A stretch of DNA of 63,143 nucleotides, filler included, from Dugesia japonica (lineage: Eukaryota), in the NCBI GenBank assembly GCA_001938525.1. It is 6 parts of 6 records of this genome, joined end to end, with 100 filler letters (N's around TTAATTAATTAA, not from the genome) between each part and the next. Parts side by side here need not be neighbours in the genome. Positions count along the whole stretch, not along the records: positions 28,308 to 41,275 come from MQRL01483210.1; positions 41,376 to 50,483 come from MQRL01580565.1; 4 more parts are not named here. One strand, written 5' to 3'. Shown here one piece after another: positions 1-63,143 of the stretch. Made by a program: the position numbers and the translations under genes. A model generated the notes under the pieces. That model searched no databases. It was not told the origin of the DNA and was given only the letters and a program-made list of their open reading frames with translations. How positions within the stretch are numbered: the first letter of the stretch is position 1; each line of letters opens with the position of its first letter.

Positions 1-1339
1 AACTGTGATTAATTGCATTTTTAATCTGTGTTTTTAATCTGAGACGTAATTTTCAAATTGTAGTCATTAAATCTTGTTATTTATAATTTATGATCTGAAC
101 ATTTTAAATTATTAAAATTATTATTAGATCAACTTTGCCCAAGATATTGCCGAAAATTGTGTCCAACACTTGTCTTTTAATGGACATTCATAACGCATGT
201 TAGGATGTTTTAATATTATACATAAAAATTTTATGAAAAGTGCCAGAAAAATTTTATTTAATAATAATTGAAGAAATTTCAATTAATAAAAAAGAAAATA
301 ATTAAAACAATTAATTGTTTTAATATTGCTATTTTGTTAGAATAAATTTTTCACTAGACTTAATTGTAACTTATTAATAAATATTTATAGATGGAAACTG
401 CAGGAAGTATAGCAGCGGCTAACAACGCATATGTCCATGTTCTCAGCAACAATAACATTGTCTTTCTCTTAATTTTTCTTCTTGTGGTTTTGTTAATCAT
501 CTACATTAAGTAACATTTTAGAGAATATGATAGATCATTTGATGTAGAATTCAGAAGAATGGTGGAAAATTTACAATGTTGTTCTTAAGCTTTTAGTTTT
601 AAAAACCGAGTATTCCTGTGTGAAGAGTGTCGCGACTTCTGCAAGCTTTCATTGTAAAAATGATTGTCATTTACAAATGTAAACGGAACTAAATTTAAAA
701 TTTATGGGACGAAGCCCAAATTATTGAATAATCTAAAGGCTAAGACGAGGACTAAACAGAAAATACAATAAATGCTGAAACAGATAGCGAAAGATGATAT
801 AGAAAAAGAAGATACTGCTATATCTGCAGACTCTAACGACTATATAAGATTTTTTAGGAATGAAGCAAAACGGAAATGTGGTCACAGGGTTTATGAAACT
901 AATTATAAATAATTATATTTTAGAAAAAAAGCATTTCAAATTCAAAGCAATTAAGATATTTCATTAACTAATTACATTAATAAAGTTGATTATTTGTATC
1001 ACAATTTGCAAATGCAATTGCAAAATATGAATCATGAAGTTATCTTAAATGATTGTAAACTTAACATAGAACTATTAAAAAATCGATTAGCCATTTCCGT
1101 TAGAAATCATGATTTGGTCACTCCAACATTGTTGAAAATATTGTGTTTTTACACGAATAATCGGTGAAACCATTTGTCAATATGTACCTGTATAGGTATC
1201 ACTAGTTTATTTTAATAGATGTGTAGTAGGACTACTAATCATTTACAAAAGTAAATTGATATTTATGATCCCAGTAACTCAAATGTTATTAAAAAAAATT
1301 TCAAAGGCTCAGAAAGGAATATTTAATTATGTAATGTTG

Positions 1340-2900
1340 CGATTATACTAAGTGAACGAACATTAAATTGTTTTAACTGATAAGAAATCATCTTCCCCCA
1401 AAGACATAGAGCAAACCAATAAAATTATATTGTTCTCACACACAAGAAAACATGAAATTTTAGAGGTAATCATAATAGTGTATCAACAAAGTGAAATTCA
1501 ACCTTACTATGATTTATTTTTTGGTGCGGAATATTATAAAGTAGCTGCTAGGAACGTAGTATTTGATTGTTTCACTGGATAATTAGTGAAAATGGCTTTA
1601 AAACAAAACGGGATTATGAAAAAAATTAAGCATATTTATACATGTAAATCATAATATCACCTCTCACAGAAAAAGTATGCATTATTAATACTAGTCATAA
1701 ACATCAAGAAGAGGTGCTGTTTGAATCCAATCCAGTGTTAATGGAAAAATATCGTATTCCTTGAACTGGCAGTATCAGTAACGTTCAGGGTATTAAAATT
1801 TGTATAAAAATGGGAAATTTTTATACAAAGCCATAGATTNTGTTTCTAGATACGAATATGGATATAATATACGTGCCAGATGATGAAAAATCTAAACATT
1901 TAAACTCAACCTTAGTGTAACAGAACATTTGATCCTGATATTGAGTACTATGACGCATCATGCTGCGATAGTAAGACATTGTTTAGGAAAGAAAATATTT
2001 AGATGAATAATCTATTAAGAAGATTTGATCATATTTTCGCCAAACATGGATACGATCTAGGAATTACAAATATCTTAGAGTAAAGAATAACTCTCAAGAC
2101 AACTAAACCGANNNNNNNNNNNNNNNNNNNNNNNNNNNNNNNNNNNNNNNNNNNNNNNNNNTAAATTAAGGCCGTTTCGAATACCAGAAAAGTTAGAAGC
2201 TAGTGTGGATAAACAAATAAAATTGATGTTGAAGTATAGAATTATTAGTCACAGTAAATCACCATATTAATCTCCAAGCGTAGTAGTAGCTAAAAGAGAT
2301 GGATCTGTGAAACTGTAAAACTTTTGTAAGTTAAACAAATCACTGTTAAAAATAGCGCTTGATTATCATTATTGAGTTGAGTATTTTATAAATTAAGAAA
2401 AGCGTTGTATCATTTTGTCGCATGCACCAAAGGGCTTCTGTCCAATCGTATGTACAAAGGAAACTAAAGCAATAAACAGCATTTTCGATTAATTTTGGTC
2501 ATTACGATTACACTGTCATGTAATTCGAAATCACTAAAGCTCCGAAACAGTTTCAAGGAATAAAATACTAGAAGACGTAACATTTATAATAGTATATATA
2601 GACGATATCTTGATCTTCTCAGAGAATTAGAAGAAGAGATTTTTAGATTGGAAAAACCTAACTTTAAGCGTACAAAATGCAAGCGGAGAAAGGATATCTC
2701 GAAAGGGATTATAGTCTAATTCACTAAATATCATCAAAATTCAAAATTTTCCACAATCAAAGAATACGAAACAGATCGAATGATTCGTGTGATTTGCAAT
2801 ATATTATCGTATATTCATCAACAATTTTTCAGCATTAGCATTTCCGCTTATACAATTACTTTAAACAAATAATAGCTTTAGTTTGAAAGACCTTTCAATT
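1340..2900 (+). mobile_element. Decayed Ty3/gypsy pol remnant (protease end, dUTPase-like linker, RT)
   Basis: Hand translation gives LRPFRIPEKLEASVDKQIKLMLKYRIISHSKSPY*SPSVVVAKRDGSVKL (~2167-2315) and the RT catalytic motif VYIDDILIF (2592-2618). Upstream EEVLFESNPVLMEKYRIP resembles the pre-RT region of the element at 35.6 kb. Many stops and frameshifts. Confidence 0.85.
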
Positions 2901-4370
2901 ATATTATAAAATGGAATAGCAATTATCAACCAAAGTTACAGAACTCTTGGAAATTCATTTACCAATTAATACAAGGCCTCTAATTATAACTTAATCATAA
3001 ACTAAATCGCGATTTCAAAAAATACTGACAAAATATTTTCGTTCATTCTCAAATAACTTTATTCTCAAATCTTTACGTGCGTCATTCTCTCCACTACTTC
3101 TGGTTCATGATTCCCCAACTTTAGAAACTATAGACGAACGTAGTTTTCTCAGTGTAAATGTGATTTTTAACAATATTTTAATAATTACTTAATTTATTTA
3201 ACAATTATTTAGTTTCTTTCTCAACAAAACATGCTCATGAAACCTCCATTTTAGTTTTACTTAATCACTCGTTTAAAATTTCTGTAAAAAGTTCATTACC
3301 TTTCACACTCATAAACTATAATCCCAGAATCAATACAACTTTTATTAATCATCAAACATAATTGTAGAACATTAGTTCAGAAACATCTATTGTATCATTC
3401 ATATATAAACGCATTTGTGCAGTTAAAGATATTTTATTCATAACTAAGTTCATTATCATTAGTCCATAAGTGACTGTTTCACAAATCATACATTTTTGTA
3501 TTTATAAATAACCAAATAAATTGTAGCAATTGACTAATCAAATATAAGACATTAACTAATGTCAGACAACTTAAAACATCTGAACCCGTTATAGATTAAC
3601 TAACTAGCTTTATGTTATTAAACGGCATGCTGTTAGTGACATGATCCTTTCCTTTGGATTGAATTCTTTTTAAGATACTCACCTTAATGATGATTACACG
3701 AGATCATTGTTTAATTGTACGTTACTTATTAATGATTACTCATAGTAGGAAGGCAAATTTTTTNNNNNNNNNNNNNNNNNNNNNNNNNNNNNNNNNNNNN
3801 NNNNNNNNNNNNNNNNNNNNNNNNNNNNNNNNNNNNNNNNNNNNNNNNNNNNNNNNNNNNNNNNNNNNNNNNNNNNNNNNNNNNNNNNNNNNNNNNNNNN
3901 NNNTATTTTTCTAATAAAATTTAATATAGATATCAATCATTATTGTTTATACCGGTTTTGATTTTCAATTATATTAAATTATTTGTTTTATTTCTGTACT
4001 AAAAAAGTAAATATTAATACAAATATTTTTAAAAATATATTTGTGAATATAAAAGTGCAACCAGCAAAAATATACACTTAGTTAAAGAGGATGAAATACT
4101 GATTGGCGTGAATAGTAATCTAAGTCACTAATGTATATATGTTACGGTAAATGTTATAAATTGGCGATTATACAAAATTACCAGGGATTATAAACTTTTT
4201 ATAAATTTTAGGTTGAGAATTAGTAATCTGTGCATTTATATTAAATTCATAGCCAGTTTAATTTGTGTTTAGAGTTTAATGTTTACTGTATAAGTTTTTT
4301 TCCTTTTACAACTTAGAATGAATAAACTTTAAATTTGGTTTTATTGTTAAAGTCCTAAATAGCGGTTAAC

Positions 4371-4700
4371 ATGAATAATCTAGAGAAAATGAGAAAGTTT
4401 TAATACAAATTTAACTTAACAAATTGTAACTAAATCTGATCTAAAAAGTAGCTTTGTGAAAAAATAGAAATATGTTTGGCTGAGAAATGCTATATCAGAA
4501 GTAAAAAACAAAGTCACTGGTACAACTCCGGCAGACTATCAAAGACTTAAAATATATGACATAATCAAAGTAGGTGAATGTGAAAAGGTGATTTTCAATG
4601 TTCGATAGTGCTAGGAAGTCTTCTTTATTTTGTGGAAAAATTTTTAAGATATCTTTGCAAAGGCAATTGTACGTCGAATAAGTGCAGTTGTAGAAGTGCT
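4371..4700 (+). mobile_element. Possible Ginger/KRBA2-type integrase-transposase N-terminal remnant
   Basis: KYVWLRNAISEVKNKVTGTTPADYQRLKIYDIIKVGECEKVI resembles the DY.RLKRYDV..IG..EKLI N-terminus of that family. No catalytic core is visible. Confidence 0.4.
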
Positions 4701-5671
4701 ATTACACTTTAATTCTAAATTCCCAAATAGTTTATAACGTAGCAATAAATACTCACATTATAGCTTTTGTTTTATATATTTTGTTTTTGTTGTTATTAAA
4801 AATACAAAGTAAACATATTTTTCAGTATGAGTATTAGTTAAATTCAAAGTCTCGCAACTCTCCATAAATTTATTTTGTTTATTACAAGTTTTCTGATTAA
4901 AGTGAAAAAAATATGAAGAACAATTCATAGTATTAAACAAATAATCTGAGAAATTTTAATAAAATATTTTTTTTAAATATCGATTTTAATTTAAAATACT
5001 TTTATTTTACATATATCTTTAATTGTTTTTAAACATCATTTCATAAAATAATTTTTATAATTTTAAAAATTTATTTTCATTTTTTCAATTATAATTGAAT
5101 GTTTTTAAAAAAATATATTTTAAAATAATATATTATTATATTATATATATTATAAAATTAAAAAAATTAAAATCTATTAATCACCCTTATAATGAGTTTT
5201 ATTTATTATTATTATTTATTAAATTCGCCAGTATTTGTTGGACAGTATTAAAAATGCCTAATTAATTTGATGACCCATGTATAATCCATGGCAATTTTGC
5301 AAAATCACCAATTTATAACTTTTACCGTCAAGATGTTGATAAATAAAATTGTGAGGATTTGTGTTTACTAATATTTTAATTTTTAGAAATTACTGTTGAT
5401 ATAATTTTTGTTTATATATTGCAATTTGTTGAGCGGTTTTTAAAAAGAAGAGTAATTCTAAGTTGGCAGAAATTAATATTTAGATCAAAGAAATTTTTAG
5501 AAAATTGAAACCATCAGGCTATTTTTTATGAATCTTTAGAAAGTAATTGTCATTCGGTTATTGATATTAGAAAAATAATTACAAAATGATATTGATTTAT
5601 TAGAAATATAAAAATTAGACACTTAAGGAAAATAGATAGGCAATAATCTTTAAAAAAAAAAGTAACTTTCA

Positions 5672-5715
5672 TTAAATCTCTCTTGATCGTCCTTGTTTAT
5701 TTGTTGCCATTTCAT
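5672..5715 (-). CDS. Putative terminal exon of the PDZ-domain gene
   Basis: Acceptor ...TTCAG at 5716-5720. Phase-compatible with the 6585-6687 exon, giving NEMATNKQGRSREI*. Confidence 0.3.
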
Positions 5716-6584
5716 CTGAATAATTAAATCATTTCACATAAAGTATAATTTTATCAAAAAATTAAAAAATCATTGAACACACAAATAATACTCATAGTAT
5801 CATAGCAAATTCAGATGCACGTTAAAATCATATTATAATATACTTTCAAATTAATAAAAAAAATAACAACTTTTCTGTGTGTTGATTTGTTCTGATACAT
5901 AAACTTGAAATAACCCTAGTTTTAACAATTTTTCGATACATACACTAGTCTCGGAATATAACAAAGTCATAAATTACACACATGCATAAACACAATGTAG
6001 AAATCATAATTTAACCAAATCAATCGCTACATATTGTGGTAATATTACTGCTACATTGTATATATTATATTGATCGTTCTCATAATTGTTAATAAACTAT
6101 AAATACTGCGTGGAGACATAAAAAATTATTCACGATAAATACGTAAATAAATATGCAAATTGAATAAATAAAAGTTATTTATGGAAAAGAAATAAATACA
6201 TGGAATTTTTGGGGTTTTTTTTTTAAAAGAAAAAAGCCCTTCAACCGTATGTTTATATATTGTTGATAATGATCAATGGATAATGTGAGGATATTTTATA
6301 TTTATTATAAATTATTATTAAAACTGTATGTTGCATAATTAATATTTGACAATGAGTTCAAATATTTTGTATGTTGCATAATAGGTCAATGTTTGTTTGC
6401 TGATTGAGGGATTTTGATTGCTCAAATAATAATTACATTTATATTTATTCCTCCTTTTTAGATTGTCATATTAATAAATATTATGGTTATGAAACAGACT
6501 CTAACAGATAATAATGAAATGAAAATAGAATAAAAAGAAATAAACACTTGAAATATTTTAAGTTATTATAATAATAAAACATAC

Positions 6585-6687
6585 TCGCACTATATCGTCC
6601 GACATAAATAGTTACTTCTTTACCACATTTTTTCAAAACATCAATTGCTTCGTCATAAGTTAATCCGTTAAATGATTGATAATCTAC
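6585..6687 (-). CDS. Exon encoding the C-terminal half of a PDZ domain (host gene)
   Basis: Polypyrimidine tract plus CAG acceptor (6690-6688) and GTATGT donor (from 6584). Translation VDYQSFNGLTYDEAIDVLKKCGKEVTIYVGRY matches the PDZ pattern VNG.SL.GLTHEEAV..LK..G.EVTL.V. Too short for the ORF track. Confidence 0.75.
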
Positions 6688-7567
6688 CTGATAAAAAATA
6701 AATGATTAAATTCATATTTTTATTAAAATTAATTATAACTAATTCAATGCTTCTTTTAGAATTTAGTTTTCAAAATTAAAAAGATGAAATTGTTATTTTT
6801 TTTACAGATTTTAATGAATTATAATAATAAATTACTTTTATATTTATGTCGTAAGCAAAACATATCATGTGAAAAAAAGCTTCCAATTACAACTATAAGT
6901 TAATTATAAATATATTATGCAGTTTTTTTAATTTGATCATTATTTTTTACTTACACGTATTCACTTACATGGAATTTCCAAATTGTTTGTTCTTTCAGTC
7001 TCTTTTTTTATGTATTTCTTCAGACTCATGACATCTTTCCTTGTTAATTTTTTTCCATAGATTATGTTTGCTGGACATTTTCCTGTTGTATTCTGTAAAA
7101 ATTCTGTATGCAAATTCGTATCCCTGCTCCATCTCTCTTCTTTCTGTCCTATAAACTAGCATTTATTAGCTTACAAACTGTCCAAAATTGTTTTTTAATG
7201 TGCCAATTTGTTTGATGGTGATATTAAATTGAAAAACATAATTTAATATCTAACTTCGTTGTCAATTCTGTCATTACTTTTGATTAAAACGCCTTCTCAA
7301 AATCTACTCTTATCTTTTTTTGGCTGACAAAACTCAAAATCCTTTTTTCGTTTCTTCATTTTATCCTGTTATCTCTGACAAATGGTCAAAGTTTTTAATT
7401 GAATCGATAATNTTTAATGTTTTTTAATGAAAACCCAACCAATTTGCGCCAATAGAAACGCTTTAAATGTAAATTAAATAATATTAAGTCATCCGAAAAT
7501 GACGAATTTTTAAACCAAACTTTAAACTGTAATAACTAAATCCATTGCAAAAGTTTTATTAAAAATT

Positions 7568-8480
7568 AATCACTATTGGAATCTATAATGAATTTTTGCC
7601 AACGTGATAAAGATTTATTTATGGTCAATTGAAAAAAAATCTGTATTTTTGGAGTCAATGAAATCTTTGAATACTGTTTTGATCAAGATGTTTAAAGAAA
7701 TAGAAATATGTGGCAGTCAGGTCCGATAAGTATGATGGATGAGCAGGAGTTTTATATCCAAACTTAACGTTTTTGTTAAACCATTCGTGAAACATTGGAA
7801 CGTGCGTTGTCGTGAAGGAGTATTGGACCGTTTCGATTGACTAAAGCTAGCTGTTTTTGAAACATTTCCTTGTGCATTTCTTCCAATTGCTCATTGAACA
7901 ATGTTGCAATAATTGTTTACAAGGCTGGTTGTGAGAAAAGTGAATAATTTCCGCCGTTGACTACAATACAGTAAGTATCGACTTCTTCAGATAGAGTTTC
8001 ATTTTTGGGGAACTGTTTAGGGAACTCATAACTAATAACCATTGTACAGAACGTTTGCGGTTATCATAATAATTTCCTCGGTGGAATATTTCATGAGGAG
8101 AGATGTTGCTATCTCTAGTCTCCTTTTCATGCAGATTTCCGTAAGATCATGCGACACTCATTTATCAGTTTCTTCAGAGGTTTAAAGGCAGTTTATTGCA
8201 AAACATATATCTTCACTACGGTTTCTGACAAACTTTACCTTGTTTTTACCTGAACTATTTGTTTTATAACATCATCATCAACAACAGAAAGTCACTCGGT
8301 TTTTTTATCTTTAAGAGACTTATTTCCACTTGGGATCTTCTTGAACAATATCTGCACGGTACGCTAAGTAGCAATACCATCTCCCCAATCTTTGTTTACA
8401 TTTTAGTTTTTTCTGTTGAATTGTGACCGAGTTTAAGTTCGTAAAGTATAATAATTCAAAAAGCGATTTTGTCCTTGGTT
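7568..8480 (-). mobile_element. Decayed mariner (Tc1/mariner) transposase
   Basis: Minus-strand motifs in the correct order: LYELKLGHNSTE..NVNKDWGDGIA, KKLDK*VSHDL (WVPHEL), PILLHDNAR (7801-7826), HPSYLSDLTA (YSPDLAP, 7711-7744), INKSLSRWQK. Confidence 0.88.
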
Positions 8481-9864
8481 TCAAATTTTATGGGTTGAAG
8501 AACGAGTTAAACTCAAATTTTTAATCAATGTGTAATTGAGTTATAATAAGAAAAAAGTCAACAAATATTTCGATTTTACGGCTTTTGGCAGGAATATATT
8601 AAAGGTTTTCCAAGAATATATTAATAATTTTCCAAGAAAACATTTTATATTTAAAATTCTGGATTTTCAATTATTTTTGGTATTTAGTGAAATAATTTAT
8701 TGAAAAAAAATAATAACTTGTTTAAATAATTTTTCATAGATAGAAAATTATAAAATAACAATTTGTAAGTTAGAAATATTGTGCAAAATCTGTAAAATAC
8801 TGCATCAAATGGTTTTAATGAATACAGTTTTGTATTGAAAATTCTCTTAATAATGTTGTTTTAATTAAGATAGAATTTTATTGAAAACAGAAGTGTCTTT
8901 TCTAAATCCAAAGAGATTCCTATTTTGTTTTTAACATTTTTTTTCAAAAGTATTTTATTTCAAATTTTTCCAAAAATATTTTATCGCTTTTAATTATTTC
9001 AATAGTTTTGTTTTAATTACATGAACGAATAATATAACTGAATCTCCGAAAAGAACCATCGTCGAAATTTCAGATATTTAACAAAAAATCGAGGAAAATC
9101 TTTNGAATTTATGCTTTATAATTTATTATTTTAATATGAATCAAATAAATTCCAATTTAATATTTGAAATTTGATTGATTATTTATTAACGATAAACTGC
9201 ATAGCCGACAAAAAACAATTAATCGCAATCATTTTTCGTTGAAATAATTACATTTATTAGTGTTGTCATAGCGATGCACCTANATGTTAANCCATAATTG
9301 ACAGTAATATCAGATATATTTCAAATCGCAATTTTAAATATGTAATGATAGATATCGTAAGCATACAAGTATCAATTGTAATGCAATTATTGTCATTTTG
9401 ATTCGTAAAATAAATTTAGTGTTTTAGATTAAATCTATTTCAAATTATTTAAAAATTTATTAAATTAATAAAAAACTTAAAAAATATTTTTGAGTTATTC
9501 TACTTTTTATATAACATTAAAATACAAATAACAATTAAAATTACATTTCTGTGTTTATGCAATTATTTTTTATTTGCTGTATTTATTTACTTTTATTTAT
9601 TTTATAATTACAATGATTGTGAGAATAATTGTTGGACTTAACCAATGATCGCATTTGAGATTTCATTAAAATAAAGAAAAAGCTTCGATCAAAATAAAAT
9701 GTATTTGTAAAAATGTTCAAATTTTCGACAATATTCAATGCAATAGATATTTTTTACTCAATTCTTTACATTTTATCGACATTTTATTGTTTTATTTAAT
9801 TATGAATTTTAATTTTTATTTTTAAATTAACTTTTTAAAACTTTTTATTCGATATTAATTTTTA

Positions 9865-9964
9865 NNNNNNNNNNNNNNNNNNNNNNNNNNNNNNNNNNNN
9901 NNNNNNNNTTAATTAATTAANNNNNNNNNNNNNNNNNNNNNNNNNNNNNNNNNNNNNNNNNNNN
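9865..9964. other. Artificial contig linker N44-TTAATTAATTAA-N44
   Basis: The identical 100-bp construct recurs with its 12-mer at 9909, 18742, 28252, 41320 and 50528. The 12-mer has stops in all six frames. Confidence 0.95.
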
Positions 9965-10161
9965 GTCATACATGCCATTACTACATGTTTAATAAAATAG
10001 TTATTTCAATCTAAATATTGATCAGTAATATTGATTCTGTAATTTTCGCCATAAAGTATGATTAAAGTAAAATAAACAACCTTTAATTTGATCTGAGAAT
10101 AGGTTATTTTTGTTGCTTTAATGGCTGCGTTTTCAAAATCCAACATGATAATGTTTGGCAT
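9965..10161 (-). mobile_element. MULE (Mutator-like) transposase remnant, 3' part, interrupted by a gypsy insertion
   Basis: PNIIMLDFENAAIKATKITYSQIKLK then, after a frameshift, GCLFHFNHTLWRKLQ. These are the MULE DFE and CxFH motifs. Confidence 0.8.
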
Positions 10162-10280
10162 AGTTACAATATCCTTATCCTCTATCATTTTTCAATAAAA
10201 AACTAAGTAATCAGAATATTTATAAAATTATAACGTTAATTCATATAATTTAAACAACGTTATTCAAAATTTCTATAACT
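10162..10280 (-). repeat. 3' LTR (119 bp)
   Basis: AGTTA...TAACT termini. Aligns to 14529-14649. Preceded on the minus strand by the polypurine tract GAAGGAGGGGAT (10281-10292). Confidence 0.9.
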
Positions 10281-13200
10281 ATCCCCTCCTTCAAAATGTT
10301 TTCCATCTTTTCAGCCATTCAATTCTTCTGGTTTTTAAACCATTTAAAAACTTGATTTCTACTTGATGTGCTGATACAAACCTCACTATATGGTATGGCC
10401 TTTTATACAGCAAACCGTTTTTCTTTGGTTTTTGTGGTTCTACTCGGACTAATACACAACTCTTCCATTTTAAAGTATCTTTGTCCTTGCTTATCTTTCT
10501 CGAAGTTTTCCATTTTCTGCGCCACCTTCTTCAAATTCTGTCGCACTATCTCTTCTCTGNNNNNNNNNNNNNNNNNNNNNNNNNNNNNNNNNNNNNNNNN
10601 NNNNNNNNNNNNNNNNNNNNNNNNNNNNNNNNNNNNNNNNNNNNNNNNNNNNNNNNNNNNNNNNNNNNNNNNNNCTAAATTCGACTCTCGGTAATAATGT
10701 CTTCCAATCTTTCTCATTACATTTCCCTTTTATTGATATCATAATCATATCCCTCACTATCGGATCATCCGTTCTACCAAACCATTCAACTGGTGCTGAT
10801 ACGGGGAACTAAATTCCTGTACAATTCCAAATTTTTCTAGTTTCTTTGCCATCAGTTGACTTTCAAACATTTCACCTCTGTTAGTCAGAGTTGATTTTGG
10901 TTTACCAAAACGGTATATCCATTTGTTCAAAATTATCATAAAAATCGTCTCTTCATCTATCTTTGAAATTTCAGATAAGCTGACTAGTTTGCTTAATGAT
11001 CAATAATCACTACCATATATTTCTTTTCAGACTTGCTCTGTTCCATATGAGCTATGTCCACAAAGATTTGTTCTAAAGAATTTTGGCTTCTCCATGGTAT
11101 AAGTTTTTCTTTTATATGACTTTGTACTACTTTTCTTTTGGCACACATCTCGAATTTATCAATATTTTCAATAATTGTCTCGCACATCCCTGGCCAGAAA
11201 TAACCATCATATACATAAGAAAATAACTTTTTCCTTCCAACATGACATAAATCTTCATGAATTTCTGTTATCACTTTATCAACTATTCTTGTCGTAACCC
11301 CTAACAAACATTTATCTCTTCTTTTTACTACTAACAAATCATNCACTATTTTCAATTCGTGCTTTAGTTTATTCCAGTAGCTTCCTTGTTCACTAATTTT
11401 AGTCTCTAAAGCATCTTCTCGCAAGATCGTTAAACAGCTTTGTATTTCTGAATCTTCTGTCTGGGCCTGTCAAATCATTGTAATTATTTCGGTATCGTGT
11501 TGAATTCCATTGATATGTTTCACTTTGGCTTTTTCTCCTTTTGCGTCTATGTNNNNNNNNNNNNNNNNNNNNNNNNNNNNNNNNNNNNNNNNNNNNNNNN
11601 NNTTTCATGCTACATTGTGAACATAAACTCTCCTTTAGCCTCAACAACCCATCCGCATTGTTGTGTTCTTCGCCTTTTCTATACTTGAGTTCAAAATCAT
11701 ACTCTACCAAATACGCCATCCACGTCTGGAATTGTGGACTGATTGGGTTCTTGTGTTGTTCGGAAGCACCAACGCTTTGTGGTCCGTTCTTACCAGAAAT
11801 CTCTTTCCATACAGATATTGTTTGAGTTGTTGTACAAATTCGTGTATAGCTAATAGTTCTTTTCTTGTCACAAAGTATCCTTTGTCATGAGCTGTCAAAT
11901 ATCTGAATCCATACGCATTTACCACTTCCTTTTTATCTTTGCATTGACTAAAGATTGCATCGATAGCCCCAAAACTAGCGTCGGTGTCTGAAATGAACAT
12001 CTGTTCCTCCCTGAGATATTCTAATACTGAAGCCCGATATAACTTGTCTTTTAACGCATTAAAACTGTTCTGTCCAAACTAACGGTTTGTTGCAACCTGA
12101 AGTTTCTTCATATAAAGATACTGCTATCTTTGCATAATTTTTTATGAAACATTTGTAGTAGTTAGTTAGTCTGAAAAACGAACGGAGATTTGAAGAACAT
12201 TATGGAACTATAGCATTCTTAATCTCCTGAATCTAAACTTCATAAGTGCGTATACCAGTTGCATTAACTGTATGTCCCAAGAATAACACTTCTTTCTGAT
12301 AAAACTTACATTTCTCAGGGTTTATTCTTAATCCTGAGTCTCTGATCTTGTAAAAGACCTTTTCTAACATTTTGTCGTGATCCTCTAAAGATTTTCCGTA
12401 TACCAGAATATCGTCCAGATATACAATAACTCCTTTGAAAATTAATCCCTCCAATAACTCGTGCATTAACTTTTGAAAAGTGGTCAGTGCTGTAGCTAAT
12501 CCAAAAGGCGTTCGGTTAAATCTGAATTGCCCTTCCTTTGTATGGAAAGCAGTTACATCCCTTGACTTTTCCGCTAACTCCACTTGATAATTAGCTTAGC
12601 CGAGATCAATCGATGAAAATAACTTTGAGCCAGACAAACAATTTAATAATAACTGAATGTCTGGCATTGTCAAAGAGATTTTTTCTGTCCTCAAATTCAT
12701 TGGTCTGTAATCCACGCACATTCCTATCGAGCTGTTCTTTTTACCTGCAATCACTTATGGAGAATTTCAAGGACTTTTACATTTGCTAATAACGCCAATG
12801 TTTGCGTTTCTTCAATTTTCTTTTCTAAATGCATCGGCTGTCTTCTAGGGTGCTGTACTATTAGATTTCCTTTAACCTTTATTTCATGTATTACGTTTTT
12901 CGTATGCCCAATATCAATTTTTGAAGCCATAAATATCTCACCAAAATTTGGGATCAATTGAACCATTTTTCTGTTATCAATTACTTTAAACCACTGCAAC
13001 GCTTTATTTTTTCTATCTTCATCAGAATGNGCTATCTTCAGACTCTCATTTTCGATGTTATTTATTGGGATAAGATAGTTAATTTTAATCCAAAACATTG
13101 CATTTTATCAATACCGCCAATTAATTCTGGGTGCATCTGTCTAACTATGATGACTTTTATTTTCCTGATTTTCTTGTTCCACTGGATACTTAATTCTGCT

Positions 13201-14510
13201 ATACCCAACGGTTTTTCTCTGATATTGCACATCCACGACAACGGTTTTCCAATTTTAATCCAATAGTTCTCACTTATGACTGTCGCCAAAGCTCCTGAAT
13301 CCCACAACATCTCTAACTTAACTCCATTAACATCTACTCTACTCCATTCTAGTCCATCTTCCTTTTCAAACATCTCTCCTCTTTCATCATCATTTTGATT
13401 TATTTTATCTTTTTCTATACTGACTCTATCGGATTTTTTTCTGTCTTTCTGGTTTTTCCCCATTACTACATCATGATCTGTCACGCTCTTATCGTCTTCT
13501 TTTGAATTGTCCACTTCCTCTTAAATACACAAAATTTTAGTGTTCCTTCTACTGGACAAACCCTGTAAAATCGAACAAGATCTAAAATTATGTCCAGACT
13601 TGCCGCAAATTAAACATTTGTCTTAATTAGCATTGGTATCGTTTATGTCTATATTCTCCACAGTAATAACATTGTTCCTCTTGGAGTTTCTCTTCACCAG
13701 GTTCTGGAAATCCTCTTTGTCTATTAAAATAACATCTTGCCAAATATTTCATTGATACTGTCGGTTTTGACCTTATCACTCGTGTTCTATCTTCTATCAT
13801 CACTAGTTGTGTGTTTCTCTTATATAATCTTTTTACTGGAAAATTATTTAAACGTATTTAATGTATATCCTCTTCAACTCTATTTATGTATGGTTTCACT
13901 ACATTTGCATAAGTCACCTTTTTATGTATCATACAGATATCTTCCTTTTCGGCTATTCGTTGATAATGTTCCTAGTCCTCGTAAATCTTTGCTAGGGATC
14001 TTATTTCCATGATCTTAATTTCAAGACGTGTTGTCAATGTTTCTCTAAACTTCGTATTTTTCACCTTCTTTGAGAGTACGTCATTAATTATTTCATCTTT
14101 TCTTAGTTACAAATTCATGACATTATTTATCAGATTTCTTAATCTGATTTCGAATGTTGCGAATCTTTTTTCAGTCTCTTGTTTTACCATTGCTAATTCT
14201 AGAATATGCTATGAAAACGATTTTTTTAATCATAAATGTGTCTGTAAACCATCTTTTGGCTTCTTCTGTTTTAATCTCAATCTTTTTAAAGAATTCCTTC
14301 TTCACCTGAGAATAGGAGATCAAAGATATGCAACAAATTGAAATCGTTAACGATAGTCCACTCCTCGATATCCTTAAACCATTTCGAAGATTCTTCTGCC
14401 CCTTTTCCATTATATTTTCTGACGTTAAAATTTATTAATTCTTGCGCTTTCTTTAGTAACGCATCTAAAATTGTTTTACGTGGATGCTGTTGCCTTGTCA
14501 CAAAATTTAC

Positions 14511-14529
14511 AGTTCTGGCGTGGTTGCCA
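14511..14529 (-). promoter_or_regulatory. Primer-binding site, probably tRNA-Arg type
   Basis: TGGCAACCACGCCAGAACT overlaps the last T of the 5' LTR and resembles the TGGCGACCACG.. complement of tRNA-Arg 3' ends. Confidence 0.7.
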
Positions 14530-14649
14530 ATTATAATATCCTTATTCTCTATTTGAATAACAAACTAAGTAATCAGAATATTTATTAAATATAAAATTAT
14601 AAGATTAATTCATATTATTTAAACAACGTTATTTAGAATTTCCATAACT
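14529..14649 (-). repeat. 5' LTR (121 bp)
   Basis: AGTTATGG...ATAATT, homologous to 10162-10280 with substitutions and small indels. Confidence 0.9.
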
Positions 14650-15130
14650 GGAATAAACGTAATTTCAAAAATAATTAGAGCTTCTTTTAAATGGGTAAGA
14701 ATTTTGAAAAAAGTTGTTTTATTTTTATGAATTCAAAGTACATATATTCACAAAAAAGTGAACTCAAACACTTTCCCATATATCGTTTATAATTAAAAGC
14801 AAATGTGTGAAATCGCGTTCAAAGTTCCAAAATCTGATTGCTTCTTGAAGGAATGCACCTTTCTAAATCTAAATGTAACGCTAATACCCTTCCAGTGTCA
14901 TTAATTTGAGAATCAAATTGAAGAAATAGNTTGCCGGAAGCAGTTAAAGTATAAGGTTCCCTTACATGAATGTCATATAATGTTCTTTGGAAACCTAGCA
15001 TGGTTTAATTCTGAGCATAGTTTACCATGCAAAGTAATGTCTGAATTTTGCTCATGTCTAGAAAAATTTCATTATCATTTATGGTCTGCATTCTTGTAAG
15101 TATAATTGAAAAATGTGGGAAATTTTGATT
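14650..15130 (-). mobile_element. MULE transposase remnant, 5' part
   Basis: FLQFDSQINDTGRVL and KNKTTFFKILTHLKEALIIFEITFIP. The latter joins in frame to PNIIMLDFE across the gypsy insertion. Confidence 0.7.
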
Positions 15131-15479
15131 TTATATAAACAAAATTATGCCAAATGTTTCGGGATCATTTCATCTACTATTTCTTTTTTTATTAATTTTT
15201 ATAAACAAAATATTACAACGGTTGAACAAAATAAAGCAATAAAAAATAATTAAACAGTTTTTCAAGATTAAATCTAAAACATATATACGAATTTGGACTT
15301 AAATAAATTTAATGTAAAGTAAATTTTATGTCATATAAATTTTATGTAAAATAAATTTTATCTAAAAAAATTTTGCTATAAAGTTTTTTGTCAAAAATAT
15401 TGGATCTTATAAAAAAATGACCGCGGGGTTGGATTTTAAAAATGTATTATTTTAGCATCATGTTTTTAATATGTTAAAA

Positions 15480-18400
15480 TTTAGGGTCATATTTTTAGCA
15501 AATTGAAGAAATCTGCAAAATTTAAAGAATATCAAAAAAAGATTCCAAGTACCTTTATTTTATCTACAATTTTCCGTCAGCAGTTCTGACAACTTTTCAA
15601 GAATTGTTAGATACAGAATCCAAACACCATTTACAGGTCTTAGAGAACCTATAATCAACAGCTGCAAACTTCCAACCTCATATCGTGTGAATAAAATGTT
15701 TCTCCTCGAACCTCTGGGAGATTAAAGATCGTCTTTGACAACTACGCAGACACTTCCAAGAAATAGAGCCTAATTGCAAAGATTCACACTATAGCTTGCT
15801 GTTAAGAAATGCCTTCATAAGAGCTATGCCTTGAAATATCAAGCCTCATCTCGTCTTCAAGGAAAACTGTTCATTGACAGAACTTGGACAACTGACTGAC
15901 AGATGTGCGCAAATCGAATTTTCAACAGTTTTACAGAGCATCATGAGTCGAATAAATTCATGTGAAGTACAGTAACTACGAGATGAGATAAATCAACTAA
16001 TCACTAACAAAAGTCAATATCAACAGATGGAACTTGTTATTACCACTGCAAATATNNNNNNNNNNNNNNNNNNNNNNNNNNNNNNNNNNNNNNNNNNNNN
16101 NNNNNNNNNNNNNAAAATGACAAAGGTTCTCAATAATTCCGGTAATTGAAAACCCCATCACCCTTGAACCGGAACTAATCTCTACAAAATTCAATGTTCC
16201 AGCAAATTATCCAAGCCAGGTAATGAATTTTCTAAGCGACACAAGAGCAGATTTTAGTATTCTACAAGCCAAACAATTTCACATCAATCACTGTAAAACG
16301 ACCAAACAACTAATTTCAGCTAGTGGTAGCACAATACCAACTCAAAGACAACACACGTTGTGCTTTACCATTGTTGGACTTCCACAAAATATTCAAGTAG
16401 ACATTCATTATCACAGAAGTTCGTAAACCGATATTGAGATCAGATTTTTTCAGACATAATGTCATTATAAGATCAGATTTCTTCAGACATAATGTCATTA
16501 TAATAGACTATCGAGGGAATCGAATTATTCTCGACAACAACATAGCGCAAGGATCGCGAAAGAATGATCATTCTAATAGAACAGCGGACAATTATAATTT
16601 ACAACACAAACCAGAACTTTGAATCTTGATATCTGGACACCCTATATTTCAAAAATCTCAACAACTAGCTGGAAAAATGCTTGAAACGGTTTGCCATGGA
16701 TTCGACAAGTCTTTAGAAAAAGGAATTGTTAGTAGAACCATAAGTCCCTGGGCATTTTTCTTGGTTTTTGTCAAAAAGAAAGATAATACCTATCACCCAT
16801 GCGGTGACTACTGAATACTGAATGCCGCTACCATTCTTGACAGGTATCTTTTACTTCGGATTTCAAATATTCTAGATCGTTTGGGAAACAGCTCCATATT
16901 TTCGACAATCGAGCTGGAGAAGGCTTACCATCAAATACTAACCAATCCAGAAGATATTCAAAAAACAGTATGCATCACGTCTTTTGATCTTTTTAAATAT
17001 ACAAGGATTCCATTTTGACTCCGAAATGACTCACAAATTTTACAGCGATACATAGACTCAATTTTTGACCACACTGAAAGCTTCGCAACATGCTATATTG
17101 ATGATATCATNATATTTTCCAAATCAATCGGTGACCACAAAATTCATTTAAAAACTATTAAAGAAATTCTGACGAGAGAAAATCTTCAAATTAATGAAGC
17201 CAAAAGCAAATTCAGAATGGCGTCTGTTGATTTCTTTGGATGCAATATATCTTCACAAGAAGAATAAACCAATCAAAACTCAATATAATAATAGACTGTC
17301 CCTCACCAAATACTGTCAATTCGCTAAGAAGATTTTTATGAGCAGCCACATTCTACAAATGGATTACTCTAAATCTCTCTGAAATAATGGCTCCTCTTCA
17401 TAATCTGTTAGCATCGTTGAACAATACTCGCAGAAGCTACAATGGACATTTGAGCCTGAAAAGGCTTTTTCAGATATCAAAGCAGCACTGAATCGAATTA
17501 AAAGTATGGCTCCACCTGATTCAAACAAAACGTTAATACTGCAAATGAATGCATCAAATATCGCCGTTGAAGCAAGTCTGAATCACGTAGTCAAAGACAA
17601 ACTTGCACCTATCGCATTTTTCTCAAGAAAATTTAACAAGACAGAACAAAGATAATCAATCTTTGACCGTGAACTCTTAGCCATCTATCAAACCATTCAT
17701 CAAAAATTTCAAGCATTACTTAGAAAGCAGCGAATTCACAATTTAACAGATCAGAAGCCACTGCTATATATCCAATCAATGAAAAACCCAACAAACAGGC
17801 ACGGGCGGCATATTGAATTTATCAGTCAGTTCTCATTTCACTTCAAATGCGTAAAAGGAATCAGAAAACGACGTAGCTGACTTCTTATTCAGAATTCCAG
17901 AAGAACTATCTGAAGGCGAAATATTTTCAATAACAAAGGATGAATTGATAAAAGAAAAACAATCAGACGCTTCACTCAGAAAATAACACTCACCAAAAAT
18001 AAAAAAGATCAAGGGAATCTTGACAGGTAATTGCACACAACCCAGAATTTTGCTACCAACGCGATACAGAAAGACTGAATTTGACAAAGTATACAACATT
18101 TCACATCCAGGGGCCAAGAAAACAACAGATTTTATTCGAGCTCACTACGTATGGCCAAAGATGAAACCAAATATCCAAGAATGGACGAGGCAATGCCACA
18201 GATGTCAATCACAAAAAATGACACGTCATAAGCTATACTTTTTTAAACGTCTTCCTGAATTAGAAAAGTTCAAAGTGATACATATGGATATTGTCGGACC
18301 TCTATCCCAATGTGAAGGAAAGTGATTTATTCTTAAGATGATCGATCGTGAAACATCTGAAGCAATACCATTAAATGAGATAACTACAAAGCGGTTGTAG

Positions 18401-18602
18401 ATGCGGTCGAAAAAGTATGTATCAGTNNNNNNNNNNNNNNNNNNNNNNNNNNNNNNNNNNNNNNNNNNNNNNNNNNNNNNNNNNNNNNNNNNNNNNNNNN
18501 CAAGAGATACGGAATCGATCACGCAACACAACAGCATACCGTCCAAAATGTAACGGTATAATTGAGAGACTTCATCGAACCCTACCCAAAAAAGCATTAT
18601 AA
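15480..18602 (+). mobile_element. Decayed Ty3/gypsy gag-pol remnant
   Basis: Protease FLSDTRADFSIL; RT SPWAFFLVFVKKKDNTYHPCGDY and YIDDI (~17094); RNase H; integrase YNISHPG..CHRC, IHMDIVGPL, TTAYRPKCNGIIERLHRTL. LTRs not found. Confidence 0.9.
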
Positions 18603-18862
18603 AACGATATGTTTTTAATTTGAAGTCTAATAAAATAAATAGAAATATTTACAAACTATGCATACAATTATTATAAAAATATATAAAGAAATGTTTTNNN
18701 NNNNNNNNNNNNNNNNNNNNNNNNNNNNNNNNNNNNNNNNNTTAATTAATTAANNNNNNNNNNNNNNNNNNNNNNNNNNNNNNNNNNNNNNNNNNNNTAT
18801 ATATATATATATAAGTAATAGGAAAACCACTTTTTAGGCTCAGAGGGTCACCCTTTTTTATC

Positions 18863-18970
18863 ATGTCACGTGTCACATTTACCATACCAAATGTCACATG
18901 TCACGTGTCACATTTACCATACCAAATGTCACATTTCACGTGTCAAATGTCGCATTTTACGTGTCACATT
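18863..18970 (+). repeat. Subterminal tandem repeats with CACGTG boxes
   Basis: 35-bp unit ATGTCACGTGTCACATTTACCATACCAAATGTCAC twice plus degenerate copies. CACGTG at 18867, 18902 and 18937. Confidence 0.85.
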
Positions 18971-19056
18971 TCATAATAAAATTTCATAATAACATCCTCT
19001 TAAATAACAAAACATCCTCTTTTTACTCTCTATGATTAAATTATTTCTTTATAAAA

Positions 19057-22000
19057 ATGCCAACGAAAATAATTAAATGCGAAAATTGTAATAAAACATT
19101 TAAAAACTTAGCAGGTTTAAAGGGTCATATTAGATCTAAAATCTGTATTAAATCAGCAGATCAATTTAAATGTAATAAATGTAATAAATTATTTAAAACT
19201 GAAAATGATCTAAAATCCCATTTAAATGCAACAAAATGTGGAAATGAAATTGTCCCATTATTCTGTGAAACATGCAATAAAAAATTTTTAAAACAAAATC
19301 ATGCAAGAACACATTATAATTCTCCAATTCATAAAAATATGGTAATTAAAAAAGAAAATGAAAAAAAGGCTCGCGAAGAGGTCATTAAAAAAGATGAAGA
19401 AATTAGAGATATTTTAAAACCATATTCTGATTATGATATTGAATATTTAGGAAACACTAAAGTCTCAATGTATTATGATGTGGAAAAATTATATTCAATT
19501 CCTATTAGAAATATTAATGCATTTAAAAATGACGTGAAAGAAATTATCACTAAATATTTTAAATCTACAAATGAAGTAGTTATTTATTCAATTGTAGTAA
19601 AATGTAGATATATAAAAGAAATTAATAATGAATATTCCCAAGGAGACTTTTATTCTCGTTCTAAAAACAATACAATAACATTTTTAAATGAGATCAATGA
19701 TAATGTACATGAAACATTTCAAGAATTAGAAAAACTTATTGAAGATGAAGATCGCGAAGGATCTGGCTGGTCATTTTTGCATATTTTAAATTATACATTA
19801 GAACTTTTTAAATATCAATCTAAAAATGGAGCAACATTTATTAAATTACCATTTAAAAAACAAGGTGTTATAAATATAGAAAACACAGATGACAAATGTT
19901 TCTTATATTCAATTCTAGCTCACAAATATCCAGTTGATAATCCAACACGTGTTTCTAATTACACTCCACATTTATCAGAATTAAAATATCAAAATGAAAT
20001 ATTACCAATGAAAATAATTGATGTCTCTAAATTTGAAAAATTAAATAATTATCAAATAAATGTTTTCGGTGTCAATGATTCTATTTCACATCACACAAGA
20101 AATCCTAAACCTGAAGAAAATAAATGCAACCTTTTGATATATAAAAATCATTATATTCTATGTCGAGATCTAGGTGTATTCTTCTCAAAAAATGGAAATA
20201 AAAATTATCCGTGCATACGATGTATGAATTCTTATTCCAGTGAAGAAATATTAATTGAACATCAACAAGCTTGTATTAATCACAGACCAAATAACATTGT
20301 ATTTCCATATAATAATTATTATTATTTTAATAAATTTTACATGAAAAATAAAATACCTTTCATATTAATAGGTGATTTCGAAGCATACACAGATATTACA
20401 ACTAAAAAACAAAAAGCTATATCTTTAGGAATTTATCTTCACAGTGAACACCAAAATCTATTAGAATCTAAATATTATGAATTTACTTCTGAAAATATTT
20501 ATCTTGAATTCTTTAAATTTTTAGAAGACACTAATGAAAAACTAGAAGATATAAAAGAAAATAAATTAATAAAAGAATGTCTATATGACTACCCAGCATA
20601 TAATAATGAAAATTGTTATTATTGTAATAAAATAATAAAAGACACTCCAGTTTTAGATCATAATCATTTCACAGGAGAACCTCGTGGATATTCATGTAAC
20701 AAATGTAATTTAAATGATCTCTCAGTTAAAAATCTATTTATACCATTTTATTTTCATAACGCATCCGGCTATGATAATCATTTATTTTTCAGAGAACTTC
20801 TAACAAAATTTCCAGGAAAAGTAAAAAAGATAATTCCACATTCTTCTGATAATTATATTTCATTTTCATATGAAAATATTAGATTCTTAGATTCAGCCAG
20901 ACTATTACCATTTACATCTGTTGAAGTAATGGGTAATCTTCTAACATCTTCAGGAAATTATCCAATATTAACATCCTATAATCTAAGACCTAAAAAAATA
21001 ATATTTCCATACGAATATTTAAAAGGTAACAATCCACAAGAAGTCATAGAATTATTAAAATCCAATAGAATCCCAGAGAAAAATGATTTCTTTAACACTC
21101 TAACACAAAAATCAATATCTGATACTGATTATCAAGAATTTTTAGATGACTTATGCGGAGCACAAACCGAAGGTGGCACAAGAAATTTTGAAAATATGCT
21201 AGAATACATGTTACACTATATGAAATTAGATGTTTTAATTCTAACAGATTTCTTAGAAAATTTTAGAGTTTCATGTTTAAATAATATCCTAAAATTAGAT
21301 CCATGCTATTCATATTCAGCACCAGGATATTCATGGGAAACTGGAATGTTAAATGCAAATATAAAACTTAAATATGCTAAACCCGAAACCTATGACATTT
21401 TCTTAACAGTTGAATCTGGAATACGCGGTGGCTATTCTGGTGTTCTAGGTGAACGTCAAGTATTTTCACATAATAAAAATAAAGAACCATTTACTAAACA
21501 AATGAATAAATCTCAATTTGAAGATCTAATAAAAATGATGAATACCCAAGAATTTCTTCCAGATGAATATCTTAATGATTTAATGGAAGAAACATTTATA
21601 AAATATATTGATGAAAATTCTCTTTACGCATCATGTATGACAAGACCATTACCAACAGGTGAATTCCGTGAGTGTTCTGAGTTAACATATTCTATTTCAA
21701 CAGATAACATTAATTACATCTATGAAGTCGATCTTGAATATCCTAAAGAGATCCACGATAAAACAAAATATTTTCCACTGGCACCTGAAAGATTACTTAT
21801 CACTTCTGAAATGTTATCTAATTACCAATTAAGCTTTCAACGAAAATTAACAAAAGATAATATTAAACTAACATTAAATCAATTAGATAAAAAGAATTAT
21901 ACTGTCCTCGGTTCAACATTAGATCTATATCTCAAACATGGCATGAAACTTACAAAAGTTCACAAAAAGATTGAAATGAAAACATCTACATGGTTTAAAG

Positions 22001-22872
22001 AACATGTTCACAGATTAATCTCTTTAAGAAAAGAATCTAAAAAAATAAAAGATGTATTTGGAGATTACATTTACAAGTTAATGTTAAATGCTTTCTATGG
22101 CAAAACCCTAGAAAATATCAGAAATCGATGTAACATTGAAATTGTTGATAATGAGAAAGATTTCCGAAAGTTTATAAGAAAACCAACATTTAAATCATCT
22201 AAAATCTTTTGTTTAAATGATTCAAATGAAGCCACAGTTGCCGCAGTTAATATGATAAAATCCAAATTAAAATATAACAAATTTCCATATATTGGTTTCA
22301 CAATCCTCGAACATGCAAAACAAGTAATGTATGATTTTGTATACAATCAACTACAACCGTTGATTTTTGAAGATAACTATAAAATTCATTATTCCGACAC
22401 GGACTGCGTCTTTATAGAAATAAAACATAGAGATAACTTAATAAAATTAGAAAGTTTACTTGGCGATAATCTATTTCAAATGAAAGATGAAAAACCTAAT
22501 TGTGAAATATTACAAGGTAATTTTATAAAATCAAAATCATATTCTTATTCTTATACCGAAAGCCAAGGACAAGGCTACGACTCTAGAAATAAAGGTGTCA
22601 AGAAAAATAATAAATTATTAATGTCAGATTTTGATTCAGTATTAAATGATTCCAAGAAAATAATCTATGGAACAAATTATACATTAAAATCAGATTGTCA
22701 TGAAATTGAATTAATTTCTCAAAAGAAAATTGCATTAATGGCCTTTGATGATAAAAGAATCATCGAAGATAACGCAACAAAAACATGGCCACATGGTAAC
22801 CAATTTTATTGTGAAACATGCTTACAATGGCATTTAAGATTAGATAAAATCAACAACCTCTTAAATTGTTAA
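19057..22872 (+). CDS. polB: Protein-primed family B DNA polymerase with N-terminal C2H2-type zinc fingers, OTU-like protease region and HNH/endonuclease VII-like insert
   Basis: 1271-aa intact ORF. ExoI IGDFEAY, ExoII FHNASGYD, ExoIII YMKLDV; polymerase motifs YIDENSLY, KLMLNAFYGK, YSDTDC. EndoVII-like CYYC..DHNHFTGEPRGYSCNKCN. DDKCFLYSI...NHY Cys/His pair. Confidence 0.96.
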   Translation: MPTKIIKCENCNKTFKNLAGLKGHIRSKICIKSADQFKCNKCNKLFKTENDLKSHLNATKCGNEIVPLFCETCNKKFLKQNHARTHYNSPIHKNMVIKKENEKKAREEVIKKDEEIRDILKPYSDYDIEYLGNTKVSMYYDVEKLYSIPIRNINAFKNDVKEIITKYFKSTNEVVIYSIVVKCRYIKEINNEYSQGDFYSRSKNNTITFLNEINDNVHETFQELEKLIEDEDREGSGWSFLHILNYTLELFKYQSKNGATFIKLPFKKQGVINIENTDDKCFLYSILAHKYPVDNPTRVSNYTPHLSELKYQNEILPMKIIDVSKFEKLNNYQINVFGVNDSISHHTRNPKPEENKCNLLIYKNHYILCRDLGVFFSKNGNKNYPCIRCMNSYSSEEILIEHQQACINHRPNNIVFPYNNYYYFNKFYMKNKIPFILIGDFEAYTDITTKKQKAISLGIYLHSEHQNLLESKYYEFTSENIYLEFFKFLEDTNEKLEDIKENKLIKECLYDYPAYNNENCYYCNKIIKDTPVLDHNHFTGEPRGYSCNKCNLNDLSVKNLFIPFYFHNASGYDNHLFFRELLTKFPGKVKKIIPHSSDNYISFSYENIRFLDSARLLPFTSVEVMGNLLTSSGNYPILTSYNLRPKKIIFPYEYLKGNNPQEVIELLKSNRIPEKNDFFNTLTQKSISDTDYQEFLDDLCGAQTEGGTRNFENMLEYMLHYMKLDVLILTDFLENFRVSCLNNILKLDPCYSYSAPGYSWETGMLNANIKLKYAKPETYDIFLTVESGIRGGYSGVLGERQVFSHNKNKEPFTKQMNKSQFEDLIKMMNTQEFLPDEYLNDLMEETFIKYIDENSLYASCMTRPLPTGEFRECSELTYSISTDNINYIYEVDLEYPKEIHDKTKYFPLAPERLLITSEMLSNYQLSFQRKLTKDNIKLTLNQLDKKNYTVLGSTLDLYLKHGMKLTKVHKKIEMKTSTWFKEHVHRLISLRKESKKIKDVFGDYIYKLMLNAFYGKTLENIRNRCNIEIVDNEKDFRKFIRKPTFKSSKIFCLNDSNEATVAAVNMIKSKLKYNKFPYIGFTILEHAKQVMYDFVYNQLQPLIFEDNYKIHYSDTDCVFIEIKHRDNLIKLESLLGDNLFQMKDEKPNCEILQGNFIKSKSYSYSYTESQGQGYDSRNKGVKKNNKLLMSDFDSVLNDSKKIIYGTNYTLKSDCHEIELISQKKIALMAFDDKRIIEDNATKTWPHGNQFYCETCLQWHLRLDKINNLLNC

Positions 22873-22881
22873 TATAGAAAA

Positions 22882-23622
22882 ATGGGTGATAATAATATAA
22901 CAGAAGAAGAATTAGTAAAATTAGTTAATTCTAGAAAATGTAAATCTGTGAAGATCAATGGTAAAAATTATTATATTTCTAAAAAAATTAAAGATGAACT
23001 CAAGAAAGTTCCAAAAGAAGGTGGATTTGCATTTCTAGCTGCTATTCCAGCAATAATTGCAGCATTAGCAACTTCAACTGGAATAGCATCTGGAATTGCT
23101 TCTACAGTTTCAAATTCTAGAGATGCTATCAAAAAACAAAAAGAAACAGAATTAATTGAATTACAAAAACAAAATGAGGCTAAAAAACTAGCAAACTCCA
23201 CAGGACCAGTTACAACCACAGGACAAGTTACAACCACAGGATCAGGAATCAAAAACCACGAGGGCAACAAGAAAAAAGCAAAAAAACATGGTAAAGGACA
23301 GAAAAAACAGAATAAAGCAACAAGCGCGAAAAAACAGAAAAAACATGGTAAAGGTATTTTTTTAAATCCATATCAAGGAACTGCAATACATAAATATTTA
23401 AAAAATATTGATCCTAAATTTAAATCCTTAACTAAAAAGTTTAAATCTGGAACTCAAATAATTAAGAAAGGAAAAGGTATTTATTTAAATCCATATAAAT
23501 CCGGAAAAGGTATTGAAACTGAAACCGAAGATGAAGATGATGATGATGAAACCGAAGATGAAGATGATGAAGATGATGATGAAGATGAAGATGATGAAAC
23601 CGAAACTGAAGATGATGAATAA
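22882..23622 (+). CDS. Putative virion core protein (adenovirus pX/pVII-like), basic with an acidic tail
   Basis: KEGGFAFLAAIPAIIAALA resembles the GG+hydrophobic segment of adenovirus pX and of Polinton core proteins. Repeated GKG/GSG motifs, duplicated GKGI(F/Y)LNPY, K-rich middle, D/E C-terminal tail. Confidence 0.7.
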   Translation: MGDNNITEEELVKLVNSRKCKSVKINGKNYYISKKIKDELKKVPKEGGFAFLAAIPAIIAALATSTGIASGIASTVSNSRDAIKKQKETELIELQKQNEAKKLANSTGPVTTTGQVTTTGSGIKNHEGNKKKAKKHGKGQKKQNKATSAKKQKKHGKGIFLNPYQGTAIHKYLKNIDPKFKSLTKKFKSGTQIIKKGKGIYLNPYKSGKGIETETEDEDDDDETEDEDDEDDDEDEDDETETEDDE

Positions 23623-23673
23623 AACCCATAAAATCCATAAAGGAAGAAAGGGCCAAAATTAAATCTTTATAAA

Positions 23674-24945
23674 ATGGTTGAAAATAGAATTAAAGATTTA
23701 AAAGCTCTAATTGCTGCACAAGAAAAATATAATATTTTTTTCTGTAATAAAGTTCAAGATTATAACACTTTACAATCTAATTTATCCACTTTACAATTAC
23801 CAACTATCTCCGCAATTGAAAAACTTGGAATAAAACAAGAAACAATAGAAACTAGAGATATAACAAAATTCTTTTTAAATGAAAAAATCTTACCATTCAC
23901 ACCAGAATATTCAATTGATAACATTAATGCAACCGGGAAATTAACTCAAACAATTATTCCTAAATTTTCTAGATTAGATATTGCAGCAACTGATAAAATT
24001 AAAAGTTTTATAGAAATAAATTTAAAAGGAAATAATATTTATTTATTCACCGAAGAAGATAATAAAAGTTTCTTATTTAAATCTGAAGTTATACCATACA
24101 CTGATGGAATTTTTAGATTAATCCTAGGAAACCTAGATGGAAAAGAAACACCTGAAGATATCGAGACTTATTTAAAATTTATATCTCCTTTGCCAACTAA
24201 TTGTGATTATGTTATTAAATTAAAAAATAAATTTAGAAAAGTTGAACTCGAAAAACCTAAAAGATCCAAAGAAAAATCCACAGGGGACGGAAAAATATCT
24301 ATCCCACAACAAGAATCAGAACCTGAAACAGAAAAATCAGTAATACAAGAAAACTCAACCAAGGAATTATTAGCAATATTTAATAAAGATAATTTAGTAC
24401 CATATGAATTTAAAAATACAATAACAAAAAAATTAACAGAATCAACAACACCAGAAGTTTTTAAAAAAACTATTAATGGAAAAGAATTCAAGTTCATGAA
24501 ATTTCCTAATAATGTTAATAATATATATTTTTATAAAAGGGATGATTATGGTTATTATCATGATGGTATAAGAAGTCATGCATTAGATAATAATTTAATT
24601 AATATATTTTTAGGAAACACAGAAAATCTAACAAAGGAAGACATAAAAAAAAATATTGTTACATATGCAAATTTGGTAAAACCACCTGTTGATGATGCAT
24701 ATTATAATTCTTTAAAGAAAAAAAGTGGAAGTGGACTCAAAAACCAAAACCATAAAGGAAGACACAAGGCAAAAACGACTAATCCATTAGCATTATTTGA
24801 AAAGTTAACATTGTTAATTTCAGCTGCAAAATCTGGACATAACAATTTACATGCTGAAATTAAATCTTTATGTAAACAATTAAAATCTAAAGGTTTATTA
24901 TCTAACAAGATATATAAAAATTATAAAACTAAATATTTTAGCTAA
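23674..24945 (+). CDS. Conserved Polinton uncharacterised protein
   Basis: 423-aa intact ORF. The C-terminus SGSGL...PLALFEKLTLLISAAKSGHNNLHAEIKSLCKQLKSKGLL matches the P.EL..RL.LL.AS..AGN....EI..I...L...G.I motif common in invertebrate Polintons. Confidence 0.7.
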   Translation: MVENRIKDLKALIAAQEKYNIFFCNKVQDYNTLQSNLSTLQLPTISAIEKLGIKQETIETRDITKFFLNEKILPFTPEYSIDNINATGKLTQTIIPKFSRLDIAATDKIKSFIEINLKGNNIYLFTEEDNKSFLFKSEVIPYTDGIFRLILGNLDGKETPEDIETYLKFISPLPTNCDYVIKLKNKFRKVELEKPKRSKEKSTGDGKISIPQQESEPETEKSVIQENSTKELLAIFNKDNLVPYEFKNTITKKLTESTTPEVFKKTINGKEFKFMKFPNNVNNIYFYKRDDYGYYHDGIRSHALDNNLINIFLGNTENLTKEDIKKNIVTYANLVKPPVDDAYYNSLKKKSGSGLKNQNHKGRHKAKTTNPLALFEKLTLLISAAKSGHNNLHAEIKSLCKQLKSKGLLSNKIYKNYKTKYFS

Positions 24946-24950
24946 ACAAA

Positions 24951-25622
24951 ATGTCTCATCAATTCTTAGTAGTTGGAACAGAACAAGATTTAAAAATTAA
25001 TTTAGATTATCCGATAAAGTTAGATTCAGAATATGAACTTGGCATGTTATATTTTTCATGTTACAATATTATTTTTAATATCAACAATCTAAATAATAAA
25101 TTCATTATCGATGGAAAACCACAAGGGCTAGAACCAGGATCATATGAAGTTAAAGAAATATCAAATCGATTAGAAAAATATCTAGAAATTAAACCTGACA
25201 CTGCAACATCTAAATGTAACATCAAAACTAAAATCACAATAGAATTTGATAACAAATCATTCTTCCATACATTACTAGGATTTAAACCTGGAAAATACGA
25301 TCCTGGAAATTATTATTCTTCTGATAAGATTAACATTACAAATATTAACTCGATAAATATAACTTGTAATATTGTTAAAGGTAACTATGTCACTAACAAA
25401 CAGGACACAACAAATATTAATCTTTTATATTCATTTCCAATAAATACCGTTCCATTTGGATATAAAATAGTTGAACGTCCATCACCAGCNNNNNNNNNNN
25501 NNNNNNNNNNNNNNNNNNNNGACGGTTTTAAATTTAACATCGTAGATGAAAACTTTAACACCATCGACTTTAACCAAGAAACAATTACAATTTTAGCTCA
25601 TTTACGTAAATATCGACTTTAA
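24951..25622 (+). CDS. Minor capsid protein (penton, single jelly roll)
   Basis: PIKLDSEYELGM, FNINNLNNKF, PGSYEVKEI, INITCNIVKGNY, PFGYKIVERP, IVDENFNTIDFNQETITILAHLRK are Polinton minor-capsid signatures. Confidence 0.88.
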   Translation: MSHQFLVVGTEQDLKINLDYPIKLDSEYELGMLYFSCYNIIFNINNLNNKFIIDGKPQGLEPGSYEVKEISNRLEKYLEIKPDTATSKCNIKTKITIEFDNKSFFHTLLGFKPGKYDPGNYYSSDKINITNINSINITCNIVKGNYVTNKQDTTNINLLYSFPINTVPFGYKIVERPSPXXXXXXXXXXXDGFKFNIVDENFNTIDFNQETITILAHLRKYRL

Positions 25623-25708
25623 AATATCTGTTTCTGAAGTGTTTTCAAAAATATCTGTAATAGGTTTAGGTTTAATATTTTTGATTAAAGATGCCAAAAA
25701 GACATTTT

Positions 25709-26256
25709 CTAAATTTTGTTGTCTGTCTTTATGGCCTTTATGGTTTTTATATAATCAAATACTTCTTCAAGTGAAATAATAGGATTTTTTATTCTAAAAT
25801 TAAAATAATTAAATATATCATAACAAATTTTTATTTCATCATTTGTCAAAGGTGTTTTTCTTTTATTGGAAACATATCTATTTAAAACTTTAATATATTT
25901 AGGCTTATTAAATGGATCAATAGGATTATTTCTTTTTTCTTCAATATACATTTTTATTTCGGAAACACCACTTTTTAAACTTACAAAATTATAAATATCT
26001 TCAAGATTTTCTTCAATATCACCAGATTGATAAATAATATTAAATCTTTTTTCATCAACATATTTTTTTAAAACATTAATATTTTTTTTTGAATTTATAA
26101 ATTTAAAAATATTTATAAAATTTTTAATATCAATATAATCAATATAACTAAGATCTTTTTTTTTTCTTCAATATACATTTTTATATCCCAAATAGTGTTT
26201 TTATAATTTACAAATTTATAAATATCTTCAAGAGTATAAATGTTTTCAGGTGTCAT
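25709..26256 (-). CDS. Antisense accessory ORF (~180 aa) with an internal repeat and one frameshift in an A10 run
   Basis: ATG at 26256. The frame is restored by one extra A at 26156-26165. LEDIY(K/N)FV...IKMYIEEK occurs twice. Confidence 0.55.
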
Positions 26257-26305
26257 TTTAAGATATTTTTTTTAATCATAGAGATTCAAATCTAATATTT
26301 AAGAA

Positions 26306-26824
26306 ATGAGCGAAGCCCATAAAAGAAGAACCATAAAGGAAGAAAGAAAATGGAATTTATTAGATTTTTTAAAAACATTTGGAATCAACACAACAACAAA
26401 TTTTGATTTATATTCGATCAGTAAATTTTTAAATCTTCCATTAGAGATTTACATGAAAAATGAAAAATTTACACTGACCTCCGGTATGAATTATATTTTT
26501 AATTATCAAAATTCAAATCAAAATGGAACACATTGGGTTGCTTACAGTAAAGGTTATTATTTTGATTCTTTTGGTTTAAAACCTTTAAAAGAAATCTCAG
26601 GTGTAAAAGTTTATAATAAAATTCAAGTGCAACATTTCGGAACTGAAATATGTGGCATTTTATGTATTTATTTTTTATATAAAATTCGACATACCAAATT
26701 TGACATGATAATATCTGAAATGAAAGATTTATATGAAGAGCTACGCGAAGAAACCATAAAGGAAGAAACCATAAAGGAGAAAAATTTAGATATAGAAAAT
26801 AGCAACAAAGGAGAAAATGAATAA
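26306..26824 (+). CDS. Adenain-like cysteine maturation protease
   Basis: GTHWVAY, YFDSFG and QVQHFGTEICGILC supply the His-Asp-Gln-Cys catalytic set of adenovirus/Polinton proteases. Confidence 0.92.
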   Translation: MSEAHKRRTIKEERKWNLLDFLKTFGINTTTNFDLYSISKFLNLPLEIYMKNEKFTLTSGMNYIFNYQNSNQNGTHWVAYSKGYYFDSFGLKPLKEISGVKVYNKIQVQHFGTEICGILCIYFLYKIRHTKFDMIISEMKDLYEELREETIKEETIKEKNLDIENSNKGENE

Positions 26825-28127
26825 GTTTGGTGCTACTGCTGATTCTGGCAATTCAACAGAAATATTAAAAAATGTTAATGCTAAAATAAAAAACTCAGAA
26901 GCTCAGGCTGAAAATAAATATGTAAATGAAACTGGTGATACAATAACATCTTTAAAAATAAAAGAAGATCCCAAGGATCTTTCTGATGCAGTTAATTTAA
27001 AATATATAAAGTCACTTGAAGAAAAATTAGAAAGACATGAAATTATTTTCAATAGATTATTAAAAGTTGATAGTTTTACAGCTAACAAATTATATTTAGA
27101 ATCTAAAATCTCTGAATTAAAAAATTTGAATATCGATATTACAGTTCTGAATTCTAAAATTCAAAAATTAACAAAGAACTGTAATCAGGATACATTTGAC
27201 AATATCAATTCTGACATTAAAAGATTAAAACTTGAACTGTTTCCATATAAAAAAAGTGATTTATTAATTAAATTTAAAATAATAGCTAATGATGCAAATT
27301 TATCTGAAAAATTTAAAAAAGAAATTGATATATTAAAAACAAGAATTAATATTTTACATGATGATATCGACAAGAAAACATTTGACATTTATATAATTTC
27401 TATTAATACAATAAAATCTAATATAGAAAAATATAAACCTATAATTTTAAAATTAACTTCTGAAATTAAAAAAGTAAATGAAGAAGGGCGAGATAAAATA
27501 TATTCTAATAAAATTGATGTTGCATTTAAAAAATATAAAGAAACACTTTCTAATGAAACATTTTCAGATTTAAAAGAATTAATTGATAATCACATACCAT
27601 ATATTGGTGTGAATGGGAGTTATAGTATATTTTTAATTTTCAAATTAATTTTTATAAGATTTAGTATTATGGATAAATATGTTAATGATTTTAGTTTTAA
27701 AAAAAGTTTTTTGGATGATTATCTTGTAAAACCTTTTGAAATTCATTTACATACAAAAGTAAATGAAAAAATTAGTATAAGTATTACTGGTCATTGTAAA
27801 ATTGAAAAATTTACATATGTCATTAGAATTAATAATATTGCAGTGCCATTTTTATATGTAAAACCTGAATCTGGAAATATTAATATTTATCGTGAAAGTA
27901 CTGAAATTAATAAAGATCTAAATATAAAATATATTGTAATAATTTTACCTGAAAAAATTCATATAAAAGTAATAAGTGTTAATTTATATAAATTAGAAAA
28001 ATTTGAAAAATTAAAAGAAGAATATAAAAATAAAAAGTTTCATAAGTTACATGTTGACAGAATTAATGTTTATTTTAAAACTTATAATTTAAAAGCTTTA
28101 ATAGAAATGTTTGATAATGACAAATAA
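26817..28127 (+). CDS. Putative fibre/attachment-like protein
   Basis: 436-aa intact ORF overlapping the protease stop. The N-terminal KYVNETGDTIT...DPKDLSDAVNLKYI resembles viral fibre anchor repeats (GDTMTG, DAATKKYV) and is followed by a coiled-coil-like region. Confidence 0.5.
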   Translation: MNKFGATADSGNSTEILKNVNAKIKNSEAQAENKYVNETGDTITSLKIKEDPKDLSDAVNLKYIKSLEEKLERHEIIFNRLLKVDSFTANKLYLESKISELKNLNIDITVLNSKIQKLTKNCNQDTFDNINSDIKRLKLELFPYKKSDLLIKFKIIANDANLSEKFKKEIDILKTRINILHDDIDKKTFDIYIISINTIKSNIEKYKPIILKLTSEIKKVNEEGRDKIYSNKIDVAFKKYKETLSNETFSDLKELIDNHIPYIGVNGSYSIFLIFKLIFIRFSIMDKYVNDFSFKKSFLDDYLVKPFEIHLHTKVNEKISISITGHCKIEKFTYVIRINNIAVPFLYVKPESGNINIYRESTEINKDLNIKYIVIILPEKIHIKVISVNLYKLEKFEKLKEEYKNKKFHKLHVDRINVYFKTYNLKALIEMFDNDK

Positions 28128-28307
28128 TATGTTTATTTAGAAAATAACAATTCAATATTAACACTGCTGGCTGCGAATCAAACACTGAATGATAAATTTC
28201 ACATTAGNNNNNNNNNNNNNNNNNNNNNNNNNNNNNNNNNNNNNNNNNNNNTTAATTAATTAANNNNNNNNNNNNNNNNNNNNNNNNNNNNNNNNNNNNN
28301 NNNNNNN

Positions 28308-28376
<69 letters not shown>
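28308..28376. repeat. (TTA)n microsatellite
   Basis: Perfect trinucleotide run at the contig start. Similar (AAT)n runs at ~30604-30630 and ~44244-44296. Confidence 0.95.
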
Positions 28377-28998
28377 GTGCAATTAAGTTCATTTAATGCT
28401 CTAAAATTAACCATAATTTGTGCCGGTCAAAGTGGCGACAATACGAGAACATTTGCATTTTCATTAATAAACAATGTTGCTATGTCCAAGGCAATAATGT
28501 CATTCATATTCAACTTTCAGGTGGATTATTAAGTCTGTAAATATTTACAAATGGAATACTTATAAAAATACTTAAATGAACATGGTGACATCCGATACTA
28601 AAAAACGAAACGACTCGTATCTATGCTCGATATGTGATCCTGGACAAATAATGAAAGATGATGGTTAAAAATACAAGTGCTCTTTAATTTTTAGCTTTAA
28701 CGGTAATTCATCTAATAAAATAAAGTACACAAAAAAATAAATATTATTCATTTGAACTCGATTGATTTCAAACGTTTTGGTTGCTGTATTGATAATTTCA
28801 AATTTTCAATTAGAAAATTTTTACTAGTTAGTTAATTTTCTGATTGATTAAATAAATTGATTGATATTTTCTTAATCATTTTTATTTGAAAACTGTCAAT
28901 TATAATCGATACTATTTACAATTTGAAAGTAGTTTTTTACTATTGTATTCTGTGAAACATTGTAATTGGATACTTGTGATATTTATCATACGTTATTA

Positions 28999-29614
28999 TT
29001 AATTGATATTATTTTCAAATCGGTGAAAATTGTTTTTTTCTTAAAGATATGTATTTATTTAGAAACAAATTGATTTTGATAAAATTATTGATTAATAATA
29101 ATATTTAATACCGCTTTCGTCCTTGATTTGAAATTGAAAATCATCGGATTTGATTTTACAATTTTCCAATTGATTTGAATTATTATTTGATGTATTGAAA
29201 TTGATTTTTGGAGCAAATGAAATCGGGAAATTCGGTAATCCGTTGAGTTTATTTTGAGAATCGGAATCTGTAAATATAATTGTTTAATAATATTATTATT
29301 GAATTTACAGATTTTTGCAATTAACTTGTTTTACTGTTGATCATATCTTTCATGAAATACTGAGGAATGGCTTGATTGATCCAATCCAATGTTGATGATT
29401 GGAGAAATGCTGCATTATTTGGAAATCGTAAAGAAGAAATAAAGTTTTGTTCGGAATTAACAATACGAGGCAATCGATATCGAGAAAAACCGACCAAATT
29501 GTTGAACATTGCAGGAAATCCTGGAACGAATGGTTCATAACAATTCGATGTTCGAGTTGAATTTGTCGGTGATGGTAATTGTCCGATATATTTGTTTTCA
29601 ATTGATAAATCCAT
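28999..29614 (-). CDS. Putative 3-exon host gene of unknown function (exons ~29614-29335/29326, 29267-29112, 29039-28999)
   Basis: The 97-aa ORF continues in phase through GT-AG introns of ~60-70 bp (NSDSQNKLNGLPNFPISFAPK...; EKNNFHRFENNIN*). No recognisable domain. Confidence 0.45.
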
Positions 29615-31118
29615 TTGTAATCATGAGATAATAAATAAATCAAAGTTAATTTCAATAATTAGCATTCATTTTATTATTAAACACAAACCAATCACATTTG
29701 ACTTGTTAAAATTATCAGACAATTAAAAACGCTCTCGATTTTTATTGGTTAATGTTTTATTTCTCTGAGATGTTATCGCATGTAAATTGTTGTTTTTATG
29801 TTTGCTTGTTAGTTTGTGTTTCGAAACTACTCTAATTCCTCAAAATAAATAATCTCACATTTTTTTGTTAATTTTTATAATTCAGTATTTTTATGTTTAT
29901 ATTTGTTTGCTGCACCCATTATCAATTCGATTTGATTTTAGTTTTGTTACATTATATTTGAGTATTTTTCACTGTTAGTTTAATTATCACATTAATCAAT
30001 GAAATTTAACTATGTAAATAAATGTGTAAATTTGTTTTGAATTTTCATTGATAATGTAACAGATTTTTTCCAAAAAATTAGTTATAATATTTACAAAGTT
30101 TAAATTAAAATTAAAAAAATATTTCAGTAAAGAATGAATTTATTAAACTTTATTATATTNNNNNNNNNNNNNNNNNNNNNTTATTAATATTTGCAAATCA
30201 AAGGAGACTTTTCAAAGCTGAATTTTTCCATACACTAAAGAGAATAATCTTTATTTAAAATGACAATCAATTTACTGTCATCATTAACCAGTTACCAGTG
30301 TCCACTTCAGAACTTTTAGCGTTTTTTGTATTACACCAAATCGTTAATTTTGAAAAGAAAATTCATAGTAATTATATACAAAACTTTACACCATATTTAA
30401 ATTTTAATTTAAAACTAAATTTAGGATCTTTTTATTAGAAAATGTTTCCATTAATAAAATTAAACAACAATGAACTCTTTGATCCATCTCTCTGTTACTG
30501 TTATACAGCTATTTTTGTTGTTTAAGGCAAAACTTTTCTATTGCTTAGAGCACTGAATTGTCGACAACTTTGGATACGTTTGAAGTGTAAAAAATAATTT
30601 CTTTAATAATAATAATAATAATAATAATAAATCTTCGGAATATTGGACAAATCTCTTCACCGTCGAACTAAATGAAAAATATCCTACAAAGCAAAACAAA
30701 TTAATCAACAAATAATTAAATTATACAGAAATACTACCTATTTTTCCAGAAGGTTTACAGCAATTTGTGGCAAATTGTTGGAATTTTCGTCCAAAAACAG
30801 CCAATGGAATATCGATCTGAAAAGAAAATTAGTATAAAAAGGACAAAAAACATACGAAATTTACCCTTAACAATCTTGTCATTTGAGATAACAATCCAAT
30901 CATTGAAATAAATTGTTATCCAAGTAGAAGAAACATCGATGGAGCACAGAAAACGAGGCAGACCACGTGTCGAAACCAGTTATGATCAAAACGGAACACA
31001 AATTAAACCGACAGAATATCAACTCAAAACAAAATAATTAGAAGCCAAAACATCTCACCTGAACAGATTATCACAATAATTGGGTCAACAATCAAAATAC
31101 AAACATGTCAACGGATCA

Positions 31119-31510
31119 TTATCGACTAATAAAATTGGAAAAGATCTCACCAAAATACTTTGTCCAGAAAAACGATCTTGAACCGGCAAATTAGAAACAC
31201 CTTCTGAAGTAGAAAATTTATCACAAGTAATTAAACCGATTTTAATAAAAATACCATCGACGAAATAAAGATGTGCTATTAAACCACGAGTAGAGAATGA
31301 AAGTGTTGTATGCGAGTTATGGCGGGTTGGAATTACAAAAGGCAGAGCAGTAACCATAGCGTTTCTACTTCACCAGGCTATATACACATTGTAAAAAGAT
31401 AAACCAGCCAAATTCCCAGATGGAGGACAGTTCCGCATGACAGGAATTATATAGAGAACAATTGAACCATGGATTCATCAACAGGGTGGATTGTCAGCAT
31501 TCATTAAATC
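31119..31510 (+). pseudogene. Bcl-2-family-like domain (BH1 and BH2 motifs)
   Basis: One frame with in-frame stops. ESVVCELWRVGITKGRAVTIAFLL (31299-31370) versus Bcl-xL BH1 EQVVNELFRDGVNWGRIVAFF. RTIEPWIHQQGGLSAFIK (31455-31508) versus BH2 HLEPWIQENGGWDTFV. Confidence 0.7.
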
Positions 31511-31634
31511 AATGTTACCACAGAATTGTAATCAAACAGACCTTTCAGCGAAAGTAAAAAGAGTGTTAAAAAATTTGTTAAAAAGTATTACAGGTTCAAT
31601 GTCATAAAAACGAGGTAGATCAAATACAGGATCT

Positions 31635-33600
31635 ATGTTGCCGATTTTAATCATGCTAATGTTGTTAATATTACCAGGGACACAATGAATGGTAGCGTTC
31701 GATGGCGATGAGATGGACTTTGGAGAGAAAGTTTACTCCTTAGTAGATACAGAAGAGTGTTCTGATGCGAACCCAGAACAGTTTGAGTCTATAAAAACTA
31801 TTCGGTCTATCAAATATATCAGGAATGCGATTATTATCAAGCTATGGTAGAAGAGTGTATAGTAACAGTAGCCACCTTCGTATTTAATTGTGGATATAAA
31901 AGTTGGTAATCTGTAATTGATCCAGGATTAAAAAAGAAACCAGTATTATTAACTAGACAAAAATGCAAGCAAGGATTTGTGTTTCTAAAGATAGACTTAA
32001 AAACAGGCGTCACGGTGAAAACTAAAAGGGATTTGTAACTAGTCAAAAGTTAATCACAGTTGAATCAATATCACCAGTAGACAACGAGTATTATATACGA
32101 TACGGATTCATATACGATAGATGGTATAGTAGCAAAAAATGTGGTAGTAATAGAAAGTTACACTGTGGAATTAAAAGAATTTAAAGCACTATTCGATGTA
32201 GATGGCTTAACAATGAAAACTCAACCAGCGTGTAGAGCGTCAGACAAATCATGTAGTTCAGGAATATCGACACTTGTATACGATGTATAGCTAAAAAAAT
32301 GTAAAATGATCTTTTTAAAGAAGTTAATATTCAACGAATATCAAGGAAAGCGTTATCAGGAACCAACAGAAAATTTAGAATCGTTTACTGAGAGTAAAAA
32401 AGCAGGTAAAGCCGCCGAGGAAGGACCACAAGGATTAGAAATGAAATGGATGGACACACTAATTTTATTGATTTTAGTTAGCAAAAAAGATGGAATCAGA
32501 TTAATAAAAAATAAAGCAATATAAAAATGGGAAGGCATCGTATATAAAACAAATTATAAAGGCCTACATATCTTGGAACGAAAGTTAGCAGGAGCACAGC
32601 ATATCATTGGGAACGAAGATATAAAACTACATCTGTATATTAATAATAAAATGGATTTCCTGTATCACAGAGACAAGGCTCTGTAGAAAAGATGTATCAC
32701 GATTTGGTACATAATGACTGTATATTAAATCAAGAATTGTTAAAAACAAAACTATCAATAGCAATAAAAAATCCTGATAATGTAGCACCACTACTTCCTT
32801 TCGGTAAAGGACAATTTGCCAGAAAAGTGGGAGAAGTCATGTACATTTATCCGTGCAAAGAAATGTCAGCCATAATGACTCCAAGACCGAAAGACAGAGA
32901 AACATGTTATAACGAACTAGAAAATTGGTATATAAACAAAACAAGATACGTGCAACCTGTCACAAGAATAATATCACCGATGGACTATATTCCAAATCAA
33001 ATAAACTAATTTAATATTTTAGGACCAATGTATGTAATGCCAAATGAAAAATGAATCAGATTTCAGTATAGATCCACATGGGATCCGAAACCTCAAAAAT
33101 TTCTCTTTGATCAAATTGAACGGCGGGGAAAGATTTGAATCTCTAAACGTAGCAGAAAATGGAATTTATAGCTCGGACGATTTAGCCAGAGCTCGTGAGC
33201 ATATGCTCTTCCCAGTAAAAAGAATGCAAATATTATCAAAAATAGTACAGATAGCTAACGGAACGTTATGCAATAGAAGACCTAATTACGATCTATTATT
33301 ATCACCAGATCACTTTCAACAAGCAACTCACAACGTTATGAAAAAGTTGTGGGATAAATTCATAATATTTGGCTAAGTAATGGTAGGGTTATTAAGAATT
33401 ATATTAATTATATATATCGTGAAAGTAGTCATCACACAAATGTTTGCTTGTTTCGATATATACGGGAGAGAAAAACGAATAAATTAGAAATTAATGACAG
33501 GAATATTTCCGTTCTGAGCAAAGACAGTTGTACTAAACAGCCACACAAAAGATATCTATCAAATAAAGAAATTCCTCAAGAAAATGAGTAAAAGACATGG
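31635..33600 (+). pseudogene. env: Chuvirus-like (class III, gB-related) envelope glycoprotein
   Basis: Signal peptide MLPILIMLMLLILPG, then AFD..YSLVDTEEC, FNCGYKSW, MYHDLVHNDCILNQELLKTKLSIAIKNPD, GEVMYIYPC, CYNEL..PVTRII, GIYSSDDLARAREHMLFP and a TM helix at ~33378-33450. Collinear with chuviral glycoprotein motifs. Confidence 0.82.
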
Positions 33601-34310
33601 AACAGATCAGGAAATTGGAGCACAAATCAGACAACTATGCATCGAATATCATACTTAAAATCACTACAAAATCAGCTACAACTAAAATGGAATGATATTA
33701 CCAGCAGTGAAAGCAATGAATCGGAAGGAAATATTTAATCAACAAGTTATTACAGAGAAAAAGCTCCAGATTACGATGAAGTTGTACGAAAAGACAGATA
33801 ACAAGAGAAAAGAAAAGCCAAAAGGAAATAAAAATTAACAAAGTTGAAAAATCATTCAAAGCCATATATCAAAGAAATGCACAAACATACACAAAAAGCA
33901 TTCAAAGCCATATATCAAAGAAATGTACAAACATAAAATCTAGGAAATCCGCAAGTAACCAATGCATGGGTAATATGTAATGACGGATTATATTATCCAA
34001 TGGAAGATCCAACACAACTGAGACGAATACCTAGATTATATGATTTTTTAAATCTACCACTATACCCAAATTGGACTATGCCAAGAATGCATTATCACCA
34101 GGTCAAACAATATAGCAACCAATAAATTTACCAATGCCACAGAAAATGGAACCAATAGTACAGCGAAACATTATGAGCTCAAGAAATTCCATGATACTAC
34201 AAGACAATACACAATCACCAGTACGAAACCGACAGCCACTAACAATGCAGAGCAGTCAAGAGTTAGAAGCAAAAACAGTCTGTACAGGAACAACAGCAGA
34301 AGGAAGTGCT

Positions 34311-34630
34311 TTACTAATGAAAGTAAAATTTAATGACATAGAACTAACATAGCCGATCAACACAGCAGCAAGTATATCGATGATACATCCATATGCACTC
34401 CCACTACAGACACACGGACCAATGCAAGGAACGAAATTTAGGATCAGTAGTCTGGACGGATGAGTTATCTAACCGCTCGGACAGATAAACTGCTCAATCC
34501 ACAGAGAAAACGCACCAAAAATTCGACACACATTAACTGTAATGGGTAGATTAGCCTACAGTTGTATCTTGGGATTGGATTTACTGCTGCAAGTGCTAGA
34601 TAACGGTATAATTAACTTAAATCAATTAGG
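34311..34630 (+). pseudogene. Retropepsin-like aspartic protease, copy 1
   Basis: LLMKVKFNDIELT*PINTAASISMI...ISSLDG...PLGQI...SCILGLDLL. Catalytic DTG reads NTA here. Confidence 0.7.
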
Positions 34631-34691
34631 AATATTCAAGGAATCGAATGAAAATAATAAACCACCAAAAGTTACTCAACAAGTTACACCT

Positions 34692-34853
34692 TGTGCAATA
34701 TGCGGAGTAAAAAGACATAACGCATTACAATGTCAATTGTCGAAATCTAAATGCCATTCCTGCGGAAGAATCGGTCACATAGAAAAAATATGCTTAGCAA
34801 AATCATCATGATGTTACAAGTGTGGAATAAGAGGTCATAAGGAAAAAGAATGT
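34692..34853 (+). pseudogene. Three CCHC zinc knuckles (nucleocapsid)
   Basis: CAICGVKRHNALQC, CHSCGRIGHIEKIC and CYKCGIRGHKEKEC, each C-x2-C-x4-H-x4-C. Confidence 0.92.
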
Positions 34854-35208
34854 TTCAGAAATGCAGTTCTAAGTCAACTTTGGCTTGGAGAATAAGCTAG
34901 TAGAGATAACTTCATGATAAACGAATCAACAGAAACTATAACAAAAGGATTCGAGGGAGAAAAATACCAACTGCAACTTACAACAGTGGTAAAATTCATG
35001 ATGGCATAAAAAAATGCCACCACCAATGTCAAATTTAGCCGGAAAATGGGAGAATTTCAAACTCAACAGAATACACGGAAATCCATTGAATGATTACGAG
35101 GATATCGACCAAATTCATTTAGAAGAATACGAAAATTTAGATAAAATACAAGCAGGCCGAGGCATCAAAGAGAAAGTCTTTTATGCATTCCGTCCAGGCG
35201 GACCACGA

Positions 35209-38200
35209 TTTGGCATCAATATTAAATTAAATGGACAAAAAGTTAATTCACTTCTAGATACAAGATCAACTTTATCCGTAATAAATAATAGCTTATAACA
35301 GCTTATCCAAAGAACAACGAAAAGGGATTCTTATCAACGATCAAACGGCTGTAGAGCAGTAGACGGAGTATCAGTCAATAAAATCGGAAAGTTACCCTAT
35401 GAAGTATTTTACAGGAGAAAAACAGTATTACACAATATGACAGTAATGGATGTAACTGAAACATATTTTGGGAACAGATATACTACCGCAACTATTAACG
35501 AACGGAATAATCAAATTATCAACGTTACAAGTCAAAGGTAAACGGAAAGGCCGATACTCAAAAAGCTATGAGGTGTTTAATTCCGATAGAATGATCATAC
35601 CGAGAAAAAGCCAAGTGTGCTATCTCGCAGACACAAAGACTCCACAGAGAGGAACAATGTTATTTGAATCATATGATGGGTTCTCACAGAAATATAAATT
35701 ACCAGCAGCAGGAGAACTTGTAACAGTAAAAGATGGCGGGAAAGTACCAGTCAATGTAGTAAATTTCTCAAGTAAAGATATTAGAATCCACCCAAATTCG
35801 AGACTAGAAACATTGACACCCATATTAAACTTCGTCCAGCAAGAAGAAAAGAAAACTACAGAAAGCGACTTGAAATCAAAGAGCACGGTAGAATTCCCTG
35901 CCATGGAAGATGATTTTAAAAGTTATATACCAGACAGTAACCCAACAGAAGTAGACAGATTATTCCAAGTCAATTCTGAAATCATATCAGCGGAACAAAA
36001 GAAACAGCTACTAAATCTTTTGGAAGAGTATAGAGATATATTTGCATGGACGGACGATGAATTAGGAGAATGTGGTGTCACAATGCATACGATTCCGATA
36101 ATCGATGAAGACCCAGTAAAATTAAAACCATATAGAATTGCACAATCTCAGAAAAAAATTTTTGATGCAGAAATTAAGAAAATGCTAGAAGCAAAAGTAA
36201 TTGAACCTAGCTGCTCACCTTGGCTATTCCCAGTAGTGTTGGTTAAAAAGAAAGATGGAGCAACAGGTTTCTGTATCGATTACAGACAGTTGAATGCAAA
36301 AACAAGAAAGGAAACATATCCTTTCCCTGAAATAAACGAATCATTACAGTTGTTGTACAGAGCAATAATATTCACAACACTCAATTTAAAAAGAGGATAT
36401 TGGCAACTAAAAATCAGTATTTACAGCAGGACAAGATTTATATCAATTTATTCGAATTCCATTCGGTTTAACTAACGCACCAGCATCATTTCAGAGGTAC
36501 ATGAATTTTGTCACACATGACATAGCACATTGTATGGTAAATACAAAGGATCTATTAATATTCTCAAGAGGATTTTCGAACAGTCTTTGTTAGACTTCAA
36601 CACTGGATTTTATAAGTTAAACCTACTAAGTGCGATTGGGCTAAAAACAAAGTCACGTTTTTAATACGTCAAATATCAAATAAGAGTAGATAACCAGACC
36701 TGAGGAATACAGAAAAGATAAAAGAATTTCCAGTGCCTAAATGTGTCAGAGAAATACTGGAATTTCTTGGATTAAGCAGATATTACAAGAAATTTATTAA
36801 AGGTTAAGCAACAATTTCAAAACCCATGCAAGATCTTGTAAAACAAGATACCACTTTTATATGGACAGAAGAACAACAAAAATCATTCGAATCTCTCATA
36901 GATCAATTACTAAAAGCACCAATTTTGGTTCATCCAAATTTCGAAAAACCATTCTTACTTGCAATTGATGCAAGCGGATACGCAGCAGGAACTGTATTAG
37001 GCCAATATGATGATCAAGGTCGAGAACACGTTGTAGCTTATTTTAGCAAAACATTTCAAGGAGCTTAGAAAAATTACAGTACAACAGAATAAGAAGCTCT
37101 CGCAATAGTAAAAGCAATTAAACATTTTAGACATCTATTCCTTGGACACGAAGTCATTATATTATCAGATCATCAACCACTAACTATGATTGGCCAGAAA
37201 CCATTACGAACTCTCAGACTTGCTAAATGGGCAATTAGTTTACAAGAATACATGCCGAAAATAAAATTCAGGATCGGCAAAGCCAATTCTAATGCAGATT
37301 GTTTATCGCGAGCAATATTTCCTGAACTTGTAAACAAACAAACGGAAGATATCTGTTTCTTATTATCAGAAGACATTGACTTTGAACAATTCAAGGAGAA
37401 ACAGAAGGAAGATTCAGAAGCCAAAATTATCCAGAAATATCTAATGGCAAAGCAAAATGATGCATTAAAATGTAACCCAGAAATGAGAAAACACTTACTG
37501 AAAAATGGATGTCGTTATACAATGAAAAAGGGATGGTTAATGACACAGAATGGAGAAAAAAGGCAACATTTATACCAAAATCGCACATAGAACGAATTTT
37601 ACAACAATGCCATAATGAAGTCCTTGGAGTACATATGTCAGCAAGAAAAACAGAAGCAAAATTAAGACACAAATACTATTGGCCAAGAATCGCTCAAGAT
37701 GTAAAAGATTGAATAGCACATTGTCAGATATGCGCTTCCAGAAGAGGAACAGGAGCTTCAGAAAAGGCACCTTTAAAACCAAAGCCAATACAAACTAAAC
37801 CGATGGAGATAATGGAGATGGACGTATGGCAGAGAATGTAATTTACCAATCGATTTGAAACACCAGTTTCCGATATTGTAATATATGGAACAAGAAAAGT
37901 ATGTCATTCGAATGAAATAGAAAATCCAAGAGATCTGGAATAAAGCAAGACTAAAATTCAAATATTATCAAGAAAGTGTCAAAGATTATCATGCCAAGAA
38001 AGCAAAACCCCATACGTTCAAGAAATGAGATAGAGTATTAATTAATACTCCGGAAATAGAAATCGGAACGATAGCAAAGTTAAAAAGGTTAGGCAAAGGA
38101 ATTTACAAAGTATTAGTGGTCACAGAAACCAATGTAAAAGTCAGATTAATTGGTAAAATACTCCAGAAACAACTATAGATTCATGTAAATCGATGAAATA
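35209..38200 (+). pseudogene. pol: pol: protease copy 2, dUTPase-like linker, RT, RNase H, internally deleted integrase
   Basis: LLDTRSTLSVI...ILGTDIL; PYRIAQ..SPWLFPVVLVKKKDGATGFCIDYRQLN; LAIDASGYAAGTVLGQ; HNEVLGVH..YYWPRI..CQIC. Confidence 0.92.
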
Positions 38201-39381
38201 AGGCAGCGTTACAAATAAAAAAGCATCATGGAAATACATAAAATAGAAGTACAAGAACTGGAAGGAACTGAACTAACTCAAGAGGCATCGAGTGACTCTG
38301 AAGATGGACAAAAATTGCCATATAAAGGATTAAAATGTCGACGAAAACCACTACCAATTACTATGAAATACGATAAAAAAATGTTTAAGAACTGTCTAGA
38401 AGGCACGACCGAAATCATACAATGATCTCTTAGTGTAAAAGGTGAGCTTGGAACACCCATTGCCACCAAAGAGAACCTCTAAGAAAACAAAGAACAAGAA
38501 AATCAAAGATCAAGAGACTCAACATGTGGCATCAAATGTAAAAGAAACGAAGATAATACGAACCGAAATTCGTAAATATAACGAAAAACATGCATTTGAA
38601 AAGCAAGACAAAAAGTGGGATCAACATAAAAAAGACTTAGAACTATTAGCTAATTATCCCGAAATCACACAAGAAAACGGTGCTTGTACAATATGTGATA
38701 ATAAATTTCTCGAAAATGTCCGAATATGACACGAATGTTGGATAACACTTTGTCATCACTGTATAGAAGAACCAATGAAACATTTAAAACGAGAATCTAG
38801 TCGTGCCTCAAAGTATTGGGCATCAACATATAGATGTTTTCTTACTAGAGTAGCAGGTGGATCAGCTTTGCCTCCGCAAACACGAGAGTTACTTAAAAAT
38901 TTCAGAAACAACAGATAACCAATTTCCAATGAATGGAAAAGAAAAAAATTGCCGCGGACGGTAAGAGTTTCAAAGTAGACCTAGGAGATTTAGTGGCAGT
39001 AATTAGCAGGAAAATTGTCAAATATGGAAAACTAAAATCCAGTTGAGCACAACAAGTACAAAAGATAGCGTATGCAAAGTGGGCAGAAAAGNAAGCACAA
39101 AGGATAGCGTATGCAAAGTTGGCAGAAAAGTAAAACAAGCAAAAGACAAGGAAAAACAAAAAAAGCAAATTCAAGATAAGAAAAATGAAATTCTGGACAC
39201 CCCACAATATTTAAACAAGGATTAAGTGGTAATAAAACAGCCAAGAAATAGAGAAACAACGGAAAATGTCTGCTCAGAAGGCATTTACTAATTAGATGGT
39301 CGGCCACAAAAGGAAAGACAAGAAGAGTCAAAACACAGATCAACAATAGTCAGTTTATTTGGCTCATACGCATCGGGAACA

Positions 39382-40830
39382 ATGGTAATCTTAATAATGT
39401 CTATACTAATCTTGCCAATAGCACAAGCAAAAGAACGCAAATTTACACCATGTAATTGCAAACAAACTATAAACGACAGCATCATAGACGATCTATGGAT
39501 AAGATTGTTGCTAGCCGGTATTGTCATATTTTATTGCGGACAACGATTATTAACTCTATTCATACCAATATTATCAGGCAAATGTACCAGTCAAAGTTGT
39601 GAGATAACAGAACATGTACATACAGAGCATTGTCTACTCATAGAGTCAGATGAAAGGATTATGGAGAATATTAGTTGAGATGCATTGTCAAGGGAAGAAA
39701 CAGCGACCAGAGAATTGTCCCTTAATAAAACCACAGAATTAAAATCAGCACTATCAACTGGAAAGTTCCAGTTCCAACAAAGAAAGACTAAATATAAAAT
39801 CACAAACTTCAGAGTCAATACAAATCGTAATAACCCAATAAGACGAATATAATTGGGATAACCACCAATTGTTTACTAGAGTGGCAAATACAACGAGTCC
39901 ACTGATGAGTTTGAAACCAGTATAATGACACTGAAGCGGAATATCCTAATAATGTATACTACCACAACCAAGCAGACATTTAGAATTTGAACATCCAATG
40001 GATGTTTAACGGCGGAAACAGTGATGGTCAAACAACAAATAAAATTTAATTGCAACAAAATATATGTGATGGTCATGAGTTTTTCAGGGCAAAAAATAAG
40101 CGTCGAACGATAACAAATGCAAGATACCAAACCACATATTATGGAACTAAAAAAGCAATCCATAACAATGAAAACGAAAATAAACACATTTATAAGACAT
40201 TCAAGCAAAATTGCGAAAATACAATGGACCAGTCTAGATGCACAAAATATGATAGTCGAACAAATCAACATTCTTAAACAATGGTTAAATCCAACGAACA
40301 GATTGGTAGTGGAACGCTCAGGATTTGAGAGAGGTAGTTTTAATAGAGAATTCGTATTATATAACAATATATTATTCGTACAGCGTGTTATGATGAAGAA
40401 CAGACGAATACTAACCCAACAAATAAAGTATAAAAAGATCTCATTCATAGACAAGATACCAACAACGAAAAAACTAATTACATAAAAAATAACAACAGCA
40501 AAAGAAGCAGAAACAAAACAACCGGAACCACAAATAGAAGGAAGTAATGCGGTAACGCCAGAACAAAAAGCGTTTCTAGAACAAATAATAAGAAAGATAC
40601 ATAAACCAAACGCTACTACAGTTGCATTAATTTACAATTTATTGACATTGCTAAGCTTATTTTTATTAATCCCTATTAAAAATAAGCTCAGCAATGCCAA
40701 TAGATACACCAAAGGCAAAGAACTGGAAGACGAATGTTTTTTAACAGCAACAGCATCAATAGTTTTCTGCATAATCTGTATAATAGCAACAATACTAGTA
40801 GTCAAGCGACTCAGAAGGCAGTACAAAGGA
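39382..40830 (+). pseudogene. Second predicted membrane glycoprotein (env-like) downstream of integrase
   Basis: Signal peptide MVILIMSILILPIAQA, N-terminal CxC (FTPCNCKQ), scattered Cys, and C-terminal TM IVFCIICIIATILVV followed by KRLRR. Fragmented by stops and frameshifts. Confidence 0.5.
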
Positions 40831-43800
40831 CTAAGACTCCCTGTTGCAATGCGAAACCTAATAATAATTATCAACTACGCTTCAATAGGGCAGGAATCAG
40901 GTGATCAACCAACATTGGCGGACCACCGAATACACTTTCGCATGAATAAACTTCTATTGTACAGATGCAAAAAAAGAATATAAAATTTTAAAAATATAAA
41001 AGATTAGAAAAATTATCAGTATTAAATGCAGAAATATGATTGTATATGTCACTATATCAAAAAAGAAAATTCTAAATTGGAAAGTTAAAATCAAAGTATT
41101 GTCAGAAAAAGGAGTAAAATCAAACTCTGAATACGAAAAGTTTGGTTAATTAATTTAAATTAATTGGTTTATTAAAGTTAATTGGTTAATTTTAATTCTT
41201 ATTTTAAATATAAAATAAGAATTAAAATTAACCAATTAAAATTTAATAAAAATAAATTATTTCAAAAATTATTACNNNNNNNNNNNNNNNNNNNNNNNNN
41301 NNNNNNNNNNNNNNNNNNNTTAATTAATTAANNNNNNNNNNNNNNNNNNNNNNNNNNNNNNNNNNNNNNNNNNNNCAGTATAGATATACACATAACAAAG
41401 AACACGGGTCATATATTATATTATTTATATCGATTTGTGTATCCATTAATGAAATCAGTACATTTTTGTATGAAGTAGTTGTGTTTTAGTAAATTTAATA
41501 GGATATGAAGTATGAATATTTTCTAATGAAATTAAATTGGTATAATACGTATTGAGATTAAAATGCTTCATAATAAAATTATTGTATACTCATTCAAATA
41601 ATACATTTTTTTTATGTTTTAGTATAATTATTAAACTTTTTTTGTATAAAGCGTGTAAGACCTGTTGTGCCATCATGAAATAGATCTATTTTTGTATACA
41701 ATGTGGTTATATTTGTATGAAAGTTTGAATGTTTTATTAAAATCGATAAATTCATGTATATGCATTTTTATTGCATTTATTCATGAGGTGGCTTAAAGTT
41801 ATCATTAACAATGGCGATTACTTTTAACAATTTGTGTCACTTTTTAAAATAGATTTTGAAGTTAGCTGAAAAATTTTCATTTTTTATTTGTACACCTAAT
41901 ATTTTTCTAAAGAAAAGTAAATATCATTTTACATTAATAACATTTACATTTTGTTAAGCATATCAAAGAAAATTAAAAATTTTTTGTATCAATTTGTTCT
42001 TTGTGAAAAATTAGAAATTTCATTTAAAAATATTTTTAACATTGCAACATTAGAAAAAGCAACTTATGAATCAATCTAACCTTCATTTTATTGAGTAATA
42101 TCGAATAACACGTAATATAATTTTACTACAAGTACACTTAATGACGAATTTATTCCAAATTGTGAAAATTTCACTAGAAAGTTTTGCTATAAAACATAAA
42201 ATTTAATATTCTAAATATAAATAGACATTGATTAATTCGCTACTTTAATTCCAGTTTCATACGTAAAGATGCGATGCGTTTCTTGTATAAAATAATAAAA
42301 CAGAAATTTTTATCAATTTTTTTCAATCAAGAGTAAATTTATTTCTACAATATTTTTCTTACGATTTATATTTTAATTAAAAAATTGATTTGCAAAGTTT
42401 ATATTTGTAAATTAAATAACTTAATTATTACTAATTCAGACACAAATATGTTATTAACGTTGAATAGATTAGATTATTGAATTTTATATTTCAATTTGAT
42501 CAATAACGATAATTCTTGAGGGAATTCATACATTCATTTTTAAATATTATCAAATAATGATACAAACTAATTTCAGTGAAATTTTATTTATTTAATAAAA
42601 TCGATATTTTATAGCACATTTTAATGAAACTACGAGAATTTATTTTTTTCAAATTTATCGGTAAAAATTAATGTTAAATTTATTCGTGTATTGATATTTA
42701 CCGAATATTTTTAATATTATGAGACAGGAACTTTGGCAATATCAAAAATATAATAAGAATAAGAATATTAATTATAATAATAACAATACTAATAATAATA
42801 ATGATAATGTTGGAGTATGGGTAGTTATTTTAATAAACTGTATTCTGTTGATTGATAGACTGTCCTTGTGCATCTAGTCATGCCCGCTCACAATTTACCC
42901 GGACCTTATAAGACCAACTTCCGGTAACGTAAGTAACTTCTCATGGAAGTGCCGTTTTAAGTTCATTTGGTTTACTTTCATTTGATTTGGAGCTGTAGAA
43001 GCCCTACACTGATCAGTGTCACCAACCTTACGCCCACAAAGTAAAAAGAAATTTATAACATCATGAAATATTTTTTGAAGAAGCACTTTATTATATCTGG
43101 ATTATTCTGCATTACATCGTGCCCATTGAGGGAAAAGAAAATTGTTGCTAAATGAATCTTGATGGGATTGAATAACTTTTATAATCAGGTTCGATTGGGA
43201 TGCGCTTGTCGGTCATCACAGTGACATTAGAGCGATTGTTCAATGAATCATTCAGAGTAACTACTGATTATAATTGAGATCGTTTAACATCTTGTATCTG
43301 TAATCCTTATAAACGTTTCATAGATTGTGTTTACCGCATCTTAAGAGTAACCCTAGACATAAACCAATGAAAACTGCCTACAGATATTTAATGGAAAACA
43401 ATCTGCAGCCCTTGCTAAAAATAATGCGAGCATTCGTAGGAAACCATCTGCAACACTCATTTCAAATAAAATAAAATGCACATTCAATTAGAATAGGCTT
43501 CGAACAGATGTAGAAATATTTCATTGGAAACGAATCTTTATTTTGCCATTTATTTAGAACTGACATAGCAGCAATCTTCAAGTGATGATGGCCAATAAAT
43601 TTGATGTTCAATATGAATAAATATCGAGCCTAATCATTCTATGGAAACAAATATTTATTTGAAATTTATTTCAAATCCGATAGAGAATCAAGAGGGTTTA
43701 AGTTTGCAAATCAGTAAAATAAATCTTACCAAAATCAAAATTTTCGACAAGATGGCGAATTTTCTTGTTCAAAAATAATTTCTTATAAAATAATGAATTA

Positions 43801-44242
43801 TTTCTCAATATGCAGAATTAAATATTTCAGCATTGATTGCAGATAGCGTGCGGTTCACATTTTTTATTAGTAATACATTTTCAATTATGGTTTTACATTC
43901 TACCAAATTTTTAAATTGGTTTAATTAAATTCAAAAATTAATTTCGTTTGTTATAATTTAATTTATCGTTAATTGTTTTATTATTCCATAAATTCAATCA
44001 TTAAATGCATAATTTATTATAAATTTCGATTATTGTTGGAATTAATTGTGAACCGTTTATATTGATTAACAAAAAGAAATTGATTCATTTGAAATATTTT
44101 TATTTCTCCACAATTGATTTTCTTTATATATTGGTTGTGACTTCTGCTTGTTTGTTTTCGATTGGTAATCATAAATAATCTTTGTAATTTTTTAAGTAGT
44201 TTCGCTACCTTTTCAACATTCATACATTTCAATTATTATCCC

Positions 44243-44296
<54 letters not shown>

Positions 44297-46172
44297 TGAT
44301 ATTCTAATACTTGATTTGTAATTAAAACAAAGATATTTATCCAATGGTAATAATTATAATTATTGCAAGGAAGATTAATAAATTAAATAATAACTTATGT
44401 ATTTACATTGCAATAAACATTAAACTAAATTCCTTGTAGTATTACTGCGTATGGTTGAATGTTAATAAAATTCTGTTAGAAGTCATTTTAAAACAATTTC
44501 AAAAACTACTTTGGTGAACGCAAAACTTCCAAAAATGATCATTGAAATCAGTTTCAAAAATATATAAAATAATAAAATAAAACTGTGCCGCGATACGCAA
44601 AGTTTGAGAAGTATTACAATATATCTGTTTTCATAATCTTCATGACAAAAATTTCATATATGAGTAGTGGGATAGTGGCACACTGGAACAATTGCGCACT
44701 GGCACAATTTGGAGTGGACACCCTCCCCGTGGGGGAGGCTCGGTAGCGCATTACAATTGTGCTATTATTTCTGTTCTAATATTTTTTGGTTAGTTTTTTT
44801 TCTAAGATTTTAGGGATCAAAAATTTTTTGATCGGATAAAATTTTTTTTGATCGGATCATATTTTTTGATCCTGTGTGTATTTTAAAATTTGTGTGTGTT
44901 AGGGTTGTTAAGGTGTTTTTTTAAAAGTAGGTCAAATTGAATTTGTGTGTGTGGTTTTATGTGTGTGTGAAAGAGTGAATTTGGACTCGAGTGTGAGCTG
45001 GAGATCTTGGAAATAATTTTTTTGTAGTTTTTAAGATTTGTTTGTTGTTGGACAAAAATTTGGTCTATATATTGTCTAAAGGACTTATGAGATTGGCTGG
45101 ATGGTTTTCGCTAGAAGTGTGGTGGCTCACTGGCACAGTCGTATGAGTTATCGTGGGGTCTTTTTGTTCGAGGCTGTAGGTTTGTATGTGGTTAATGGAT
45201 TTTGTTGGTTGATGTGTTGTTTGAGAATTTATGTAATCGAAAAGATTTTGTATGTCGAATGTGCTTTGATGTTTTATTTTAAGGGCTTGGATTTGATTGA
45301 TTAATTTTTGTAAGTAGTATACGTTTGTTAAAAAAATTTCGGGCGAGGGAGAGTAGTATGTCTGGTAAGACAATTAATTATCAAATTTTTTGATAATTAT
45401 TTGAATTTTTTCTGTTGTGCGGATATGACGTCATAATCTTTTGAAAACTTTATTTTGGTTAAAAATGCTGTATTTTGCTTAAAATGATGAATTAGGTGAA
45501 AGTAATGGTATTTTTGTAAAAATGATATATTTTTGAGTATTTTTGAATAAAAAATATCATTAGTGATGCAATTTTTAATAAAAGCATATTAGTCATGCAA
45601 TTTTCTTAGATCAAAATGAAAAAACATAGAAATTTTCCCATAAAAATCATAGTTTCATGGAACCTTTTCATATATAACTAATAAGTCTATATAAAAAACT
45701 TATAAGAAAATATTTTTATGAGTGTATAGGGTTTATGATTATATTATTTGCATAGTTACCTTGTATTATATGGTTTATGAGTATATTATTTGCATAGTTA
45801 CCATGTATTATTTACTTAGCAACTGTGTAATANATTNCTTATCAGAGTAATATTTATATAGTNACCCTATATTTCAGGGTTTCTGAATATATTAACCGCG
45901 TAATAAGAGATCACCAAGCAAAATGCATGCACGCGTCATGCACAATGCATGCTTTCATCATGTTCACGAATAGTTTAGATAAAAAATCATATCATTTAAA
46001 ACAAATTACATCCAATCATATAAATTGAAATGAATAATAACCATTCATTTCCTTTAAAACATGTAACGACCAATAAAAACTAACAAATAACGAGTATGTA
46101 TGTATCGCAGCAAGTATATAAATAGGTTTCGTAAATTAAGTTACTTTTACAGTTCGAAATTACTATTATAAA

Positions 46173-46505
46173 ATGAACCAAATCGAAAGAGGAATTAAAC
46201 AAATGATAGATGCAAATACCAGTGGATCCGTTGAAGAAATTAATCAAGTGGAAAGACAAATCAAAAAATTGGCAGATGAAATTACCAGTGGATTCGTTGA
46301 CGAAATTCAATTTATAAGCAGGATTAAAAATGGATGGTTTAAAGATGAATATATATATTCAGTTTACAATGAGTATTTTGAACTCATTGTGCGATCAATA
46401 TTCATGGACAAAATTAAGGAAAAATTAAAGATTCAAAAGAATAAATTTATTGCTGTATTTTTATTGAAATCCATTGTGATATTTTATTTGTTTGGTCGGA
46501 ATTAA
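46173..46505 (+). CDS. Small accessory ORF with internal repeat inside the Polinton arm
   Basis: 110 aa. MNQIERGIKQMIDANTSGSVEEI and NQVERQIKKLADEITSGFVDEI form a tandem repeat. Confidence 0.45.
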   Translation: MNQIERGIKQMIDANTSGSVEEINQVERQIKKLADEITSGFVDEIQFISRIKNGWFKDEYIYSVYNEYFELIVRSIFMDKIKEKLKIQKNKFIAVFLLKSIVIFYLFGRN

Positions 46506-46729
46506 TGTAATTATTATTTTGTTGTTTAAAAAATAGATTTGAATAATAATTTTGTTTCTTACATTATTTATTTAAAAAACTTCTAAGTAAATAATTTTTT
46601 AATTACTGTTGGCTTATGAGTGTATTATTTACATAGTAACCGTGTATTATAGGTTTTATTTAAATAATAACCTTGTAATATGAGGAAGTAATGTAAATAC
46701 ATGCTCGCGATAATCAGTGTTTTTCGACA

Positions 46730-47632
46730 AGGAAATGGAAACAGCATCTAGATTTTAAAATTTTGAACTCGAGCTTTTATAACTACCACTGTATTGTTCA
46801 CCACTTTGAAATGTAACTAGAATAAAGCTAGGTAATCAACGATCACTAAAGATTTGTTCCTTATAAAACGATNNNCTATCTTTACTAATTGCAAATGCAA
46901 CGACTTCCTTGGTTCTTATTGGATAAACATCATTTTGCTTTTTTAGACCAATTTTATGAGCAATTATTACTGAGTGTTCAACTCGTACACGTTTAACTAA
47001 TTATTTTGCATCTAATAATACATATTTAGGTTGATTGGCTGCAGATTCAAAACAAATATCAGCATCTCCTCGTTTCAATCGAATATAAATATTGACACTA
47101 GGAATAAGGTATTTCGGTTGATTCATGAAATCGAGTGGTAATGAACCGCATAGAGCCAATTGTTTTCATATTTCAATAGACGTTTTTCTATCAGCTTCTG
47201 ATCCATATCTCATTGCTGTAAGACATATATTCTTACTATCACGATTATAATTAATTATAGTTTCAATCAATGCTTTGTGAAGTTAAGATCCATTTCCATC
47301 TTCAATTTTGAAATTATTAAACGAAAGTATTACATCCTTTAAAGGTGTATGCAACATATAGTTACTAGGTACCGAATCATCCTTATCAGTTCAATCTTTA
47401 TCATCCTTATCCACTACCTTTACTTTAATATACAATAAAGTATCATTCAAATCCAAATATGTTTGAGATCCGTTTATAAAAAACTCTACATCGCTATGTG
47501 ATTAAGAAATTTAATTCATAGGAAAGACATCTTCAAAAGTACAACTTTCAATTACGGCTTGAGAAGATGGCCAATCAAAAATACATAATTCAGTTTTAAC
47601 ACAAATAAGTTTTCAAATATTGTTCCATGTCA
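46730..47632 (-). pseudogene. Polinton major capsid protein (double jelly roll), decayed and truncated
   Basis: CVKTELCIFDWPSSQAVIE, VEFFINGSQTYLDLNDTLLYIKVKV, VPSNYMLHT, LPLDFMNQPKYLIPSV match the Polinton MCP N-terminal half. Confidence 0.85.
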
Positions 47633-47799
47633 TCTCATTCGTTTGTTTATACGTGATGCATGCGATTTTTTGCGTTTTTTATTAGTTGGATCTGTTTTGG
47701 GTTGATTTTTTAGCATATTTGTTATTTCAGATGGTATTTTTTAAGTTATATGTTGTAATAATATACCAGCTTCTGTTAGAGTCATACGGTTAACTCCAC

Positions 47800-47995
47800 T
47801 AGGTAAAGAAGACACGACATTTCCAAATTCAGCTAATGCATTTGATTTCTATGTGTGTAGTATTTTTCTGTTATTAGCTAGTACATCCTGAGCTGTTTTC
47901 ATACCAAAAGAACCAATAAGTCTAAGAATTGGAAAGGCAAATCTCCCTATTGTTCGTAACCACCCAGATCCATACTGTTTTTGAAGAGGTTCATT
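47800..47995 (-). pseudogene. Polinton PZ-like small protein
   Basis: QYGSGWLRTIGRFAFPILRLIGSFGMKTAQDVL resembles the Q.G.G...F.R.A.PL motif of the ORF that precedes MCP in Polintons. Confidence 0.6.
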
Positions 47996-49114
47996 ATTAA
48001 TTTTTTTAAAATGTAGCGTTAAATGTGTTTTTGAATCTTCAGCAAAGTTGACTAGTTTTCCACTATCATCACGTATATTGATTTCTATATTGTTTATATA
48101 TGATGAAGAAATAGGTAAATACATTGAATGATCAACAATTATTGGAACTACCTCATTATTCTCGTGTTGTTCTATCCATACCGCTTTCAATAAAGGAATA
48201 TTAACATCTCTTACAATTATAGGTCAACAATACGACAATAGATGAACATTTCATTAGAACACTTTAATATATATATATATAAGGTATATTCTAGGTTTCT
48301 TATTACTTTTATATAGTAGTTGTTTATCATTAAATTGTATTCGAGTATATTGCAATTCATTTATTCCTAATGTTTTTGTTAAGATTTTATCGAATTTAAC
48401 ACTTTTAGTTCTATTTGCTAATGTAAATTCAAATATTTCATCTTGCTTTAATAAAACAGTTTTAAATAACTTTGGAAGGTGTTTCTTAAAATAGTCATTT
48501 GGTTGATTTAAATCCATTAAATATAATTCAAATTCAAATTGAAAAGAATGTTTAGTTACAATTGGATAATAATATTTACTTTTTATTTTTTCAATGGATT
48601 CATCGTTTTTAAAGTGTTGAAAGCCAAGAGAAAAGGTTTTATCTCCAAAATGTTTACTAGCATCAAAAAATAATTTAATATCCGTACTTTCATATTCACC
48701 ACTAAAATATGAAAATCTCTTTATAGTATCCTGATTTTCAAATAATAAACTGTGGTATGTAATATCACTAGTAAAGACTAAAACATTTTCTTTCGATAAT
48801 TGTANNNNNNNNNNNNNNNNNNNNNNNNNNNNNNNNNNNNNNNNNNNNNNNNNNNNNNNNNNNNNNNNTTTATTGTTAACATCAAGTATTAGTTTCTTCT
48901 CAATTATTGTAAATAATTCATAATCAATCCTAGATTGACTGTAAATTGACATGGCTGCATATACTAAGGTGAAATCCATCAAGGCTACTTCACAACTACC
49001 ATTCATGTAAATTGGGTTTTGAAGCTCAACAATGTAATTACTAGGAGTATTATTTAGATGAACTAGGAGACGACTATTACTTGGTAAAAGTGTATAGACA
49101 TTATTTGATTTCAT
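47996..49114 (-). pseudogene. Polinton minor capsid (penton), decayed
   Basis: N-terminus YTLLPSNS...NTPSNYIVELQNPIYMNGSCEVALMDF. C-terminus MYLPISSSYINNIEINIRDDSGKLVNF..THLTLHFKK. Confidence 0.85.
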
Positions 49115-49139
49115 CTGAATTTTGTCTTGTTATTTTATT

Positions 49140-49450
49140 TGTGTTGCTACTATTCAAATTGGTTTTCCTATTCATATCATTTTACATAATATTGTTTATT
49201 CTTTCAGGTCCCTTTGATTAAAATGAAACAGCTCTAATAAATCTAATGAATACAACGATAAAAGAAAAAATATACTTGTAAAATTTATTAATTATTTCAA
49301 TTANNNNNNNNNNNNNNNNNNCATCAATACCATAGGCTTTATATGATCTTGTTGGAAATCTTTTCAACATTGGTTTGTTTAGACTGTACACTAGATGAAC
49401 AGATAACCACTTTTTTGTGTTTCTTTTCGTTTTTTGATCTGCTTTCATTA
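49140..49450 (-). pseudogene. Polinton retroviral-type integrase remnant, core mostly deleted
   Basis: NKPMLKRFPTRSYKAYGID (HKP..K.FPRR....GID motif), closely followed by the chromodomain-like KQYYVK* end. Confidence 0.65.
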
Positions 49451-50229
49451 ATTTTTCTACACCTCGAAAACCTGCTGGGTTTTTTGGATTTGTCTATATT
49501 GACTTCTTTTTTGTCTCCATTAAAATAATTCGATGCAAATTTCATGTCAAAATTAGGTAAGGATTGCAATCCACCCATTGTTCATTTGAGTTAAATCTAT
49601 TGTAATTATTATTCTTTAAGTCGACTATTGTTTATTTGGAATGAGTTTAGCCTAATGCAACTAATGCAATTGGTAACAATGCAATTATAAAACCATCACT
49701 TTAATTGTTCATTACTCGTCTAATTGATTTTCTATTTTTTGTGTTTACAAGAGTGAATAAAGTTTTTTATGTTTTTTCAATGTTTTCTTTTTGGCTTCAC
49801 TCAAATCTATTTTACCAAGAACAATATTTATGATAATTTCGAGTAAATCATCTTTAACATATGGCGGGATGATTGTAAAATTCTCATTCTAAAAGGTTTT
49901 GATAATTTAATCAAAAAATGGAATGATTATTTTTAATTTCGTGTTTATTTATTAAAATAATACATACAATTTATTTGTTTATAATCGTTTTTCTGTTCAT
50001 TATTCGCAGCTTCTTTCCACTCCTTTTTACAAGTTTTTTAAACATATTCCTTTTATTTACTTGTTGCATTTTATTTACATGATGTTTCTTATGCGATGGT
50101 TTCTTCTTTTTTCCATACCTTTTCTTCTCAAAAGATATTTTTTGACGTTTAACAGAACCATCAGTTACTTGATCAACTACAAATTTCTTTAATTTTATCA
50201 TTCTTTGAAATAATATGAAAACGTAGCTA

Positions 50230-50483
50230 TTTTTTTATATATATTGCTATACCATTAGGGTTGAATATATCTGTTCTCCTCCTATAATCATCTGGACATT
50301 GTTGTGTAAAATCAAGAAATAGATATCCATGTGGTTTTTCTGTGGCATCTTAAAATTATTCAATAAGAAATGGTCTGTTATTTGGATATGCTTGTCTTGC
50401 TAGAAAATAAAAAACAGTTTGAACTCTAGGATTTTTGAATAAAACCAAATATTGCACGTTTAAATTACGGGTTCTATGACTAC
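50230..50483 (-). pseudogene. Polinton packaging ATPase (A32/FtsK-like), C-terminal part
   Basis: RTRNLNVQYLVLFKNPR..LARQAYP...DATEKPHGYLFLDFTQQCPDDYRRRTDIF. Confidence 0.88.
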
Positions 50484-50583
50484 NNNNNNNNNNNNNNNNN
50501 NNNNNNNNNNNNNNNNNNNNNNNNNNNTTAATTAATTAANNNNNNNNNNNNNNNNNNNNNNNNNNNNNNNNNNNNNNNNNNNN

Positions 50584-50940
50584 CCATTCTTAGATGTCCT
50601 TGTTTGTAGACAGGGTTGCAACTATAATACTTCACTTTATAAAAAATCAACAGACACAAAACTTTATACCAATCCTAAAGGTTTTTGTGATGATCGATAT
50701 AAGAATGGATTAATAAAATGTTTGGTTCATCGAGCTTTGAGATTTCTGATGATGGTCTTAACAAATTAGATAGTAGTCATCGAGCTAATGTAAATAATCT
50801 AAAAATGATTTACAATAATATAAGGAGTACTCTAAACAAACTGTGCTCAACATCAAATATAGACCAAGAAGAAAACATTAAAAATAATTAAGAAAAAATA
50901 ATTATAAAACTATCATTCTCGGATAACAATCTTTAGTATA
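50584..50940 (+). mobile_element. Penelope-like retroelement RT C-terminal fragment
   Basis: PFLDVLVCR....TSLYKKSTDTKLY...YKNGLIKCLVHRA matches the PLE FLDV / VYRKPT / KSLVHRA thumb region. Confidence 0.8.
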
Positions 50941-52599
50941 ACAATTATTTTTTATTACCTATTTTGATTTCGCGTTTTTCTTAATTATTTCGTTCAATGC
51001 ATGATTGGTCTTTGCGCTGGACATTTCTGATCTCGGTGAAATCGATCTGATTTCGTAAAATTCCATATTTTCACTATGATTTTCATTATTATATCTGATC
51101 TTTCTATATTTCTTGTTCTGCAGAATTGATTTAAATGGCCAAATCTAATATCTTTAATTTGGATATTTCTATCCCGACTTTCATTATTAGTCCTTGTGTT
51201 ATTCACTCCAGATCTATTTCTTCCGTTTTTATATCTCTAGATAGCCTGGCTATCATTTGCTCCAATTCAGTCATCTTTCTGTTTTGGTGAACGCACTTTA
51301 TCTGATAAGTCATGTTGTGTTTTAATTTGTCTCATATTTTCCTTACTTTTGTTTTTTCATTCAATCTTTTGAGTTGATTTAACTTTCNNNNNNNNNNNNN
51401 NNNNNNNNNNNNNNNNNNNNNNNNNNNNNNNNNNNNNNNNNATCTTTGATTTGCTTTCCTGAACATTATCTTCTTTAGATTTAATAAATGTTTCATCTTC
51501 AACTTTCATGCGTTTATTGATTTATGCGAATAGTTCATTAAGAGTCTTTTGGTCATTGTCACTGATTTCAGATATGGATAAGTCATAAACACAAGGTTTT
51601 ACTTTTACAGGATTTAAAAGTATAATTGATTGTTTTTTAAAGAAAACTATCTTATGCATGAAGTAATTTCTTAGTTTTTCACACTCGAATACTAGTGTAG
51701 AAGAATTTTACTTGGTTAGAGTTTCAATCATCTTCATTTTGAAATAATGAATAATGAATTTAAGATTCTGTTTATATAGGTTTTAGACCAGGTGTGTGTT
51801 AATTAAATACATTGATACGTTTAAACATTTGAATCTAGAACATTCTTATTGAAATTGTTTAAAAATTAAATTATTTTAAATTTAATTTAATTAATTTGAA
51901 TTATAATAGATTAAGTGTTGGTTTTTTCTATATAACTTTTTATGTATAAGGTTTGTTGATTTTTAACCGTTTTATTCTTACTAACCGTAAAATTTCCTGT
52001 CGAATAGTATCATTGTCGATAATTTTATAGGTACTTTTGGTATTTTCGAAAAATGTTACTTAATCCGGAAGCATTTTTCCCGAAACGATATTTTAACTTT
52101 GAACAGTCACCTTTTCCTCCTGAGTAAAATTATACCAAATTTGAAACCAAGCGAGTTTTGTACGCAGAGAAAATTGAGCACTAAATTCTAAATTTGGGAT
52201 TTTTTTCACCTCAAAACCTCATATATATCATCGAGTATTAACTTTGGCGATTTTAGGTTAACATATTTGGAATCAGCCAAACATTTTCTATCGAATAGAC
52301 ACTTTCTTAATTTAAGAAGGAAAATATTTTCGAGAAATTTTTATTTGTGAAAAATGATCGCCGTAAAATTCTTAGCAGTTTGGTATAAAAATATTTGAAG
52401 TCGGAGATATTGAACATATTTTTTCAAAATTTAAGACTGTTCACCCAGATTCCCATAAAAAATTCATTTAAAAAATTTTAAATTTTCATATGATTTAAAC
52501 AACATGAACGGATTGCCTGAATTCCTATGAAAAAAATTTTTAAAAACTTGAAAATTTAAACAAATTCCACTTTTTCTACGAATTTCCTTAAAATTCAAC

Positions 52600-53568
52600 C
52601 CAAACTGACCATTCCAGAGAAAGAAATCGACCGCAATTATCAATTTCTGAAGAAATAATTTACCAAATTAACCTAAAACCCACCAAGTCTACCAAGATTC
52701 AACCTCACCGAGAAATTTTCAACGAATTTCACCTAAACCACCCAAAAATTACCAATCCAGAGAAAATAATGGACCATATTCACCTAAACTGACAAAAAAT
52801 CGACATTATTTGACCTCATCGAGCAAATTTTGGACAAAAACCACCGAAAACCAAACAAATGTCGACCTCACAGAGTAAATTCCGAACCAAATCGCTCCAA
52901 AATTACTTACATCCTACCAAGTGTGTCCAAACTGACTAATCCCGAGAAAATAATTGACCGAATCGTCCAAAAATTGAGCTAAATTCACCTGAACCAAATT
53001 AAAAATTGCTCTCATTCGACCTCGCCAAGGAAAATTTCAACCAATTTCATCTAAATCACTTAAAGATTACCAATCCCGAACAAAAATTTGACAAAAACGC
53101 CCAAAGGTTACTCAAACTAATCAATCCCGAGGAAAAAATTGACCAAATTAATCTGAACCAACCTAAAATCGACCAAGGAAACTTTGGACAAAAACAACCT
53201 AAAATCAATCAAAAATTGACCTCATTCGGTTTCAAAAAATAAATTCCCAACTAAAAAGTCTAAAAATATTACCGCTTAAAAGCCTAAAAATTTTTCCCAA
53301 CTAAATACACTGAAAAAATAGCCTCTCTTAATCCTTTTACATAAAATTTCACCGAAAAAATTAATCTCATGACATAATTTGTGTGCAAAAAATTTTCCCA
53401 ACTAAATACACAGGGAAAAGGCAGCCTCTCTGACATAATATTACCTAATGATGCAATTTATGATTTCATTTTTAAATTCCCAACTAAATGCATTAGAATT
53501 AAATTTCATTACGTCACGATGGGGGTTACTGAATGTGTGCAGAGGCCGTGCCCCACTATCCCTCTACT
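52600..53568 (-). mobile_element. Polinton-like terminus with subterminal degenerate repeats
   Basis: The minus strand from 53568 reads AGTAGAGGGATAGTGG, 15/16 identical to the 44663 terminus. TTCCCAACTAAA occurs four times in 53244-53488, with loose C/A-rich repeats further inward. Confidence 0.55.
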
Positions 53569-56500
53569 AGCGTGCCTTTCTTTCGACATATTAAACACCT
53601 ATTCTTTTAAGAATAGTTTAATCTTTTAAATACAACCTCAACCTGGCTCTCTTCAGTCACCCTCTGTTATTTGGCGTTCATAGTTAATTCTTTTTCCGGT
53701 AGTATGTATAACCAATTTGATTTCCTTTCTCCTAAAGTGAAGTATTAATTAAATTTCGAATTGTACTTGTTACATATAATACTTAAATATATTTATTTAA
53801 ATATTATTGATTTTTTAAGGTTAAAGACATATTACCAGAAAAAGAATTTACTATGAACACAACAAAAAGAGGACAACTGTACATAGCCTGGCTGAGGTGG
53901 TATTTAGAAAGAAAATTATCAGAGAAAAATGGTACAAGTCAGATGTTTAAGGGAAAACTAAAGAAGAAAATTCTTAAGTAACTACTAGTAGATAATTCAA
54001 AGTACGATATTATGTCCTCATCAAGGCAAAACCAAAATGTCAAAACATACTTTAAGGTAATTATTGAATAATAGAAAAAATTCACGAAAGACGGTATGCA
54101 GTACAAAGAGAAAATGGAAAAGGATTGTAGAAAAGTCTCGAAAACTTAGAAATTATCTTACAAAGGAAGATATAAGGAAATATATAAGTATAAAGAATAT
54201 TAACCTATAAAAATTATAAAAATTTATTATTAGAAGTATGAATTTTATCACAATGTTTATTTTATTATTTTTATTTGATTATTGTAAATTAAAAAATGTC
54301 TCAAATTATTAGTTCTAGTACCAAAAATAAAATTATCTTTGGAAGATAATGAGTAAGTACTAACATGAGTAAGTACTTTATTAATAAGACAATAATGATC
54401 AATAATTTTATTTTTTCCGTCTTTATTCATTATCATCAGTCTTGCGACATATTCATATCTTCATGCTTCATCCTTAATTCATGTATTATAATTTAATGTG
54501 CTATTATGTATTGAAAAAACACTATTTAATGTTTCATTATTTACCACTTTAAAATTTAAATCTTTTTTAGTGTCAATAAATCGAGAATTTGTTGCTTTAG
54601 CGGCAATTATTGATTTAAATTTATTATTTGGGTTCCTAGCTTCACCCATTTATTATTTTAATCCACACTTAAATTGGTGACCAGACATACGCACACACGA
54701 AAAAAAGCCCACACGGAAATAACCCCGCATTTTGGTATTTATCAGACATATTTATTATTTTTTGTAGTCAATTTGTTGACATGAATTCGAGATTATTACG
54801 AACCCGAGTCAACAGTTGCATGAGTTTTTTAGTTATGTTAGATTTTAAGATAATCCAAGAATAAATATAGTAGACTGATATGAATTTCTTATGTAATCTT
54901 AATATCGTTATTATACATGAATAATATAAATCTAAATACACTACATAGTCAAATATTTAATAAAAGATAAAACTGTTTACTTTTTAAAGAAACTTTTATT
55001 ACTAACTAAAATTATTACAACTAATTCGNNGTATTATTTTGATCTAGGAAGTGTTAGTTCTGATAAATTTCGACTTCACTTGAGATATACAAAAATGAGA
55101 GGGTGAAGAAATGACAATAACATACACTATTGAAAAATAAAAAGATCAATTCATGAAAACTTCACCCACGTTGATAAAATTTTTGTTATTAAATATAAAA
55201 ATCAATAAAATTTTACATACTTTTGTTAATTTGTAAAAATCCACGCGTTTTATAAAATCAATATTTATGAAATCAACATGTATTGGAAATCCAACGCGTT
55301 TATAAGCTAGAAGTGTATTATTTAATGCATAAATTAATACATAAAATAATTTTGTACGTAAAAATAAATAACATAATTTTGTACATAATAAAAATAATGT
55401 TCAATTAAAATAAAATTTTTGAATTATATATTATTGGTTGATCTGCCGCTCACAGGGGTTAGTCATGGATTGAATTGGCTGATTGGGAATTTTCTGATTC
55501 TGAGTGTTGTATTTGAGAGTTTGAATTGTTTCGTGATGTGTTTTTATGTTTGCTGTATTGTATTTGTGAATTTAATGTTTCCCAACAAATTTTTCATTGA
55601 GTATGTATTACTTATCATTATTTTTTTCATGTAAATATTGTTTTTTACTATTAGTTATTATTAATTTAAATGTTTTCGTACTTTATTTCCATTATAAATT
55701 TAATTTATTATTTTTTAATTTAACTCTAAATGAAATTTTAAGATATGAAAATTTATTTACAAAAGACATTCTACGAAAAAGTAATTAATTTTTGTACTCA
55801 ATATAAAAACAATAAATTAACACAAATATAATCAACCCCATAAAATAAGAAGAAATTGAGATTAAAATAATAAATGTCCGAAAAATTTTCTTTTGCATTT
55901 TTAATCATGCAAAGAAATTTAAACATATTATTGTCCACAACCTATGTTACTTTGCATTTTGCTGTCATTTGATTTAAATTCAATTAAATTAGCATATATA
56001 CTTTATATTTTTTATACATTCTTTCTTGTTCATATAAACTCTTAATACTGCTTCGAGTTTTTATTGAATTATTGCATGTAACAATCAATTTCAAGAAATG
56101 TTGATCATTCTCAGTGGCTGATATAACATCTCTAGGATGTGCATATCTAATTGATTTTTTTTCTTTGGATAAAGTATTAAGTAAGTATTTTTGCATTGTC
56201 AAAAACATTCTGTAGTGTTTTGGATAGCTTATTTGTTAATTATTGAAACTTTAATAACCATTCTCAGTAATACACATAGATGGTTTATCACGAAATCGAG
56301 CACATTTTCAACAATTTCAAATGCTTGAGAGGATTTGGGACATTTTTATGTTTATCGTTTTCTTATGTTTATTGTCTTCTAGAGTATCTACTTTTTGCCA
56401 CACAAAATAACTTGTTCTACTTCATCAATTATCAACATAAATTTATTGCATTAATTTAAATGACTTCAATGCGCTCTCAACAAATTTGTCTTGAAATTTA

Positions 56501-56970
56501 TTTAATTCCATTCGCTATATCTTTAAACTTTCATATTATTCGAAGTTGTTTACCAACTGAAACGTTAAAAGCTTTAAAATGCATGTTCTAATACAAAGAT
56601 ATGCCAAAGAAACCTGAAATATTGCGCCAGTCCTAAAATTTTATTTGCATAGTATATAGTGATGGAATACGACCATTTGAAGTTCCTAAGCTCAAGCAAA
56701 AGGGAGAGAAAAAAGAACGTTAGGAATTATAAATGTTATAGAAAACGAAAAATTTTGCTAGTTTTCACAGAATTTGTCTTTATCACAGTGAAATATTCCA
56801 TATATTACCTGATTATCGGAGAAAAATGTTTCCGACATATTATCATTGCATATATCAAACGACAAAATCATCTTTTGTGTTCCTCATTAATTGGAAGAGT
56901 CCATCCGTTATCATAATTTTACAATGAGTATCAAACAAAATCATTTTTGGGAAAATCATCCGCATATCTC

Positions 56971-57789
56971 GACTCCTTTGTCAGATAATACTTATAATAA
57001 CGTTATATTTTATCAATTAATGCTGTATTCTATAAGCAGAAGCACTCGATGACATTTTAACATTTGAATCAATAACACTAAGTTTATCCATAAGAATTTA
57101 TAGATTTAATTTACTAGGTAACAATATCTGTCTACTGGTTGAGATTGCTGTTCGACGGTACTTACTGTTTGTGATAGTGACTCCATAATCGACAAGACTA
57201 CGTTGCTTAGAGGACAGTCTATATGTGTTATCACCTTAACCATTAGTTGTCATTTCTTCAACGCCTGGTAACCTTATTCTCTTTCGACTATCGTGTTCAA
57301 AATGTAATTCAGGTTGTTCACTGCTACTTGAAAAGTCTGATAGTCCAGCTAATTGNNNNNNNNNNNNNNNNNNNNNNNNNNNNNNNNNNNNNNNNNNNNN
57401 NNNNNGACTTCTTTGTCAGATAATACTTATGATAACGTTATATTTTATCAATTAATGCTGTATTCTATAAGCAGAAGCAGTCGATGACATTTTAACATTT
57501 GAATCAATAACACTAAGTTTATCCATAAGAATTTATAAATTTAATTTACTAGGTAACAATATCTGTCTACTGGTTGAGATTGCTGTTCGACGGTAGTTAC
57601 TGTTTGTGATAGTGACCAATAATCGGCAAGACTACATTGCTTCGGGAACAGTCTATATGTGTTATCGCCTTAACCATTAGTTGTCATTTCTTCAACGCCT
57701 GGTAACCTTATTCCATTTCGACTATCGTGTTCAAAATGTAATTCAGGTTGTTCACTGCTACTTGAAAAGTCTGATAGTCCAGCTAATTG
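56971..57789. repeat. ~385-bp direct repeat flanking a 50-N gap
   Basis: 56971-57355 and 57406-57789 are near-identical with scattered substitutions. Confidence 0.9.
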
Positions 57790-58149
57790 CTACCCATGCC
57801 TTATTGCAAGTGAGAGATTGAGTGGTTGATTATTATTAATTTTTTCGATTGACGCCATCAGAAGAGCATTGTCATATTGTATTCGGTAATGGTTATTATT
57901 TAAACAAATTAATTTACCTGATTTTTCAATTTATATTAATTCAAAAAATTCATTTTTAAAAATATTTAAAATCAATGATTTTTTAAAGAAATCAATAAAA
58001 TTAAAATAATTTTATCGACAAAAATTTTTTTAAAAATCTTCAATAAATTAATTTAAATAACAAAAAAATTAAACATGTAATAAATAAATTTTAACAAAAT
58101 AAGTTAATAATAAAATGTAAACTCGAAAAACGCAAAAAAGAATTTTTTT

Positions 58150-61100
58150 TTAATTATCGGCAATCACATCCCCAAGCTTAACATTGTAGAATTTGGTTAG
58201 TAAACTCTCCAAATTCTCAATAAACCTATCGATTTCTGTTTTGGTTTGTCCAATGGCAGCGGCAGCATTCATGTAATCACATGTGGAATTCGAGGAATGA
58301 GATCCAAAACCAACGAATTCATAACCTTCAATTATGGTTTTCTTTGGGTTTGTTGCGGCACATTCAACAACTCTGAAGTAATGAAAAGGACATAAATTCC
58401 TATACTAAAGGGAGAGTATTTTAAAATTAATGTCCTGTTCGCAGTAGAAAACAAGAGTTGCTTTCAGTTTTCCTGTTGATAATATTAGACAAAAAAAGTA
58501 CTTTCTACAAATATTTCAATTTTTATTAAAACATCTTCGTTTGTCACGTTTTTGCCAGAAAGGAGAAAATTTTGTATTTCTTCACCAAAGATTTAATAAA
58601 TTAACGACAAAAATTTAAATATAATAAACGACTTTATTTAAAAATATTAAAGTTTTCAAAGATTCAATAAATTAAAAAAGCTTAGAATAAAGAGATAATT
58701 TTTTCGTAAAATTCTTGTTAGAAATCTAAATTTTCGACAGTAATCTTCTCCAGGGATTTACTTTTTGATTTATTAAAACGGTTTAGAAGAAATAAAAATA
58801 ATTTCAGAATTTATTTTATTTTATTGAATTTTAATTGATTAATTTATTTAATTATAAATTATAAAATTGATTTTAGATTTATGTATTTATTTGTATTTCT
58901 TTATGTTTCTTCTTGTTAAGTGTGAAAATGTAGTCTGCTACTATTATTTTCCATGTTATATTATGTTGTTCTGGTGAAATTTTATGTTTGTGTNNNNNNN
59001 NNNNNNNNNNNNNNNNNNNNNNNNNNNNNNNNNNNNNNNNNNNNNNNNNNNNNNNNNNNNNNNNNNNNNNTCCTATATTGATGTTTCTTTACATAAGGTG
59101 CATGTTATTTTATAAGTTACATATTTTATTTAATATTCTATCATCACAAATGCATTAAAAACCATAAAAGTTTTGTCTTGATTTCCGTAATTCGATGCAC
59201 AAATGTACTTGCGTTTTGAATATTATTCTTGGATTATGTTTGAGTTTTGATTTTTTTTTATTATATTATTGATATATATATTATATTATATATTAATATT
59301 TTGCATGATTTGGCTACATTTCTCATTAATAAAAGGTACTTTAATAACTGTGTTTGTTTTTGGTTTGATTTTATTAAATTTGGTATTCGAAGATAAATAT
59401 TTTGATATAATTTTATTTATTTTTAATCAACCTGAGAAAAGCCAATTTCATTTATTCGTTTGAAGATGTCTCTCAGCTCTAATTTTTTTATGATTATTTA
59501 AGTGTTCCAAAACAAATTCATTGAATCTCTGTTGAGACAAAGCTACCAATTTATTTGCTTTGTCTGTTGGTGTAATGATAATTGTAAGCAACAAAGTTGT
59601 AACACCCCTGAAACACCAATAAATACCAAACTATATTGCGCATTTAAATAAAATCAATAAATATGAACAAGGATGGCCAGAGCGATGATTGCAAATTATT
59701 TTCGGACAACCGCGGACCTATATTGTACTATTTATTTTTCAAACTACTCATGACTGCTCGACGTTCGAGCTCTTAAAATCCGCTAATTCTCTTCTTTTTC
59801 TTATCCTATCTCCCTTAAAGTCACCGCTCCTCACAGCAACTGTTTTTATAGTCCGTTTAATCATAGGATAAATAATTAATTATATAATTAACTATTCTAA
59901 AATATTTTATATCATTAATGATTAAAAATTTTAATTTAAATTATAAATCAATATTAATAATTAATTTAAATACTATTGATCATAGGATTAAAAATTAATT
60001 CTATAATCAACTATTCTAAATTATTTTCGTTTATTAATGATTTGAAATTTCAATTTCAATTATAAATCAATATTAATAATTTTAAATATTACTTCCAATC
60101 CAAAATTTTAGTCGAAATATTTAAGAAAACTTATATATGAGCCGCACCAAATTATTATTATCCGAAATTCAATTCCTGATGAAGACAAAGTCGAAAGATA
60201 GAATTTCTATCAAAAACCAAAAAAACAAATTTTGATCGAAGCTTTTATTTTAAATGAATCTGAATAAAGTATTATTTTTAACTATAAAATATGTCGCGGG
60301 TACTTATCTGGCAAATACAGTATTTGCTTAATTTTAATAAAGGGTATTATTGTTGTTGTAAGTGAAGATCTGAAGATTAAGATGAATTTTTAAAAAAACT
60401 TGTTTAAATTTTATTTTTGATAGTAGAAAAAATTTGAATTTGTAAAAACTTCATAAAAAAAGATTTGATAGAGTTTGTGGCGATTTATGCCTCACATGGT
60501 GGCAGCGGTAAACACAAACAAAAATACTGAACAATTAATGCCTAACATATTGCAAAAAGAAAAAGACATGTAACGATTTATCGAAAGATGCAAACTAAAC
60601 TTCGATGCTAAAGAATTTCTTCCAAAAAAACGAACAAGATTAGTTTTCTTTTTGATGAGATAGAAGATTATATCAAGACAGTGAAGAAAAAAGATGACTT
60701 TCGGTCACGGCTGAGATTAGCATTCGAAAAAGAAAACGATATCTTACACAGAATTATAGAATTTGATAAACTTGAAACGAAGAAATATGGAAATAGACGT
60801 ATATATTAAGATTATAGAATTTACGGAGGACAGAATATTTATTCATTATTATTCATTAAAGTATTGCTGTGGAGGTACAAAACAGAAAAATAAGAGGTAG
60901 TACTACGGAAGTAAGAGAGTCTAGAAGACATTAAAGAATTAATAGTTTAACTAGATCGAATAGAGAAGAAGAGAGAGTAAATAAAGTTGATACTTAGCTA
61001 CACGATAGTGAGTAGACAAAGGACGCGGAGACACTAAACAAACGGACGGAAGCAGAGAAAGACGGGATATTTAGTGCTGGATATTTAATATTACGGGTCA

Positions 61101-63143
61101 TAGACGAGAAGGTAATACAGTAATATTAGACATGAAGTAAAGTGGGTCATTTTAATAAAGGTTTTCAAATAATAATTGGGAAAAAACGATAAAGTTACAA
61201 TTTCTAGCCGGTTATATTTCAAAACCCCACTCACCGAACTCCTGATATGTTGCGATAAAAAACTGTAATCCTATTCCTGTGACAGATGAAGAATTATTGA
61301 CAGTCATGGCAAGTGAAACCCAATTCTGTTTTGTATTTAAATCGTAATTCAAATGATTCCAATATTTTTGCAGTTTATTGATTAATTTAATTGAAATGCA
61401 GCGCTATAGGATTTTATAATCCGTTTATTCATAGAACAAAAAATTAATTGTATAATTAACTATTTTAAAATATTTTACATCAATAATCATTTAAAATTGA
61501 AATTATGAATCAATATTAATAATTAATTTAAATATTATTGATCATAGGATAAATAATTCATTGTATAATTAACTATTCTAAAATATTTTAGATTATTAAT
61601 GATTTGAAATTTAAATTGAAATTATGAATCAATATTAATAATTAATTTAAATATNNNNNNNNNNNNNNNNNNNNNNNNNNNNNNNNNNNNNNNNTTCTAA
61701 AATATTTTAGATTATTAATGATTTGAAATTTAAATTGAAATTATAAATCAATATTAATAATTAATTTAAATATAATTGATCATAAAATAAATAATTCATT
61801 GTATAATTGACTTTTCTAAAATATTTTAGATTATTAATGATTTGAAATTTAAATTGAAATTATGAATCAATATTAATAATTAATTTAAATATNNNNNNNN
61901 NNNNNNNNNNNNNNNNNNNNNNNNNNNNNNNNTTCTAAAATATTTTAGATTATTAATGATTTGAAATTTAAATTGAAATTATAAATCAATATTAATAATT
62001 AATTTAAATATTATTAATACAATGAAACTTACCGAACTCCTGATATGTTGCGATAAAAAAGCTGTGATCCGATTCCTGTGACGGAGTTACGATTATTATC
62101 AGATGAAGGATTATTGAGAGTCATAGCTAGTGAAACCGGATTGTGTGGCGTATTTAATACTCGTAATCCAAACGTTTCCGATATTTTCATCAGTTTTTCT
62201 TTGAGATATTTGAAATTTATTTCCCGTATTTCAATAAGACTTTTCAGTTCGTCTAATCCCATCGACAACAAAGTTATAAAGACATCCAATGTTGGAGTCA
62301 TTGAAGCTCGACCTGAAAACGAAATAATCCTTATAGTTTTATTTAGATAGGTTATTCGCCACCTGCATAAGTTGCTGATAATTTGTTAATGACTGCTTCG
62401 TCACAAGATGCAACAATCGCTCCACCAACAGGAACCATCAAATTTTTATCTGTACTTTGAACGACTGCATAAACTCCATCTTTACCGAATTTTTGACTGG
62501 CGTCATTAATAACATTCATGCATCGTTTCAACGTTACCCCGTAAGCATTATTGATTATTTGGGGTACTTTATAATTTCGGCTGATTTCGCTAACTTTCAT
62601 AATACTGGATCACAACGGTAACAAATTGCAATTAATCAATAAAACTATGCAAACTTATCAGGAACTCTAGGGGCAAAACATGAAGTGGTCGTCAAAATAC
62701 ACAAAATATTTTCCGCTCCATACGTTTCTATCGATTCTTTAATAGCTATTGTGTCAGTTTGCAATTCATCACCAATGAGAACTGTCTCGATAATAATTGG
62801 TTCCAATCCTGAAATCAATTTGCACAAGTAATTATTATTTATAAGTGTGAAAATTCTACGGAAAATCCTGTAGAATTTTCGGGAAAATTTACCAGCGGTT
62901 TTAATGCATTTAAAACAAGACTTTTGATCTATTCTCGGCCAGATGACATATTTAGCATATGGCCGTTCTGATCTCAACGAAAGCATTACCAAGGCCAAAT
63001 TCATTCCAGTTGCCATTGGTATTAATAAAGCTTTTTTCATAGATTTCATGCCTAATATCGTTAAATTATTGTTTTGTTAAACTTATTTTTATTTATTAAC
63101 CGAGTTCTTGAAGCATATGGAGAACAAGATGATTTGTTAGCTT
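58150..63143 (-). CDS. SEPSECS: O-phosphoseryl-tRNA(Sec) selenium transferase, 3' six exons (63143-63101, 63051-62893, 62808-62655, 62604-62363, 62312-62033, 58372-58150)
   Basis: Spliced translation with phase-consistent GT-AG introns: PMATGM, WPRIDQKSC, TTSCFAPRVPD, INNAYG, the PLP-lysine motif VQSTDKNLMVPVGGA, YAGRAS, GSQLFYRNISGVRVV, GFGSH, YMNAAAAIG. The 5' end lies outside the window. Confidence 0.96.
59598..59860 (-). mobile_element. Partial LTR-like fragment in the SEPSECS last intron
   Basis: Minus strand has a TATAAAA box, AATAAA and a ...TGTTACA end. No partner LTR was found. Confidence 0.35.
60290..61100 (+). mobile_element. LTR retrotransposon 5' remnant (LTR end, PBS, gag-like) in the SEPSECS intron
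   Basis: ...CTCACA is followed directly by TGGTGGCAGCGGT (60497-60509, tRNA-Leu-type PBS) and then a decayed charged, gag-like reading frame. Confidence 0.5.
61235..61430 (-). pseudogene. Degenerate duplicate of SEPSECS exon 62033-62312
   Basis: CGAACTCCTGATATGTTGCGATAAAAAA is identical to the sequence from 62033. Has its own GTGAGT donor and diverges with indels upstream. Confidence 0.85.
61430..62020. repeat. AT-rich ~119-bp tandem repeat; related copies at ~59860-60090
   Basis: The unit TTCTAAAATATTTTAGATTATTAATGATTTGAAATTTAAATTGAAATTAT(G/A)AATCAATATTAATAATTAATTTAAATAT recurs about five times. Confidence 0.9.

Follow-up and report, generated by a model that had tools for sequence, protein, structure and literature searches.

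Polintons, or Mavericks (Polintoviricetes), of animals carry a protein-primed DNA polymerase (pPolB) with Exo I-III, Pol A-C, terminal-protein and vOTU motifs, together with a penton, an Ulp1/adenain protease, an AGT-like end and intronless, packed ORFs, and complete elements also have an integrase, an ATPase, a major capsid protein, a right TIR and a TSD. An N-terminal terminal-protein plus vOTU domain model of the polymerase has been described (bioRxiv 2024.03.18.585575). The TIR end motif is (AGT)2 or (AG)3, the former as given in PMC8097293, which also reports that 96% of vertebrate Polintons are degraded and 134 are intact. Among the related adintoviruses (Starrett et al. 2021, PMC8502044), a PLA2-pX gene is typical of the Mayetiola/Alpha-type virion module, while planarian polintons are restrained by PIWI/piRNA (bioRxiv 10.64898/2025.12.11.693146; PMC8532177). 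Here we describe a 9,410-nt scaffold that shares the first set of these features and whose visible part, unlike complete Polintons, lacks the second. We consider it likely to be the left 9.4 kb of one integrated Polinton/Maverick, a young copy of a resident high-copy family.

Results

Scaffold bounds and left terminus

The window, that is, the whole stretch of 63,143 nt analysed, is made up of six unrelated scaffolds joined by artificial N44-TTAATTAATTAA-N44 linkers, which are not biology (18698-18797, 28208-28307 and three other places). The element is the entire scaffold at 18798-28207 and therefore does not lie "amid" decayed elements, as the first-pass annotation had put it; because the scaffolds are unrelated, the contrast between intact and decayed elements is not a contrast within one locus. 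The decay itself was described correctly: the gypsy reverse transcriptase, RNase H and integrase elsewhere in the window are split into short stop-bounded pieces, and a second Polinton on another scaffold has 7 stops within 286 aligned capsid residues.

The scaffold opens with a (TA)8 run (18798-18813, unstranded), the probable host flank, followed by the left terminus and candidate left TIR (18814-19056, plus strand). This end begins with AGTAAT, which matches 5 of the 6 bases of the (AGT)2 motif, and carries 21/35-nt subterminal tandem repeats at 18862-18992; no partner TIR was found within the window. The succession of (TA)8 and AGTAAT at the scaffold start suggests that the element is chromosomally integrated, and we infer an insertion into a TA microsatellite. 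At the other end the scaffold breaks off 80 nt past the stop of the last ORF (28128-28207, unstranded), as annotated, and no right TIR was found in these 80 nt. Major capsid, ATPase and integrase, correctly reported as missing from the visible part, had no match anywhere in the 9,410-nt scaffold, which is cut off at its right end. We considered whether the right arm might be the capsid, ATPase and integrase found in broken form at 46725-50472 and rejected this, as they lie on a different scaffold with a separate penton, and the two pentons do not align (best E 1.7); these genes belong to a different Polinton family.

Polymerase

Six stop-free plus-strand ORFs, including a polymerase of 1271 aa, were found as first annotated, spanning 8,331 of the 9,410 nt (89%); in 200 shuffles, stop-free frames reached at most 156 codons. 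The polymerase (19057-22872, plus strand) keeps the Exo I-III and Pol A-C motifs of pPolB and matched PF03175 at 2e-14, a weak, C-terminal match. It has 1,368 relatives at E ≤ 1e-30 and is 35-48% identical to the best three. A conserved S236-G followed by C281/H365 stands in the order expected of terminal-protein and vOTU domains, as judged from sequence motifs, and the catalytic residues of the Exo/Pol domains, of the predicted vOTU domain and of the protease are all kept. At 21 of 129 near-invariant columns the polymerase deviates, more than any other of the 31 rows compared (1-18), which fits a divergent lineage but could mask loss of function. Its HNH-type nuclease insert is, by description, like that of the HNH-bearing pPolB2 Polintons of nematodes and oomycetes (Jeong et al. 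2023, PMC10748475); as 79 of the 150 best hits carry a similar motif, the insert does not set this element apart. A search of the PDB with the polymerase profile returned zinc-finger chains only. The closest full-length polymerase relative was P0001, which in long contigs shows a mix resembling that of the element's own family, 4 of 15 listed members being full length. Locus L108 fell in the same supported polymerase clade as the element (98, quick tree).

Virion module and gene content of related loci

Penton, protease, core protein and fibre are parts of a virion module for which, by family knowledge, a double jelly-roll capsid and packaging ATPase are also required. ORF2 (22882-23622, plus strand, 246 aa) is basic and core-protein-like (profile E 1e-5 among 6 ORFs), with a pX-type GGF-hydrophobic motif, G-K-G repeats and an acidic tail; the PLA2 domain found in some relatives had no match in it. 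ORF3 (23674-24945, plus strand, 423 aa) is a conserved Polinton protein (profile E 5e-10 among 6 ORFs), of which the C-terminal helical domain alone is common to relatives.

The minor capsid protein, or penton (24951-25622, plus strand, 223 aa), was assigned from a structure model and the alignment of relatives. The model (pLDDT 76) matched best the mavirus penton (Z 9.7, rmsd 7.8, 204 aligned), then virus capsid chains at Z 9.6 (PBCV-1), 9.2 (Sputnik) and 9.2, with the best unrelated chain at Z 6.5; the protein is thus, as modelled, a minor capsid protein of the single jelly-roll type. Since its ORF crosses a 31-base N run, giving 11 X codons aligned to 11 residues in relatives, openness at this gap is not observed. 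The penton alignment was too variable throughout to supply a stretch for scanning a collection.

Between penton and protease lies a spacer of 683 nt (25623-26305, minus strand), so that the "tightly packed" arrangement first annotated holds for four of the five junctions (-8 to 51 nt) but not for this one. The spacer carries a duplicated start of a small minus-strand gene, with an 80-aa minus-strand ORF at 25951-25709 and a second, similar start at 26178 that closes after 21 codons. It is rare among family copies, with a depth of 45-260 versus about 20,000-70,000 alongside, and a direct skip from penton to protease recurs at contig joints, backed by the dip in depth. Other gene-order joints in the family have sides of just 20-31 letters and were not relied on.

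The adenain/Ulp1-type cysteine protease (26306-26824, plus strand, 172 aa) was recognised by profile matches to ASFV S273R (4e-10) and adenovirus protease (8e-9) and by its catalytic residues, H76, D87, Q109 and C116 being invariant across 14 aligned sequences; a single-sequence PDB search gave chance matches only. ORF6 (26817-28127, plus strand, 436 aa) is weakly fibre-like (profile E 2e-5 among 6 ORFs), with its assignment confined to an N-terminal motif common to the fibre-like ORFs of relatives. Folded alone it reached pLDDT 32, and atlas searches with ORF6 (one lead, score 0.76) and ORF3 gave nothing usable. The polymerase, penton and protease assignments bear out the initial identification as a Polinton/adintovirus arm. 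Alpha and Beta adintoviruses differ in PolB class and in accessory genes (PLA2X versus GasderminX/Cupiennin). The nearest loci for penton, protease and ORF2 include PLA2-pX-bearing ones (L033, by Pfam, and its relatives L034, L025 and L002), but ORF2 of the element itself gave no PLA2 match.

In the fetched DNA of nine loci with a related penton, ATPase was found in 9/9, capsid in 7/9 and integrase in 7/9, with profiles built in part from loci later scored. These loci bear on a different account, in which the family keeps polymerase, penton, protease and fibre, ends soon past the fibre and depends on a helper. In the element, the stretch from the terminus to the fibre has none of capsid, ATPase and integrase, and in L108, the locus of the same polymerase clade, and L051, the one with the closest penton, capsid and ATPase sit in a same-strand block among or before ORF3-penton-protease. 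Of 11 loci of at least 7 kb, 6 also have the fibre-like gene as the outermost gene recognised. However, it is internal in the other five, and gene order varies widely among the compared loci. Moreover, the last 80 nt show no right TIR, Polintons are published as 13-25 kb long (PMC10748475), so that 4-15 kb would lie beyond the scaffold, and open vertex genes without a capsid would require trans-complementation. We therefore hold helper dependence to be unlikely, and equally doubtful its more specific form, a high-copy family of about 10 kb with intact polymerase, penton, protease, core protein and fibre that spreads by borrowing capsid, ATPase and integrase from another Polinton family of the same genome.

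Age, abundance and expression

Across 8,313 coding nt the nonsense risk is 6-7% per substitution, and zero stops limit neutral drift to less than 0.5-0.6% (95% bound). With frames open over 8.3 kb, neutral decay thus stays under about 0.6%, which makes this a young copy. The very recent insertion first proposed is upheld in these relative terms, and we infer that the scaffold is a recently inserted copy.

Two public DNA runs, compared as assembled contigs, placed 36,191 (X1) and 36,205 (X3) contigs on the scaffold. Those of X1 comprised 3,542 at 99% identity or more, 7,898 at 95-99%, 16,098 at 90-95% and 8,653 below 90%. Median summed depth was about 14,000 versus 3-42 for single listed pieces, summed contig depth not being copy number, and minority indels in coding regions indicated that some copies are frameshifted or broken. 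With about 36,000 contigs per run, mostly 90-99% identical and some frameshifted, the element belongs, as a single copy, to an endogenous family of very high copy number; we put this family's presence in the host at roughly hundreds of copies or more, of which most are diverged and some broken. Its apparent copy number far exceeds the vertebrate Polinton median of 8 (maximum about 287), while few intact among many degraded copies are seen both in this family and in published elements. The best run shared 36% of sampled words, and at several sites no contig bore the scaffold's letter; the runs may therefore come from another strain or sister species without the exact copy. The run search listed no RNA run, and runs X8-X11, with small shares, were left out of the comparison.

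Such abundance raises the concern that assembly accounts in part for the clean frames, with near-identical young copies collapsed and private lesions averaged out. The scaffolds are short (8.7-13 kb), and this one has a microsatellite at its start and breaks off within the element, as collapse would allow. Yet at 8 listed coding sites of depth > 1,000 (5 replacement and 3 silent differences, from 25 coding rows in 40 listed of 998) at least 97% of the depth differs from the scaffold, which excludes a family-wide majority sequence, and the scaffold carries the rare spacer. Collapse is accordingly an improbable source of the open frames, though a small young subfamily may have been collapsed.

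The first-pass annotation had also envisaged an active virus able to form virions, with expression to be sought by RNA-seq. Two RNA runs (X12 and X16) yielded 20 and 28 matching reads from 10.5 and 11.6 million respectively, all partial and nearly all diverging beyond the match, from two samples with 6% and 25% of the runs read, over a stretch without a host-gene control and from a strain that may differ. These few background reads do not support activity. A free or currently replicating virus co-sequenced with the host would agree with the open frames, the kept catalytic residues and the lack of an evident exact copy in the two DNA runs, and assemblies of some adintoviruses have free ends (PMC8502044). 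Against it stand the TA run ahead of the terminus, thousands of diverged and partly broken relatives in the host runs, the silent RNA runs and the lack of a close relative among viral contigs, where a scan with a single protein confirmed 0 of 3 candidate stretches and the best segments were 23-30% identical over long matches. A free virus is thus very improbable, and the virion-forming activity first proposed was not borne out.

Discussion

A young integrated copy of a resident, high-copy Polinton family is the reading we favour. By analogy with the family, the polymerase would use its terminal-protein domain as primer at the AGT-like end, the vOTU domain would then free the terminal protein, and an rve integrase would insert the linear copy. 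Major capsid and ATPase are expected in the right arm beyond the scaffold, and host silencing may be the reason for the absent RNA. The host genome is AT-rich and probably animal. AT-rich planarian genomes offer an analogy: there too, Mavericks have expanded greatly in an animal genome of low GC, and a further likeness is gypsy elements with a mononegaviral-type env (bioRxiv 10.64898/2025.12.11.693146; PMC8532177). An intact young copy among older relatives with no sign of activation is ordinary for Polintons.

High copy number without capsid, ATPase and integrase would, if true, show a satellite-like dependence between Polinton families. What the element contributes is one more Polinton family, divergent and very abundant, in a class already well described, and since animal Maverick particles were unobserved as of 2021, according to PMC8097293, young copies in a data-rich species are useful study material.

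Scaffold 3 carries the left part of a Polinton

Scaffold 3 (18798-28207) is filled by the Polinton element, whose six plus-strand ORFs of 1271, 246, 423, 223, 172 and 436 aa were recovered by an ORF scan of the window and together occupy 89% of that scaffold; in a shuffle control (n = 200), stop-free frames reached at most 156 codons. The first-pass annotation had described these ORFs as tightly packed and stop-free, which holds in part: 683 nt separate the penton from the protease gene and the penton ORF spans 31 N, where 11 codons align with 11 residues of relatives. A (TA)8 run precedes the element, whose initial AGTAAT resembles the (AGT)2 end motif described for Mavericks (PMC8097293), and short tandem repeats lie after this terminus. 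As first noted, the scaffold ends 80 nt past the final stop codon, and searches for major capsid, ATPase and integrase gave no match within scaffold 3.

ORF1 is a protein-primed polymerase, judged by its sequence. It contains PF03175, zinc fingers and an endonuclease-VII-type insert, retains the catalytic residues of Exo I-III and Pol A-C, and has 11,748 relatives at E ≤ 0.001, the best three being 35-48% identical to it. Read against the domain model of bioRxiv 2024.03.18.585575, it also keeps candidates for the priming serine and for the vOTU Cys/His pair. ORF1 deviates at 21 of 129 near-invariant columns, exceeding each of 30 relatives. Its HNH motif has a counterpart in 79 of the best 150 matches, and an HNH insert has been described in nematode and oomycete polymerases (PMC10748475). 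The closest full-length relative, P0001, belongs to a cluster of 39 members; the 15 listed measure 286-1144 aa and lie mostly on contigs >0.8 Mb, and the cluster shows intact and broken copies together in another eukaryote genome.

ORF4 is a penton by its predicted fold: the mavirus penton ranks first among the structural matches to the model (Z 9.7, rmsd 7.8, 204 aligned), ahead of capsid chains from PBCV-1 and Sputnik. ORF5 carries the His/Asp/Gln/Cys set, and a profile built on it matches ASFV S273R and adenovirus protease. ORF2 and ORF3 resemble conserved Polinton ORFs at related loci, and an N-terminal motif of ORF6 is common to the fibre-like ORFs there; these small profiles gave weak to moderate matches. 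The polymerase, penton and protease matches thus bear out the Polinton identity proposed earlier. The element is real, correctly named and ordinary for Polintons, which measure 13-25 kb and have TIRs and target duplications of 5-8 bp (PMC10748475). Its virion genes are nearest to loci that include PLA2-pX-bearing elements, and PLA2-pX has been linked to the adintovirus Alpha module (Starrett et al., PMC8502044), a closeness that is distinct from class assignment.

Related loci and other elements in the window

In the fetched DNA of nine loci with a related penton, ATPase was found at all nine and capsid and integrase at seven each, several of these calls being backed by Pfam. A helper-dependent family devoid of these three genes would match the content of scaffold 3; we regard it as improbable. 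Gene order varied greatly among related loci. At two of them, L051 (2607-7523) and L108 (5261-13846), ORF3 adjoins the penton and the protease adjoins the fibre, while the capsid and ATPase are placed differently; across loci, order is fluid.

The other mobile elements are decayed, as the first-pass annotation stated, with broken gypsy pol and env fragments on other scaffolds (136 of 153 stop-free segments scanned). Its picture of an intact arm amid decayed elements is an artefact of window construction, since six scaffolds of 8.7-13 kb are joined by an identical artificial linker and do not form one locus. A broken gypsy-type LTR element (31000-41275) has an env-like gene upstream of pol that matches a Monjiviricetes fusion glycoprotein (E 6e-18), and a further env fragment lies at 955-1164 in the first scaffold. 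Gypsy-type pol remnants in opposite orientation share one scaffold (10760-13520, minus; 17019-18322, plus), both split by stops and frameshifts. A decayed second Polinton of a different family (46725-50472, minus strand; scaffold 41376-50483) has broken ATPase, integrase and major capsid genes and a penton, in the order of locus L016; its capsid has 7 stops across 286 aligned residues, and its penton consists of one 286-aa open frame and another piece. Because this second element carries a penton of its own that fails to align with that of the scaffold 3 element, it was ruled out as the missing right arm. The host SepSecS gene for selenocysteine synthesis (58153-63076, minus strand) occurs in several pieces, probably exons (top PDB matches E 5e-33), with 119-nt tandem repeats between them and an apparent short in-frame intron within 62648-63076. 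This fragmented gene indicates that the host is an AT-rich eukaryote and probably an animal.

A probably young, probably silent copy of an abundant family

Part of the sequence was contained in 11 of 24 listed runs (5 studies), the best holding 36% of the sampled words. At 85% likeness, 36,191 and 36,205 contigs from two public DNA runs fitted scaffold 3, the majority at 90-99% identity, with nonzero depth in 30 of 30 bins. Median summed depth was ~14,000, against 3-42 per single listed piece, and is not a copy number; we infer a family of hundreds of copies or more. Some copies are broken, as minority insertions and deletions occur in coding regions. The exact copy was not evident, so the runs may represent another strain or a sister species. 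The segment 25623-26350 is seldom present in family copies (depth 45-260), whose joints omit ~730 nt from penton stop to protease; within it the start of a small minus-strand gene is duplicated, and the protease N-terminal extension there is similar to the protease's own 3' repeat.

With 6-7% of substitutions creating a stop and open frames spanning 8,313 nt, the stop-free frames bound neutral drift of the element copy to <0.5-0.6%; therefore the scaffold probably represents a young copy, or a small young subfamily collapsed into one. Collapse of near-identical copies into one scaffold would accommodate this bound, yet we consider it improbable. Private letters at deep places, and the spacer that other copies omit, set the element apart from the family majority.

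Two RNA samples of the same species label (6% and 25% of the respective runs read, without host control) yielded only 20 scaffold-matching reads from 10.5 million and 28 from 11.6 million. Every one fitted only in part, and nearly all continued into unlike sequence, which is background. The RNA-seq check suggested earlier therefore came out negative, and the evidence argues against family transcription in these samples. Of the earlier claim, the recent insertion stands as probable while the active virus is unsupported: a free or replicating virus would fit the intact frames, but we judge it very improbable. The likely explanation is that the element is one young, integrated member of a resident family and is silent at present.

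From family knowledge, linear DNA would be copied by protein priming at the element ends and integrated by an rve integrase, whose gene is absent from scaffold 3; icosahedral particles of double jelly-roll capsid, penton and fibre may package it and would be matured by the protease. Among genes for these steps, those on scaffold 3 are limited to the polymerase, penton and protease genes and the core-like and fibre-like ORFs. Maverick particles were unseen as of PMC8097293, which gives 96% of vertebrate loci as degraded and 134 intact elements in 17 species (median 8 copies); thus one intact copy among fossils is the usual pattern. Large Maverick expansions (bioRxiv 10.64898/2025.12.11.693146) and piRNA silencing of polintons (PMC8532177) reported in planarians may offer a parallel, by analogy.

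What the first reader, a model, noticed from the sequence alone, without database searches (positions are those of the whole stretch)
30939..41000. Endogenous-virus-like gypsy element: Bcl-2-like domain fused to a chuvirus-type envelope placed 5' of pol
Seen: from ATG 30939, one reading frame broken only by point stops runs MEHRKRGRPR (AT-hook), a Bcl-2-like domain, an internal signal peptide (31635), then a glycoprotein. Protease, 3xCCHC, protease, RT, RNase H and integrase follow on the same strand in Ty3/gypsy order. Established: env normally lies 3' of pol, and captured chuviral glycoproteins are best known from insect BEL/Pao elements. Inference: this is a fossil of an enveloped, possibly infectious gypsy lineage that couples an apoptosis regulator to its fusion protein in one polyprotein. 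The ORF track misses it because the Bcl-2 part is split by stops. I recall giant planarian gypsy elements being reported with apoptosis-related cargo, so novelty needs a literature check.
Basis: partly seen in the sequence, partly recalled or inferred. Interest (0 to 1): 0.93.

Follow-up and report, generated by a model that had tools for sequence, protein, structure and literature searches.

The report
Dead Bcl-2–envelope gypsy retroelement copy
This is a decayed copy of a retrovirus-like gypsy element that carries an apoptosis-regulator-like domain fused to a chuvirus-type fusion glycoprotein upstream of its polymerase genes, a layout already published for planarian 'Burro' elements, so it is real but mostly not new.

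Summary
The observation largely holds. From about 30.9 to 41.0 kb the + strand carries, in order: an AT-hook, a Bcl-2-like stretch, a hydrophobic signal/anchor, a class III (chuvirus/gB-type) glycoprotein, a coding-like spacer, three CCHC knuckles, protease, RT, RNase H and integrase, then a roughly 2.8 kb tail of unknown content.

Every gene is broken, and the integrase catalytic core is missing. The glycoprotein also has frameshifts, not only stops.

Intact relatives from metagenome contigs join glycoprotein, proteases, RT, RNase H and integrase in single ORFs. Four of these ORFs also hold the Bcl-2-like domain directly before the glycoprotein. The linkage is therefore a family trait, not a nesting accident.

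The layout is already published:
- BCL2 then env then PR, in frame, in planarian Burro/GYPSM1 elements (PMC6431247).
- GAG-ENV-POL and ENV-GAG-POL gypsy elements with gB-type envelopes (PMC13524379).

One feature is unusual. The three CCHC knuckles lie after the envelope, whereas all seven relatives with knuckles have them before it. This is either a real ENV-GAG-POL-like variant or a junction of two related elements, and I could not settle which. No LTRs were seen and the host is unknown.

The parts
28308..30850 (.). AT-rich flank (about 23% GC). It holds (TTA)23 at 28308-28376, (TAA)9 at 30604-30630 and an N gap at 30160-30180. No gene was recognised.
30939..31690 (+). AT-hook, Bcl-2-like stretch (BH1-BH2-like part at about 31300-31545) and hydrophobic signal/anchor (about 31629-31673). 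Broken by 8 in-frame stops in 251 codons, with no frame change seen.
   Evidence: reading frame. (profile hit to Bcl-xL, E 3.8e-6). (L005 ORF aa 1325-1462 matches 31350-31775, E 2e-9). (P0156 aa 414-560, E 5e-15). (hydrophobicity). (counts).
31691..33620 (+). Class III, chuvirus/gB-type fusion glycoprotein (ectodomain, TM-like segment, short tail). Broken by 12 stops and 3 frame changes relative to the nearest relative.
   Evidence: PF24664, best E 5.7e-18. (134 homologues). (collinear with P0156, P0028, P0025 and others at 31-44% identity). (fold of relative P0025: gB, and chuvirus glycoproteins). (TM). (counts).
33621..34691 (+). Coding-like spacer with no recognisable domain. The first part stays open in the glycoprotein's own frame, then another frame leads into the knuckles. 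It is broken by stops and at least one frame change, and holds a 46-nt tandem duplication at 33847-33935.
   Evidence: 4 stops per 165 codons against 12.5 expected, P 0.0035; then 5 per 261 against 18. (no similarity, no Pfam hit)..
34692..34853 (+). Three CCHC zinc knuckles 20 codons apart (nucleocapsid-like).
   Evidence: strict motif, one frame, + strand only. (zf-CCHC, weak). (second copy L007 at 83% nt identity over 34464-35350).
35203..35451 (+). Retroviral-type aspartic protease. Broken by 1 stop and 1 frame change. No D-[ST]-G triplet is left.
   Evidence: RVP, weak. (P0156 PR aa 1493-1562, E 6e-7)..
35456..36241 (+). PR-RT linker specific to this clade, with faint likeness to spumavirus A9 protease. 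It is the only unbroken stretch.
   Evidence: P0156 aa 1585-1806, E 7.5e-47. (Spuma_A9PTase, weak, in the window and relatives)..
36242..36663 (+). Reverse transcriptase. Broken by 2 stops and 2 frame changes.
   Evidence: RVT_1. (RT homologues, including one named as 17.6-type pol). (RT-RH 54% identical to P0156).
36862..37251 (+). RNase H. There are 3 stops in the connection plus RNase H.
   Evidence: RT_RNaseH_2 at E 1.8e-22, and RT_RNaseH..
37267..38193 (+). Integrase. The zinc-binding and C-terminal parts are present. The catalytic core is missing through one internal deletion of roughly 140 codons. There are also 5 stops and 2 frame changes.
   Evidence: Integrase_H2C2, E 1.5e-13. (no match to the rve cores of P0028 or P0156)..
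38200..39290 (+). Tail, part a. Composition is element-like but there is no clear frame and no homologue. It holds a 39-nt tandem duplication at 39054-39130.
39292..40980 (+). Tail, part b: remnant of a reading frame of about 560 codons (7 stops against 42.5 expected). No homologue and no Pfam family.
   Evidence: (AF2 of the longest open stretch gave pLDDT 58, not usable).
41000..41275 (.). AT-rich 3' flank (20-25% GC), cut by the end of the piece.
   Evidence: (no significant likeness to the upstream flank).

Best explanation
The block from about 30.9 to 41.0 kb is one dead copy of an envelope-carrying Ty3/gypsy retroelement. It belongs to the clade that includes the published planarian Burro elements. 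I put the clade assignment at about 0.9 and the single-element reading at about 0.6.

Shown:
- Its parts are collinear with single ORFs of intact relatives.
- The order is AT-hook, Bcl-2-like domain, hydrophobic segment, class III glycoprotein with a TM, then PR, a clade-specific linker, RT, RNase H and IN.

Inferred, for how the intact form works:
- The polyprotein is made on the ER.
- The part before the hydrophobic segment, including the Bcl-2-like domain, stays in the cytosol. That segment acts both as the glycoprotein's signal and as the tail anchor that cellular Bcl-2 proteins need.
- The ectodomain goes into the lumen, and the TM brings the chain back to the cytosol for PR-RT-RH-IN. The protease domains then cut the pieces apart.
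- The Bcl-2-like part would hold off death of the producing cell, as Bcl-2 homologues of DNA viruses do. The glycoprotein would mediate membrane fusion.

In this lineage three nucleocapsid-type knuckles, and perhaps a gag, sit between env and PR. This copy itself does nothing. Every gene is broken and the integrase core is gone.
For: - Pfam domains on open stretches.
- Collinearity from 31.46 to 38.19 kb with P0156, P0028 and P0157.
- Ten or more relatives join the glycoprotein with PR, and often RT-RH-IN, in one ORF.
- The Bcl-2-like domain sits directly before the glycoprotein inside the intact ORFs P0156, P0095, P0023 and P0025.
- One relative, P0156, is nearest for glycoprotein, linker, RT-RH and IN alike.
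- The glycoprotein to RT-RH identity ratio is 0.65-0.77, within the 0.46-0.78 range of single-ORF relatives.
- Break density is similar in the env and pol halves: 17 in 2.17 kb against 16 in 2.97 kb.
- The spacer is coding-like and starts in the glycoprotein's frame.
- No LTR-like repeat was found.
- CCHC-to-PR contiguity is shared by a second copy.
- gB and chuvirus fold.
- Hydrophobic segments at both glycoprotein boundaries in 13 of 13 relatives.
- Published Burro layout.
Against: - In every relative that has CCHC knuckles, they lie before the glycoprotein. None of ten relatives has knuckles between the glycoprotein and PR.
- About 0.9 kb of the spacer matches nothing.
- No copy spanning env to CCHC was found.
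- No LTR, PBS or capsid domain was recognised.
- Only the BH1-BH2 half of the Bcl-2 fold is supported. The window's own stretches give no hit alone.
- The topology and anti-apoptotic role are inference only.
Confidence: 0.6

Rival explanations
1. Two related elements are joined head to tail. The first is a fragment of a Bcl-2-env-bearing element ending somewhere after its glycoprotein. The second is the 5'-truncated gag (knuckles), PR, RT, RH and IN of a canonical gag-pol member of the same clade.
For: - The knuckles lie before the glycoprotein in all relatives that have them.
- None of ten relatives has knuckles in the glycoprotein-to-PR spacer.
- The layout knuckles, PR, RT, RH, IN is the canonical gypsy order.
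- The best frame changes near the middle of the spacer.
- The second copy L007 confirms only CCHC to PR, not env to CCHC.
Against: - It needs the same orientation, a break just after the envelope, and loss of the LTR.
- No LTR-like repeat and no non-coding gap is seen.
- Both halves share the nearest relative and a normal identity ratio.
- Decay is similar in both halves.
- No continuation of the first element follows the second before the AT-rich flank at 41.0 kb.
Confidence: 0.3
2. The glycoprotein is a stand-alone endogenous chuvirus element that happens to lie next to an unrelated gypsy element.
For: Chuvirus-derived glycoprotein EVEs are often found beside LTR-element fragments in arthropods (PMC10084718).
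Against: - The nearest homologues of the window's glycoprotein are retroelement polyproteins, not the roughly 650-residue viral proteins.
- Relatives carry the glycoprotein and pol in one ORF.
- The glycoprotein and pol have congruent nearest relatives.
Confidence: 0.03
3. The Bcl-2-like stretch is a chance resemblance or a piece of a host Bcl-2 gene, not part of the element.
For: The window's own open stretches give no Pfam or PDB hit on their own. P0025 alone reaches only E 1e-3 in Pfam and E 0.01 in the PDB.
Against: - The domain, with its AT-hook about 115 residues before BH1, recurs at the same place before the glycoprotein in five relatives from four samples.
- As a profile it hits Bcl-xL at E 3.8e-6.
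- It shares strand, frame continuity and composition with the element.
- It is published for Burro.
Confidence: 0.04

Closest known systems
Burro / GYPSM1 giant gypsy elements of Schmidtea mediterranea and Dugesiidae (Jurka 2007 and Grohme 2018, as reviewed in PMC6431247)
   Same: A BCL2-like motif is followed by an env that resembles glycoproteins of arthropod and fish mononegaviruses, then PR-RT-RH-IN, all in one direction and in frame. Decaying fragments are reported in Dugesia japonica.
   Different: - Burro exceeds 30 kb. Its gag and three CCHC knuckles are at the N-terminus, and it has MATH, BIR, ankyrin and SUMO-like domains plus a dUTPase between PR and RT.
- Here the block is about 10 kb, the knuckles lie after env, and none of those extra domains was found.
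- No Burro sequence was available to compare, and the host is unknown.
GAG-ENV-POL gypsy 'errantiviruses' with HSV/gB-type ENV in Platyhelminthes, Nematoda and Bryozoa, and ENV-GAG-POL elements of oribatid mites (PMC13524379; Sacco 2022 as cited there)
   Same: A class III gB-type envelope lies upstream of pol in a Ty3/gypsy element. If the spacer plus knuckles is a gag, the order here is ENV-GAG-POL.
   Different: Those elements are described with separate ORFs, LTRs and multiple near-identical copies. No Bcl-2-like domain is mentioned. This copy is dead and no LTR was recognised.
Uncultured relatives found here: P0156 (JGI 3300033082), P0028, P0157, P0025, P0023 (ENA ERZ25039515), P0095 (ERZ5540424) and the L005 ORFs (ERZ28573565)
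   Same: The same domain chain. P0156 is 38% identical in the glycoprotein, 54% in RT-RH and 38% in IN. The AT-hook plus Bcl-2-like module occurs in five of them.
   Different: They are intact or nearly so. Knuckles, where present, lie before the glycoprotein. Several have two to four protease domains, ankyrin repeats, or a downstream RNase_T-type exonuclease ORF. Their hosts are unknown.
Mosquito BEL/Pao elements with a captured chuvirus glycoprotein ('Anakin', PMC7642597)
   Same: The same glycoprotein family, captured by an LTR retroelement.
   Different: The pol there is BEL/Pao, not gypsy. No Bcl-2-like domain is reported.
Bcl-2 homologues of large DNA viruses (herpes-, pox-, adenoviruses; from general knowledge)
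   Same: A virus-borne Bcl-2-like protein that presumably delays death of the producing cell.
   Different: Those are separate genes of DNA viruses. Here the domain is part of a retroelement polyprotein and shares its membrane anchor with the envelope's signal segment (inference).

Membership tests
Ty3/gypsy (Metaviridae) LTR retroelement | Pol order PR-RT-RNase H-IN, with gypsy-type RT_RNaseH_2 and Integrase_H2C2 domains | tested here: met
   (one RT homologue named 17.6-type pol). No BEL/Pao or copia domain was hit.
Ty3/gypsy (Metaviridae) LTR retroelement | Long terminal repeats at both ends | tested here: inconclusive
   No direct repeat was found, but only 275 nt lie beyond the 3' end of the block.
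Ty3/gypsy (Metaviridae) LTR retroelement | Gag with capsid and CCHC nucleocapsid | tested here: inconclusive
   Three knuckles are present. No capsid domain was detected.
Ty3/gypsy (Metaviridae) LTR retroelement | Primer binding site and polypurine tract | not tested
   No host tRNA set was available. No tRNA gene lies in the piece.
Burro/GYPSM1 giant planarian gypsy | BCL2-like motif directly upstream of env, and env upstream of PR on the same strand | tested here: met
   Layout taken from PMC6431247.
Burro/GYPSM1 giant planarian gypsy | Giant size (internal region up to 25 kb, over 30 kb with LTRs) | tested here: not met
   The element-like block is about 10.2 kb between AT-rich flanks. Truncation cannot be excluded.
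Burro/GYPSM1 giant planarian gypsy | Gag with CCHC knuckles at the N-terminus, before the accessory domains and env | tested here: not met
   The knuckles lie after env, and nothing element-like lies before the AT-hook.
Burro/GYPSM1 giant planarian gypsy | Accessory MATH, BIR, ankyrin and SUMO-like domains, and a dUTPase between PR and RT | tested here: not met
   No such Pfam hit in the window. Decay could hide them.
Burro/GYPSM1 giant planarian gypsy | Sequence similarity to Burro reference sequences; host in Dugesiidae | not testable with these tools
   No Burro or planarian genome sequence was within reach. The source was not identified.
ENV-upstream-of-POL gB-type gypsy elements (PMC13524379) | Class III gB-type envelope | tested here: met
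   The model of relative P0025 (pLDDT 79.7) hits herpesvirus gB at E 1.5e-13. The window's glycoprotein is 36% identical to P0025.
ENV-upstream-of-POL gB-type gypsy elements (PMC13524379) | ENV within 2 kb upstream of POL on the same strand | tested here: met
   About 1.6 kb separates the glycoprotein end from PR.
ENV-upstream-of-POL gB-type gypsy elements (PMC13524379) | Uninterrupted ORFs and several near-identical copies | tested here: not met
   All genes are broken. Only one other copy was found, at 83% identity.
Monjiviricetes/Jingchuvirales fusion glycoprotein (PF24664) | Profile match above the curated cut-off | tested here: met
   64.7 and 43.3 bits against a cut-off of 27, on two open stretches. 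Named hits: Wenling fish chu-like virus and Freshwater turtle neural virus 1. BFVD top hits are chuviruses.
Bcl-2 family | BH1 and BH2 region | tested here: met
   Profile A1 against the PDB hits Bcl-xL residues 114-194 at E 3.8e-6. P0025 alone gives Pfam Bcl-2 at E 1e-3, below the cut-off.
Bcl-2 family | Complete helical bundle including the BH3/BH4 region | tested here: inconclusive
   The roughly 110 residues before BH1 match nothing. No permitted query held the whole domain for structure prediction. The N-terminus of the P0025 model has low confidence.
Bcl-2 family | C-terminal membrane anchor | tested here: met
   A hydrophobic 15-mer follows BH2 in the window and in all 13 relatives. Its double role as the envelope's signal is inferred.

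The most novel reading that the evidence does not exclude
This lineage has a genuine permutation of the Burro-type plan. The AT-hook, Bcl-2-like and envelope cassette leads, and a gag-like region ending in three nucleocapsid knuckles lies between env and PR. That is an ENV-GAG-POL order, so far reported only for mite elements, here combined with a Bcl-2-like domain.
Probability: 0.4. Interest if true: 0.5.

Novelty: new member of a known kind. Interest (0 to 1): 0.3.

Why it matters
The finding adds a decayed member, and a set of intact uncultured relatives, to a little-studied group of retroelements. These elements place a captured RNA-virus fusion glycoprotein, and in a subset a Bcl-2-like domain, inside the gag-pol polyprotein. 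The group bears on how retrotransposons acquire envelope genes and host-manipulating cargo.

The shared hydrophobic segment suggests a neat topological solution for an envelope embedded in a cytosolic polyprotein. The same segment would serve as tail anchor for the Bcl-2-like part and as signal for the glycoprotein.

The main layout is already in print, so the gain is incremental. Only the position of the knuckles might be new.

Tried and rejected
- **Pfam and PDB searches with the window's own Bcl-2-like stretches alone:** blank.
- **N-terminus of P0028:** no Bcl-2 likeness. P0156's region alone was also blank.
- **Protease before the knuckles:** not found.
- **Gag or capsid in the spacer:** not found.
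- **Tail at 38.2-41.0 kb:** no Pfam hit and no likeness to relatives' tails or neighbouring ORFs. AF2 of its longest open stretch gave pLDDT 58, so no fold search was run.
- **LTR search:** nothing above shuffles.
- **More copies of the family:** one 885-bp contig only. The searches were blank.
- **Source genome look-up by an exact ORF:** blank.
- **Grohme 2018:** could not be read, so it is cited only through PMC6431247.
- **Flanks and minus-strand ORFs:** nothing.
- **Chance juxtaposition with a chuvirus EVE:** rejected.

2. Scripts printed the bounds of stop-free stretches so that they could be used as query references. Note 1 repeats some of them, and my reasoning named a few stop places. 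These imply break positions. This report lists none.

Full report
**What is there**

The piece has AT-rich flanks (20-25% GC) at 28308 to about 30850 and from about 41000 onward. Between them lies a block of 33-36% GC with a strong A>T skew on the + strand. No direct repeat of LTR size occurs in the piece.

Pfam searches on stop-free stretches of the + strand gave these hits, in this order:
- PF24664 Monjiviricetes_fusion on three stretches (best E 5.7e-18, 64.7 bits against a cut-off of 27).
- zf-CCHC (weak).
- RVP (weak).
- RVT_1.
- RT_RNaseH_2 (E 1.8e-22) and RT_RNaseH.
- Integrase_H2C2 (E 1.5e-13).

Three strict C-X2-C-X4-H-X4-C knuckles lie at 34692-34853, 20 codons apart. They sit in one + frame, and there are none on the minus strand.

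**Relatives**

A full-library search with a 119-residue open stretch of the glycoprotein found 134 homologues. The best are long polyproteins, not the roughly 650-residue viral glycoproteins. Pfam annotation of them shows the following:
- P0028 (2855 aa): glycoprotein, two protease domains, RT, RNase H, integrase and a long tail in one ORF.
- P0156 (4099 aa, open at its 5' end), P0157 (4844 aa), P0027, P0036, P0033 and P0122: the same chain.
- P0037, P0032, P0036, P0024, P0027 and the ORFs upstream of the glycoprotein in L004 and L005: gag and/or CCHC before the glycoprotein.

The window is collinear with P0156, P0028 and P0157 from about 31.46 to 38.19 kb. P0156 is the nearest relative for every part: glycoprotein 38%, PR-RT linker 34%, RT-RNase H 54%, integrase 38%. 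Generic gypsy RT-RNase H reaches 31-39% over full length.

The ratio of glycoprotein identity to RT-RNase H identity between the window and the relatives is 0.65-0.77. This lies inside the range among single-ORF relatives, 0.46-0.78. Env and pol therefore belong to one clade at one depth.

**The Bcl-2-like domain**

Evidence from single sequences is weak:
- P0025 gives Pfam Bcl-2 at E 1e-3, below the cut-off.
- P0025 hits Bcl-xL in the PDB at E 0.01, with Bcl-xL or Bcl-2 in all 60 best hits.
- The L005 ORF hits the BH2 region at E about 0.4.
- The window's own stretches hit nothing.

Five relatives share the domain directly before the glycoprotein: the L005 ORF, P0156, P0095, P0023 and P0025. 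I aligned these with two open stretches of the window (A1). As a profile, the alignment hits Bcl-xL residues 114-194, which span BH1 to BH2, at E 3.8e-6. It matches 179 PDB sequences at E<=10, and the 60 best shown are all Bcl-xL or Bcl-2.

The window region is tied to these relatives:
- L005 ORF aa 1325-1462 match 31350-31775 at E 2e-9.
- P0156 aa 414-560 match 31461-31897 at E 5e-15.

An AT-hook lies about 115 residues before BH1 in the window and in L005. It is weakly detected in the ORF upstream of P0025. In those relatives the ORF continues far upstream, so the ATG at 30939 is probably internal and this copy is probably truncated at its 5' side. The N-terminal half of a Bcl-2 fold is not shown. 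No permitted query held the whole domain for structure prediction.

**The glycoprotein**

An AlphaFold model of relative P0025 was built with 68 aligned sequences. Its mean pLDDT is 79.7, and the ectodomain is above 90.
- It matches herpesvirus gB in the PDB at E 1.5e-13, probability 1.00, with 113 hits at E<=1e-3.
- It matches chuvirus glycoproteins in BFVD, led by Tacheng Tick Virus 4 at E 3e-44, followed by chu-related and chu-like viruses.
- Named sequence hits of the window's own stretch include Wenling fish chu-like virus.

All 13 relatives examined have a hydrophobic 15-mer at the N-terminal boundary of the glycoprotein and a TM near its C-terminal end. The window has both.

**State of the copy**

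Counts are relative to P0156.

| Part | Stops | Frame changes | Other |
|---|---|---|---|
| AT-hook / Bcl-2-like stretch | 8 | 0 | |
| Glycoprotein | 12 | 3 | |
| Protease | 1 | 1 | no D-[ST]-G triplet left |
| PR-RT linker | 0 | 0 | unbroken |
| RT | 2 | 2 | |
| Connection and RNase H | 3 | 0 | |
| Integrase | 5 | 2 | one internal deletion removes the catalytic core |

Break density is similar in the env half (17 in 2.17 kb) and the pol half (16 in 2.97 kb).

**The odd part**

Between the glycoprotein end and the protease lie 1.6 kb. About 0.9 kb of this matches nothing, and the three knuckles sit at its end. None of ten relatives has knuckles there. Every relative with knuckles has them before the glycoprotein.

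The spacer is coding-like throughout:
- In the glycoprotein's own frame it has 4 stops in 165 codons against 12.5 expected (P 0.0035).
- In another frame it then has 5 in 261 against 18 expected.

No LTR-like repeat links it to the flanks or the tail. A second copy of the family (L007, 885 bp, ENA ERZ27272684) aligns to 34464-35350 at 83% nt identity. The knuckle-to-protease contiguity is therefore a family trait. No copy spanning env to the knuckles could be found.

I therefore rate one element with a gag-like region between env and pol at about 0.6. I rate a junction of two related elements at about 0.3.

**The tail**

The stretch 39292-40980 is a clear reading-frame remnant, with 7 stops in 563 codons against 42.5 expected. 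It has no homologue and no usable model.

**Comparison with the literature**

- PMC6431247 describes Burro/GYPSM1 of Schmidtea mediterranea. It has a polyprotein with gag and three knuckles, accessory domains, a BCL2-like motif, then env with hits to mononegavirus glycoproteins, then PR-dUTPase-RT-RH-IN. [quoted passage not shown]
- PMC13524379 reports GAG-ENV-POL gypsy elements with gB-type envelopes in Platyhelminthes, Nematoda and Bryozoa. It also reports ENV-GAG-POL elements in oribatid mites, and chuvirus-like glycoproteins next to gypsy pol in 114 insect elements.

This copy fails several Burro features (size, knuckle position, accessory domains). It could not be compared with Burro sequences, and the host is unknown. 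I therefore file it as a new member of a known kind rather than as Burro itself.

**How it likely works in the intact form (inference)**

- The polyprotein is made on the ER, with the Bcl-2-like part on the cytosolic side.
- The hydrophobic segment anchors that part and also serves as the glycoprotein's signal.
- The ectodomain lies in the lumen, and the TM returns the chain to the cytosol for PR-RT-RH-IN.
- The protease domains cleave the pieces apart.
- The Bcl-2-like part delays cell death, and the glycoprotein fuses membranes.

None of this applies to the dead copy in the window.

Steps left out on purpose:
- A consensus or ancestral rebuild.
- A read-through joined across frameshifts.
- Fetching records of exogenous chuviruses.

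Slips: motif strings recalled from memory in my reasoning, and piece bounds printed and in note 1. Both are declared under Tried and rejected.

Noticed in passing
window 39292-40980 (+): Remnant of a reading frame of about 560 codons downstream of integrase, with 7 stops against 42.5 expected. It has no Pfam family and no likeness to the equally unannotated tails of relatives.
   Followed up: partly
window 33847-33935 and 39054-39130: Two short tandem duplications inside the element: 46-nt units at 95% identity, and 39-nt units at 92% identity. The second contains a single N at 39092.
   Followed up: no
window 28308-28376 and 30604-30630: (TTA)23 and (TAA)9 microsatellites in inverted orientation bracket about 2.2 kb of the AT-rich upstream flank. 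An N gap lies at 30160-30180.
   Followed up: no
window 40637-40705: Inverted repeat with 32-nt arms, 88% complementary and 5 nt apart, near the 3' end of the element-like block.
   Followed up: no
L001:9547-11622 and L004:1-2340: Relatives carry an ORF with an RNase_T (DEDDh exonuclease) domain next to the polyprotein. It lies downstream in L001, and a weaker hit lies in the first ORF of L004. This is possibly further accessory cargo of the clade.
   Followed up: partly
P0157, P0032, P0028, P0030 (relatives): Two to four aspartic-protease domains per polyprotein, including DDI-like ones. P0157 and the ORFs after the glycoprotein in L002 and L004 also have ankyrin repeats.
   Followed up: partly
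P0027 (NCBI HBK71150.1): A 2627-residue glycoprotein-PR-RT-RH-IN polyprotein is labelled in NCBI as a hypothetical protein of a Flavobacteriaceae MAG. This is probably a eukaryotic retroelement contig binned into a bacterial genome.
   Followed up: no
L001:50-701: Arrays of 32-nt and 60-nt tandem repeats fill the 755 bp upstream of the P0028 ORF.
   Followed up: no

Follow-up and report, generated by a model that had tools for sequence, protein, structure and literature searches.

Here we report a Bcl-2-like domain, real but degenerate, within a retroelement of Dugesia japonica. The copy that bears it is a dead member of a high-copy family of giant Ty3/gypsy elements, likely of the planarian Burro type, and we consider it probable that the in-frame Bcl-2-like domain of its intact relatives served to delay apoptosis. 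As judged by sequence comparison, the stretch is almost certainly homologous to Bcl-2. The element very probably belongs to the Burro-type giant Ty3/gypsy elements, an assignment which follows from architecture, copy level and base composition and not from sequence identity. An anti-apoptotic role of the domain in intact relatives is favoured with more reserve. The window is the whole stretch of DNA that was analysed, 63,143 nucleotides in length including spacers, joined from six parts of assembly GCA_001938525.1.

Background

Burro/GYPSM1 elements are giant gypsy-like LTR retrotransposons of dugesiid planarians and occur in thousands of copies (PMC6431247, section 7, citing Jurka 2007 and Grohme et al. 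2018). According to that section, they exceed 30 kb, carry LTRs, an N-terminal Gag, MATH and ubiquitin-like regions and a dUTPase-like motif between PR and RT, and have a BCL2-like motif in Burro-2, -3 and -4; env, which matches mononegavirus fusion glycoproteins, lies between BCL2 and PR in one ORF of 4,873 aa. A BCL2-like motif ahead of an in-frame env is therefore already published for Burro elements. Meddling of Burro with host apoptosis is put forward in the same section as a suggestion, untested there. Burro1 is reported second-hand to protect stem cells from apoptosis via a RING-plus-BIR (IAP) region (PMC13465017). Gag-Env-Pol Ty3/gypsy errantiviruses with an HSV/gB-type env are described from Nematoda, Bryozoa and Platyhelminthes (PMC13524379); like the present element they place env ahead of pol, and the main text of that paper contains neither "bcl" nor "apopto". 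The available parts of PMC8532177, PMC11410931 and PMC13238120 added nothing on the Bcl-2-like domain. Our literature search found no test of the Burro Bcl-2-like domain; Grohme 2018, Lee 2026 or supplements may contain one.

Intact relatives

Relatives were sought with an RNase H query among proteins of 1,629-5,186 aa, which gave 11 matches from 523 candidates, three of them with the env family PF24664. P0004 (4,057 aa, ENA) encodes, without a stop, N-terminal CCHC knuckles and a ubiquitin-like domain followed by the Bcl-2-like domain, signal segment, env, ankyrin repeats (a feature of P0004), protease, reverse transcriptase (RT), RNase H and integrase. L001, a JGI contig, holds a 5'-open frame of 3,426 aa in which the domain, linker, signal segment and env occupy the same region. 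In both, one open frame runs from the Bcl-2-like domain through env and pol, and includes several protease-like domains, RT, RNase H, integrase and a C-terminal membrane segment. The window shares with the two the Bcl-2-like domain, linker, signal segment and PF24664 env, but its RNase H is only about 44-51% identical to theirs. Two further intact elements, P0003 and P0006, have no Bcl-2-like domain (scores 23 and 21, with 239/300 and 300/300 shuffles as high). In the RNase H tree, P0003, P0006, P0004 and L001 form one well-supported clade (99/97), and the window was not placed within it.

Homolog searches with the Bcl-2-like domain plus env start (proteins of 481-2000 aa, 809 candidates) and with the env piece (264-2000 aa, 38 candidates) found none; the relatives exceed those length limits. 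With the window domain as query, none of 10 viral and none of 190 metagenome candidates was confirmed; scanning viral contigs for env gave 0/7 and 0/33, and an env-alignment scan confirmed 1 of 191 metagenome candidates. After the polyprotein, L001 has a separate 496-aa ORF (10617-12107) with an RNase T-like exonuclease domain (PF00929, E 1.4e-5), possibly a further accessory gene.

Structure of the element

The features of the element are compiled in Table 1.

Table 1. Positions of the Bcl-2-like stretch and of the surrounding element in the window
Feature	Position	Strand	Basis and remarks
Decayed Ty3/gypsy element body, likely Burro-type	30916-40980	+	Depth jump, domain order; 3' limit approximate
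Basic RKRGRP motif	30939-30968	+	Translation; similar motif precedes domain or signal segment in intact relatives
Bcl-2-like stretch under study	31119-31510	+	Within the MQRL01483210.1 part, Dugesia japonica
NKIGKDL, earlier called BH3-like	31128-31148	+	Rejected as BH3
Four in-frame stop codons within the Bcl-2-like stretch	31179, 31266, 31392, 31452 (span 31179-31454)	+	Translation; 131 codons
BH1-like motif ESVVCELWRVGITKGRAVTIAFLL and following helix	31299-31370	+	Alignment to Bcl-2; ITKGR replaces VNWGR
BH2-like motif TIEPWIHQQGGLSAFI	31458-31505	+	Gly-Gly kept; following Trp absent in this copy
Hydrophobic segment, predicted internal env signal peptide	31635-31685	+	Kyte-Doolittle 3.11 over 13 aa; in frame with Bcl-2-like domain
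Env, Monjiviricetes fusion-glycoprotein family	31689-33595	+	PF24664 E 2.8e-10, 8.4e-18 and 3.4e-18 on three pieces
First protease-like domain, then three CCHC-type knuckles	34323-34868	+	tblastn to P0004 protease E 7e-6; zf-CCHC E 3.8e-6
Second protease-like domain and conserved pre-RT domain	35200-35860	+	Aspartyl protease families E ~0.01; 25% identity to L001
Reverse transcriptase and RNase H, frameshifted	36240-37251	+	tblastn to P0004; PF17919 E 2e-36, PF17917 E 5.6e-34
Integrase zinc finger and C-terminus	37539-38229	+	PF17921 E 1.3e-16; ~143 catalytic-core residues missing
Possible RING-like finger, 3' of integrase	38685-38783	+	zf-C3HC4_2 E 0.83 only; weak
Second membrane-protein-like frame, stop-broken	39382-40980	+	Translation; signal-like start, hydrophobic end

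The element begins with the Bcl-2-like domain and signal peptide, which are followed by the mononegavirus-type env and then by protease, RT, RNase H and integrase in the order usual for Ty3/gypsy elements; the whole arrangement is the one described for Burro/GYPSM1. Window and P0004 env are 30-39% identical, and from the basic motif to mature env there are 270 aa in P0004, 127 aa in P0003 and 130 aa in P0006. The pre-RT domain occupies the position of the published Burro dUTPase-like motif, and domain-family searches of it gave no dUTPase match. No LTR pair was found for the element, and in the window copy, a fragment of about 10 kb, no Gag, ubiquitin-like or MATH parts and no BIR or ankyrin repeats were seen. 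Two or three aspartyl-protease-like domains per polyprotein occur in P0003, P0006, L001 and the window (34323-35472), one directly after env and, in some elements, one after integrase. The second membrane-protein-like frame matched no family in Pfam or PHROGs; P0004, P0005, P0006 and L001 likewise end in a module of signal-like segment, ectodomain and transmembrane segment.

Compared with Burro1-4 by their published description, the window resembles Burro/GYPSM1 in having a BCL2-like motif directly before a mononegavirus-type env that is in frame with the upstream region, then PR, RT, RH and IN, in a very high copy level and in an AT-rich animal genome. It differs in its length of about 10 kb, in lacking Gag, MATH, ubiquitin-like and LTR parts, in being broken throughout, and in its CCHC knuckles between two protease-like domains. 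The occurrence of Gag-Env-Pol elements in nematodes and bryozoans also (PMC13524379) was counted against the Burro label.

Other features of the window

Positions 19036-28127 hold a Polinton/Maverick-like element with largely open frames, among them one for a protein-primed DNA polymerase B of 1,278 aa that includes zinc fingers and a stretch resembling endonuclease VII; five further ORFs of this element had no significant Pfam family. Another decayed Ty3/gypsy element (RT with YLDD, RNase H, integrase), unrelated to the first, lies at 10200-14600 on the minus strand; a direct repeat of 60 nt, present at 10221 and 14590, may be what is left of an LTR. Two minus-strand ORFs of 124 and 291 aa (47852-49129) have no Pfam match and may be fragments of Polinton structural genes. 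An intron-split host SepSecS gene occupies 58153-63076 on the minus strand (PF05889, E 5e-32 and 6e-21). Blocks of N-run, TTAATTAATTAA and N-run (e.g. 9865-9964, 28208-28307 and 41276-41375) are identical spacers and not biology; the Burro-type element ends just before the last of these.

Evidence for Bcl-2 homology

The preliminary description of this DNA had placed a BH1-like and a BH2-like motif in one frame at Bcl-2-like spacing, and translation bears this out. Both motifs, NKIGKDL, the downstream hydrophobic segment and the start of env share a single frame, which runs from the Bcl-2-like domain into env up to about 31810, and 57 residues separate the BH1 Glu from the BH2 Gly-Gly in the window as in human Bcl-2 (counted in the alignment row). 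The corresponding spacing across the window, P0004 and L001 is 57, 56 and 55 residues. In the alignment of these three elements, the invariant columns concentrate in BH1 (Glu, Gly-Ile-Thr, shared by 3/3) and BH2 (Gly-Gly); the Trp that follows Gly-Gly in Bcl-2, P0004 and L001 is absent from the window copy. The counterpart of NWGR reads TKGR in the window, TRGK in P0004 and TFNT in L001, so that Gly is kept in two of three and Arg in one, and an intact NWGR was found in none of the three.

The weak BH3 that had been proposed for NKIGKDL could not be upheld. Its Gly lies 56 residues upstream of the BH1 valines, about two dozen too many given a BH3-to-BH1 distance of about 32 residues in Bcl-2, and the motif is unconserved in P0004 and L001 and falls outside the Pfam match. 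At the place expected for a BH3 L-x-x-x-G-D in register, no conserved Gly-Asp was found among the window, P0004 and L001.

The translation was read with X at stops and searched against 24,736 Pfam families. Bcl-2 (PF00452) was the sole family matched by four domain-centred cuts, with E 0.044-0.086 and scores of 13.8-14.8 bits that are under half of the gathering cut-off of 31.4 bits; of the 100 profile positions, the match covered only 35-99. No family among the 24,736 was matched by a longer read of the window (263 aa). Bcl-2 was likewise the only Pfam match of the P0004 piece (E 0.0076, 17.2 bits), the L001 piece had no Bcl-2 match in Pfam, and none of the three reached the gathering cut-off as a single sequence. 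When the window domain alone was searched against the PDB, 85 matches were obtained up to E 10, the best 60 of which were all Bcl-2/Bcl-xL (E 0.18-0.48). Taken without the relatives, these Pfam and PDB scores are below significance and are suggestive of Bcl-2.

Among 177,635 PDB sequences, a profile of the window and one intact relative reached E 2.4e-4, and a profile of the window, P0004 and L001 reached E 9.3e-5. For each profile, the best 60 matches listed were all members of the Bcl-2 family, and the best of them were the pro-survival proteins Bcl-2 and Bcl-xL. The window core aligned to P0004 (residues 1108-1174) with a local score of 57 against 24.6 +/- 4.1 for shuffles (0/2000 as high), the identity in the domain region being 24%, and core plus env start gave a BLASTP E of 1e-8. 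The P0004 core aligned to L001 with a score of 95 (0/500 shuffles as high). Direct comparison of the window core with L001 scored 29, with 131/500 shuffles as high; this is at chance level, and the link between the window and L001 therefore passes through P0004. Identities among the elements compared span 13-24% in this region.

Structure prediction, another of the checks proposed earlier, leaned towards Bcl-2 in the case of P0004 and was uninformative for the window. The single-sequence model of the window piece had a pLDDT of 39.5, at which fold matches are meaningless, and no Bcl-2 was among those listed. The model of the P0004 piece is also of low confidence (pLDDT 48.9); with Foldseek, every listed row within its top 50 ranks was Bcl-2/Bcl-xL (E 0.04-0.18). 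A wide fold search of 48,161 chains put an unrelated protein first and A179L of ASFV second (Z 6.0, rmsd 4.3, 115 aligned); of 50 rows, the 12 with alignments over 100 residues were all of the Bcl-2 family (Z 4.9-6.0). These model-based matches agree with the sequence result and fall short of proving the fold.

A helical spacer that mimics BH1 and BH2 by chance would be in keeping with single-sequence scores under every cut-off and with the poor models (pLDDT 39.5 and 48.9). We hold such a coincidence to be very improbable, as two elements only 24% identical each match Bcl-2 alone in Pfam, the profiles reach E <1e-3, and the published annotation in section 7 of PMC6431247 places the same motif at the same site.

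Copy level and decay

Depth was taken as summed contig depth in three contig runs of one organism, in which two flank pieces match at about 99% and which is therefore likely of the same species as the window. The bin that begins at 30916 marks a rise in family contig depth from about 500 to 62,000-234,000; across the three runs the depth is 8-31 in the flank, about 400-600 at 30608-30915, and 28,800-547,000 from 30916 on. The element thus lies about three to four orders of magnitude over the flank in 3/3 runs, as a summed depth and not a copy count. Depth over the Bcl-2-like domain (191,000-306,000 in run X1) is comparable to that over env (192,000-547,000), and the domain therefore belongs to the high-copy family.

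Insertion of a processed host Bcl-2 copy beside env, at this one locus, would account for the lack of introns and for the missing Gag part of the element. It is contradicted by the repeat-level depth of the domain, equal to that of env, and by P0004 and L001, which have the domain at the same in-frame position; the GC content of the domain (36%) also resembles that of the element (34%) as against 28% for the window. We reject a one-off host retrocopy as exceedingly improbable. That the domain is borne by the retroelement, as first described, is supported by the same depth and by the single open frame that joins it to env in P0004 and L001.

The window copy itself is dead, a pseudogene, as follows from its stops, its env and pol frameshifts and its deleted integrase core, and we reject a function of this copy. 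The preliminary description left out the stops in the 31119-31510 frame. Stops number 4 in 131 codons of the Bcl-2-like stretch, 11 in 585 of the env blocks and 16 in 1,004 of the protease and pol blocks, counts that may include a few false stops at block ends near frameshifts; two more in-frame stops stand at 31605, before the hydrophobic segment, and at 31686, at its end. Env has three frame changes besides its stops and pol has several, and the deletion in the integrase core is marked by P0004 residues 3286 and 3430, which align to one place in the window, about 37825. At the stops at 31035, 31077 and 31179, which are among 40 of 676 differing places, at least 99% of the family depth reads otherwise; among the differing places listed, the stop at 31179 and the two upstream are private to the window copy.

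In a quarter of one raw RNA run, 239 reads fell on the stretch, none at >=99% identity and three at 95-99%. Being less than 99% alike, the reads derive from relatives; their orientation is mixed and gives no strand.

Predicted topology and possible membrane anchoring

The intact element would make one polyprotein, of which the Gag-to-Bcl-2 portion, judging from the order of hydrophobic segments, would remain cytosolic. The internal signal peptide would then direct env into the ER, and the env transmembrane helix would bring the chain back to the cytosol for protease and pol, with signal peptidase and the element's own proteases presumably processing the product. By analogy with other members of its family, BH3 helices of BAK/BAX-like host proteins would dock in the BH1-BH2 groove of the domain, and apoptosis would thereby be delayed.

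It had also been suggested that the env signal peptide serves, after signal-peptidase cleavage, as the C-terminal anchor of a free vBcl-2. This fits the predicted topology and is compatible with our preferred reading, a polyprotein-borne domain of a Burro-type element. In P0004 and L001 alike, the stretch from BH2 to the signal segment showed neither a stop nor a second hydrophobic segment, and an upstream piece cut off behind an internal signal would stay held in the membrane by its C-terminus. Flavivirus capsid and HCV core are upstream pieces left membrane-tethered in this manner. The segment is, however, equally hydrophobic in relatives without the domain (Kyte-Doolittle 2.70 in P0003 and 3.02 in P0006 at the same place, 2.75 in P0004, 3.11 in the window), and its retention in P0003 and P0006 means that entry of env into the ER accounts for it. 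Moreover, the segment lies 50, 62 and 59 residues after BH2 in the three domain-bearing elements, with an acidic linker in P0004 (18/52 residues), the upstream piece would comprise about 1,250 residues with Gag unless cut by protease, and the tether would sit in the ER, a mitochondrial site being only putative. After cleavage the segment might nonetheless hold the upstream piece at the ER, and we judge its service as the anchor of a free vBcl-2 unlikely. Slightly more doubtful still is a fuller version, in which Burro-type elements make a working vBcl-2 whose tail anchor is the env signal peptide, an apoptosis blocker is deposited on the producer cell's ER membrane whenever env is synthesised, and the module, present in P0004 and L001 and absent in P0003 and P0006, is gained or lost between sister lineages.

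Probable function of the domain in intact relatives

The domain is like pro-survival Bcl-2/Bcl-xL and the vBcl-2 proteins of large DNA viruses (for instance ASFV A179L) in its BH1-BH2 motifs and their spacing, and unlike them in lying within a retroelement polyprotein, in its degenerate NWGR, and in having no conserved BH3 or BH4 and no evident tail anchor besides the env signal segment. Some Bcl-2-fold proteins of poxviruses act as scaffolds or inhibitors of immune signalling, and the present domain might likewise have a Bcl-2 fold that does not block BAK/BAX, as a scaffold, an immune-signalling inhibitor or a fading passenger. The BH1 Gly-Arg required by the Bcl-2 groove is complete in the window copy only, being lost in intact L001 and with Arg replaced by Lys in P0004; a BH3 Gly-Asp is conserved in none, and intact P0003 and P0006 do without the domain, all of which would suit such a reading. 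So would the published anti-apoptotic activity of Burro1, assigned to its IAP region and not to Bcl-2 in the second-hand account (PMC13465017). Against it, elements only 13-24% identical in this region retain the cores of BH1 and BH2 at a conserved spacing, and the closest sequence matches are pro-survival Bcl-2 and Bcl-xL. We regard a non-blocking fold as rather unlikely, and retain a delay of apoptosis as the probable role in intact relatives.

Conclusions

The locus by itself adds little, as the existence of the domain is already published. In the literature cited here, the Burro BCL2-like motif is an annotation only, the anti-apoptotic activity that was tested for Burro1 being assigned to the IAP region (PMC13465017, second-hand). 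Should the Bcl-2-like domain work too, cell death would be blocked by these elements in two places, and a strategy familiar mainly from large DNA viruses would be shared by a retroelement. Intact relatives that carry the domain and others that lack it offer a natural comparison set.

Follow-up and report, generated by a model that had tools for sequence, protein, structure and literature searches.

The envelope pseudogene

The window analysed here, a 63,143-nucleotide stretch of Dugesia japonica DNA, is AT-rich eukaryotic sequence (GC 0.18-0.37 per kb) made up largely of mobile elements. Within it, a stretch of ~10 kb (roughly 30,900-41,000), A-rich on the + strand and with no N runs, carries a broken envelope glycoprotein (env) gene. 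This gene was found upstream, not downstream, of a Ty3/gypsy pol and directly behind a Bcl-2-like segment, all on the + strand. As the sequence from 30181 to 41275 has no N run (one single N only), the adjacency of env and pol crosses no scaffold gap.

The env gene opens with an internal hydrophobic signal (31635..31685), recognised by hydropathy and common in position to all 13 relatives printed. It is followed by an ectodomain pseudogene of class III (gB/Monjiviricetes) type (31686..33360), delimited by matches to PF24664, by colinear tblastn alignments of relatives and by a gB profile match, and then by a transmembrane (TM) segment and tail (33362..33646), supported by positions 472-603 of the PF24664 model and by hydropathy, which places the start of a TM-like stretch at 33362. 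The signal, cysteine/helix and TM layout given in a preliminary description of this DNA could be located directly on the segment, with the motifs DCILNQELLKTKLSIAIKNPD at 32716-32778, GEVMYIYPC at 32830-32856, GIYSSDDL at 33161-33184 and REHMLFP at 33194-33214. That description did not mention the position upstream of pol, nor that env is a pseudogene, with 10 in-frame stops spread over five pieces and four frame changes, near 31800, 32050-32110, 32670 and 33090.

When env was read as five in-frame pieces, with X placed at stops, four of them matched PF24664 (Monjiviricetes_fusion) in model order, at positions 7-59, 60-129, 326-420 and 472-603. Three pieces (31.8, 63.4 and 65.9 bits) exceeded the curated cut-off of 27 bits, while the other match was weak (13.2 bits, E 0.022). 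The third piece had no Pfam match but could still be aligned to relatives. Over the whole segment, the env region of one relative, P0183, scored 164 bits, whereas 50 triplet shuffles reached 21.9 bits at most. A profile of 51 env family members matched the central helix of herpesvirus gB chains (HSV/PRV, PDB) at E 3e-4, in a weak, local alignment of about 75 of the 642 profile positions. The PF24664 and gB matches bear out the class III call of the preliminary description, and support env as a Monjiviricetes/gB-type (class III) glycoprotein whose fold and fusion activity are predicted.

Organisation of the element

A KRGRPR motif (30951..30968), which we take to be AT-hook-like, lies close to the left end of the repeated sequence; four of the 15 relatives scanned have a similar motif upstream of env. 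The Bcl-2-like segment (31200..31535) is in frame with the env signal and broken by stops, with a BH1-like motif at 31314 and a BH2-like motif at 31470. Taken alone, the segment matched Pfam Bcl-2 weakly (E 0.05-0.07), and its top matches in the PDB were all Bcl-2/Bcl-xL (E about 0.07). A profile of the window sequence and four relatives matched Bcl-xL at E 1.8e-5, with the rows chosen by eye from the 4 of 13 printed relatives in which the motif was visible, a choice that favours a match. The start motif of env lies 49-79 residues past the BH2-like motif in all five sequences (the window and the four relatives).

Downstream of env, a first, degenerate aspartic-protease-like domain (34317..34631) gave weak phmmer matches to P0069 (E 0.011) and P0075 (E 0.007) and no Pfam match. 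Three CCHC zinc knuckles (34692..34853) come next, followed by a degenerate retropepsin-like protease (35188..35451), which matched Pfam Asp_protease_2 at E 0.008 and aligned with residues 1488-1557 of P0183. The linker between protease and reverse transcriptase (RT), at 35465..35960, aligned with P0183 from residue 1577 and had no Pfam match; by position it is a putative dUTPase-like region, and Burro carries such a domain between protease and RT (PMC6431247, in part). A broken RT and RNase H (35969..37272; RVT_1, RT_RNaseH and RT_RNaseH_2; 53% over 446 aa to P0183) precede the zinc-binding and C-terminal parts of an integrase (37557..38193; Integrase_H2C2, E 8.5e-18). The integrase lacks about 140 core residues, the alignment skipping from residue 2344 to 2488 of P0183 at 37826. 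The protease-RT-RNase H-integrase order and the gypsy-type domains are those of Ty3/gypsy (Metaviridae) elements.

A decayed post-integrase ORF (39370..40900), with N- and C-terminal hydrophobic segments at 39370, 39481, 40621 and 40753 by hydropathy, likely belongs to the element. It gave no convincing match in Pfam or the Atlas, where 40486-40980 had no usable match, and it matched none of the post-integrase tails of five relatives in sequence, although the layout is the same.

No gag capsid was found in the window, and the N-terminal parts of eight relatives yielded only a weak CCHC match. Self-comparison gave no LTR pair around the element, and no viral polymerase or nucleoprotein family was matched in the scanned pieces. 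The left side of the copy looks truncated (the low-depth flank extends up to 30569), while the right side reaches the N gap at 41276. With its stops and frame changes, no integrase core and no gag or LTR pair seen, the window copy is inert.

Other elements in the window

A second env remnant (517..1561, +), more decayed and belonging to the same clade as the env described above, is followed by an RT remnant at about 1990-2890, so that env again precedes pol. Two other remnants of decayed Ty3/gypsy elements, at about 10760-14400 (-) and 15900-18400 (+), gave no env match; the pol of the former fell outside the env-bearing pol clade described below. In a cluster of long AT-rich ORFs at 19036-28127 (+), the leading ORF encodes a protein-primed family B DNA polymerase of 1278 aa that has C2H2 fingers at its N-terminus, and the other five ORFs had no informative Pfam match; presumably this is a Polinton/Maverick-type element. 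A 290-aa stop-free frame at 48254-49129 (-) had no Pfam match, and at 59800-62011 gaps interrupt an AT-rich tandem repeat that has a unit of 119 bases. The 100-base N gaps at 9865-9964, 18698-18797, 28208-28307, 41276-41375 and 50484-50583 (central TTAATTAATTAA) are spacers and not biology.

Related polyproteins

A phmmer search with the central env piece returned 124 matches, including 17 relatives at E<=1e-10, and 8 of the 14 of these that were scanned combine env with protease and/or RT domains in a single ORF. Word-based homologue searches found nothing with the central env piece as query and two proteins with an alignment as query, and a search of viral and metagenome contigs for related loci gave no confirmed relative. 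The closest relatives are single-ORF polyproteins of 2,600-4,800 residues with the order env-protease(s)-RT-RNase H-integrase. Three of six cluster members scanned, P0183 (4099 aa), P0185 (3003 aa) and P0187 (4844 aa), carry env and the whole of pol in one ORF, and these three, like P0063 and P0066, can be aligned colinearly to the window over env as well as pol. Among the 13 stand-alone env matches that were looked up were two named chuvirus glycoproteins and one spider protein, the rest having no informative name.

All five full-length relatives (P0183, P0063, P0187, P0185 and P0066) have one or two signal-ectodomain-TM units after the integrase, and a C..L.P.T.Y motif is common to four of the five post-integrase tails. 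An FN3 lead for one tail was sub-threshold (0.81, Atlas), and Pfam did not confirm FN3 in any of four tails. In P0187, P0069 and P0063, each polyprotein has between three and seven protease-like D[TS]G motifs, separated by C2H2 fingers or ankyrin repeats. The P0066 env-pol polyprotein is filed at NCBI under the name of a bacterial MAG, a record that likely reflects eukaryotic contamination of the bacterial bin.

Phylogeny of env and pol

A FastTree reconstruction of env used 81 rows, namely the two window envs and those 79 of 132 proteins whose env region had 380 residues or more. Both window envs fell into a 20-row clade (SH 100), together with all 13 polyprotein-tagged rows and five rows without a pol tag, and none of the remaining 61 rows was polyprotein-tagged. 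With 29 hand-picked rows, IQ-TREE separated the polyprotein env clade from stand-alone G proteins with 100/100 support and placed P0183 as the sister of the window env (95/90). A single clade of the window env and the two named chuvirus G proteins was rejected (AU p 1.3e-7).

In a tree of RT/RNase H with 64 rows, the window pol was likewise sister to P0183 (SH 100), and it belonged to an 8-row clade (SH 98) that held all seven env-bearing pols and none of the 55 others, for which the labelling did not take in env status within their own elements. Because env and pol share the same sister, P0183, they are read as parts of one element. Neither tree has a root from which the direction of transfer could be read, so they speak neither for nor against the retroelement reservoir suggested in the preliminary description.

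The comparison with chuviral G proposed in the preliminary description has a divided outcome: kinship at the level of the family stands, but the window env belongs to a clade separate from the two named chuvirus G proteins. An endogenous chuvirus copy is not borne out by the 100/100 retroelement env clade and the AU test, and on these sequence grounds the window element is not a chuvirus EVE.

Read depth and transcription

Summed contig depth in two DNA runs was 12-17 in the left flank bin and 29,000-388,000 across 30940-38339, fell to about 850-2,950 at 38340-39079, and was 10,000-126,000 over the tail ORF. The knuckle bins had a depth of 56,000-59,000 in DNA run X1. These sums are no copy number, and as Logan contigs are short and no piece spans the stretch they do not prove linkage; they do show a comparable degree of repetition for env, knuckles and pol. 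Most aligned contigs were 90-95% alike to the window copy (5578 of 9631 in X1). A joint between 30441 and 41233, present in both DNA runs and skipping 10.8 kb, was not accepted as more than a weak candidate for an empty site, the short side having only 22 letters of AT-rich sequence.

In about a quarter of each of two RNA runs, 198 and 8 reads matched, and none (0/198 and 0/8) was at least 99% alike to the window copy. Relatives of the element are weakly transcribed, and none of the aligned reads was close enough (>=99%) to point to transcription of the window copy.

Identity of the element and alternative explanations

The locus is very probably the broken env of a decayed Ty3/gypsy element, which likely belongs to the Burro type of planarians, with a Bcl-2-like segment in front of env and protease, RT, RNase H and integrase after it. 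The gypsy context proposed in the preliminary description is upheld, as colinear relatives, depth and congruent trees all assign env to the adjoining Ty3/gypsy pol. A chimera or nested insertion, with env from one lineage of element and the protease-CCHC-pol block from another, would account for knuckles placed after env, given that Burro1 has knuckles at its N-terminus (PMC6431247, in part) and that the five relatives with CCHC have them before env; 10 and 14 contigs and 5 RNA reads also diverge from the window copy at 33647. Such an origin is nonetheless improbable, since env and pol are both sister to P0183, the depth of the knuckle bins in X1 is of the same order as over env and pol, and the env-pol linker of relatives likewise contains additional proteases and zinc fingers. 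That an isolated endogenous viral glycoprotein came by chance to lie next to a gypsy pol of other origin, a possibility which the preliminary description had itself raised against its reading, is highly improbable: about 1.5 kb between env and the main protease is without a Pfam-confirmed link, but single relatives span env and pol colinearly, the trees are congruent, repeat depth is similar, the second remnant at 517-2890 repeats the env-then-RT order, and the viral polymerase and nucleoprotein families sought in the scanned pieces were not matched.

A further explanation, that a gypsy lineage acquired a Jingchuvirales glycoprotein recently and independently, draws on the Pfam family shared with chuvirus G and on the two named chuvirus glycoproteins among the 124 matches. 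It is very unlikely in view of the separate clade and of the AU test, in which virus sampling was thin (of the 13 stand-alone rows that were looked up, just 2 were named as chuvirus). The env and pol trees also agree, divergence within the polyprotein clade is deep, and the association of env with pol is argued to be ancient in the accessible text of PMC13524379. The fresh capture by a Metaviridae lineage that the preliminary description had put forward is not supported. The combination is already in print (PMC6431247 and PMC13524379, each in part). Domestication of env as a host fusogen gene would fit the low-level transcripts of relatives, but is refuted for the window copy by its 10 stops and four frame changes, and none of the 198 and 8 aligned reads of the two RNA runs reached 99% likeness; we give it next to no credence.

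Proposed function and significance

On the preferred reading of a decayed Burro-type copy, the element would work, by analogy, like a Burro-type enveloped Ty3/gypsy retroelement. An intact element would presumably make a single polyprotein, whose internal signal would route the env ectodomain into the ER. Host signal peptidase would cut there, and the upstream product (gag through to the Bcl-2-like segment) would stay membrane-anchored by the env signal. Env is predicted to be a type I, trimeric class III fusogen with a cytoplasmic tail that continues into protease-RT-RNase H-integrase, and the element's own protease(s) would release it from the enzymes. Particles carrying the fusogen may then bud and pass between host cells, with infectivity as a prediction, and further signal-TM units after the integrase, a layout present in 5/5 full-length relatives, could provide extra membrane proteins. 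A bolder reading, possible but doubtful, is that of a multi-glycoprotein virus-like lineage, in which one polyprotein yields an ER-anchored Bcl-2-like protein, a class III fusogen and one or more fast-evolving type I post-integrase attachment partners (FN3-like in some relatives, and acting like gH/gL or gD for gB), with the env clade as an ancient sister lineage to Monjiviricetes G, or perhaps its source, instead of a capture from it.

These results correct the reading of the locus from a chuvirus capture to a long-standing retroelement env. The main interest lies in the intact relatives, with their in-frame fusion of env and pol, a Bcl-2-like segment at a possible env-signal anchor, and unassigned membrane proteins after the integrase. 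Should these elements form infectious particles, animals that keep adult stem cells would possess a natural vehicle for transfer from cell to cell, with implications for the origin of the class III fusogens of negative-strand RNA viruses.

Comparison with known systems

Grohme 2018 and Jurka 2007 are reportedly the sources on Burro and GYPSM1. These are giant gypsy-like LTR retrotransposons of planarians, above 30 kb in length, and the accessible text of PMC6431247 describes for Burro a 4,873-aa ORF in which gag, BCL2 and env stand in frame before protease, a dUTPase-like domain, RT, RNase H and integrase. According to the same text, the Burro env matches mononegavirus fusion glycoproteins and decayed Burro fragments occur in one species, while expression of BURRO1 is under PIWI control (PMC8532177, in part). 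A search for functional work on Burro and apoptosis, or on Burro, BCL2 and polyproteins, found only PMC6431247 relevant, with subscription literature outside its scope. The window element shares with the Burro of that account the succession of BCL2-like segment, env, protease, dUTPase-like position, RT, RNase H and integrase. It is also highly repeated, and its relatives have a single ORF of 4,000-5,000 aa. As in Burro, the Bcl-2-like segment stands directly before env (weak alone, E 1.8e-5 as a profile), and env precedes pol, an order seen in the broken window copy and, as one long ORF, in its relatives. Unlike Burro, the window copy is about 10 kb long and shows neither gag nor an LTR pair. 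It has three CCHC knuckles and an extra protease-like domain after env, where Burro1 has its knuckles N-terminally; MATH, BIR and ankyrin motifs were not seen in the window; and the membrane ORF after the integrase is absent from the accessible part of the PMC6431247 account. Membership in Burro proper is likely, judged by comparison with the published description rather than by alignment to Burro sequence.

According to the accessible text of PMC13524379, a gB-type env is found across animal Ty3/gypsy elements, those of flatworms, nematodes and bryozoans having the order GAG-ENV-POL, and chuvirus-like glycoproteins are carried by 114 gypsy elements. The gB-type env upstream of a gypsy pol resembles the Platyhelminthes C1a group of 'ancient errantiviruses' (HSV/gB-type ENV) of that study, with which the window lineage also shares the co-divergence of env and pol. 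By eye, without alignment, the domain I/II motifs of the window env match the six Schmidtea envs given there, and it is identical to none of them. Being broken, the window copy would fail the intactness filter of the same study, the main text of which, as far as accessible, has no mention of Burro, Bcl, polyprotein or in-frame. Troyka elements (PMC12440569, in part) were dropped as a candidate, no evidence pointing that way.

With herpesvirus gB, a class III fusogen, the likeness of the env family centres on the central helix (E 3e-4) and is limited to about 75 of 642 profile positions, known from sequence alone. Nematode GAG-ENV-POL elements are reportedly the subject of Sacco et al. 2022. 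Arthropod Jingchuvirales EVEs are treated in PMC10084718, and PF24664 is shared by the window env, Jingchuvirales G and the arthropod EVEs, including copies borne by BEL/Pao elements (PMC10084718 and PMC7642597, each in part). The central-helix and C-terminal cysteine motifs are conserved between the window env and Jingchuvirales G, but the chuvirus G gene stands alone and encodes about 650 aa, whereas the window env is part of a retroelement polyprotein lineage that forms a separate clade. The layout of Bcl-2-like segment, env and pol is already published, and the element adds a further decayed family to the group described, differing from Burro in the minor features of knuckles after env and a membrane ORF after the integrase.
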